Shown: positions 1-64,000, numbered from the stretch's first letter. The stretch: 64,000 nucleotides of DNA from Raillietiella orientalis (GCA_036172245.1 JAYWIR010000042.1:1550001-1614000); one strand, 5' to 3'. Notes: generated from the letters alone by a model not told the origin. Program-made: numbers and translations.

Positions 1-643
1 TCTCGGAATATACCGACGGAAATGGCTGGCTTCTGCTAGGCAGCCTCATTGCATTACGAACTTTCTCGTGAGAACCTTCTTCTAACCCTTGGAGAAGTCT
101 GGAGAATCCGCCCTGGAGAAGTCTGTGTTTGCTCGAAAACATTCATCCGCCCAAGTCAATTGCTGAATGTTTTCCACTCGCAACCAAAGCTGGAAAACTG
201 TTTCTCGCAAATGTCGTCAACACTTGCGTCAGGCACCAATTCTGCAGTGACGACTTCAGTTGATATTTGGATCCTGATTGGTGCCTAGTGTGAAACGTTG
301 GAAGAGGTAACAAAAGTAATATAAACTTTGAAGGTTAGCAATGCCATCTCGTGATTTTATTAGTAACGCAAAAATCTAGTCTCAGAGTACATCAGATGTG
401 CTTCACAATAATTTATTTATTCGCGGTACGCAATACACCACTCGAAGAAGTGCTTTTGTGGTACTTCCTCGAACTGAGATAGCTGTCTGTGACAATATCT
501 TACAGGCAATGAGTATCTTCAATGAAGATACAATCTCTTATGATCATTACACAGATTTAGTAATTAATGCAGTGCCAGTTAGAGAATAAGAAAAAAATGC
601 GTCTACAGTATACCATCTTAATTGATAGTAATTAGACATTATG

Positions 644-1031
644 AAACGCAGCACGGCATAAACGGCAACCAGAGGAAAAGGCATTCCCGAGCACAAGGGC
701 CGCGAGATCCTCTCCTACGAACACGGAAATTCCGAAAGACATCACGGATACCATCAGACAGGAAAACACGAGAAGAGGAAACGGGGTCTAAATAAAGGGT
801 GGCAACGAGGAGCCCCATGCACCAGGGGAGTCCACAAACCACCGCTGCTGAAAGTGCGTCTACGACCTGAAGTGAAGAAAAGACTTCGCTCTGGCTGGCT
901 CACAGAAAAACACCTCCTGTGTTCGTGTCGCGCTTTCCTTCCTTTTTCAAAGGTGTTCGCGAGATGTGCATGGGAGGCACGCAACGGACGCTGCCACGAG
1001 CATATGCGATATGTGCAGTGGAGTCATTTCC
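644..1031 (+). repeat. 388-bp direct repeat, copy 1 (copy 2 at 6543-6930)
   Basis: Manual alignment at constant offset 5899: 11 substitutions, no indels (~97% identity). The ORF track shows matching duplicated peptides (639..842 vs 6493..6741). Confidence 0.95.
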
Positions 1032-1673
1032 CTCAAAATTTATAGTATTTAGATATTATGCGCGCTTCAAATTATTAATTGGATTGATGAGATTTCCTAC
1101 AGCTAACTAACATACAGGGAACAGATATATTCCCAAAGAACGCGTGAATTACATGATGGGTCTTCCCCTGCTTTTGAATCATGTGGAAGAATTTGTTTGC
1201 CATAAGACACGTCGGACAGTTCCTTGGAAAGCAGGGTCACAGTACTCAAAGATTTTCTTCCGGATGCCCGAGTGAGGGGATAAACAGAGTCCCGGAGCAT
1301 TTCGGAAACAGATCGAGGAAGGTGGCATGTTCTTCTCAATTTCTTGTGTGCATCAGGTTAACTTCGACACCGATCTCCAGGAGTTTATCTTTCCGATGTG
1401 GCTTTTCTTGGAAGCTGTTTTTTGTGGCCATCGGACATGCAACATGGGAATTGCATTCCTAAACCCATGTTCCAGGAGACACCTACTAATAATTCACCGA
1501 CGAAAATCACTCGAAATCCTCGTCCTCGTACTTAGCCGTCTGCAAACCCATTACTTCCAAACGCATGTAAGGGGATGCGAGTAGAGTGGACCAAAGTTGG
1601 ACTGCCTCATGAGCATGTGCATACGAGGGTTACGCAAAAGTCTACTGTGACTTGCGTAGCTGATAGCTTAGGG

Positions 1674-1914
1674 CAGCGTTTCCCAAACTTTTCCTACGAC
1701 AGAGCACTTCACACATCCTGAATTTTAAGGGAATACCTTGGTTATTTTATAAGGTAGGTGGATATTGCTAATGAATAACTTAAGCAAGTAAATCTACGAG
1801 TTAAGAAAACAAAACAAACATTTACTCTCAAATTTTAATTAGGTAAAACAAAACACACGAAAATAGTAAAATAAACTTAACACCAGTGTACCGAGGAATG
1901 TTTGGGAGATGCTG
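1674..1914. mobile_element. Non-autonomous hAT (Charlie-like) MITE, 241 bp
   Basis: TIRs CAGCGTTTCCCAAAC (1674-1688) and reverse complement CAGCATCTCCCAAAC (1900-1914), 13/15 match. Perfect 8-bp TSD GCTTAGGG at 1666-1673 and 1915-1922 with central TA. AT-rich non-coding interior. Confidence 0.88.
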
Positions 1915-2281
1915 GCTTAGGGAACTGTTCCTTTTTCTTCCTCTTCCTTTCTGTTTTGCGTCGAAAAATTCTGCACTGAACGAAACTGCCTGTTGAGAAC
2001 GCACAGCATGGACCGCGACTGCGAGATCGTGCCCATGTGGCCGCACCTACAAGCAGTTGTAGGGTTCAACTTCAGGCAGCACGGAGAACACCCGGAGACA
2101 GGCTTCCCGGTGGGGGTGACCACCATCGTGATGCCACAGCCCAAGAAAGACCGAGGAGGGACGCAATCTCACAAGGAGGCAAAGGCATTTTGATGTATTC
2201 CTCCATCCTTCATCTTCCTAGGCCAGGATAGGCCCACGAGAGAGTGCCAGACAAGACTGCCTTACAAGAGAGTACTAACGA

Positions 2282-2575
2282 GAGATTCCATGGAAAAACT
2301 CCGCCAAGAATGGTGGATCCTTGTGCGTGAGGAGTGCACGAGACGTTCAAGCTGGGATGCTCATGCCAAGGAGATTCCTGTAAGGGTGCCTATGGAAGGA
2401 ACAGATGAAGAAGGTCCTTCTGGAAAGGAAGGAAGGGATGTTCGAAGCCAGTTTCGTTGGAGAGGCGCCATGAGGAACGCAATTCACCAGTCTCCCGGAT
2501 TCCAAGAATGGACTGCAACCAAGCATAGTCCTCAAGCAGTACCAGCAGCATGCTGAACGCATTTGGAGGATAATG
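2282..2575 (+). pseudogene. Frameshifted relic resembling an IRF (interferon regulatory factor) tryptophan-repeat DNA-binding domain
   Basis: Across two frameshifts it reads EIPWKNSAKN(G)/WILVREECTRRSSWDAH...RWRGAMRNAIHQSPGFQEW.../AERIWRIM. This is colinear with IRF motifs IPWKHAAKHGW, FRSWAIH, WKxxxRCAxxxxxxxEE and RVYRM. An in-frame TAA lies just upstream. Confidence 0.5.
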
Positions 2576-3434
2576 GATTCGGATTCCTGGAGTAAATGTG
2601 CATCACGGGATGAGTGGCCAACCGCTACATACAGTGGGAAAGTCGCTCGTGGTACACTCCTGTTTCCAGGATGGTTTTTCCTGATGTCGCTTTTATCTTC
2701 CGATCATCCGCGAACAGACTACCTCCCTCCTGTTCTTCAGTTCTGTGGAACGATTTTTCCAGGGAAAGGATTCGCCCGCTTTCGTGAAGAAGAAGCAAAA
2801 CTCAAGAGGACCGTTGCTTAGTCGCTTCAAAACTTGTCTTGAAGCGATTAAGCTGCAGCCCAAGAGAAGTAAGAGTGACTGCCGTTATCTCTTGAACAAT
2901 GAGCTCCCAGAAAACTCAGCTTCTCAGCAGATTTGAGTTGCAGCCGCCTCGCGCCGCTTCCTGCGCCGGTCGACAGAGCTGTCTCGGAGGATCTCTCCCT
3001 ACGAGCTTACCCGGCGTCGTCGAGGAAGCACCTAAGTTCAGACTCTCTCTTTCGGAGTACCCTCCCAGGAAACAGCACATGGAAAATTTGCCTTCCGTCG
3101 ATGGGACATCCGTACAAGAGCTTCTCATTATGACAAGCATCTTCGAGCTCTACATGAGTCTCCTTTCACTTTACCTGCCAACCGGAAGCAAGCTTTTCCT
3201 TTCTGAAGAACCACCTAACTCCCCGCATCCCATGTCTTCCCTTTACCCATTTTTCAGTACCCATAGAACAAGATTAACCACCGGATGCCACCTGACCGTC
3301 AGGTATTGTTCCCTATAGGTCGAGTGTCTCAGTCAACAGTTCCGACCGAAACGTCTGCACACGCAAAATTTACGCAAACCTACGGAATGGTGTTCTGCTT
3401 GCTGCTCTTCGGCACGGGGAAGGCCGAGTAATTA

Positions 3435-4549
3435 ATGAATTTCTTCAAGGGACCCATAGTGATGTTCTTGTTCTTTCTAACATCTGATAAGGACACTGTC
3501 CTGACTCACCATTTTTTCACGCATAGCATAAATGTTGAACCGAAAATCTCGAATCCCGATATCTTAGCGTCTTTCAAAGACCGAGCACAAAACGCGAGAC
3601 ATTCGGGAAGATCGTTGGGCCACATCTGACACCAAATGATCCATTTAAAAGTCGAACAAATGAATCCTCTTTTTCATTTGAGTACCCACAAAGATTCGTG
3701 GGAACATCAGGTCCAAAAGGTTCGAGAGTGCAAAGTTGTTGAAGTTTCCAGCACTACCTCTAGAGATTCGAGTTCATCTGAGATAGAAGTAACTGTTCAC
3801 CTAAGATTCGGACAAAAGATGTTTTAGAAATTTTTTTTTTTTTAAATTAGAAGGAGAGTTTTTTTTTTTCTTCTACAAATGCGTAGGCAACTGCGCAACT
3901 TCTCCTTATCATCTCAAAGTAGATGGGAACATCTGGATTAGTGAGATACACGTTTCGGGTATAACAAGAGGAAAAAGATGTGGTTATTAACCACTTTTGT
4001 TCATCACGGTGTTTTGTCTTCCTAGACCCGAACATCATATTAAATCAGCTTTATCGATTAAGAGAACTTCTTGGTAAGTTCCCGAGGCAATGAAGCAAGA
4101 ATCCTCTCGTATGAGATACACAGGCACTGTACCGACCACGAGTCAGGGAACCGTCAAACTGTCAACCAAACTTGCAAATCACACATCTGAATCGCTCAGT
4201 GTACAGCTCTGTGGCGCGTGCCTCGTGGAATACTGCACCACGAATGAAAACTCGCATGCCGACTGGTGCACTGGTAATCAACCTCGTTCAGTTCACTTTC
4301 TGAACTCCTCTACCACATCCACATAGCGTATTTGCATTCGTGCATTTCTTCCAGCCGCAACCAAACGATTCCTGGACTCGCCGGGTCGCCATCGAAGCCA
4401 AGCAATGTCAGAACCACAGACCCAGTGGTCAACAGCTCCGGAATAGAATCTTTTGGTTAACAACGCACGCACGTTGCACATGTACGATGACCAAGTGAGC
4501 AGATAGCTTTGAGGACAAGTTCAATCGTGATCTTGAGAAATCCTTCCAT
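3435..4549 (-). pseudogene. Probable decayed F-box/LRR gene
   Basis: From ATG 4549: MEGFLKITIELVLKAICSL...(frameshift)...LLTKRFYSGAVDHWV resembles the F-box consensus. An LRR-like FCPNLR occurs near 3800-3820. Multiple stops and frameshifts. Confidence 0.35.
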
Positions 4550-5621
4550 TCCTCGTTCTGCTTCCCAATTTACTGAAAGGAGAAATGTATATTGCGCTTC
4601 TGTACTCATGGACTTCCGCATGTATCGTTGGAGACTGAATGTACTTCCCGCAAAACGTGCGTGCGTTCGCGACTCCGAAAACTAAACGGAAAATTCAGTG
4701 ACTTCTTTGCGTGACCCTAACCGCTTGGTCTCTTCTTTTCAACGTAGCTAGCAAATTGCTTCTTTAGAGAACATACTGTGACTGAAAGATGTGAAATAGA
4801 CTTTGCTGTGTATTTGTAGAGAACGACACTCCTTGGACCACTTCAGGTGACTCTGGTTGAGATCAAGCAATTGATATACATGTACGGGACAGATTGCCAT
4901 AGCATACGCGAAATCTTTGGAAAAAATAATGATAATCATGATACGAAACAGTAAAGACACGAAAGCCAACACGGTCACCTTCAATACCGATCATACTACA
5001 ACGAGTGGCTCATGAGGAATAGGATCGTGAGACGAACCGACCCGCACTGCTTTGGATGTTACATTCCTTGTGTCAATGTGCAAGAACCGCACCAATGCCC
5101 TGAAAGAAACCTGAACAACTGTTATTCGGCTAAGACAAGAGGTCATGATTCGAACAGATGCTAAAACGCCACACGACGAAAAGCCTCCACACTTTCCCAC
5201 GCCAACGCACACCACTATTTTCTTAAGCAAATCAAAACAATAGTGGTCTACCATCCTCATTTACCTGCAAATGCGGCAAAGATATACCAAAAAGGTTCGG
5301 TCCAAGGTATTCTATTCCATGGTGGGGTGAATCGCCAACCCGTCCTAACGGATTGAATTCGGTTAGCACCTCACGGGAAACAGGAAGCCCCCAAACCCAT
5401 CGCTTTGGCCAATGGCTAGGCGAAACCAATGAAGGCCAAATGGACTCGCAACACGAGGCACAGCTTACAAAAGTACCATTGCTGTGGTCCATGATTTTTA
5501 TTCGGGGAGGAAGGGGTGGGGGGCGGGGAAGGTATTATTGCTCAGAGTTATCCCGCACACTTATGCACAATGCTTTACATCCGAGGCATCGATGAGTACA
5601 ATGCAGTCCGCATGATGCATT

Positions 5622-8600
5622 TCACACTGCAGTTTGCGTTGCCAAAGGTAACAGGGTCTGAAAAATTTGCCCGTCCACCTTTCGGTTCTGCCGCTTGGCC
5701 ATTCTCGAAGCATAGTAGCCGTTGAAATCTAGTCTACGGCCAAAAATCCTACAACCTGATTTTGACCCACCACCGACCTGTACAGCATGTTGATCAGTTT
5801 GTCGCTGTAATTCTCCCTTCCGATTTCTGATATGTGATTGAGCAAGTTGATGAGCATGCCGCTGAAGGTCTCATCGTACTGCCTGACCATGTGTGAGAAG
5901 CTGCCCGTCTCCTCCTCGATGGTGTCCTGCAATCGAAAGAGAACCAAATAGCACGCACCATTGGCAGGAGTCTCACAAAAAGAAATCAAGGCACAGAACG
6001 CATGAAGTAGGCATATGAGCAGCTGATGAAAATAGTACACCTTACGAAGCACGAAATGTAAACAAGAGGCTCGTGAAAACAACACACGTACAGCAATGTG
6101 CCTACGCGGTTGCAAATTTATTAACCCCCACGCGAAAAGCACGATCGGTCAAAAGTTAACTGGAGCAACCATGGATTCGTTCTCACAGTCGAAGAAGGAA
6201 CTCGTGAATCGTGGCATCTATCAGAACCCTAACCATTGGTGGACCACTGTCAGCCGCCCTGCCGGGATCAACCACCACTCCACATTCGTGGCTCTGTTAC
6301 GTGGGCGGAGAAAAAGGAAATGCACCTTCCTTCACGTTGGATGCGCAAACGCACAACCAGAGAGACCTTGGCCGACCAGTCAGCCAGCTTCAACAACTTT
6401 GGGCGCAACTCCACGGAACAGCACACGACAAGACTCAAGTGATCACGCTGCACGCTCTCAGCCTACCAGCGCGTGCATTTTTCTCGCAGTCATCAATTAC
6501 AGGTCCCCCGAGGCTCGAGATATATGCCCATCACCGTCGTGAAAACGCAGCACGGCGTCAACGGCAACCAGAGGAGAAGACATTCCCGAGCACAAAGGCC
6601 GCGAGATCCTCTCCTACGAACACGGAAATTCCGAAAGACATCACGGATACCATCAGACAGGAAAACACGAGAAGAGGAAACGGGGTCTAAATGAAGGGTG
6701 GCAACGAGGAGCCCCATGCACCAGGGGAGTCCACAAACCACCGCTGCTGAAAGTGCGTCTACGACCTGAAGTGAAGAAAAGACTTCGCTCTGGCTGGCTC
6801 ACAGAAAAACACCTCCTGTGTTCGTGTCGCGCTTTCCTTCCTTTTTCAAAGGTGTTCGCGAGATGTGCACGGGAGGCGCGCAACGGACGCTGCCACGAGC
6901 ACATGCGATACGTGCAGTGGAGGCATTTCCGTCACTTTTGAAAGGAAGCACTCTTTGTAGCTGCGTGCCAACCGGTCTCCCCGACTGCTAAGCGACCAGG
7001 AGAGGGGACGCCTCGTTTCTATCTTCTCCTTTTCGCATGAAGCTTCCCTGATGGAACGATTCCGGCTTTGCTCCCCGAGAGGTGCGAAACATGATACCAA
7101 CAACGGCTTTCGAATGGAGAGGAATGCGCTGAAGAAGACGCGTGTCAAGCCCACTCCAAGTCTCGAAGTGGTGTGCCTACATGGCGCGGTGACTTCACTT
7201 TGGCTTAAGCACGGGCAGTAAAAAAGCACGCCCCATGGCAGGCGGAATTCCTTCCCTCTTGCGGATGCCGCGAACCGCGCTTATGGTGCGACCAAAGGGC
7301 GCAAGATCGACCGCGTTTCTGCTCGTCTGGGACTTATCAAAACTGCGTGGGAAGATATCTCTCTCGTGCTTCCCTCCGGAACGCCCACTTTTGTGTTGCT
7401 GTTGTTGCTGCTGCTGTTTCCGTTGTTTTTTTTTTAATTCAAAGGCGCACAGAAAGCAAATCTTACCAGCTGGCCGATCCGGACTTTCACGACGTTTTTG
7501 AATCCAGCACAATCAGCGCTTCCATACTAAGCAGGAAGAGAGCAAAAGTTGGAAACCGTCCGCCGTAAGGACTCAAGGGGTGCTAACCTGTGTTTTCTCC
7601 AGGAACTCGACGCAGATTTTCAGTAGCTTCCGGACAACGCTCAGTAAACTAGGACTAGTAAGCATGCAGTCTTTGAGACAGGTGTTCAGGAAATCATTGT
7701 GCAGGTCGAGCACCTCGTCGACGCTGGATACCTGAGAGAAGGAGACTTGGTGAGAGAGCATAGAAAGCTAAATAAGATCGCCTCGTCGTCCATCCATACC
7801 TCTGCTGCTTCGCAGACACACGCGCCTACTTATGTTACTATTACACGCACAGGAGCTCTATCCTTCCTTCCTTCCCATCCCAGCAACGTACCCCGGTTCG
7901 GACGTGGTAATCGCCTGAATTTTTCGTCCGTCGTAAGCCGTCGATAAGAGCATCAAGGACCACACCAACACGGCCATACGCCCAGCTCAGCAGCTCCGTC
8001 CCCGAGAACGGAGTCTCCCCGTTGCCGTGAGCGGTGGAGGCAGTGGAATTCAGGGGCACCTCGAGGTTGCGCGCGTGCGCATCGTCAGTTCAAGTTGCAA
8101 GAACGGCAGAGCACGGTGGAGTTACAGCGTGCTTCTTTGTGTCCGCTTCAGTGGATAGACATCCAGGGGCAGGGAAGACCCCGACCGTGTTTGTGCGTGT
8201 GCAGGTGCTCACCGGACGGTGTAATACTCGATAAAACACAACAGTGGGAAGGGCGCACACACTTCCCATTCCTACCGCCCTCCCACGTCACAGAAGAAAA
8301 CAGCATGCGTTTCCTTACCGGATCAAACAAAAGACGACAGTGCCCCCTCTCCCAACGAGGCTAACTCAAGACTTTTCACGTAGGCGCCGCCGCCGTCCTC
8401 CTCTACCGATCTTCTGCAAACGAGGAAAACCAGCCAGCCGGACGCGACGCGCCCGTCACTGCGAGAAACACCAGCAGCAGCGTCATCGTCCCTGCGAAAA
8501 GATGGTGAGGTTGGAAAGGCGCGGACCACCAAAGCCGGGGAGGAGGCAGAGCTGCTGCCTCAGCGACCCTAAGGCGGATCTGCTTGAAGCCCTCGAGCGT

Positions 8601-11600
8601 CACGATTTTGCGCAGTTCCGCGAAATCCTCGCCTCCAACCCGGACCTCAATCTAAACATGCCAGCAGGCCCGCATCTGTCGGGCACATCGCTGCTCGAAC
8701 GAGCCTGCCGGAGCGGGATGGCGAAGGAGTTCGCAGAGCTGCTGCTGCTGGGCGGCGCGAACCCCAATATATGGAACCCGGTTGGCAAGTGCACTCCGGT
8801 GCATGTAGCTGTTGCGAGTGCACGCCCAGAAGTGCTCGAGGTGCTGTTGGCGCGCGGAGCCAACCCCAATGTGAAGAACGGGTTCGGCAGGACGGCCCTT
8901 CATCTGACAGCGCAGTACAGTGGCGGTGGAGACCCCGATCGGCTGAAGAAGATGGTTCAGTGCGCCAAGGTGCTTCTGGAACATTCAAGGATCTGCATCG
9001 ACCTTAAGGACAACAAGGGTTGCACTCCGCTGCACCTGTGCTCACTGACGGGGAACCGGGAGCTGGCTAGACTGCTCATCAAGAACGGGGCCGACCCATG
9101 GGTCACTAGCGATAGCACGGGGAAGACTGCTGAGGAGATGTTTTTAGAGAAAGATCCCTCGTGGAGATCGGAACGAAGTCTCCTCACAAAGAAGGACCAG
9201 CAGCAGGAGAGGCAAAATCGACTTCCGGAAAGCAAAACGGCACGCCTATACGAAGCGCTGCAGGACAGAGACTTGCAACGGTTCAATATGTTTCTGAACG
9301 AGGGTGCCGACGTCGACGAGTTCCACGGAAGCTACAATCCCCTTCAGTACTGCAGCGAGCACGGATTAATCGAGTTCGCGAAGAGGCTGCTGGAGAGGGG
9401 CGCTGACCCAGACATCGCGAACCGTACCACCAGATGGTGCCCCATCCACTACGCGGCAGAAAACGGGGATGATGACATGCTGGCCCTGCTGATCGATGGC
9501 GGGGCGAACGTCAATGCGCAGGATAACCTAAAGGACACTGCTCTGCACAAGCTGTTGAAGAAAGAGCCGCGTCACTTCCCCGAGGATCAGCAAAGTCACC
9601 TGTGGAGCTTGGAACGGATCCTGGGAGCGTGGAACCTAAACCCCAACCTGCAAGATCACCAGGGCAATACGCCCCTGCACCTGGCAGCAATCGGCTGGCC
9701 GCAGGATATGGTCAAGAGGTTGCTCCACCTTGGTGCGCACATGGGACTGGAGAATCGCTTCGGAGAAACTGCGGCGGAGAGCATCTTGCCCACCACGCTG
9801 GAGCAGTTCCTGGACGAGTGCATCGAATACGACAGCAGCGCGCCCACCACTGGTGATGACTTCGCAGTGACCATCCACTACAGATTCCTGCAGCCGCCCA
9901 TTCTCTGCGATAACGGCAATGGCGGCAAGGTGAAAGATCACTGCAAGCAGCGCCAGCCACCGCTTCCGGAAACGGAGCCTCTCCGACAAATGAGCCGCGT
10001 CAAGCATCACCAGCATCTCCTGAAGCACCCCGTCGTGACCAGCTTCCTCTACCTCAAGTGGAGGAAGGTGAGGATGTACTTCTATCTGAACTGCTTCTTC
10101 TACACCGTGTTCTTGACACTGCTCACGGCCTTCTTCCTCATGAGGACGACCACAACGATGGAAGAGGAGAACGACAGAGCAGGCAACCAGCTGTCTTCAT
10201 ACTTGTGGTACTGCGTGATTTTCGCCGACGTCGGACTGATGCTGCGGGAAATCTTCCAAATCTTCGTCTCCCCGGTGAAGTATGTCTTCCTGATAGAGAA
10301 CCTCCTAGAGTGGGGAATGATTGTCGGCGTCTTCGTCGTCCTATGCCACCCCGACCAGCTCTTCGCCACGTGGGGCAGAGCAGTGGTTCTTTTCCTCGCT
10401 TGGGCAGAGTTGATCATGCTATTCGGACGTCACCCCTCGCTGTCGCTCTACGTGCGCATGTTCTCAACCGTCTCGCTCAGCTTCCTCAAATTCACCGCCT
10501 GGTACTCTGTGCTGCTGCTGGCGTTCGTCTTCAGCTTCAGCCTCGTGTTCGGAGCCGCAGGAGGTCAGTTCAGCACAGTCCACGGCACGTTCATGAAGAC
10601 CGTCGTCATGATGACTGGAGAGTTCGACTTTGGGGACGTTCCCCTGGGAGGCTTCCCTGTGGTGTCCCATCTCCTCTTTCTGTCCTTTGTATTCTTCGTC
10701 ACCATTGTCCTAATGAACCTGCTCACGGCGCTGGCCGTGAGTGACACGCGAGCCATCGCGGACAAGGCAGAAATCTTCAGCTACGTCGGTCATGTCGAGC
10801 TCATCTCCTACATTGAGTCCATCCTGCTAGGAGATCCCTTCCGGCACCTCTCCAGATATCTCCCTTTCAAGTGGATCCCCGAGTGCACACCATGCCCCGC
10901 GATCCGTGAGAACTTCCGACCCCTTTTTGCATATATCGATGCCCTGGGCAAGGGCATCTTGCTCTTTCCCACCCACGTGCCTCGCTACTCCATCATCGTG
11001 CACCCCAACTTGTGCCGCGTGACGGCGTCAGGATCGACGAAGAGGTTGTCGCTTGGCGGCGACATCATGCGCGCAGCGAAGAAGGTAGCAGAGACGCGAA
11101 ACCGGAGGGTACGCTCCGCCTCGTCTGAGGCTCTACACGAGGAGGGACTGCCGCGAGCCCTCGAGAAGCTAGAAGATGCTATCCAAGAGGGAGTTGACCG
11201 TATCCTGCAGGCGCTCAGTCGGTCAGACGATTGCGCGCTCGAGGTGGGTGCGCCCAGTCAGCAGGAGGAAGAGACACGACAACCGACTTCATTGTGATTT
11301 CCCCCCGTGACGCCCGCGAGCAAAATAGCAAGTGCGTGGAACACGAAGCACACAGATATTGCGACCTACCTTGTGCAGCTTTTCCACAAAAGTCTGCCAG
11401 TTGGGCTCCAGCACTTCAAAGGTCATATAGTACTCCAGGTTCTGTACGTAGTTCAGCATCCGTTGCCGGAGGGCGAAGACGGGGCCACGCACCCTGGCCG
11501 TCTCCTCTGTACCCGGAGAGAGGCAGCCGGCGGCGTTCCTAACGACCATCCAGGAATGGCTAAGCAACCTCTCCACGTGTTTACAGTAGAAGAGATGACG

Positions 11601-14600
11601 GAAAAGCATCTGGTAGCACGAGAGAGCGCGGGTGTTGAGCACCAGGGACACTGGCCAGGACAGCTGGTAGCTGAACGCCAGGGCCTCCCACCCAGGCAGC
11701 TCGAGGTTCTCCAGAGGCTGGAGACGCTCCTTCTCCTGGTTCGTCTGGATGCTAGCTATGCGCAGCATCTGGCTCTCCAGGTCGAAGGGGAGCAGGCAGA
11801 CACCCACTTCGTCCTTATAAGGGTCAGAGCTGGCAGCTGATGTCCGCTGCGCCAGCTCGAGGAGGGATGCCAGCCTGGGCTCGACAATATCGGCAACCTT
11901 CTGGTGTAGCTCCAGTTGGGCCAAGTCCATGAACTGCACCACCAGGTCTCCCTGAGCCAGCAGCAGGTAGCGGCGCACGGATCGGAGCTGTCCCAGTAGG
12001 TCCCGATCGGTAAGCAGCAGTTGTAGCAACGTGCGACTGGCGAACCGATAAGCCTCGTCTATGGCTGCAGCCGCGTGAGAATTATCGGCGGGAGAGGCGT
12101 AACGGAGCTCCTTCATTGCCTGTGGACACTCCACTGCCACGCCTGTTGCGCCACGACGGGCGTATGACGCAGGCTCGTCCTGACCGCGCGCAAATACTTG
12201 CCACACTGCCGCATGACATTCAAGTACTTTCCCGTGTGCAAAATTCTCTGGGCCTGGTTCCACAGGAACGCCGGAACCCTGTCCCGATGAAGACTGTAGC
12301 GCTTGGACCAGTAGTCATCGCTGTAGTATTGGCCCTGGTGCTTGCCCACAGCCGCCTCGTCTGTCCTGTTATCCTTGACCAGAAACTAGAAAGGGGGGAG
12401 AGGGGATGGTCGCACAGGAAGATCGTCTCCCTGCATCCTCTCTCTCACCTCACCATATGGGTCCCGGATGACACCTTGGTAGATCCAGTGCCGCAAGATC
12501 TGCATGTACGGTTTGCATGCAGACTGCAGCAGAAACTCGCATAGCTCCCGCTCCTGTGAGCTACCGGAGAACTGACAAGACTTCTCCTGCAGGAAGCTAA
12601 TAACCTGGCCTCCGAAGAAATCGTTCTGCGGGGAAAGGGGCGAGCATGCAGTTCGCGAACGCCCACTCCACGCAAGTGTCGCCTCACGTACCTTGTTGAT
12701 ATTCTCGACGATGATATTCAGAAGCATGAAAGTACGGAGCGTCGGCTGAAGATAGAACCAGAGACGCTGCAGGGTCAGTTGGCCCTGTGCGTACTTCATC
12801 TCCAGCTGGGCCACAAGTACCTGGGGGAAAGCGACGGGTAAACGATATGATGTCATCTTTCTCAAATTCATAGAGATGCAGGCAATAGACCACATCAGTT
12901 TGTGCACAAGAAGCGAATGATGACCTGGAAGAAGCGAGGGCCTCTCGGATCCCGCTTTTGCACACAGCAGCAGCAGCGAAAAGTGCCCGGCCCCAAAGTC
13001 CATCGCCACAGTGGGAGAAAAGAACTCACCAAGTAGTCCTTGAGCAAAATCCACATGGCCGCAGACAAAGCCTGGTTGACCTGACCTGACTGGAAGTGCG
13101 CCTTGTCCTCTACGAACCGGATGACCGTGGAATAACTTGAGCAGAGAGACTGGATACGTTTCACCTGCTCCTTTAGAGAAGGATCTGCGCGTCGCCATCC
13201 CCGCGGGCAACTGAGCAAGTTCTACGACGCCATTCCTGGACTCACCAAGCGTCTGGTCCACAGTGAAACTGCGCGGTGCGAGTTTGCCGTCCACGAGGTC
13301 CGGGTATACATAATCCCCTTCGACGCCAGTCAGCACATACAGGATGTCCTGCAGCAACGCATGTTCCTGCGAAGAGGGAGGGAGGCATCCTGAATGGGAG
13401 GTAGCGAACAAATGAACGTGAAGCCAGTTCCCGGAAACAGGGGAGATCACTCACCGAGGTCTCCAGAGAAGCGTTTCTCGCCACCAGGATGGTAGTCCCA
13501 ACTAAGGTGGAACCTTTCTGTGACCCAACTGGGGAAGCCGATACCAGGGGAGCAGCGGTCTTCCCGATGGAAGGACTGCCCTTCGAGTCCGGAGCGCTCC
13601 TTTTCCTGTTTGAGGCGGTCCCTTAGCTACACGGAAGCAGGCGCAGAGGTGAGAGTGGCTGCAGTAGAAACGTGTGCGTGTACCGACTTTGACGATAGCC
13701 TCCGGGGAAAGGAGGCTGCCTTCGGCGTCGTTCTCTGTTGCTATGCTCAGGCTCTTCTTTTTCTTGTCCACCCTATCCTTGGCATGCCTTTCCAAAGCAG
13801 CCCTGAAGTTCTTGTGCTTATGTATTTGCGCCAGAAGATAGACCACAGATTCCACATGCTTCGCTCTGAAGAGAGAACTCGTGAGAATGAAAGACGGACA
13901 AAGGGAAAGGTCCGTTTACGATGCTGCGCTACGAGCACACAGAGTAGCTCACGGCCTGTATGCCCGTAGCGTGAGCCCCAGAAGTAGAAATACCATCTGA
14001 AGGAAGAATGGAAACGAGAGCGCAAGGAAAACCTCGGTAAACAACAAAACAAAACCTCGAGCACCGGTTCGACTAAGAGTACAAGAGTTCACTTATCGCC
14101 GACTCACAACCAGAAAAACAGCATATTTCCGATAAGAATGCTTTTGTTGAAAGCCAGGAGAAGCACTGAACTTCATCGGCATCCTTCGGAAAGTGCTCAG
14201 TGCCTCACACGCGATTTCAAGCAGGTCCAGTGGAAAAGACATCATTTCATCCTGCCCTTTCTTTTCAAAACAAGTAATCGTCCCGTTTTCGGAGCGGAAA
14301 CAAGAAAAGGTGAGCTCTGGACGCCCTCTTCAGCAAGAATCTATACCGGCCAGAAAACTGGAAACCTAGCTCTGGTGTGAAGCACACTGTCTCTCATTGA
14401 TACTTGAGCGTAGAGATCGCTAGCCATTGGGAGTTTTCTGAAGGGCAAACGAACAGGTCGGGACGTGAGAACCAAACAGACCATCAGGCTCCCTAGTGGT
14501 TTAATTCAGAATTCGCTGCAACTATTGGTTCTCAAACAAAAAAAATGATCCAGGTATCCGTTGGCAACGAAAAACACGCTTGTTATTCTCATCGACTCTA

Positions 14601-17600
14601 AAATGTCTCCAAGCCACAGAAGCTGCAATATTTTTTACAAATCTTTGCTCCCTTAATCGAATAGCCCTTTGAAGTATTCAGTCAAGAGTGCCGATACCTT
14701 AACACTTCAGATCACACCCAAAAACACACACCTACTCAACGCACGGTTGTTTAAATAAACATTACAATGCCCTTGGGTGCTACTCGGGTTTTTTTGTACC
14801 GGTGCTCTCGATCATGGAAATGAAGCTTCCATATTGGGAGTCCAAAGTGCAAAGACCACTGGTAGCTCACTCTTGTTCTCCTGTTCGCTAGGTCAAGATT
14901 CCAACTAGCGACAGCGAATGCCCCGGTCTCCCTCCGACTCTCAACAGTTCTGATTCGACTCTGGAGATACCTGCAAACCAGAAACCGAGCTCGGCACCGA
15001 TGAATGTCAAACGCCTTGTGCTGCAGGGAGCATTCAAAAGTCCGTTTCATTAGCTCCGTACAAAATACTACAAATCAGTAGCTGTAGGTGAAACCGCTTA
15101 GAATCCCTTAGGGAAACCTTTATGGACACCGATTATGAAACTATCCTTTCTGGGCTTGCAACGATTCAGATGATCGGTAATATTAAACCGAATTGGAGGA
15201 AAGGGCATCCTATCTCCTGCCAAACTGGGGTGTTGAGATTATTTTCAAAACACCTGAACACCGAACAAAGCTCCTTGCACCACCAGTTTATTGAGCGATG
15301 CCTTACAAGACCATGCAATGGAAGAACCCCTCGGATTGCGTCACAACCGAGCGTCATACAATGTATTAAAAAGTATACGAATAAGATTTCTATTTGCCGG
15401 CCAAGTAGGGAGCCTAACAAAAAGCAAAAGACTAGTAGTCCACGGAGACCACACACCGCCGTGTGCAGTATCACTAATTTTATAACATTGCAATACTTTT
15501 TTTCCCATCCTTTCTCCATTCTCGAAATTTATTCAAAGCATTAAGGATAAGCAAAACCTTTCCGAAAATACTTCATAGCAGTTATTTGAACACGTGGAGC
15601 TCTCAAATTGGATCAAAATGTAGAGTGTCAGAAGCACCTCCTACCCGAACACGAAGCCACATAGCAACGCAAAAGACAATTGCTAATGACTTTCAACATG
15701 GTTCGAGAAGACACACAGGAAGTCCCTAAAACGGCGAAACTCTTGGAGAAAACATTCCTACAGTGAAGCATTCATACCACGAGCTCCTACCACGTTCATT
15801 TATGTGGGGGCCTTCAGTGTATGTCAAACTGCGCTTCACTATTTTGTTAACCACAAACGATGTCACCACATAAAGGATGCCAACTGCACAATCGTAAGCA
15901 TCAACCCCTTTCCCGAAAAAGGTGAAGGGATGCGATCCAAATGAGCAATGTTTTTGTACATGTCACAGCACAACAGTTGAAAATTTGTATTACAACTATG
16001 ACATCGCTGCATTCAAGGTCAATCGGAAGAATAACACAATAAAAATGAGAAGCATATAGTAACTACTGTAATTTACTTCACCGCGCTCCATGAAAAATGA
16101 AGATGACGCTTGGATTGCGGATAGCCAAGCGTTTATTCCTTGTTTACACACATTTGAGTTTATTCGTACTTCAACGCTCCTTACTGCGGGATACCCGGAA
16201 GAGCTGGTACTCGTTCTGGGGACAAAAGAGCATTCCGAATCACTACTCGATGATTTTCTATTGTGCACGACATGTGAGAGTAAACATGGAGTGAGTAGGC
16301 AAAAAGGTTGCCCTCTTTCGTCCCGCCTGAACAAAAAATCCGTCGGTGAACACTTCAGTGGGCTGTGGAGGTCTGCCTTTTCTCACGTGAATTAATCTGC
16401 CGCTGCACCGTGAACACTTTTTATTCCTTGCGACAGCCAAGACTCCCGAGTGTTTTTCAAAAATCAAGACAAACTCCTACAACTAGGGCTGCCCTGAATA
16501 AGATGTGCTCTGAATACCGGTTTACTACGGCGCCGATCCCATAAATACCGAAAGTGCTTTGATCTTCTATACCGAATCCTTATAGGGACAACCTCCTCTC
16601 ACCCGAAAACAGCCAGATTCTTCCCCAATCCTCCAAACGGAAATCAATGCACACATCACTTACGTTACGTGTAATCACTCGCAAGTGAACACCTATACAA
16701 CTCTTTACAAAACGTTTATTGATGCAAAAAATTTCTTAGAAATCCTTGGACAGCATCACACGTACAGATGCCATAGTGGCGTCAAGCCTTCTGCTGAACA
16801 TCGGCCTTTTTCGTGGCGACAGATAAAATTGGTAACCAACGAGCCTGACCACGATAACCCGTTACTTCCTGACATGCTCGCGGCACTTGCATTCAAGAGT
16901 GTCACTTACCCAGATAACTTCAGCTCTTCATATTTTCTGAGAAACTCGCGTGGTTCGGACACACCTTTGGTCACACATTTCAAGTATTTACTGCTGTCTA
17001 TTGGTGCTTGACACCTTGTTGATTTTCCCAAAAAGTCCAAGTATTTTTCCGAAACGGCATCTTGTTTTTGCCTGGAAACGTAAACGTTTGGTCAAGAAAC
17101 TCTTACAAATTTCAAATGCCGGACACGCTGCTGTCCTTGAACACTCGTTCGAACAAATGGCAAGAAACAGATCGACACGGCAGGTCAGATCAGGTGAGAC
17201 CTGACTTCACGATCAAAGCACGCAAAGAGCTTCTCCCTCGTGATAAGACAATGAGGATAATGTGTACGAACACGTGTAGCAACGATAGAACAGTTTTGCT
17301 TTCTTTACTGCTGAATTTACACGCGCAATAGACCATCATGCTGCTAACGTACGAAGTGAGAGATACAAAAAAAAAAAAAAATGAAACGATGAAACCACGA
17401 AAGCTTCTTGCACTTGAGAAATAAAAGGAAACACCCCTGAAGTTCCTCAAGGAAAGGAACCATTGCAAGACGGCAATCGACTGAGACAAAATGGATATGC
17501 GTGCCGTAGATACGTACACCGTACACCGAACCCAATGAAGGTTCAGCTTCAGCTATACTAAATTGTTCAAATGACAAATTTGCATCTGAGAATAAGGAAA

Positions 17601-19904
17601 CGCATCTGGAAGGGGGCATAAACCGTAAACGAAATTCCGCTTTCCCCGGAAGACCACACCACACACTTAGGGAAGAAAAATCCTGATGGTAAAGTGGTAA
17701 AATTGATGTAAGGTTGGCTCTGTCGATCCATACCCTTGAGAATCTAAACAAAGGATTGCCTGTCGACTTTGCAGAACCCAAGATCAATCTTAAAAACGCC
17801 GGAATTCTCATTCTCAAATAAAGGAGACTCACACATGACCGGCACCGTTGTGAAAACTGATTCATGCAAGCAGAACCTAGACAGTTGGAGAAGCCCATGT
17901 ATGCACGTACATAACGCTTGAAGCTCTGACTGGTACAGGTAACCCACGCAATTAATCTCTTATGAGTCATGAAGACAGCGCTTTCCTTCAACGAACAAAT
18001 GATTTCCTTATTACGGTTAAACAGACAATTGTCCATAAGCAACAACTGGGTCTATAATTTATTTCTCTGCATCTACGGTCGCACGATTCTGAACGCAACT
18101 CGATATGAATGCCACGGAAAAGTTTTCTGTTCGATGCAATGCCAAGGTGAAAATACGGAAGAGAACGGAGATTTCTGAGGAGGGGAGGATATTACTCGGG
18201 CTAAGAGGAAGTTCCAGAAGTTAACTTATTAGAATCAAAAAGCAACAAAGCCCAACTGCCATTACAAATTTAATATTTACACTACCATAACTCTCATTTC
18301 TGCGTTGTTTTCTTATTCGATTATTTCTGATTCGGACTTAGTCTGAAGATAGCAAAACTCAAAAAAAAAAAGAAAAACTAATATTAAGACCCTAGGAGAA
18401 AAACTGACTAGATTTCTTGATTGGGAGTTACAAATATGCAAAAACAAGATAGGAGTCCAATCAAATAGTATGAAAAGGTTGCAACCAAGAACTCATAATC
18501 CATACCCAAGTCAATGTGATAAGTGGTACTTTTTATTTTTTGGAAGAAAAAGCAAGTGACTGCCAATTTCAAAAGCATGAATCTTATAGAAAAAAGATGC
18601 AAAAAAATTTGCCCTATCATCAACAATGCTTTCTTGAATATGCTATCAAGTTCATCACACCTTAAAAGACAATACTGAACATACAGAATTTTAACACAAC
18701 ATTTAACTAATTTTTAAATAGTAGCCAAAATGATGAAAATTAAACATTATGTCCATTCCTCTTCAGGCAATGCAAATCCGATAAAAACGGACTTCAAGAT
18801 TACATATCCACTGAATGCAAGCAAATACACACAGAAGAAAAGAATCTATTTGATTTCAAAATGGAGCAATTCAGCACTAAAATAAAATTACTGTCCACAT
18901 CGTACAAATTTTAAAAGTCCCTTGAATATTTACATCACACTAAACCGCTGACATAATTTTATTCAATGCCTACACCATATATAATGTGATTATGATTAGC
19001 ACTTTGGCCAATGCAAGGCAATTTCAATACATTCAAGTTCCTGGAATAATCTTGAGAAATTATTAATGGTGAACAGAAAATGTTTGAGACACAGGACATG
19101 ATGTGGAACAAACCAATTGATTTTTTGAGGAAAATTGATGAATCTTGCTTTTCCTATTCACTCATAATGTTGGGACAGACCTCTAATGATGTCTAAATTA
19201 ACATGAATGTTGAACTAAATATAAAACTGAAACTAAATATTTAAAAACTTGCGGAAAAAATAATAACAATAATGATAGGAACAGTGGAATCACTGTAGAT
19301 TTATGATCAGCCAAAAGAATAATTAGAAACAATGTATTAAAAACGATTGATGGTGTCTGTTCTTTTAACACCCTTTCAATTCCTCGAATTAATTCAGCAA
19401 ATAAAACCAAATTGATAAACCAAAGAAAATATTAACAAAACATCTGAAAGGGCCGATTTTTTCTTTAAAGAGTTTAGTATGCTTGAAAAAGGCTTTCTCA
19501 GTCAAAAAAAATTTAAGATTTTTTACTTGTCAAATAATAGCAGATCACGGTCATTTATTTGCAATCTATGAAAGTAACTCAGGATGAAAGTAATCATCCT
19601 GAGTACCATCACAGTAAAACCGATCAGTAGAATAAATGCTTGAAACCATAACAATTCCAATCACAAAAACATATCATTTCACTTCATTAAAAGATACCAC
19701 TAAAAGTTATTCTTCTACATTTAGCTGATTCTCATATTTCCTGTAAGCTTGGCATTGTGATGGTAATCCAAGCAAATACAAAAATATACTTTCTAACATC
19801 CTGATAGTTAATTGTTAATTCAAAATGAATAATAACTAAAAACAAACTCACCCAAACAATTCTAATAAGGCACTTATCATGTGATGTTTTTCATATTCAC
19901 TCAT
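5622..19904 (-). CDS. TUBGCP2: Gamma-tubulin complex component 2 (GCP2/Spc97 family), 13 coding exons, ~843 aa
   Basis: Phase-consistent exons in transcription order: 19904-19852, 17071-16910, 13865-13688, 13626-13455, 13389-13246, 13184-13030, 12820-12692, 12625-12449, 12385-12202, 12142-11370, 7731-7588, 5926-5778, 5733-5622 (2532 nt). Family motifs: MSEYEKHHMISALL, EFLRKYEELK, WIYQGVIRDPYGEF, ILHTGKYLNVMRQCG, YQMLFRHLFYCKHVER, FLNTCLKDCMLT, RLDFNGYY. AATAAA on the minus strand at 5497-5502. Confidence 0.95.
6543..6930 (+). repeat. 388-bp direct repeat, copy 2, inside GCP2 intron 5927-7587
   Basis: Aligns to 644-1031 with 11 substitutions. Confidence 0.95.
8085..8090 (+). promoter_or_regulatory. 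Candidate Initiator (TCAGTT) for the nested TRPA gene
   Basis: Matches the arthropod Inr consensus TCAGTY, ~410 bp upstream of ATG 8502. Motif match only. Confidence 0.35.
8502..11297 (+). CDS. pain: TRPA-family ankyrin-repeat cation channel, Painless-like, uninterrupted CDS (931 aa)
   Basis: One continuous ORF with multiple ankyrin repeats (TPVHVA, GRTALHL, GCTPLHL, GNTPLHLAA), then TLEQFLDECI, HLLKHPVVTSFLYLKW, six hydrophobic segments, pore KTVVMMTGEFD and LMNLLTALAVSDT. The N-terminus DPKADLLEALERHDFAQF...TSLLERA recalls Painless. 8502 is the first in-frame ATG. Confidence 0.9.
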   Translation: MVRLERRGPPKPGRRQSCCLSDPKADLLEALERHDFAQFREILASNPDLNLNMPAGPHLSGTSLLERACRSGMAKEFAELLLLGGANPNIWNPVGKCTPVHVAVASARPEVLEVLLARGANPNVKNGFGRTALHLTAQYSGGGDPDRLKKMVQCAKVLLEHSRICIDLKDNKGCTPLHLCSLTGNRELARLLIKNGADPWVTSDSTGKTAEEMFLEKDPSWRSERSLLTKKDQQQERQNRLPESKTARLYEALQDRDLQRFNMFLNEGADVDEFHGSYNPLQYCSEHGLIEFAKRLLERGADPDIANRTTRWCPIHYAAENGDDDMLALLIDGGANVNAQDNLKDTALHKLLKKEPRHFPEDQQSHLWSLERILGAWNLNPNLQDHQGNTPLHLAAIGWPQDMVKRLLHLGAHMGLENRFGETAAESILPTTLEQFLDECIEYDSSAPTTGDDFAVTIHYRFLQPPILCDNGNGGKVKDHCKQRQPPLPETEPLRQMSRVKHHQHLLKHPVVTSFLYLKWRKVRMYFYLNCFFYTVFLTLLTAFFLMRTTTTMEEENDRAGNQLSSYLWYCVIFADVGLMLREIFQIFVSPVKYVFLIENLLEWGMIVGVFVVLCHPDQLFATWGRAVVLFLAWAELIMLFGRHPSLSLYVRMFSTVSLSFLKFTAWYSVLLLAFVFSFSLVFGAAGGQFSTVHGTFMKTVVMMTGEFDFGDVPLGGFPVVSHLLFLSFVFFVTIVLMNLLTALAVSDTRAIADKAEIFSYVGHVELISYIESILLGDPFRHLSRYLPFKWIPECTPCPAIRENFRPLFAYIDALGKGILLFPTHVPRYSIIVHPNLCRVTASGSTKRLSLGGDIMRAAKKVAETRNRRVRSASSEALHEEGLPRALEKLEDAIQEGVDRILQALSRSDDCALEVGAPSQQEEETRQPTSL
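19155..19203 (-). repeat. 49-bp copy of the GCP2 acceptor/5'UTR/start-codon segment (original at 19894-19942)
   Basis: 48/49 identity. The copy reads ATG AGT GAA TAG; the original reads ATG AGT GAA TAT GAA. Confidence 0.9.
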
Positions 19905-22900
19905 AATGTTGGGACAGACCTCTAATGGTGTCTAAATTAACACAAAGGTATTTAAAACATTCTCTCAACATAAAACTCACAGCGTACAAAAAATGAACAT
20001 GCTTTCACCCTACACATTTATATGCAATAATCTGAATCAGGGAATAAAGAAAGACAAAAAAAGATATCTTACTTATTTTGCAACTTAATTTGCAGGTTAG
20101 CAATTCTGTTGAATCATAACAAACATTCAGCTACAGAATGCCTGTTCAACTAATGATTGAATACTAAGCCACCTGAAACTAATCTAAATAGCATAAAATT
20201 CTTATGAAATAAGATTTTCTGGAGTCTCAATTCCCATTGACCATGGAAATGAAAAATTCAAAAAGCTGCTGCATACTGATGAAAATAATTCATATGAGAA
20301 GCAGTCAATGCAATATGATTCCTAAAAACGGAAAATATTAAAAAAAAAATGTACAAACAAAGTACCCACAGTTATTATAGTACAAAGACTGTGATCATAA
20401 TAGTCACTTCAAATTGAAAGAGCTGTGATGACAAAATTAAAAACATGTAATTTGTTCTGAATTCAAGACTGCTTACGACGGGAGCACATATATATCGAGA
20501 TAATGCCAACTAAGTCCTAATCATGTGACTTTGTTTGTATTCAAATATGACTTCATTAATACCGGTCTTTATTCGCAGGTACTCCCGTTCTGTCATTAGT
20601 CTGTGTTTGGAATTCGGATAAATGGTAGAAACCGTTAAAGTTCACTAAGGCTAATAAAGAGGCTAATGTCATAACTAATGAAGGAACGAAAATTTCGGGG
20701 AATTGGCAACAACATGCAATCCTGATACACGAAATTCCAAAGAGAAACAGCACAATGCAGCATACGAATAATGCTTTGAATGCTTTCCAAACAAATTCTA
20801 AGGACTAGACGCTTCTACTTATTGCAAAAGCGAAATGACTAACGAAATTCTAATTCATTAAGAATACGTAAAAACTTATTTGCTTTCGTTGAAATTACTT
20901 TGTGCACCTTGTGTTACTTTAAAACCACTCTTACTCGATGGCAAACACGGGAATTGGTAATCAAAAGCAGCGGCAGCAGCATGTAAAACAGTTATGCCAA
21001 CAACGTGAAAATTGGAATCATCTAACAATTTGCTAATGAAGCTCCAGCTTTAATAGAGCATTTCCTGACAAGATGTTTTCGATACTTTTCTAACTATTAC
21101 TAGTATTGCCATTTCAAATAATGAACAACAGTGTTGCATCTTCCAGTCATGAGTAAATAAGCCAGTATGGCACTAAAAAATGTTATTTTCATCTGTTGAA
21201 AATAACAAATTTTCAGTATCTGTCATTTGCAGTAATACATTCATTGATTGAGCATATTCTATGAAAGCTATTTAAAACCATTTGAAGAAGAATGGTAGAT
21301 ACTTTCTTACATGATTACTTCAAAATTTTTGAAACCTACACAACGCATGTCTTATGAGGAATTCAAATTAAAAGAAACGAATACATTGATTGGAACAATA
21401 TGTTCTGTACGTAATGAGAAATATCAGAACACGGAAATATCGAATCGCAGCAGAAATAACTGATTACATCCATTCAAATGTAGGTGTGTGTCAATGCATA
21501 CGATACTCTCGAGGAAAGATTCACAAGAAATTCCTCAAATAGCAATACTGGACAACGGAAAAACACAATTGTGATAATTCTTTCTTCTAAATGGAGAAAT
21601 ATGATCCAAATCCACTTTCTCACAATAAGAACAACGGCTCTATAATGTCTAACTCTCGACTTTCCTACTATAATGTTGTGAACACATCTCGTTTTTGAGG
21701 GTGATTCACCCAATCAAAACGAAGTCTATGAACTGCAGAAGTTATTTTCTCAGAGTTGTTTTTCTTTTCCCTTTTTTTCAAGTAACACAGTGGATATTGG
21801 ATTGGTGTGAATTTGATGACAAAACTCTCGAGAGAATTCTGTTTCATTGAACACACAAATTGATGATGGCCTCACATGTGCTTTTCAATGGTTTTAAAAG
21901 TCGATGGAGATAGTGGGGGTAATGTAGATTTAGTTAACAGATTTAATAATGTAGATTTGTTATTTATGGCAACATGATTAGTGATCAAATGCATGGAGTC
22001 ATAAACTCACACTATTCTGGTTATTTCAGCGGAAAACCTAAGTGAATAAGTGTCTGATGACTTTGGAAACATGAAAAAGAAAAGAGGTGCATGTGAAATA
22101 TCTCTCTTTGATTTGAGTGGGATGGTAGAAGTCATGTTTATTTTTGCAATAGCGGGTTATTTGAACATGATTTTGATTCAGAACGATAAAGCCGTACATT
22201 GAAAATGACTTGTTAAATCGAGAAAGACACATTAGAACTCACGTATCTGTTTACTACATGCATTAGACACTTTGTTGTGAGTAAATAAGAAAATGTTTCC
22301 TATTATTATATATGCTATTACTATTACTACTTGTTGCAGTCTAGAATACAAGTAGTGGTTGCTGGCGTAATCTACGAATACCAAAAGTTCGTAATGGAAT
22401 CCTTTCTGGCAAAGCCTACTTTATTTTACAAACTTAGATATCTCTGCCACATGCTGAGATGCGAGCATGCAAGCAAGGGATGCTGTTCCATGAAGTTCTA
22501 TCATTCCTTCCTCTCTTTTTCTCTCTCCGGATCTCATTAATATTCACAGAAACCTCTTCATTCTTGGTATGCGTACTTCTTGGAACCAGCTGACAGCAAT
22601 TCATCAAGCATCCATCGTGTGGTGAGGCTACATTCACATGTGGTCATCTTGCAAAAACCTTTTGGCGTTTTGGAATATTCATTCCCGCGGTATGAAGGTG
22701 CAGAGCTAAGATACGATAATAAAGCGATGCCACGAAGTTCTAAAGTTCATGTTTATCCAGCAAAGAAGACTATGTTCAAACTTCAGCCATGGAAATTTTC
22801 CAGATGACTAGGTATTTGGGACTGACACAAAAGAATTCGACAGTCACCGGGCACAGAACATTCTTATCACTTATTATAAGGATTGCTAGGCATTGCTTTC

Positions 22901-25070
22901 AGAAACATGAATTCATTGTGGAACAAAGAAAGGTCTCGAAGAAATTGTGGTTGCAAATATCAGCGAGCACATGGAAATCTTTGGCTGGAAAAATACTTAA
23001 ATCTTCAAGAATGTCCCTGAAAAGTGAAAAGAGAGACCGAGCATCGATTTACAAAGCTATAGCAGAACCAAGGCACAAAGTTTCGAGTTGCGAAACTTGG
23101 TTCTTTTATGTTACTGGTACTTGAAAGTCATGGAAGCTCCCTTTTAGAATGAAATGGAATCGTTTTTGTTGGGATTAGACAACAGATAGCACTTGGCACA
23201 TGTTTTCGGGTCGTGCTTTGCAACTGTGTTTCCTGCAAACATCATTTTTTACCTGATGGAACTCTATTCAAAGAGATCCCTGACTGCTATCTTGGCCATC
23301 AGATGTCGTGTGATAACTGCTAGGCAAAGGGTGCTAACAGTGTGTCTTCAAACACTGTATTAAAGAAGCGTCCAAGAATGGATATGCAAACTGCAAGTTG
23401 AACAGAATACAGGAAAGAAAGCACATGTATTCTCATGGACTCACAGGAAAGACGGAAACCAAGCTTAAGAGTTGCTTCGAAAACCATACTTTAATCTAGG
23501 ATCCACACCCTCTCTGTCGAGTTTAGGTGGGTTCCTGAACAGAAACTGAGAGAATAATGGAAAGCCGTCCTTCAAAAGACGTGATTTGCTGCAGCAGCAC
23601 TACTGAGAATGCGCTGAAGAATTTTTCGTTTAAATCCCTGCTTGGGATGGGTAGTATCAACCTTCGACCAAGAAGCTAGTACCAAAGGTATTTAAAAGTT
23701 CGAAGAACCGTTTTACATGCAAGCGGTCTTTGAGAGTGATGCATGCAGATGAATGTTTATCGAGTGAACCACACTAGTTGTTTTAAAGGAAGGTTGCGTG
23801 AGATTCCGGCTACAAGCAAGAGCTTACCGAAGTCTGGTCAGAGCTTTAACAAAAACTGTAGCCCGAAGACAGCCATTTCGCTGTTGTGAATCGTATTTGG
23901 AGTGCTAAAGCATGTGTATAGAGGAGGTTTCTGCGGACGATCTTGATACTTTTGCACAATTGAGAATCTGTCTCATCGTCCCGGGCTATCATGTCCTTCG
24001 TGTAAGAGAAAATCAGCTTCGAAAGGCATGCTCTCCTTACGAGACGATCACGTGATCGCGTGGCTGAACACTGCCCATCCAGGTGAAGCTGAAAAGTGAA
24101 GAAGGGGGTAAAAGTCTCTCAGTTCCTCAGAGCGGGAACAATAAACCGATGTCAGACAAAACTCTGTAGAGAACAGGTCCTGTTACAATATCTACAAACT
24201 AAACTGATTGAGAAGTTCTGGTGGCGCCTTCGCTTTCAGGGAAAAACAATTCCGGAAGCTTCTTGGAAGTCTTCTAGTTAACTGGGTAGTGCTTTAAAAC
24301 GTGGGTGGATTTCTCGGAGGAATCCAACAACATCGATGTGAAGCGCGGCTCGTTGTAAAGGACTGCAGACCACAGGGCAGTTGCAAGACAAAATCTAAAA
24401 ATTCGCAGGTGTCTCAGTCACGCAAGCGAAGTGAAACTTCGTTGCTTCCCGGAAGATGAAGATGAAACACGGCAATCTGCAGAGGGCAACAGAAACAGAC
24501 ACAGTGAAATTAATAATGAACCAGAAGCATGATAACTTAGCAAAACCGGTCAAAGATCACTTCATAATGAATTCCTCATCTGTAATTTTTTTTTTTTTTT
24601 TCTTAATGGCTATTGTCAAGCAAAAGAAAACAAAAAGATCCCATCCGAAACAGTGATCATTTCGTCTCAGTGCAACGCGGAAGAAAATATTCGAGGAATA
24701 CTTCGAGGTCATAATGTATAATGGAAGAGAACCAAGGGAAAGCAGCAAGAGGAAAAGTTTCCTGATGCGCTATTATCACAAAATAAGGTACACTGTTGTA
24801 TAATCACCACGTTGGATGGCGGCATCACGCTCCTATTATATTTCTTTAGTATACACTCTCTTTCTCGTAACAGGAGAGCTCCATGGTCGCACGAAATTCC
24901 TGTCGTTATTACCACGAAATAATCGAGGAACAAACAAGGAAAGTCATAATATAATTCCTGGTAGTGTAACCGACGAAACGATGATGTTTTATTTGTCGCG
25001 CCATCATCATTTTCTTTCAAACAGAAGAGATCAACAGTTTTCTTTTTTTGTATCCTTCGTGCGCCTGCAA

Positions 25071-32509
<7,439 letters not shown>

Positions 32510-33525
32510 CTGGGAGAAGAAGGACGGGGCTCTTGGCAATAGGGTAGTCGGTTGGCACCAAGCCGGCTCGATCGCCTTGAGGGACGCCGGCGGTCAAGCT
32601 GGCAGGCAATGAGGGAGAAGATGGGACCGAGGGAAGAGAAACGAAGACAGAGCCCATCCCTCCCTCTCTCCCTCCCTTGGTCGACAGAGTCGCGACGGGG
32701 AGTCCAAGGAGGGAGGGGAAGGAAAGACGCAGAGCACTGCAAGGCCGCCTTGGTCAGGAGGGAGGGAGCCCCTCCTGGGTATGGGTCCTCCCCTCAATCT
32801 TCTAAGGGGATGCCACAGCCACTCTCCGGGTGCGTTCTCTGGCCCACTTGGTACCCGTTGCAAGCTCGGGAAGCGAGGCGCTGCGAAGAGAGGGGATCAC
32901 GAGAGGGAGTGCAGGTAGAGGAACCAAAGGAGAAGGAAGTGGGGTGCGAATGAGCCGGGGGTGTTCTCGAGGGAGACACCCACGGAGTTTTCCTGTTGCT
33001 GCTTTCTTCCCCCCTTTTGTTCGTAACAGGAGCGCCCATCAGTCGGGAGAACCACAGGAGGGGGGAAAGAAGAGTCATGGGGTGCTCCTAGGAGTGCTTC
33101 TGTGGATCGCGGAGTTTCCTCTGCCTTCCTGGGCTCTTCCTGCACGTCGGGAGGCACGGAGCGAGCCCTCGGACCTCTTCCTCCGCGAATTCAAGCGCCG
33201 TCCCGCAGGGTTGGAACCCCGCTCGCCCGGGAACGGCAAAAGCGGGAGCAGCGTGGCTCCGGAGTGCACCACCTCACTCCTCCGCCACCAGACTCACGGG
33301 CCCTTCAGCGGTCGGCGGTGATGCAAGCAAGCTGGGATGGAGACGGCGGTGATGGTGGAAGAGGCGGAGGCGCGGATCGCCGCAGGAGGGAGGGGAGAGA
33401 AAGATGGCGCGGAGGACGGCCTCTACCGAGGTAAGGAAGATACCGCAGAGCGCTTTTTGCCCGTCCCTTCCGGGAGAGAAAGAGACGGATGGAAGGGGAG
33501 GAGAGAAAAAGAAACTCCACCGCAC

Positions 33526-33726
33526 CTTCTCCGGGAAGCTTTTCAGGGGCTCGCTCTGTGCGCTCTTCTCCTGCTCGGGGACCGCCTTCAGGTTGTGGAA
33601 GTAGCATCCTTGGCGGCTCCAGGTGTCGATCATCGACGAGTTGCTGCTGTGGCTCTCCGACATGCTCGCGTGGCCAGAAGAGCGATACTCGTCGGAGGAG
33701 GAGTTGTGGTAGGCTTCGCGCTGTCC
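33526..33726 (-). CDS. Probable 5' coding exon of the ABTB2/BTBD11 gene
   Basis: cag acceptor, gtgcgg donor, 67 codons, phase 0-0. Contains SSDEYRSSGHASMS, a motif I recall from arthropod family members. The join to 32509 is unresolved. Confidence 0.65.
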
Positions 33727-35250
33727 CTGAAATGCATGCATGCGTCTGTTGGAGAAGCGAGAGGGAAGAAGAGAGAGAAAAAAAACAACAACGACGTGCG
33801 TGCGGTGCCTGCGGAGATGTTTCACGCGCGAGCGACAGCCTCCCTCGGTGAGGCTGGATGGAGGCAAGGGGGGGGGGGGGGGGACGATGCTCTTGTCCCC
33901 AGAGGAGCGCCCCAAGTCGGGAGAGGATGCCGAGGTGAAGACGGTCCTCTCCCGGCCACCTCTGACAACGACCTGCAGCCAGGCCTGGACCGAAGGCGGT
34001 GATGAGGTTAGCCACGCGGCGGAGGAGGAAAACCGTCAAGATGTGTGTACCTTCCTCAGGAAGGAACTCCGGAGGGCGCCCGCTCCTCTGGGTCTCCGGC
34101 TGAAGGACGTTTCTTCCTTTCCTCCCCCGTCCTTCACCTCCCCTTCTTGCCGAGGTATGCGCCCTGGCCGCAGGTGGCAGGGTCGAGCTCCCCACTCAAG
34201 CGCGTCATCGTCGTCGTCATCTTCGTGCCGCCGCAAGCAAGGAGCAGCACGGAACTTCGCCCTGGGTCTGCCGCCCTTCTTTGCCTTGGACTACAAGGGG
34301 CGACTGCTGCGCGAGGCGTTTGTCCGCCCCCCTCTTCGAGCGGTCATCCCTTCCGACCCTGTCGATCCGCTCACGGCAGCGGCGATCCGACTGAGGCTTT
34401 GAGAAGATCATCGGCGATAACTCAAAAGAGTCCCCGTCCGTCCGTCCGTGTCGCCGCTCTCGTATCCTGAGGGGAGCGCGCGGAAGGAGGACGGGTGGAC
34501 GAGGGTCTCCACGAAGACGACGCTTTTGCTCGTCCGCTATGTCGGGCCACGCCGTCCCGCACCACGCGCTCGCCCTTCCTTTCCCCATTCATCATCCGCC
34601 GAAGACAACGATCAACACCCGAAACTTCACCGGAAACCGCGCAGGCGCCCGTTCTCGTGCTCCGCCGCCCTTTCCCGTGTCCCGGGACGTCCGCGAGAGC
34701 CCGGGAAGCTGCAGAGGCGTTCTCGCTTCGGAGATCCCCGCGACCGAGGATCCCTTGGGCGCGCGAGCCAGGTTTCTCGATCCCGGCAGTTCCACCGGAA
34801 CATCTTCCTTTCTCCCCTTTCCGGGGGGTGTCCTGCGAGGTGCTCCAGCGCTCGCGATCTGCTCTCCTGGATCCTTCCTTAGGACCCCGCGTTTTCCCTT
34901 CAATGCCGCCGGTCGGCTATCCTCGGCTGCATCGTGCTCTTCACATAACAACGCGTGTCTGGAGAAGGGGGGGGGGGGAGGGGGGAGGGGAAGGACTTCG
35001 CACCGCGTGTCGTTGCCGCGCGCGAGCAGCTGCCGCTGCCTGGCACTGTTGCTTTGCCTGCCGGCACGGAACACGCGTGCGTGCGGAAGCAACCTGCGCC
35101 TTGCGCCTCCGCTCGACGCGCGGCTTCGGACTCCACGGGGGTCAACCCCGTTGCTACGGGCAACCCAGATCAGCTCGGATCCCACCTAAGCCTCCTACTT
35201 CCCCTTCCCCTTTATTTCTCCCTTCGCTCTCTTCGCCAAGCGCGACTCAC

Positions 35251-36105
35251 TTTCGGGTTGAAGTGCTCCCTCTCGCGGTCGTCCAGATGATGCGGAAAAT
35301 CCAGCAGGTTCTTCTTCCGGTGCTTCGTCTTGTTGAGGTGTCGCTTCCTCGGCAGGGCGAGGTGTATGTCGTGGCCCGGAACGCTCCCGAACATTCCGCT
35401 CCTGCTGCTCAGGGTGGAATTTTCCAGGTTTCTCAAGCTGCTCTTGCACGCGACCCGGGAGACGCAGCTGCCGTCGACAAGAATCTCCGTCTTCTTCGAG
35501 CTGTCGAACCCTCCTCCTCCTCCTCCTCCTCCTCCTCCGCTGCCCGCGGCGTCCGGCGCTTTCCAGGAATCCTTCCGCTTGCCGTCCTCCTGCGGATGCC
35601 CGTTGCACGGGTCAGAGTTCTTCGACACGCTCTGGTGGCACGATGGGTGCTGCCTAGTCTTCCTACCAAAGTCAGGGTCCGCGGCGGCACCGCTGCGGTC
35701 GCACACGGGGAGCACGGTCTTGCACGGGTCCATTCGGTGGTGGAAGAGGTTCTTCGGAGCGCCCTCCTCTTTGCTGCTCTGCGAGTCCCTGGTGGCCGCG
35801 CACAAGTGGAGGTCGCCGTAGCAGCTGGAAACCCCTCGGCCCTGCTTCTCCGAGGACTCTGCTCCCGCGTGGGGAGGGGCGCCGTCGCAGCCTTCGCCCT
35901 TCATCTGGCGCGGGGCGAAACTCCGCTCCTGTGCGTAGCTCTCCACGTGGAACGCCTTCGGTCCGGAGTTGCTGATGTTGACGTAACTTTTCGAGCCGAG
36001 CAGCTTCTTCTCCTCCGCCTTGCCAGGATGGATGAGCTCCATGCTGCAGGAGTTCTTCAGGACGCAGGGCCCGGCTTGCTGCTTCCCGTACGGCTTGCTC
36101 AGCAC
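35251..36105 (-). CDS. Probable large low-complexity 5' coding exon of the ABTB2/BTBD11 gene
   Basis: cttccccag acceptor and gtgagt donor bound exactly 285 open codons that include a poly-Gly run. Confidence 0.6.
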
Positions 36106-36173
36106 CTGGGGAAGCGGAACAGCTCCTCGGTTTGCGCATGAGGGGGGGGTGGGGGGTCGCCGACTCTTCTTAC

Positions 36174-36249
36174 CTGGTCTGGGGACGGCCCGCCGGAGCT
36201 CACCGCCGCGATGTACGGGGAGCGGAAATCTTCCCTTGCGTCCGGTACC
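36174..36249 (-). CDS. Probable small 5' exon of the ABTB2/BTBD11 gene
   Basis: tttccag acceptor and CAG|gtaaga donor. In frame with 36105-35251 across a 68-nt intron. It needs a further upstream exon that I could not identify. Confidence 0.5.
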
Positions 36250-37323
36250 CTGGAAATAGAGACAGCTCTTTCAGGAGCACGGGAGAGAGGGGGAAGGGGG
36301 GAGGAGAGGAGGAAGTCGCTGAGCGCGGCTCGCTCCCCTCCGGAAAATTCTTTTCTCTTCTCCTCTTTTCGCCTTTGCTTCATCTTTACGACACTCCGCC
36401 TTCGTCCTCGGCGGACAAGAAAAAGAAGCACCGCGCTCGGGACGCGAGGCGACTACCGGCAGCCGCAGCAGCCGAAAGGCAGGAGAGCTTCTGAGATGCG
36501 CAGGGACTGTCGCGCGCAATTACAACGCGATTCTAATTGTGCCTCGGCCTGGGCTGGTGATTGCAGCTTCGCCGGCGGCTACGTTTGACTGAAGCGCACC
36601 CGCGCCCAAGGCGACCGTCTCGGAGGTCGATCCCGCCGGGCTGCGCGCGCGAGCGCAAGCGAGAGGGGAAGGACGGGGAGGAAGGGGCGGGGGGGAAGCG
36701 CGCGCATCTCCGGGGCTTCCCTTCTCTCCAGCTCGGGGTTTGCATCCAGAGCGCCCCACTCGGGAGCGTCCGCGAGGACTCTCCCAAGGATGGAAAGTTC
36801 GTCCTCGCGGGCCCCTCGTGGAGAGAGGCAGAGGGGTCTACGGATGCATCTTCCTCGCGAACTGGAAATGGGAAAACACCTCGCGACTCCCCCAGGACCA
36901 GGAGGGGGTAGCCATCCCAGATCATGCGCTCCGTCCTCGTCGCGTCACGTAGCCGTCTGTTTCCATGGGCGACGAAAAAAAAAAAAGGGTGGGGGGGGGG
37001 GGAAGGATTACTGAGGTCGTTAACCGAGTGCACTGGGTAAGACGGCAACGGGTTTCTCCTGCAAGACACCATTGCACCTCGGATGGGATTCGCAGCTTCC
37101 GGAGCACGCACCAAATCGAAAAAGCCTCCTTCCGACGGAGAGCAAAAGTGATGGCTGCAAGAAGTGAGGCTGCGTTCGGTGCTGCCGATGTGTTTGGGAC
37201 TCGAACTTGCTGTTCTTTCTTTCAACAGTTGCAGAAAACCCCTACAGCGACAAGGATCCGGTCCAAGGGATCTCTGCCCGAGGGGTGGGTGGGAGTAGCC
37301 TCTGCTCAGAAAGGAGAAAAAAG

Positions 37324-37815
37324 AAAACGGGATGCTGACAAAGTAGCGGGGTGACGAAGGGCACGCTGTGGGAGTAGTGGGCGAAGCCGCCCCCAGCCCC
37401 ACACCCTCTACTTCGCCTTTCCTTTCGCCAGGCTTGTCTGCGAGCAGCGGCCATGTACGCAGTCTCCAGGGATCAGTTGAAGGAGAGCAAATCCGTGAGA
37501 GCGGGCATCCAGCTTCCCGTGGGAAGGTTCCATCACTGGATGGCGGAGGTGAAGCTGGGAGCTTACATCCACGAGTCAGTGTCTCCGCGCCGCGGGGAGG
37601 GGGGAAGGAGGCGCAGACGCGTCGCCTAACCGGGAAACCCCCTCCCACCCAGGTTCGCGGCGGTGTACCTGGCGGCAGGCGTGGAGAACTTCCTCGAGGA
37701 GTTCCTGTCCACGCTCGTTCCCAAGGATCGTAGCGTCGTCGTCACCGACGTTCCCTTCTCGGAGGACGCCGTCGCGTCCAGTGGGGAGCTGTGGGGTCTT
37801 GTGCAGCCCTTCGCC
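37324..37815 (+). pseudogene. Inverted partial duplicate of ABTB2/BTBD11 segment 31228-31717 (one whole histone-fold exon, the intron and most of the next exon)
   Basis: Reverse-complement alignment shows 10 substitutions plus one 2-nt indel over ~490 bp. Splice sites are retained (37432-37574; acceptor before 37653). Confidence 0.95.
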
Positions 37816-38375
37816 AAACGCGTCCTCAGAAGACCCAAATCTTGCCCTTCCAAGATACAAAACGTCCTTCTTCATCGCATTGGGTCCGTGCCTTTCCGGA
37901 CCGTTCTTCCGCGGAAGCTCCCGCTTCGTCCTTGGGTCCGCCTCTTCCAGCTTTCCTGAACCTTCGCCGTTGATCCAGAACTTTCGTACCTCTCTTCTCC
38001 CCTGAAGCATCCGTTTCCGCCTCTTTTAGGCTCACGGGAAAAGAAGTTGCAGCTACTCCGGTGGGGCAGTGCCGTACGGTTCTTTTGCTCCTACTCCCCC
38101 TGGAGGAGTTGCTGCGGTTACGAGTACGGAAGCGTTCCTCAGAATGCCGATGCGTGCGCGCTTGTCACGAGTGCGCATCGCGTACACGCATGCGTGTGCA
38201 CACTGGTCGTAGGTAAACACCCCTGCCTCCATAAACGTGCCACCGCGGAATTGGAATCGGATTCCAAGTACCAACTCCCTTTTTTCGTGATTCGTGGGTT
38301 TCTTTTCTTCTTCTTGTTCACCTCGCAGCAAAAGTTCCGTATGTGCACGTAATTTTTATTTTTTCCTTTCGTTTT

Positions 38376-38407
<32 letters not shown>

Positions 38408-41400
38408 CCTTGTAAGAGATGAGAATCCTTTTAACTGTTTCCTCACCTACTTTACCACGACAGTAACAAAAGAGATAACGTGCTTCGCACTTACGACCGG
38501 CATCTTTCACGAATGCCCCCGGACCCAAAACAGAAAAAAGGGAGGTCTGAGCTCTTGCTGGAACGAGGTGCCGCGTGATTTGCATACGAGAAAAGAGTTT
38601 TCTTAACGAAGGAACCCGAGCTGAAGGCACACATCTAGTGCAACGGAGGGAAAATTCAATCCGACGGGGAAAGAACCGTTCGCTGACTTTGGGAGCCTGG
38701 AAGAATGCAGGAAACCTTTCAGGAACCCAGGGGGCGGAGGACGGAGTCATCATCAGCGAAAAGGGAACTCCTTGATCAAAAGGCCGGGAAGCGAAAAGTG
38801 AACGCTGGCCGCCGTTGCCAACCAACCACTCCGAGCTTCGGAAACGGACGTTCGAAAACGAAGTACCACACTGCCAGCTGTGGAGGGGTCGCACTCACGC
38901 CACGGGGAGGCTGCGGAAGTTCGATCTCGGGAACGGAGGATGGAGTGAATTTTTACGAGCGATCCAAATGGAGCGCACGCACGTTTTGCCCAGCGAGCTC
39001 TAAGAAAGCCGTCCGACGATGCGTACGCAGCCGAGTATCACCCTTTGACGACTGCACCTCCGACTACTCCGGAAACGAGAATTTGCCAGCTTCATCACCG
39101 GATCCTGCGATCTTTTTTTTCCATCTGATTGATACGTTTCGAAATCTTTCTGTGACCCAGAATGAAACAGCAAGAATTGCCGATACGATGTTTCAAGAGA
39201 TTGATATATGCGGCCGGCAAGAAAGCCGGAAAACCGAGGTCCTCCAAGGTGGTGACGGCAATCGAAAGGCGCAGAACCTCATTGCGAATTCTGCCGATTA
39301 TTTCGAAACCCCCGAACGTTCGCGTTTCTGGCATCCCTCGTGCCCTAATTAGAATGCCAGCACAATTTCCGTAGGATCACGGCCTGTGGAATCTGCGGCG
39401 CGTTCTCCGCTTTCCCGATTTTCGAATTCGCGATTCCCTTTCCGATAATTCTGAAGACCAGAGAGGTCTCTTCGCCGCGGGAAGTTGTGAGCAGAATTTA
39501 CGACCAAGTCGACAAGTCGGGAAGGCTCTTGGACGCAAAGGTTTCCCAACAGTGGAAAAAGTGTTGGCGCTTCCGCTGAAGCTCTGCAACCACTTTGGTA
39601 CGGGCAACAGCCTGCACGAACGAAAGTGAGTCCATCTGTTTCAGCTTGCCCTGCTTTCAAGTCCGCAGAGGTCCTTCGCAAGCGCAGTCGCTGGGCTGTG
39701 CTCGCAAAGTTCTGGTGCCTTCATCCTTGCGTCGCCCAAAGTGGCTCTTGGCTTTCGTACTACCCCTGATGTCAGAGGACCGTCTCAACGTGTGAAAAAA
39801 TGACCAGCAGGCCGAAAGAAAAGCATCACCAAAGTGAGTGCCAATAAGTGCCTTCCTTACAGTGTACGCGAACAATGACTTATTTTTTTGCCGACCATCT
39901 GTCATTCGTTTTCTGGTGACGAAATATGGATGGCATCCATTGTATGTGCTGTCCAGTGATCAAAGTTGGGTCAAACGTTTCATCATCCTGCATCAGGAAA
40001 ACAACAGATGCGCTGCAATAAAGCAATCCGAGAAAAGGATGGGAATGAGCCATGGAAGACAAGTTTCTTTTACTTTCCATGAATGATGGAAAGTCCCAGG
40101 TTTTATCGTTCCTACGAAATTTATCGTTCCCAGCTGGGAGAAAGAGCGAAGTTCTGTGAGAATGTGCAACGCTTTTGTTTTGCTTTTCAGACGGTTTCAA
40201 CTGTGCGCAACCGCCCCCCCCCCCCTCCCACGAAAAGTCTGCAGGGCCTTCCTAGATCCGGAGCCACGGCGGGTAGCGCCCGATTCTCCAAGATTACGTG
40301 AGCTTAAGGGTCCTCTTAATTTCCATCCGGAATCGAACAGGGAAAGGCCAGAGCGTGGTGACCGATCCAACGAGATGCGACCTGGGAGTTTCGTTCCCAA
40401 GTGGGATCGCACTTCCCTTCTCCCGAGGAAGACTCGGAGAAGGGGTAAAAGACAAAATTCTCGCCAACACCGTGCTTCAGTTTGAGGGTGCAGCCATCCG
40501 TGCACGTCCGTGTGCGTGCAGTAGTGGGCTCTTTCAACAGTCGCCCCACCCACCCACCCACCCAACACCCCCCAAATATCCCCGTATCCCATTCATTCTC
40601 TTCGAGTGGGCCAATTAAGCACAGTGACTCGAATGCTCGCTGCACTCGCCAAGGAAGACAAAAGAAAAGCCTCGTCCGGTGACTCCACACCCCATTAAAA
40701 TGAGAAAGTGTCATTTATCTTTTCCTGCACAAAACAAAAAAAGAAAAAGCTGAAGTAGCTAACAACTCCTTTCGAGCTTGCACCCCGTTCCCGCTCAACA
40801 CACTTAACGTGGCTGCGCAATGCATCTTCAGAAAGAGATCCAGCATCCCAAAGTACGGAGCAGCTCTCTTGCTTCATCATTACCTTCGCAGCTTCGAGTG
40901 AATGATCTGATATTCCTCTACTGGATAAAGGGCCAGCTGGGAGGCCTTAAACTCGGGCATCGTGATCGAGTCTGCGAACAGCTACGCTCTGAAACACAAG
41001 CGTGATGATTATTAGAATCCAAGGGAGGCTCAATTACGCACGTCGAAGAAGAGGGGCAGCTGAAAACAGCGGGTCCTCGGTACGGTGGTAAGCAATCACC
41101 GAGATCAAAAACGCGCGCGGTCCAAGATATCGGATAGCCGCCGACGAGCCCGGGACTCGAACTCTGACGTAATCCGAAGAACTCTTAATGAGATAAAGTC
41201 GGAGAGAAATGCACTTTCACCAACATGGCCGAGCGTATAAACCACGCGTTGGTTGAACGGCGGAAGGGTCGCGTTGGACGACGGGCACGAAGCGCGCGGT
41301 GTACGACGTAAAGACGACCTTTCTGCCAAGCAGTCACACATTACGTGAAACGAAAATCCCGGGACTTTTACTGTGTCACTCTCCGAGGTTCCAGAGAAAC

Positions 41401-43047
41401 TTCGGAACGCTTAAGGGAGCAGCCGCAGTTGCTTGGGCACTTGCAATCTGGAAAGCCTCAGCCCGCGATGGCAACTTTTTTCTTTTTTTTTTTTAAAAAA
41501 ATGGGAAAAAACCAAACAAGACAAAGATGGCCGTCAAAACTATCTTTCAGGGATGTGCAGATAGCTCTTCTGCCCTTAGAAATGTAGAAGATGCTTTCTA
41601 CTATATTCCAGAGACAGAGAAGAAATATAGGAGATGTGTCCAGGAGATTCCCAGAAACATTACACGCACACGCAGTTCTGGATGTACATCGCTTCGTTTT
41701 CGCGTATGTTCACGTGTACCATTTCGCAGTTCGTCTCGTACCAAACAACACCACGCGCAAAGCCAAGTCCTAAATTCGAAACTCTTGGCGAATCTTCTGA
41801 TTAAGACGTGCGCGAACAAGGAGCCAAACTGATGTTATCTGCGATGCTGGGGATGACACCAAGATTTTCCCTTTATGCTTCCAGAAGGAAAAAAAAAAAA
41901 AAAACGATACAGATCTGTCTCTATGATGCGCTGTGTTATCACTCGGTAGGATGATATAGCTGTTCGGAACGTTGCAGATGGAGGCTCAAAAGTGACGTTC
42001 ACTCTTCCCCCCTCTCTGGTGAGCAGGAGGAAACGGAGCCCTGACTCGACCTTTGACGCGCACTTCCTTGAGATGAGCGATTTCTGTTGTGTCACGTGGT
42101 CGATTTCTCTTCTTCGCGGCTATCCCGCTGCCTTCTGGGTATTCAGCCTGGCGTGCTGAATCCTTAAACCGAGAGTCCGCATTCCCGCGAGGGATTGCGG
42201 GGTTCGCAGGAGCGACTCCCATCAACCCTCCTCCTCCCTTCTGAGGCCACCCCCTGCCTTGGAGGGGAAGGGGGGGGGGAGCGGCGCGTACCGAGTGTCC
42301 CGTCCGAGCGGGCAGCTCTTCCTTGAGTGTGTAGGCTGCTCGCGCGGGAATCTGTGAAGAGAGCAGCGTATGGGGATGGGAGAAGGACGACGCGTGCGCC
42401 ATCCTTCTGGGATGCGTGTGTCCTTCTGCCGTGCGTGTGCTCCCAGAGGCTGTAGGGGGAAAGGGAAGGCGAACGAACTTGCGCACGAAGAGCAGCGGGG
42501 CTTGAGGGGGTGACCAGAGAGCAGGGAGAGTCCAAGCAGCCTTTTCCGTTTTGCAAGCTGCATTCGGCCGGAGATGGGGAGCGGGGTAACCGGATTCGAA
42601 AAAGGAAAGGGGTCCCACCGTTCCGGACATGCCCTGTTTCCAGTAACGAGGCCTCTGCTTCCTACTCCAATGGGAGCGGTCCTCTGGAGATATTTCGGAA
42701 GGCGTTCCTAACAATAATTGGCAAGGTTCCCCCTCCCCTTCCTTTTTTTTTTCTTTTTTCTTTTTTACTGTTTCAGGCATTCAGGATGAACTCGCTAAAG
42801 GCTAATTCAGTGTCGTCCGTGGGCAACCATGGGCGACACCCACCTGACCTATCCTTCTGGACGGATGATGGATGGATTCCGCAGGGATGCAGTTACCTCA
42901 TCAGAGACGAACATGATGTATCGTTTCGCAGGGTTTTCTCCCTTCTCATCTCTCTCTCCTCCTCGAACGTTTCTTTTTTCTCTTCTTTTTTCCCCTGCTC
43001 ACGGGAGAAGATTTGCAGGGTTGTCATGTATGCGTGTGCGTGTGTGC

Positions 43048-43050
<3 letters not shown>

Positions 43051-43078
<28 letters not shown>
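43051..43078. repeat. (TC)n microsatellite
   Basis: Direct reading. Confidence 0.9.
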
Positions 43079-43081
<3 letters not shown>

Positions 43082-43333
43082 TTCCCTCGGCACCTTCCCG
43101 TGTGTGCACAGAAGGATTTTTTCGGAGCACCGACCCTCCTCCCTTCCTTCCCCTCTCCCAACACTCTTCCACACCATAAACTCGCTCGGGTTGGGATCTT
43201 CGTCTGGCTTCCAGGGTAACCTCATCTTGCCCGGAATCGAAAGCATCAGACTCGTCGCAGGTAGCACGCGGGACCACGCGGTGTGAGGGAGGGAGAGGAA
43301 GGGGGAGGCAAGGAGAGATCCGAAAAGGAAGGT

Positions 43334-43364
<31 letters not shown>

Positions 43365-44199
43365 GAACCCACGAAGTGTCTACTTGCCTGCCTCCCCAGC
43401 GCGACCTTCGAATCGCCTACCACCCCTACCCGGCATGCAGGCGGTGGTGCTGCCGAGACGCGCCGATGCATTCCTCCTGTCCTCGCCTTTCCCGGAAATT
43501 TCAGGCCCGAGAGGTCTCCTGGAGGATCGAGGGAAGGAAGCGGTTTCCCTTAGTGACGGCGACGCCGTTGCGCCCTAGCTCGTTCCCTCGATTGCTGCGA
43601 GTGCTTGGAACGAATCCCGGCCGCGGACCTCCAGGCGGGCGAACAGGTCCGCGCAACCCGCTGGTTCCACCTACGCGGGATGAAAGATGGTCCAGTGCAG
43701 CTGGGCCGTGCTCTCGAGGGCCGAGGACGAGGGAGAGAGAAAAGCACGGGAAGGAAATCTCTCTGTTCGATTTCTTTTCTTTTCTTTTCTTTTTTTTTTG
43801 TTCCTCCCCCTCTGCCGCCACCGACCTCTTCCCGAGGACAAGAAGATTGCATCCGCCACAAGCAGCACCTCCAGCATCACCCGATTCTAAGGACAGGGAG
43901 ACGCGCAGCTGGATGAGAGGAACCACGGGAGAGAGAGAAACCTCCGGGGATCCCGTTTCGCGGGGGAGAACGGAGAGGGAGAAGGGGAAGGAATGCCGCC
44001 GCTCCCGGCCCTCAGGGTGCCTCTCGAAACGAAGACTAGAGGTCCGTCTGCCCTCCGCCATCCGTTCCTTTGCTGACGTCACCTCCCTTCCCGGGGAAGC
44101 TCCGAGAGAACGGAGGACAGAGGAAGGGAGAGGGGGGAGAAGGAAGTCCCCTCGGGAATGGAGCCTTAGGAAAGCGTGGGGGAGAGGACAAGGAGGAGG

Positions 44200-45600
44200 A
44201 GGGAGCACGCGCGCGCACGCGCGGAGATCTGGACTCCGGCAGCGGCTGCAACGGCCGGAATGCGAGGAATGTGGCGCCCGGGGGCGTCCCTCGGCGCGTC
44301 CGCCCGTCCCGCGCGCGCGGCCGCCGCCGCCCGCGCTTCCGTGCGGCGTGCGCTCACGAGGGGGCCGCGCGGCAACTCCAGAGCGCCGACGCGCGCGTGC
44401 GCGAGGAGGCGTTGCGCAGACGAAGGTTGCGCGACGCTCTCGAGCTCCACCCCCTCCCGGGGGCGCCAGACGGCTGCCTTCGCCCGCTCGCGGACTCCGC
44501 ACACGGGGCCTCCCCGTGTCCAAGGAGATGCCGCGGCTTCCTCTTCCCCTCGCGCCGCTTTGGGGACCATCTTCCCCTCCATTCGCCGCTCCCCCGCGTA
44601 TCTCCGGGGAGATGTGAAAACGCGGTGGCGCGTCCCCGTCCTGCCGAAGGCGACGACGAGGCGGAGGCGGTGCGGAGCTGGGGACGGCCGCTGGCGATCC
44701 GCACGGTCTCCTCCCCTTCCTCCCTCCCTCGTCGCCTCCGGGGGCGTGACGCGCGCTCCCCTCCCCCTTTCCGAAATGCTCCCGGCCGTCGCCTTCCCGC
44801 CTTCGGTGAGGGGGAGTGGGCTCTCGTGAGAGCGGGGATCGGCAGCACCTCAAGGGTCGCGGCCGTGCCCGCGGGAAAAATTTCGGGAGAGGAAGGAGGG
44901 AAGGGGAGAGACCCGCGGTAGCGGCAGCTGGGCTCCTCCTCCCACACCTCCCTCGCTTTCCAGCGGGAACGGCGCGCTCCGCCCGCACCCGCGCGCACAA
45001 ACTCGCGCGCGCAGGCGAGACGGCCGATGGCAGCGCACTCAGCGGCGGGATCCCCGAGGGGGAAGGGTGAGATGGGGTAAGGAGGGAAGGAGGGAGGGAG
45101 GGTCGGCCAGCCGGACGCACCCTCATCGCAAACTCCGTCGTCAGGCAGGTCGGGATCTCACATCTCCCTCCATCCACCCCAATTCCCCCTTTTCTAAAAA
45201 AAAAAAAACTTTTGTGTGCCTTCGCTGCTGCGGTGGTGGGCGGCGACAGCAGCGGCGGTCCTGGCCAGACGACCCCGAGCGCTGCTGTCGCCGCCGCTTC
45301 CACCCCTTCTTCCTCTCCCGCTCGCCCCCCCCCCCTTCCCCTCACTTACCCTCGACTACGTCTTCGCCGCCTCCATCCTCTTCGCAGATCCTCAGGTAAG
45401 CACGCGGGACGTCACACGCACGCACGCGTGCACACACCACACTCGCGCGCGCGCAGAGGCAGTCCACTCGCTGCGTTCGCCAGAGCGGATCTCTGGCCGC
45501 GACGCTTCTGTTGCTCCTCTCAAATAAACGCTGCGCGCGTGACCTTGCTCTGCGACCTGATTGCATGCCCCGCGGCAGCCGATCTGTAACAGAACCACCC
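44200..45600. promoter_or_regulatory. Extremely GC/CpG-rich island; candidate promoter or first-exon region
   Basis: Dense CGCGCG runs and G/C tracts. Strong donor-like motifs at 45344-45349 (minus) and 45396-45401 (plus). No recognisable protein. Confidence 0.4.
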
Positions 45601-48600
45601 CTTCGAGTGAGGCTTCCAGCTTCCCGGCTTTCTCTTGGTCACCGTGTGTGTGTGTGTGTGTGTTCCCCCCCTCTCTCCCCTCCTGCCCTTCCTTGCAGCA
45701 CTCGCGTCAGGGGGAATGGACGGGCGCTCTTCAGCGGACGCATCCAGGGCACGCCGTGCTCAGGGCCGAATTTCCTGGAGCTCCTCCCGTGAGTTCGGGA
45801 GAACGGAGAAGATTGGAGAAGCAAGCGTGAAACCGACTTCTTCTCCTCTCCTTTTCCCCACCCCTCCCTCTCTCTCTCCTCCCTGCCTTCTGCACGGCCC
45901 TTCTCTCAGCCCGTGAGGGACCTTCCAGAAGCGACGCACCTGCTTTCTCATGTCGCGCTGGTCCGAAACGAGGGTGGGAGACAGCTGACGTCCGTGGGGA
46001 TGACTTCCGAGGACTCCTGTAACCTCTTCTCCCTCCTCCTCCTCTTTCCCCCTCTCCCCTTTCTTCCCCCTCTGCCCCCGCGCGAGACACCTCCAGAGCG
46101 AACGCCTGAAACCAGAAGAGGAGGAAGGTCGCTGCGGGTGACCCCTCCGTCTGAACGCGTCTTCCCGCTCCAGGCCCTCCCCTCCACCCGTCCAAGAATC
46201 CTGCTCGAAGACAGGGGAAGAGACGCGACGCGAGGCGAGGAAGGGAAAGCCACCTTTCTGACTACACGCTGGGCGCGAGCCGGGAGCCCTTTGCTCGCGA
46301 TGGGTCTCCGGGAAGGGGAGACTTTCAACTGGGAGGAAAAACGGAGTCCTTGCGCCTGGGCGGGATCCCGGGGACCTCTTTGCGCTTCCTCGGTCCAGGC
46401 CCGTCTTCCGGACGGCCAGGGATGGGGGGGAGGGACCACCCCACGTCGTTACCTCTCGAGAAGGCCCCGCAAGCTCTGGGGGATGCGCGCAACGCCATGG
46501 CTCCGCTGGCACCGAAGGCTTTCGGAAGGGCAAAGAGAACGCTGGAGGAGAGTACGCGGTCCAGAGATGCGAGCCTCTCTCTTCCAGCTTCCGGTTCGGC
46601 CCCTCCCTCCTTCTCCTTTCCCTCCCTCCTTCCGCTTCCGTTTCATGCAGGTGCCGCCAGGGACCACCCTGATTCCCTCTGACGCGGTTGTCCTGGGATA
46701 CCGAGGCCGGAGGCTACCGCTGCCGCCGATTCCTCGAGGCGTGACGTTGTCCCTCGGCAGCTTCCCGCCTCCCGGGGCCGTTTGCAGCGGGCACGCACGT
46801 GATGGGGCCCGTCCTCTGAGTCAGCCAGGACTCCGTGACGTCTTCGGTGCAACCTCCCTCGTCTTTCCTTGCCCTCTCCCCCTTCTCACGTCTTCTCTCC
46901 TGGGGTTCCCCCGACCCAGATGCATAGGAGGAAAGAAAAGTCCTCCGCTGCGGAAGGGTAGGAGGCGGGAGGCGGCTTCCCCAACTCTCCAGCAGAGCCG
47001 TGTTTAAGCGCTTGACGGGATGATGGGGGGAGGGGTGGGGGGGAGTCTCCCGCGCGCCTCCACCTCCCCATTCTTTCCCCCACCCCTGGGCTCCACGACT
47101 GAACTCCGAGGCGGAAACCGCGCTCGCGGCTCCAGGAAGAGATGGCGTCCGGGAGCTGCATGAGCTGCTCCGGAGACGGCGGTGCAGCGTCCTGCTGCCC
47201 CTCTTTCCCCTTCGATCTCGGACAAGAGCGCATGCCTCCTCCTCCCGCTCCCGGATCTCCACCGTCCGTGCAAGAACCACGCGAGAAACCAGGATGCTGG
47301 CGCTGAGTCCTGCATCCCTCGGCGTGCCGTCCGCGTTCGAGAATCATCTCTCGTCACCCCTTAACTCTGGTCGGGGTGGACTAGGCCGGTTCCTGGCTCG
47401 GCGGCGAACCTGCTGCTGTTGCTGCCGCTGGGATTACCGCCAGCCCCACCGAAGTTTTTTCTTCTCTCCCCCACGAGGGAGCGCCTCCTTCTTCCCGAGC
47501 AAGTGGCCTTCCCCCTGGGGAGAACAGATACCTCTTCCGTGGGAGTGGAACGCCACGTGGATTCCTCGCTGGGCGCAGAGAATGCTGGGAGGGGGAGTGG
47601 GGGGAGGGGCAGCCAGTCTCTTTGCCCAAGACCCGCCGGTTGCCCAAGAGGGTGGGAAAGCAGCAGCAGGAGAGCGCCGCTGCCGGAGAGCCGCCGGTCC
47701 CGCGCCATCTCGAAGGACGCACCTTCGCGTCGCCCTTTTTCGTTCGGACGTGCGCTGCTCTCGGAGGCTGCTAAGGAAGGGTGGGAGTGAGGGGGGAAGG
47801 GGTTTTCACGACGTCGTCACCCTGAAGGGGGGTGAAGGTGGGCTGAAGCTTGAAAGCTTGAAGCCCCTCAGCACGCACGGGGGGGAAGGGGCACTTGGGA
47901 AAGGCGGCTTCAACACACCGAGCACTGTGCCAGAGTCTTTGCCCTCGCAAGGGGGGTGGGGGCACCTCCCTTGTACGCGGACCTGCCGCAGGAAGGTTCC
48001 AGCGGAGTGGGCTATCCCTTCACATGAAGAAGAGCTTCGTCTAAAGCAGTAGATCGCTCGTCCCCACCCCCTTCTCTCCCTCTCTCCTTGTCAACCTCCC
48101 TTTCCATCCACCCAGGAAGCCGATTCCTCCTCCCACATCTCTCCATCTTCATCTGTTCCAGAGCACCCTGCAGCGCAATCCTCAAGGGATGGGGCGAGTC
48201 TCGGAGATGCTGTCGGAATCGCGCTCCCCCTCGAATAAGTGGTGTTCCTCCTTTTCCTTGGAGGGGGGGTATAGGGGAAGTGGGGTGAGGGGGTAAAAGG
48301 GGGGAGAGGGAAGCAAAGACGGCCACTTTTTCGGACGCTCACCAGAACACTCCCTCGTCGCTCTCACTGATCCTATCGCTTACCACGATGGACCCCCAAT
48401 TGCTCCTCGGAGCTCCCGCGCCGCGGGAATACCTGCTTCCACGGCACCATCTCGGCAGGGATGACAAGGAGTCGTGTGGACTGGGTGGCGCCTACTCCTA
48501 ACAGAATAGCGCGCCCTCTGCTGCGCAGGCGAAGAGAGGACACACTTCAGCGCCCGCTACTGTTGTACACGCTATAAATACCGGTGTACAACGGAAACCG

Positions 48601-49883
48601 TAAACCCTTAATGGTCGCTGCACGTCTTCTGCGGGGCGGCAGCACCGAGCGCGAGTCTCCGTCGGCGTCGCGTGTCGACACGTCAACGTTTCGCGTGGGT
48701 ACATCGTCGTGACGTGTGGAAGCAACGGCAACATTCCTGCACGATGGAACATTCGCACCGTTATCCTGGGGTAGCGACTGTGGGGTCGTGCGCGGTTCAG
48801 CCCTCCAGCGGCTTCTCTTGAGCGTGTTGTGTGCTCGCAAGAAGGTTTCCCCGCAGCCTCAACATTTTATCCAAGACTCCCAGACGTCCTGACTGCTCCC
48901 GCCTACGGCACACGTGCTGCTGCCGTCACGTCTGAGGTGAGCACGCGAAGGTTCAACCCTAAGGAGTTCACAGGGAAAAGCATCCCAGCAACGCCCCACG
49001 AAGAAGACCCACTCGGATGTTCCCGTATGCCTGCATGGGAGCCATAACGAGCTCAAGTGATCCGCTTTCCTTTTCCTTTTCTTCTTCCCCCCTCCTTCCT
49101 CCGCTCCCTCCTCTCTTCTGCGCGCGACTCGTGGTCAAAGCATCTGTTGCACAACACGCGCACCTCGATCTCTCCGGCAGGAAGTTGCATGAATGGAAAG
49201 AAAGATCGAGCGGGAAGAGTGGGTAAAAACTTGGTAGATTTAGCTCAAGGAGAAGCGCAGGTTGACACGGAGAGGAGGAAGGGAGGGAGGTTAAGTGTCT
49301 CTGGACGCAAGAAGCTGTTCTCAGCTCCAGCGGGTTTTCGCTTTCCAATGACTTTTTCGCACGATAATGGCGTGCCGAGTTTCTCATCCTCCGTGACGTC
49401 CGTGAAACCGAATTTCACCGACGTCCGTCGTCCCTCGGGGCGTATCCATCGCGAACCATTCCAGTCGAAAGATGACTTCTGTCAGTTCACACCAGATTAT
49501 TAAAAAATGGGGGAAGGAGAATTCCTTGAAAGCTTTTCCAGATACTTTGCGATGCATCTGCATTGATTTTTCCAACCTCATTTTGTTTGCCTCCGCGTCT
49601 GCTTCGGGGGAACCGAGGCGTGTGTTTGCTTCGGTGTGTTGTCAGTCTCTGACATCCGTGCTTTCGAAAGTAACGCGTTCGTTTTTTTTTTCTTTTTGCG
49701 TGTCCCCCCCCCCCCCCCCCCCACCTTTCCTTCTTTTGCTGGCGTTCTTTGCATTTGCATCAGCAATACAGAACTCATCCATCTCATGGACGATAGAATT
49801 ACAATGCACGGCACATTTCTCTCGTATATTTCTCTTCGCGTTTTGCCGTTTCCTTTGTTTACGTGCATGAAAAAAACGCACAC

Positions 49884-49886
<3 letters not shown>

Positions 49887-49917
<31 letters not shown>
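49887..49917. repeat. (CA)n microsatellite
   Basis: Direct reading. Confidence 0.9.
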
Positions 49918-52332
49918 CATGTTTATGATAAAGCACGCGAGGAGGAATCCGTCCAATTAGATAGGAGGAGGGGGATTAAGAAAAATCCAACCTTACTTAA
50001 TGACGATCAGTCATCATGCCTTGGAAATTAAGTGTTGCAGGGCACGGACTCGTAGTGCACATTCCGATGCCAATGGCTTTTCGATGCGTGTTTCGATCGT
50101 TTCCGAGTGGAAATTCACTGAAAGTAAAGCACGAGAGAGAGAGAGGGGGGGGGGAGGGAGGGAGATTTTTCTTTCCTTATTCCTATTCTTCCTCCTTTTC
50201 TTCTTCTTCTTCTTCTTCTTCCCTTTCCATTTCGTTGTCGTCCTAATCGTCTCGCGTTGTGGCCTTCGTTCCCGACTCTGCAAATCCGTTTTTCCAGTTT
50301 TTTTCCACGTGCGCGTTTGCTTCGGATGCTGCAAGGACTCAAGATCGGAAGGAATCGGCTTCGCGGGCGGATTCATCCCTCGTACGTTGTCGCTGGCGCT
50401 GAAACCGCCCGCTTTGCTCGAATCCGGCGAGTTTGCGGGAGCAAGATGCGCAGCCTCCTGTCCTGTCCGTGCATCCTCAGCACAACGGAGGATTCGGCAG
50501 CGCGATCGCTCGGCTTCTCTGAGAACCGTTGGCAAATTTTTCAGAAAAGGAGAAAACGGAAACTGCCCGCAGCGGAGCGAAGGCTCGGCGAAAAAATAAG
50601 AAAGGACTCGTAAGGAATAGTCCTTACGGACGATTTTTCCGCGGCAAGCAGTCCGTGCATCGGCGTTATTTCGCGCACTGCGGCAGACGGAATTTCTGAC
50701 TTTATGCTTTAAGTGCCGAGGCATGAGGTGTTTGAAGCCTCGGAGAGAGAGGAAGCAGAGTTTTTTCCAAAAACATGGAGTGGTGCTGTTGGTCGGGACT
50801 TTCGAATTGCGAGTGTGTGATTTTCGTTTTTTTTTTTTTTTTTTCCTTTTCTTATAAACACGCAAAGCTTCCTGGAAATGCAGTGATCCTGGTCGCAGTG
50901 ATCTTCAAGAGTGGTGTGCTGCTGCTGCCCCCTTCCTCCGTCGTTTCTACAGAAACGTGCGTGCGCTGTCGGACCACCGAAACCACGACACCCAAACAGA
51001 AGCACGCGTCTCATCCGATCCCGCTACGCCCCCAGCCTCTGCGAAGTTCCATCTGATCCTAGGCGGGATGAGGTAGGAAAACAAAAAGAATCCTTAACTG
51101 GGAGATGGTTGTCTCAACGAGCTTCCTCACCTGCACCACGGGATCGACTCTTGGGAACGGCTCCTGAAGAGGAGAGGCAAGGTCGTGCTGGAAACCGGAG
51201 TTCTCCCCGAAGGGCCAGGAGAAGGGATGCCCGGGAGTCAGACTTCCCTATCATTCAGAAGAAATCTCGCGGGAACGAGGTTCATCGTGAACTGAGTATT
51301 GAGTTTGAACCCTTCTGCTCCGGAAGAGGAGAAATTCCTATATTCCATTCCTTTTGTTCGATGTTGGTATGATTAATCCTGCAGAGGTTTCTCTGAGATC
51401 AGGAAGGAACAAAGAGGCAGAGAAGAAGAAGAAGAAAAATGTTGGAACTTCTTCAGTCCATCTGCTTTTTTTCCGCTCATCTTCTGCTTGTGGATCGACC
51501 GAAACGTTCCAGCATCTGTTTCGAGAGGGCGGTTAGTCCGAAACCGTGGAATTCCGCTACTGCGTGTGCTTTCTCGCACGTGCTCTCCTCGTAGCTCCAA
51601 AGTTCTTCCCTTCCTTATGTGTCCCTTCACCGATTCCCTCAGATTGGCACAGCGAGCTCGATGCGTGTTGCGCCACGCCGGTTCGCACATTTCCGTTCCG
51701 TTTGGACGCGAGCGGTCAACCGGGATCAGCTGGAGGCGCGGTGCAACGGCACGCACCTTGTCCAGCTGCGTGCTGCGCACCGGTCGAAGCGAAGCGTCGC
51801 CTGCGGACCTCGGGCTTCGCTCTCTTTCGGTTTCCTTTCGTTTCTCGCCCCACCTCGGGTGGTAAACCCGGAAACTTTGCGAAAAACAAGAGTCCGGTCT
51901 GTGTCCAAAGGGGGGAAGGGACGATCGGTTCTTGTTGCTTTCGCGGAAATCCACGAGGAGGAAGGCCGCCCCACCCACCCGCCCGCCCCCGTGTTGATTT
52001 CACCTTAGAACGGCGTGCGCTGGACGAGCAGTTTCCCGACTTGAAGAGAGAGGGCACGAGGCGGCTTCTCCTGCACCTTTCTTTGCCACGCTCCGTGCGG
52101 TCCCATCTTACCGACGTAATGTGGTGTTTTCCTTCGTGCAAGGAGCGTCAGCTGGCCTGCCCTTCCAAGGAACTCCTTGGAGGAACTTGCCATTTCTCTC
52201 CCCTGGCTTCGCTCGTCTAATTTGCATCCATCCCCACCCTCCTCTCCCCAGTCCCCTAAGCCCAGGAAGGAACTCGAAACCCACGACGCATGGTACCACG
52301 CCCGGAGACAGTAACCACACGGCCTCCGACGC

Positions 52333-52384
52333 GGTCATTAACCTAAGAAGAGAAAGTTCCCGGAGCACTCGCTTCATCCAGGAA
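52333..52384 (+). repeat. Short inverted repeat, left arm (right arm 53590-53647)
   Basis: GGTCATTAACCTAAGAAGAGAAAGTTCCCGGA matches the reverse complement of 53616-53647 at 31/32. A further block, CTTCATCCAGGAA, is also shared. Confidence 0.85.
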
Positions 52385-53589
52385 TCCATTAAGCTCCGAA
52401 AGTACGTGCGGCACCACGTTGTTGGACGGCAGGTCACGCCGGGACACCCGGGTAAAGCCGATCACGAGTAAGCAAAAAATGACAAAAAATTGACGGCTGT
52501 TATCAAGTAAGGAGAAGATGCATAGCACACGCGACCCGTTTCAGTCGCAAGCCTCCCGTTCCCAAGTGGCACCGGTTCCCCCCACCTTCGACCCTCCCAG
52601 TGACCTCTCCCAGTCCTCCCTTAACAGCCATTAGAAAGCGGGTTCATTCCGGAGAACCGCGGATGCATCGACCGATCGTCCCGGAGGCAGCGGTCCTCGT
52701 AGAATCTCACGAGGCGTTTTTTTTCTCCATGCAGCGGAAGTGCTGTTTCCTTTTTCGTTCGTCTTTTCTGCTTAAAAATCATTAGCGCGAAAGATGCGGT
52801 TGCGTGGTTTCCCGCTGAAGTACCTGGAGAGAGAACGAACCCCGAGATGCAGCCCGGGACTCACCACCGATAAGAAAGGTGCCTTGGAGCTCATTCGGCA
52901 TGTTGCTTCCTCCTCCTCACCCCCCGTGAGAAACGCCGACTTCTGCTTGAGTGGCCGCGGATCACGCCTAGCAAGAGGAAGCGTGGAAGATTGCCACCGG
53001 GCTACCCTCATCCTTAAATTCCTTTTTTTGGTTCCTCCACAGCTTACTCGAGAGGCAGATGAGTTAAGCACTGTTTATGGCCTCGATCATTTGCCGGCCT
53101 CTGGCACAACTCCCGTGCATGGAGCCCCGAAGTCTCATGGTTTTCTCCGGCATGGAGCTTCCCATGAGAACTCGGGTTGAACTTTCGTGTGGACGTACCA
53201 CTGCGCGTTTGAGGGAAGGGGAGAGGGCACGAGCAAGCTGACGCGTTCCTTCTTCCTTCCCATCGTGGCCAGCACGTGGTTGTCAGCCCTGCACCTCTGG
53301 AGTCACAATGTCCCTGGCATCACAATGTGAATCCCAGCCCACACGTCCTGGAGGAGGCCTCTTTCGGCAGAGAACGGGATCATCCCGACTGCCGCAGCGG
53401 TTGTTGCACTGCCGACCAACCAGCCAGGGCAACCTCCAGAGTCCTCGGAAGAATCTAATGGAGCGAAACATCCCCCTCCAGCTTCCCGTGCCTCTACACA
53501 CGCGAGTGAGGAGAGGGACGCGAGCAGTGCAGTGAAGAAGATGAATGCATCCGTAGGGGCATAGCCGATACCGGAAGTAGATGCGAGAG

Positions 53590-53647
53590 TTCCTGGATGA
53601 AGTACACTTACTTAATCCGGGAACTTTCTCTTGTTAGGTTAATGACC
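53590..53647 (-). repeat. Short inverted repeat, right arm (left arm 52333-52384)
   Basis: See left arm. Confidence 0.85.
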
Positions 53648-55339
53648 CTCGATGGTGGAAAGTTCCGCCTAAAGTGCGCCTGCTCGAGCACGTCCACTGC
53701 ACGGCAAAGTGGTTTCTCGGCGATCTTTAAGCACGTGGCGACGGACACCCTCGAGGAACGCCTGCAGTATCGTCTGCCCTTCGAAGCAGTGGACTCGGAG
53801 AGGACGTGCGCTTTCCTGCTCTCTCGTCGTCCGTCAGCTCCGTTTTCGTTCTTCCCATGGCGCGTCCCTCCGATCCCCCACGACTTGGGCAAACCTCCGA
53901 TCGTCTATCCGAAGGTAGCGGGGCGAACCTCGCGGTGGTGTTCCCGCAGCTTGTTAACGGGTATCACAGACACTTTCCTGAGATTCGAAAAGCGCCCTTG
54001 ACCACAAATGACCGAAGTGCGTGTCTTGGAAATGACTGAAGCGTGTCGTCAACGCACACCATTCTGACGACTGTTCGAAGGCATCGGAAGGGCGTGGAAT
54101 GACTCTGGGGAAGGCGAAGAGGTATGCATGACGTCACTGAAGACAACTCCGATTCTGGGACTCGGTTGCGAACGCTAAACGCTCGTTTGCGCACCCCAGA
54201 ATTTTCATCATTAGAGGCGTTAGCAGGGCCGTCACTGCTGCTGATGCCTCACAGCTTCTTCATCACCAAGAGAAGCCGCCGTTCACTTTGCTGTCGGCAC
54301 CATGATACATGCTCCTCAGATTTCGACTTGTAAGGTTATCCTCCTGACACTTGACAACAGAGCTCTTTCTCTCCTCTTAGCCTCCTTCCTTCCTTTTCTC
54401 CATTTTTTTCTCATCGGTACACGGACCTTGTTGTTGCCCTTCGACAACTGATGTGTTCAGATAACCCCTGTGCTTGTCACTTTCCGAAGATTCTCCACGT
54501 CTGTTCCTCGTCGCCATCTGCACGCTCTATCTACTCTAACACCTGTCTTTCTTACCGCTACCTCCGTTTCCATACTCGCATCCTTTCGCGTCACGGAAAA
54601 TGATTGGTGTATCGTTCACATTCATTCAGAAAACTTGGTTGCATGGCTGACTCTTTCTGCTCTCTGGGGACCTGCATGTCGACATTTAACTGGAGGACCA
54701 GCATTTGGAGAGCACGTTAAAGGAAGATCTTGAATAAGAATCACCATAAAATGCGATAACAGCAGAACCCTTGTCCGATTGGAAGTTGCCATGTCTGAGC
54801 ACTACAAGGAAAAGATAGATAAACATCGCACTCAACATTAATTTCGATGAAGATCCACGACTTTTCTCAGGTAAGATGCTTGAGGAGCCCTTCGCAATTA
54901 AAAGAAACGTATTTGAAAGAAAAGACAGGTTCCTTAATCAAGAAGCAAAAAATCCCAAAGGTTTTCTCCGCATATCTTCTAATGAAAAAACAGGGATTTC
55001 TAATCCATCACTGTCACAAAGAAAACTAAGATCGACAAGGTTACGTGTACGCCAGATAGGGATTTGGAGACCTTAAAGTGTTAATTTTTCTCTTCAACAG
55101 TCATCCCTATATAGCAATATATCCAGCTTCCACATGGTACAAAGCCTGTTGAAACTTTTTGCACAATTTCTCACAAGTTGCAGTAATCCTCAGGAGACCT
55201 TCATCAAACCCATTAGGGCGGAGTAGTTGTATTTGTTTTTGCATCCACTCTACAAACGCATTCGTTCCACTTCGAACAAAGTTCATTATTTTTCCATTGA
55301 AGTTTACTTCGGGGAGTCACTGCGCTAAGGTTCTGCACT

Positions 55340-55993
55340 AGGGTGGGTTTGGACATTGTCCCCAATCATTTTCAGGATATATCAGTATGGGCACTCTACT
55401 ACAGTTGCCGATATCTCTTCTGATAATTCCTTTCAGGATTTCCATAGGAGATACGGCCGTTCCACTGGTGCTCGTCTTCCACCATCTGATTAGTAATAAG
55501 CAGGGCAATGGTCGTCCTAACCATGGGATTGTAACAGGGGACGTTACCGGTTCCTTGAAACATTTTGGTCAGGACTTCCGTCGGCGAATAGTTCTGCAGC
55601 CCTTTTCAGCCTGCCAGTCTTGAAGTATTGTGGGGCAGGTCAAGACATGAAGTCTTGTGTCCACATCCCCACATGCTTTGCAGTCCTCGTCTTCGCTTGC
55701 TCCTGTGGAGTATTTCACCTTGGACCCGCTCAGAATTCCTCCATGATAGAACATCAGGAGGTTGTCCTGGGTGTCCGGCGGTAGGTCACTCCTCCAGAGC
55801 GTCGTCCCTATCGCCAACAGGTTGAGTGAGCCCCGTAGCGGTGAGCAGCTTCTTGGAGGGCACTGATGTCTTTATCTTGTTCCCTTATGATGCGGCATAC
55901 ATTTTGTTTGCTTACCCTGGACCACGCGTAGTTATTGTGGTTGTGCAGTAATCCTCTGGAGATGTGAAGAGGTAATCCGTTGCCGAGTGACAA
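55340..55993 (-). mobile_element. Decayed 3' fragment of a non-LTR retrotransposon (L1/Tx1-like ORF2 zinc-finger region)
   Basis: LWRSDLPPDTQDNLLMFYHGGI...CKACGDVDTRLHVLTCP matches the CxxC-x-HxxxC zf-RVT pattern found C-terminal to LINE RT. Frameshifted and truncated. Confidence 0.6.
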
Positions 55994-57274
55994 ACGTTAC
56001 AAGTTGGTTTTCAAAGGAATTCCGAAAAACAACTCACTAGCGATTAACTTTGAGACTGTGCAAACGAAACAGAACAAAAAACAAAAAAAGAGAGAGGAAA
56101 TAATCAGAATCCCAGATCAAAGAAAAGTAAATTCTTCTTTGTCGGAAGTATTTTTCAAAAAATCATAAAAAATGTTGAATAAACCGCCACGCTTTTCTCT
56201 CGACTTGTCACTTCAGATAGGATCCACGATTTTTTCCTTTTTCTTCTTCACGTTTAGAAAGATACATTTACTTCCGATGCCTAATAGGTGATACCTAAAG
56301 ACTTCTTGGTTCTCCAAACAACATCCATTGCATTCCATTTGCACGCACTGACACTCGAAATCTTTTATCGGGGTGTGATTAAACACTTAAACTGGAACTC
56401 TCGTCGTTATACATGCAGTGTACTGGTAACAACGAGACATGATTGGAATGGATGTGTCCATTTTTTTTTTCCCGACAGACTTGTTTCCGTTTCCGATTGC
56501 CAGGAGTTAAGGTTCGCTTTCCGATGCAGCATGTAAATTCTACCCGACCAAGTAGACAAACATCCATTTGCAGGGAAAGTTAATTACTCCAATGCTAAAA
56601 GTTCGATGAAAAAGAAGACAGCTGCTGAACTACGAGAGGAAACGAGATGGCATCTGCATAGATTTAAAGCTCTGTTCAGGCTAAGCATAATAAATATAAG
56701 AAGAAGGAAACCTAAGAAGACTGAATGGGGGGGAGGAGGTAAGTGGACATGCATGCGTGAAAAACATGGAAACAATAATTCTGAAGTGGAACCGATGTCC
56801 ACGAAGTTCAAAAATGCACCAATAGGTAATCAGAAACCTCGGCGAGGACAAGTAACGTGAAAATCATTTGTGCAAGATGGATGGGCTGCGTGAGCGGAAA
56901 TCAAAAGGATAAGAATCTCCGGAGAAAGCCAGAAACTTTTTGCTTATTATGTTCTTCATTTTTCCGTTTGCTTCGAAACTTGCAAAACTTGAGAAACCCA
57001 TGGAAACACAGTTCTATGGAGCGAGCTCCGAATCCTTGTTCCTAGCAGTAATTAGACATTCATTTACGCTTATTGCCACGTTTACTCGTAGCGTTACACA
57101 TTATATTGATAAGTGCAGTTGTATCGACTGATTTCATCAAAAAGTCCACCGGTCCGGTGGTACGGCTTTCGGATGAAGTTGTCATGGGCAACGTGTCACG
57201 CGGCGCAGCACATGGCCACACGTGAGATCCGAAGGAACGTTGCGAGCGTTACCGTGAGAACGGTGGGCGGCGAG

Positions 57275-60200
57275 ATGGTGCAGCAAACGGAGGTAGAAAA
57301 AACCAAAAGTAGGGTTAAAGTTGAATTTTTGAAAACAATAGAGAAGGATGTTCAGATTCAGTGGCAGAAAACCCGCATTAACGAAGCTGATGCATTTCCA
57401 CAAGTTAAGGAAAAAGCTAAATTTTTTGCTACCTTTCCGTACCCTTATATGAATGGAAGATTGCATCTTGGCCATGCATTTACTTGCTCCAAATGTGAAG
57501 TAAGTGCAGCTAGCTCCATTACAGAATGATCTACAATTTAAGTAATTTTTGCAAACTTCTGAATCGTTCAAAACTCTATACATTCTAAAATTAGTAAAGA
57601 CAATGCGCGGTATGAAAAACCTTGCAATTTTCGAAGTGCAGTTAAGCCAAAGGTGGCTTTTTAGACGTCGAGGGGTTTTACCAAAATATAGACCAAATTT
57701 GGCATAGCAGCTTGTTAAATTTATTCAGTGTAGTTTTTTAAAGCCAACAGAATGTATGGTGGCTTCTTTTCTATGTTGTACTTTCTCAGTTCGCAGTACG
57801 TTTTAAAAGACTAACAGGAAAGCACTGTTTATGGCCCTTTGGATTTCATTGCACTGGAATGCCGATAAAAGCTTGTGCAGACAGACTGAAAAGAGAAATT
57901 GAAGAATATGGTTTGCCACCAAAATTTCCAGAAACACATAGTGAAGATGAAGATCATGAAAACAATTCTTTTGCCGAAGATAAATCGAAAAGCAAAAAGG
58001 TTATTCACAATCTAGTATTAATCAGTTTGTTATTCTGACATGTAGAGCAAAGCAGCAGCCAAAACCATCAGCAAATGGCAGTGGGAAACTCTCAGAAGTG
58101 TAGGTATACCAGAAAAGGAAATAGCCAAGTTTCAAGATCCAAAGTATTGGCTGGAATATTTTCCACCTGTTTCAAAAGAAGATTTGAAAGCCCTAGGATT
58201 CCATGTAATTGAACTCAGATTGTTAGGATTTAAAGAAAGAAATTTTTAGATTGATTGGAGGCGGAGTTTCATCACCACTGATGCCAACCCGTTTTATGAT
58301 AGCTTTGTTAAATGGCATTTTACCAAGTTGAAGCAGAAAAATTTGGTGAAATTTGGCAAAAGACATACTGTGTTTTCTCCTAAAGATAATCAGCCTTGCA
58401 TGGATCATGACAGGAGTGTAGGTGAAGGAATAGGATGTCAGGAATTCACTTTGATCAAGTTGAAACTTTTACAGCCATTCCCAGAAAAGCTCCGGTAGAG
58501 TTTGTGCATATGTAATCACTTTAATTCAGAGCATTCTCAGCTCTTTTGTTGATAAGCAGATCTTTTTGCTGGCTGCTACCTTACGACCTGAGACAGTGTA
58601 TGGCCAGACAAATTGCTGGGTTCATCCAGATTTAGAATATGTGTTATTTGAAAGTCTGCAAGGTGCATTATTTATTTGCACTCTTCGAGCGGCTAGAAAC
58701 ATGTCTTACCAAGGTTTTGTTTCTGACTTTGGTAAACTTCATGTTTTACTGACCATCAAAGGAAAGGTCTGTGGGCAGTGGCTAATAAATTATCAAGTTA
58801 ACCACAATGTTCAGGATCTGCTGGGAGCAAAAGTGAAAGCTCCCTTGTCAGGCTATGAATATGTTTTTGTGTTGCCCATGCTGACAGTGCATGCAGACAA
58901 AGGCACTGGTGTTGTGACAAGTGTTCCATCAGATTCTCCTGATGATTATGTTGCTCTAGAGGATCTGCAAAAGAAACCTTCTTTAAAGCAGAAATATTCT
59001 ATTGAAGATTATATGGTGCTACCCTTTAAGCCTGTAAGTCTAAAATTGCTTTAGTTTCCAAAAGAGAATGTTTGTAGATTTCCATCATTCATGTTCCTGA
59101 GCTTGGAGATCTCAGTGCTAGCTCTGCTTGTGCCCGTTTTAAAGTGCAGGGACCAAATGATCGACAGAATTTACAACAAGCTAAAGAACTGGCATATTTA
59201 AAGGGTTTTTATGAAGGAGTAAGGATGTTGCATGTACAAAAAGCTTTTGACACCAAGTAGGTGCTGATTGTGGGAGAATGTTGTGGCAGTAAGGTCCATG
59301 AAGCTAAAAAAACAATACAGCAAAAACTGTTGACTGAAAACAATGCATTGCTCTATCAGGAAACAGAACAACTTGTCATGAGTCGGTCTGGGGATGTCTG
59401 TGTGGTAGCATTGTGTGATCAGTGGTACCTGGACTATGGCCGACCTGAGTGGAAACAGTTAGTCAGAGGGGCATTGAAACAAATCAATGTGTTCCAAGAG
59501 GAAGTGGAGAAGAACTTTGAGGCCACTTTAGATTGGCTGCAAGATCATGCATGCTCTCGTACATATGGTCTTGGTGGGTGACTTGGCTGTTTAAAAATAT
59601 CTCTAATAGACAGGCAGGCTCAACTCTTCCATGGGATGATAGTTGGCTCATTGAATCCCTCTCAGATTCTTCTATTTATATGGCATATTACACAGTGGCA
59701 CATCTGCTGCAGGGTGGCACATTCAGTGCTCAGAGCCCTAATCAGCTTGGCATTCATCCTGACGATATGACTGAGGAGGTCTGGGATTACATATTCCTTC
59801 CAGAAGCTGCACTCCCTGCCAGCAGCAGGCTGCCCATGGAAGTGCTTGATACACTGAAGCAAGAGTTCTCCTACTGGTATCCAGTAGATCTCCGTGTGTC
59901 TGGCAAAGACTTAATACCCAATCATCTTACCTATTATTTGTATAACCATGTAGCCATTTGGTCAAAAAATCCTACTCTTTGGCCTCAATCTATTCATGCC
60001 AATGGTCTGCTGATGCTCAACTCTGAAAAAGTAAGTTATGTAGCTACCAAAGATCCGTACTTTGATTTATTGTTAATCACTAGATGTCTAAGTCTACTGG
60101 TAACTTCATGACTGTTCAAGATGCTTTGGAACAGTTTGGTGCTGATGGGACCCGCCTGGGATTGGCTGATTCAGGGGACATGATTGAAGATGCGAATTTT

Positions 60201-61586
60201 TCTTTAGCTGCCGTTGAGGCCGGAATTTTACGATTGTATAATTACATCCACTGGGTGCAAGAAATGCTTAATTGTCTGAACAAGCTGCGGTCTTCACCAG
60301 AGTTTGTTCTTCAAGACAAAATTTTCATGAATCAAATGCATCACCTGCAGCAACAGACTAAGCACTATTATGAAGTCATGCAGTTCAAAGAAGCACTCAG
60401 GACTGGTTTTTTTGAGATGCAGCTGGTGCGGGATCACTACCGGGAAATGTGTCTTGAAGGAATGCACAGGGAATTGGTAGTCTCATTCATCGAATTACAA
60501 ACAATTCTTCTGTGTCCCATTTGCCCACATGTTTGTGAACATGTCTGGAAGCTGCTTGGGCATGAAGCAAGTGTGGTCTGTGCAGAGTGGCCAATCAATA
60601 GGCCTGTTGACCAAGAACTGCTACATGTGGCAGAGTATTTAAGTGACATCCTTCATGAGTTTCGTATCCGTCTGAAGTCCTATTTGGTTGCAGCTCAGAA
60701 GAAAATGACTTCACCGAATAACACTCAGCCAAATCACATGGCCATTCAGGTAGCCAGAAGATACCCTTCATGGCAATCTTGCATCTTGCATACCATGCAA
60801 GATCTGTATCAGGTATTGTATTCCTGTATTCTGGCAGTCCTGTGAGTTCCTAGGGTAGGATAAGGGAGCACTTCCTGATAACAGGACACTGTCATCTGTT
60901 CTGTGTTCAAAACCAGAATTGCAGAGTTTCAAGAAAAGAGTAATGCCATTTGCCCAGATGATAAAGGACAAATTTGAAGCAATTGGGACCAAAGCATTTG
61001 ATCTTCAGTTGAGCTTTGATGAGAAGCAAATTTTGGAGGTCAGCAGGGAATACATTTCCACTGCACTGGAGGTTAGCGACGTTTGTCATAAATTTTTGCA
61101 GACCTTTTTTAGGTTGAAACTTGCACAATCACTCATGCTAAAGAAGACCAAGAAAACTGTTGCCCAGGGTCACCTCTGATTACTTTCAGTCACTTGCCAG
61201 CCCTGAAAGTAAAATTTGTGAATCCACAGATAGGACTTGGCCTTTTTGAAAACACAGTTACCATTGTTGATGGTGAGAGTGCTGGATCTGTATGCAGACG
61301 CTTGGCCTTGGCTTGTGGAAAATATGAAGGTTGTGAAATGAGACATCACACAATGGTCTTTCACATTCTGCCTTCTCCTTTTCCAGTTGCATCACAGTTT
61401 CAGTTGTTCATGTACAAAGACATTATCCTGGGACCACGGCAGATGCCAGTGCTTGGAGACTGGAGGAACAGTGTGTCAATGATTCCTTCAGATGCATTGT
61501 TTGCTGTGAAACAAAATTCAGGTTATGTTCGAATTTCTAAACTGGAGGAGCCCTTTGGCAAGCAACTTGTTTATGCTTGCCAGTGA
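57275..61586 (+). CDS. LARS1: Leucyl-tRNA synthetase, cytoplasmic type, 13 exons, ~1169 aa
   Basis: Phase-consistent exons: 57275-57499, 57790-57999, 58046-58204, 58250-58494, 58541-58766, 58815-59033, 59078-59218, 59261-59573, 59618-60030, 60084-60812, 60859-61071, 61113-61329, 61387-61586. Motifs: [61 protein letters not shown]. The start codon could instead be 57173 or 57212. Confidence 0.96.
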
Positions 61587-62184
61587 GCATGCTAGCCTGG
61601 GGGGAAAAAACAAACAGACCAAATGTGTATCCTCATGTGGATGATCTGTTGTGGAACCCCCTCTCCACATTCCAATGGTGTCTGAGGGTATGATGTTAGC
61701 ATCTTAAGCAAGTAAAAGACTGAACATCCCAGACCAGGAGCCCTTTGGCCCCTGCTAGGGTGTATGCTCACTATTCAAAGCACAGTGTGAAGGTATATCT
61801 TTAAGGAGAGGCACCTGGACCACCAGCACACTTTCCATGGTTGTCACATAGTAATATTAATTCAGTAACAAGATGCTGCATTCTTTACTTTAAAATATTT
61901 TACCAATACTATCTAGCCCATGAAAGGGACATTCCACATGGCCTATCCTTGGCGGTCAAACTCCATTATGCATGCTTGCCCTAACTTTAGATCTATAATG
62001 TGAAAGTCAAACACACTTCTTGTGCATCCACTCCTACTGTTGGAGAAACTCAGTATTGTGATTGCAGAATAGCAGAAGAGTCCCATCATGTGAACTACAG
62101 GAAGGGAGGGGGTTGTAGCCTACTATTAGGGAATTTATTACTGGGAGTGTAGAAAGCCTCTATGCTCAGCACACTACCAAAAGC

Positions 62185-62233
62185 ATCTGCACCTCTGGGG
62201 TATCCAAATTTTGGATACCCCAGAGGTGCAGAT
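62185..62233. repeat. Perfect inverted repeat: 24-bp arms, 1-nt spacer
   Basis: ATCTGCACCTCTGGGGTATCCAAA-T-TTTGGATACCCCAGAGGTGCAGAT. Confidence 0.95.
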
Positions 62234-64000
62234 CTTTGCATTCTGCAATCTTAAGGAAGAGTCAGCAGTCAGTGAAGATGGCACTGTTGCATGGTTGATG
62301 TGCAGTCATCTTCAGCATTTTGTACTGGAGACCACAAGCTCATCTTATGGGGGGTACAGTCTCTGAGATTCAAGCTACTCTTGTTAGCACATTCAACAAT
62401 TCTGCCCACTGGAGCAGTCCATTGGCCTGGAACCTTGGTGTGGCCACTTTGGCCAGTTCAATTGTCTGTCAGGAATTTCTTTACTCCACAGTTTTTCGGG
62501 AGAATTCTCATTCAGCCAGTAATCAGCTGTCATCCCTTGCCCATGGGGCATTACTTCTAAGGGAATAACGGATGGTTGAGACCACTCTGTCCATTCTCTC
62601 CAAGGGGTACTCAAGGAAGCAGTTGACCAAGTCCCACTAGGTAAACTTAAGCCTTGTTCAGGTGTTGATTGCCTTCCACCATCATACATGAGAGTTCATG
62701 GAGCGCTAGAGATCCAGCAGTTTCTAATAATGAGGATGCAATTTGCTTCAAGGAAAAGCCAAAAGCCTGAATCCTGATGCGGCCACGGAGCAGCATTGAA
62801 GTGACATCCTCGCAGCTGACCACACTACGGAGGATGAAGCGCACCTGCAAAGACCAGTTTGATGTCCCCAGCTTGGTCACAAGGGTCGGTTTTCGAAGCG
62901 GCACTTGCAGCTTGATTTCATCCAGCTTCAAGACGGCCGCGACCATCGTTGGTGCACGTGATCATGAACCAACATCTGGAAATCACCCGAGTGTATGGGT
63001 GTGAAAGATGGCTCGTCTGCATAGCAAGGATCAGAGTCATGTGGAACAGATGGGATGCAAGAAATTAGTGGAGGTTACACATTGAAGATGCATTGAGCAT
63101 TTTGTTGCAAGCTGAGTCAGAAAGAAGCATCACAGTGGCCGAAATCGATTATCGTTTTTGTGACGGCACTTGCCCGAACCATGGCCAGGAATGAAACAAA
63201 AATTCGTTCAGAATACCCATGGATTGCACATGCCCTTCCACAAGCCTTTTAACTAACTAATGCGCTATTTGCAAGATTTCGTGATTGAGGAAGTGGCGAT
63301 TCGAAGTATAATGGCAAGTGAGAGGCAAGCAAGGAAGGTGGTAGTTTTTGTAGGAGATAGGGAGGAAAAAGAGCATTGGACTGCTGATTGATTGTGCGTC
63401 ACGCACGCTATCTATGGAAAAGGAAACCACTGCAGAAAAGACGAATCTGTTGGTGAAAGATTGCACTGCTGTACAGCGCTATTCCTTGTTTGTAAAAGGG
63501 TTGACTGTGTTGGTACGAGATGGCACCACTGCAGCACCTACGATTTTCCTTTTAGCTCAGCGGATGGGCTCCTGGACGAACTCCCCACGGCTGCAACAAA
63601 AGCTGTTGTGCGCTACAGTCTTTTGTGAAGCTGCGACATCACTCCAGCAGATGGAAGGATGGCAGAACAGTGAGAAGATTGTCTTCTACTTGACAATGGT
63701 CGCACTGTTCCAACAACCTTTGCGTAACAAGCAGCACAGAAATGACCCTGTCCCTGAAACAGGAGTCCAAGAACTGTCCCTCATCGCACGCTAAGTCTCC
63801 AGGAAGAAGGTCTGGAATCCGGTGATCCTTCCCTCTACACCAAGTATTTTCACTGTAGTTGCATCTCTTCAACTGCCTTTACTGAGCTGGTTCCTATGCT
63901 GACAATAGGAGCCCGTGGTGTCCAGATTCCGCAGGCGGGTTTTCGTACTAGTTTCTTTGTGTACATATTTAATGCGTAGGTAAATAAACGTACCGAAGTA

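Follow-up and report, generated by a model that had tools for sequence, protein, structure and literature searches.

An ordinary, functional TRPA cation channel gene of the painless clade probably lies antisense within an intron of GCP2 in the 64,000-nt stretch of Raillietiella orientalis DNA analysed here (hereafter the window). Its coding sequence forms a single exon, and the two genes would be separate transcription units sharing an old neighbourhood. The host intron, which appears to be the fourth-from-last of GCP2, would be made up almost wholly of the channel gene. Coordinates of the relevant features are collected in the table; Rfam and tRNA searches over the full 64,000 nt gave no matches.

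The reading frame of the channel is open without interruption from ATG to stop, as the sequence-only reading had described it, and encodes 931 amino acids in 2796 nt including the stop, inside a stop-to-stop frame of 1020 codons. Such a length is not expected by chance. Indeed, when the segment 7732-11369 was shuffled 500 times, the longest frame averaged 165 codons and reached 314 at most, and the probability of 931 open codons given the composition is minute (P ~3e-15). The GC content at the three codon positions (0.59/0.41/0.74) also follows a pattern typical of coding sequence.

Table. Features of the channel gene and of its host gene GCP2, in window coordinates.
Feature	Position	Strand	Evidence
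Channel CDS, painless-like TRPA, single exon	8502..11297	+	ORF; Pfam Ank families and Ion_trans; PDB TRPA1 match; painless-named relatives
Ankyrin-repeat region, residues ~60-430 (boundaries approximate)	8679..9791	+	Pfam Ank, Ank_2, Ank_4; ankyrin/DARPin matches at residues 61-344
Ion-transport domain (six-transmembrane and pore), residues 532-751	10095..10754	+	Pfam PF00520, E 2e-09
5' flank of channel ORF, 770 nt, presumed promoter and 5' UTR	7732..8501	+	sequence; in-frame stop just upstream of 8235
Gap between channel stop and GCP2 exon, 72 nt	11298..11369	+	A21 C23 G17 T11; no poly(A) hexamer, no A tract
GCP2 intron holding the channel gene, 3638 nt	7732..11369	-	GT at 11369-11368, AG at 7733-7732; GCP2 homology contiguous across
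Two GCP2 coding segments, 13185-13027 and ~13444-13220, GCP_N_terminal (boundaries approximate)	13027..13444	-	tblastn; Pfam PF17681
GCP2 exon (upstream boundary approximate)	12198..12820	-	tblastn 12820-12185; donor read from sequence
GCP2 exon upstream of host intron (GCP_C_terminal profile positions 1-189 of 309)	11370..12142	-	Pfam E 5.9e-50; splice signals; tblastn 51-54% identity
GCP2 exon downstream of host intron, 48 codons, VSSVDEVLDLHNDFLNTCLKDCMLT...	7588..7731	-	tblastn 54-66% identity to five GCP2 proteins
GCP2 penultimate coding exon	5778..5926	-	AG 5928-5927, GT 5777-5776; tblastn
GCP2 last coding exon with stop (…LDFNGYY…TAV*)	5622..5733	-	sequence; ORF 5622..5870; tblastn

Painless channels form a TRPA subfamily and act as sensors of noxious heat and irritants in Drosophila and in arthropod orthologues. 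The protein encoded in the window shares their organization, with N-terminal ankyrin repeats (Pfam Ank, E 1.4e-41; Ank_2, E 1.5e-37) and a six-transmembrane ion-transport domain including pore and S6, which is recognized both by PF00520 and by the alignment of human TRPA1 structures from the PDB to residues 413-772 (157.6 bits, E 3.6e-45); a second TRPA1 chain, 7ykr, scores 111.7 bits with the whole protein as query. Bit scores and cluster assignment place it closer to Painless than to TRPA1. Painless-named proteins reach 307 bits when the C-terminal 532 residues serve as query, and the Atlas cluster closest to the channel is painless-like (score 0.93). Among the best 120 database relatives, all 19 with informative names are called painless or painless-like, and none TRPA1, pyrexia or water witch. 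The earlier identification as a painless-like TRPA channel is thus borne out, membership of the painless clade being assigned from the best matches and their names, as the tree presented below contains no TRPA1, Pyrexia, Water witch, TRPA5 or HsTRPA outgroups. With its 931 residues, compared with 880-1020 in relatives, the channel resembles Drosophila Painless and the arthropod orthologues, but its full-length identity to 27 relatives is only 30-34%, its branch is very long, and its S6 motif reads NLLTALAVSD where relatives have NLLNGLAVSD. Insects as a rule have a single Pain gene (PMC2753570, Table 2).

On the opposite strand, the GCP2 exon upstream of the host intron, whose acceptor ag stands at 12144-12143, ends at 11370 with ...EKLHK followed by gtaggt, and the downstream exon 7731-7588 is preceded by ag at 7733-7732 and followed by gt at 7587-7586, both junctions of the host intron being in phase 0. 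Alignments of five GCP2 proteins run on over this junction without a break; for instance, residues 459-711 of P0131 fall at 12143-11364 and residues 709-761 at 7734-7576. The frame is kept in all three GCP2 exons downstream of the host intron, the last two of which lie at 5926-5778 and, followed by the stop, at 5733-5625. Homology, reading frame and GT-AG signals lead us to infer that GCP2 splicing joins 11370 to 7731 and bypasses the channel, whose coding sequence lies wholly within this one intron. Both the 3638-nt GCP2 intron and the antisense position of the channel inside it, as claimed by the sequence-only reading, are in agreement with these data; on the other hand, its count of at least 12 introns in each of the three neighbouring genes, which besides GCP2 include an ankyrin-BTB gene and a leucyl-tRNA synthetase gene, was not confirmed for GCP2, which tblastn resolves into 7-8 coding segments, one query giving an additional weak match. 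The host intron is by far the longest of those compared, at 3638 nt, versus 44 nt for the intron preceding the last coding exon, 55 nt for the one at 12197-12143, between exon 12198..12820 and the next exon, and ~200 nt for another. The strongest GCP2 match, P0121, was considered as a close relative and rejected, as the gene model behind it carries an internal duplication.

The pairing of the two genes is also found outside the window. In a Hymenoptera-like metagenome contig, L038, a painless-like gene (exons 8860-9954 and 10293-11831, + strand) and GCP2 (exons 18840-13273, - strand, with the final LDFN exon near 13100) are convergent neighbours whose coding ends lie ~1.2 kb apart. There the channel gene is adjacent to GCP2, not nested, and carries an intron, so the arrangement of the window is not simply conserved. 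In the dragonfly Ladona fulva, painless and GCP2 are consecutive gene models on one contig (KAG8222678.1 and KAG8222679.1). Furthermore, both genes lie on the same contig or chromosome in six of the seven species present in both match lists, which shows a shared chromosome and not adjacency; for Blattella, the painless-like protein in the match list comes from one scaffold and GCP2 from another. GCP2 is within reach in only 2 of the 80 metagenome loci carrying painless-like genes, and locus L040, 99.97% identical to L038, counts with it as one observation. The sequence-only reading knew of no such arrangement in other species, but the pairing recurs in L038 and in Ladona and, at the level of a shared contig or chromosome, in six of seven species. 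We found no literature on a painless-GCP2 neighbourhood, including painless with Grip84, or on painless/TRPA synteny in crustaceans, and nothing usable on where Dgrip84 lies in Drosophila. Insect painless and GCP2 being convergent neighbours, tail to tail, their pairing in the window would not be a fresh insertion, and the nesting most likely arose by a single local rearrangement within a long-standing neighbourhood, or else is the ancestral condition, later lost in Hymenoptera.

A promoter of its own presumably drives the channel gene, either within the 770 nt ahead of the ATG or still further upstream. At the other end, 17 poly(A) hexamer variants were sought on the + strand after the channel stop and none was found before 12615, the first AATAAA downstream being at 14754. 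Since the 72-nt gap contains no such hexamer, the 3' UTR of the channel probably runs antisense into the GCP2 exons. This tight 3' spacing is the less ordinary detail of an otherwise common nesting. Both the recurrence of the painless-GCP2 pairing in distant arthropods and the antisense overlap predicted between the mRNA of a sensory channel and the exons of an essential gene could merit a specialist's time.

Such an overlap could have been selected as a mutual-exclusion switch, and the functional coupling of the antisense pair would then explain the long life of the neighbourhood. In its broadest form, which is likewise rather unlikely, this proposal has selection keeping painless and GCP2 physically together, whether nested or tail to tail, from a time before insects and the crustacean-like lineage of the window diverged. 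If true, the antisense switch would silence the nociceptor channel in dividing cells or reduce GCP2 in channel-expressing sensory neurons. In addition to the short gap devoid of hexamers, the convergent orientation seen in both the window and L038, the recurrence of the linkage in distant arthropods and the expression divergence of nested genes documented in Drosophila (PMC5174743) are consistent with it. However, the 1.2 kb between the genes of L038 contain ATTAAA and AATAAA-type signals for both strands, so that the two transcripts there need not overlap; neighbourhoods can last with no function behind them; and Drosophila nested and host genes are not more co-regulated than controls (PMC3814207). 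We consider a selected switch rather unlikely. With two ordinary, separately transcribed genes, as we prefer, expression in distinct cell types, GCP2 in dividing cells and the channel in sensory neurons, would hold interference low.

The sequence-only reading had proposed a retroposed or relocated channel. In that case, a painless mRNA or DNA copy would have been inserted recently into the GCP2 intron in this lineage, bringing a new conflict with its host. The absence of introns in the channel coding sequence, where GCP2 has at least 7, could point in this direction, as could the outlying length of the host intron and the fact that the intronless insect TRPA genes Wtrw and HsTRPA have been attributed to retrotransposition (PMC2753570). 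However, the 72 nt after the channel stop contain no remnant of a poly(A) tract and no A run, and, of the 34 direct-repeat families in 7588-11500, the 20 largest include none with one copy before 8502 and another after 11297, a trace which an old event would have lost. The GC3 of the channel (0.738) equals that of the adjacent GCP2 exon (0.747). Moreover, 11 of the 24 painless-like genomic contigs examined from other organisms (at least 6 kb each) carry one uninterrupted ORF of 904-1057 aa; these represent ~6 distinct genes distributed over both halves of the family tree, and intronlessness is thus a family trait and no mark of a recent event. Painless already adjoins GCP2 in the Hymenoptera-like contig and in Ladona, and no young duplicate was seen among the database relatives, all of which show at most 39% identity to the channel in the C-terminal region searched. 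Collectively, these observations do not support the earlier proposal, and a recent retrocopy or relocation is quite unlikely.

The conservation of the protein bears on whether the gene is still functional. Across 27 relatives, 67 columns are invariant and 54 nearly so, and the channel keeps 63 and 47 of these, respectively; most invariant columns of alignment A1 fall in the ion-transport domain and are clustered at residues 582-757. Two changes, N742T and G743A, affect the otherwise invariant S6 motif. In a midpoint-rooted tree of 69 painless-like rows with no named outgroup, the channel is placed on a long branch beside a copepod-containing clade (SH-aLRT 96), its end branch measuring 1.22 against a tree median of 0.18 (~6.8-fold). 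In the GCP2 tree, the window protein is weakly grouped (87) with barnacles and malacostracans, also on a long branch, of 0.81 against a median of 0.12, again ~6.8-fold. Since both branches are equally stretched, it is the lineage that appears fast, not the gene. Elsewhere in the window, a leucyl-tRNA synthetase exon shows ~50% identity to vertebrates and to arthropods alike. The lineage is probably that of a fast-evolving pancrustacean outside the insects.

The long branch and the two S6 substitutions, together with the lack of a recognizable poly(A) signal near the channel stop, could be taken as signs of a silent, decaying copy, that is, an untranscribed relic still open by chance or through recent origin, leaving GCP2 as the sole working gene here. 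This is very unlikely in view of the improbably long open frame, its coding-type codon-position GC, the retention of nearly all invariant family residues and the same branch excess in housekeeping GCP2. A mis-join in the assembly that set the channel gene among GCP2 exons, at which the outlying intron length might hint, is scarcely credible, as the window is free of any N, GC is continuous over both borders (0.57 / 0.58 / 0.56) and the two genes also stand side by side on an independent contig from a different organism.

Opposite-strand gene nesting is a textbook arrangement in Drosophila. The arrangement in the window resembles the opposite-strand nesting of D. melanogaster (Lee and Chang 2013, PMC3814207; Assis 2016, PMC5174743) in that a whole coding sequence sits within one long intron of a host that is of essential type and has multiple introns. 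In that species, ~10% of genes take part in nested structures, 71.27% of nested genes are opposite-strand, and the median host intron measures 4826 nt versus 138 nt for other introns (PMC3814207), a contrast comparable to the 3638 nt versus 44-200 nt of the window. On the other hand, nested pairs as defined in the work cited have non-overlapping CDS and UTRs, whereas the 72-nt gap suggests an overlap of the 3' UTR with host exons, and nested genes are usually young and fast-evolving (PMC3814207), whereas the one in the window appears old and conserved. Nested genes are generally predicted to interfere with each other's transcription or to be expressed in a mutually exclusive way (PMC5174743). 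The channel in the GCP2 intron would thus be a normal case of common nesting involving a known channel family, with no new mechanism shown.

A second parallel is provided by the Water witch/HsTRPA genes, which lack introns in several insects and have been explained by ancient retrotransposition, with some lineages gaining introns later (Matsuura et al. 2009, PMC2753570). Painless-like genes show the same pattern, most contigs having a single ORF and a few having introns, but Wtrw/HsTRPA belong to another TRPA subfamily. No literature statement that painless coding sequences are intronless was found, and the accessible parts of the Pieris and Bactrocera TRP papers contain no painless exon counts.

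The change in nesting state, with painless beside GCP2 in L038 and inside it in the window, parallels that of the TipE cluster, an ion-channel-tied family whose neighbourhood is kept across Pancrustacea and which underwent intronic nesting and then escape (Li, Waterhouse and Zdobnov 2011, PMC3240667). The TipE case concerns different genes and draws on 21 annotated genomes, whereas the painless-GCP2 case draws on one window, one metagenome contig, one consecutive gene-model pair and shared-chromosome hints. The recurring painless-GCP2 adjacency in distant arthropods would be a small addition to the examples of deeply conserved microsynteny with changing nesting state.

The window holds two intact genes on opposite strands, the exons of the host staying in frame across its guest. 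The host is the minus-strand gene of the gamma-tubulin complex component GCP2 (approximately 5.6-14 kb), and the guest is a painless-like TRPA channel gene, the ORF of which occupies 2796 nt of a GCP2 intron. The channel frame is open over 1020 codons; in 500 shuffles of the host intron, the longest frame had a mean of 165 codons and a maximum of 314, and the chance of 931 open codons, given the base composition, is about 3e-15. Both GCP2 junctions at this intron are of phase 0, and alignments to five GCP2 proteins, of insect, barnacle, shrimp and centipede origin, cross the junction without gaps. For instance, the database protein P0131 matches 12143-11364 with its residues 459-711 and 7734-7576 with residues 709-761. 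Since GCP2 homology, phase and exons continue over it, the intron is indeed 3638 nt long. Thus, ORF, GT-AG ends, frame and contiguous GCP2 homology bear out the complete nested channel ORF proposed by the sequence-only reading. The 12 or more introns ascribed to GCP2 were not confirmed, as mapping gives 7 to 8 coding segments plus one weak match. Two GCP2 introns with GT-AG ends are very short, 44 nt (5734-5777) and 55 nt (12143-12197), and against these the 3638-nt and 1661-nt introns at the channel gene clearly stand out in length. Such short introns point to a compact, fast-evolving genome.

Coordinates of the channel gene, its GCP2 host and other genes in the window
Feature	Coordinates	Strand	Remarks
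Channel ORF	8502-11297	+	ATG to stop, 931 aa
GCP2 host intron	7732-11369	-	encloses channel ORF
GCP2 exon upstream of host intron	12142-11370	-	AG at 12144-12143; ends ...EKLHK at 11370, then gtaggt (splice signals)
GCP2 exon downstream of host intron	7731-7588	-	AG at 7733-7732, GT after 7588 (splice signals)
GCP2 intron next to channel	5927-7587 (1661 nt)	-	directly upstream of channel on +; CTG/T-rich run near 7400-7440
Two further GCP2 exons	5926-5778; 5733-5625 + stop	-	in frame, to conserved ...LYR|LDFNGYY... end
Ankyrin-BTB gene	~27.2-30.1 kb; ankyrin repeats 29468-30109; BTB/POZ in two exons, 28389-29009 + 27237-27785	-	
Cytoplasmic leucyl-tRNA synthetase gene	exons 57113-61583 (gene ~57-62 kb)	+	

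In the channel protein, Pfam recognises ankyrin repeats (Ank, E 1.4e-41) and, over residues 532-751, an ion-transport domain; residues 413-772 match solved TRPA1 channels with 157.6 bits. A database search with residues 400-931 gave 191 matches, the best 120 of which were considered (up to 307 bits, 29-39% identity). Nineteen of these 120 are called painless or painless-like, spanning Odonata, Hemiptera, Lepidoptera, Hymenoptera, Blattodea, Phasmatodea, Neuroptera and one copepod, and none of the 120 is called TRPA1, pyrexia or water witch. In the ESM Atlas, too, the closest cluster (score 0.93) is painless-like. The initial naming as a painless-like TRPA channel is thus supported at the level of best matches, the protein being a putative member of the painless clade.

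Both the channel and its host are constrained. Aligned with 27 relatives, the channel protein keeps 63 of the 67 invariant columns and 47 of the 54 nearly invariant ones. The four departures from invariant columns are I523V, L665T and, within the S6 motif, N742T and G743A (residues 742-743, encoded at 10725-10730). This motif reads NLLTALAVSD instead of the NLLNGLAVSD invariant in the 27 relatives, a change that may affect channel gating. The GC content by codon position (0.59/0.41/0.74) is close to that of the adjacent GCP2 exon (0.66/0.38/0.75). The channel end branch is long, 1.22 against a median of 0.18 in a 69-row tree, and that of the window GCP2 shows the same excess (0.81 against 0.12, 36 rows), both trees being quick LG+G4 searches in which long rows leave exact placement unsure. 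Since GCP2 shares the excess, the long branch is a property of the lineage and not of the channel gene.

An intronless frame beside genes described as having 12 or more introns had suggested a retroposed or relocated channel. To examine gene structure in relatives, metagenome contigs were scanned, which yielded 80 loci with painless-like genes, and structure was counted in the 24 loci of at least 6 kb. An uninterrupted ORF of 904-1057 aa spans the whole protein in 11 of them and ORFs of 818-857 aa are found in eight further loci, the genes of the other five (L038, L040, L074, L037, L079) being split or cut. The 11 single-ORF loci include near-duplicates and amount to about six genes in the tree; as these are spread over the insect half and the copepod-containing half alike, having one coding exon is a trait of the painless-like family. 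Matsuura et al. (PMC2753570) describe the same pattern for Water witch and HsTRPA, which are also TRPA genes; our literature search found no paper stating it for painless. Furthermore, there is no A tract within 72 nt after the channel stop, and, of 34 direct-repeat families, the 20 largest include none with copies on both sides of the ORF. With single-exon relatives, no such marks and the painless-GCP2 pair present elsewhere, retroposition or relocation is unsupported.

The pair also exists in other organisms. When nine GCP2 proteins were compared with all 80 loci by tblastn, matches appeared in L038 and L040 only, which count as one observation because they are 99.97% identical. In L038, the painless-like gene comprises coding exons at 8860-9954 and 10293-11831 and shares 54% identity with a bee protein that bears the name painless. 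GCP2 lies convergent to it, with exons extending from 18840 to 13273 and a final LDFN exon close to 13100. The coding ends are about 1.2 kb apart; the two genes are adjacent but not nested. In Ladona fulva, the entries for a painless-like protein and for GCP2 directly follow one another on one contig (KAG8222678.1 and KAG8222679.1, locus tags 015875 and 015876). The Ladona GCP2 model (P0143) is partial: it ends after the counterpart of exon 7731-7588, lacks the last ~105 residues and reads into an intron. Nesting in a later intron could account for this truncation, as could simply a poor gene model; both Ladona models look damaged. In the painless-like one (P0009), the C-terminal end carries an ankyrin segment of N-terminal type. 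Seven species occur in both match lists, and six of them (Hetaerina, Ischnura, Ladona, Bicyclus, Plodia and Leptidea, the exception being Blattella) have painless-like and GCP2 genes on a contig or chromosome of equal size. The GCP C-terminal region is duplicated within the gene model of P0121, a GCP of Plakobranchus ocellatus, and this inflated its score in the GCP2 search. Taken together, L038, Ladona and the shared chromosomes show that the channel was not newly moved beside GCP2; the lineage difference is whether it lies beside or between the last exons of its host.

The channel is presumably transcribed from its own promoter in the 770 nt upstream of the ATG, or from farther upstream in the next GCP2 intron. 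This 1661-nt intron could be the site of the promoter or of a 5' UTR exon, and such an exon would make the two genes interleaved rather than nested. The GCP2 pre-mRNA would be read through the channel gene and then spliced, and the two genes are probably active in different cells. At the other end, the channel stop codon (11295-11297) is 72 nt away from a GCP2 exon. From there, the plus strand carries none of 17 poly(A) hexamer variants until 12615, its first AATAAA lying at 14754. Barring an atypical signal, the channel 3' UTR would thus run antisense through at least exon 12142-11370, so that the channel 3' end probably overlaps host exons.

As for the rest of the window, LARS1 and GCP2 proteins of the barnacle Pollicipes pollicipes are encoded on a contig of the same size (44118722), and the wider LARS1-GCP2 neighbourhood may therefore also be old. 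Between GCP2 and the ankyrin-BTB gene, 18000-22000 is AT-rich (GC 0.32-0.33) with dense AATAAA/ATTAAA and no gene recognised. The region 28000-48000 is GC-rich (0.58-0.68 per 2-kb window), and both its strands contain numerous 300-600-codon ORFs with R/P/G/A-rich translations; since none has a Pfam match, they look like non-coding GC-rich DNA. No Rfam families or tRNAs were found in the whole window.

Collectively, the channel is a real, conserved painless-like gene nested in its host on the opposite strand, which is an ordinary arrangement. The novelty is modest and lies in a painless-GCP2 neighbourhood recurrent in distant arthropods and in the probable antisense overlap of the channel 3' end with host exons. 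According to PMC3814207, nested structures involve nearly 10% of D. melanogaster genes, 71.27% of the nested genes are opposite in strand to their host, and introns that harbour a nested gene have a median length of 4826 nt, compared with 138 nt for the remaining introns of the hosts. An analysis of such pairs in D. melanogaster has addressed transcriptional interference and expression divergence (PMC5174743), and the prediction of interference or cell-type-exclusive expression made for this pair is the standard one for nested genes. The insect TipE cluster likewise shows nesting and escape inside a stable neighbourhood (PMC3240667).
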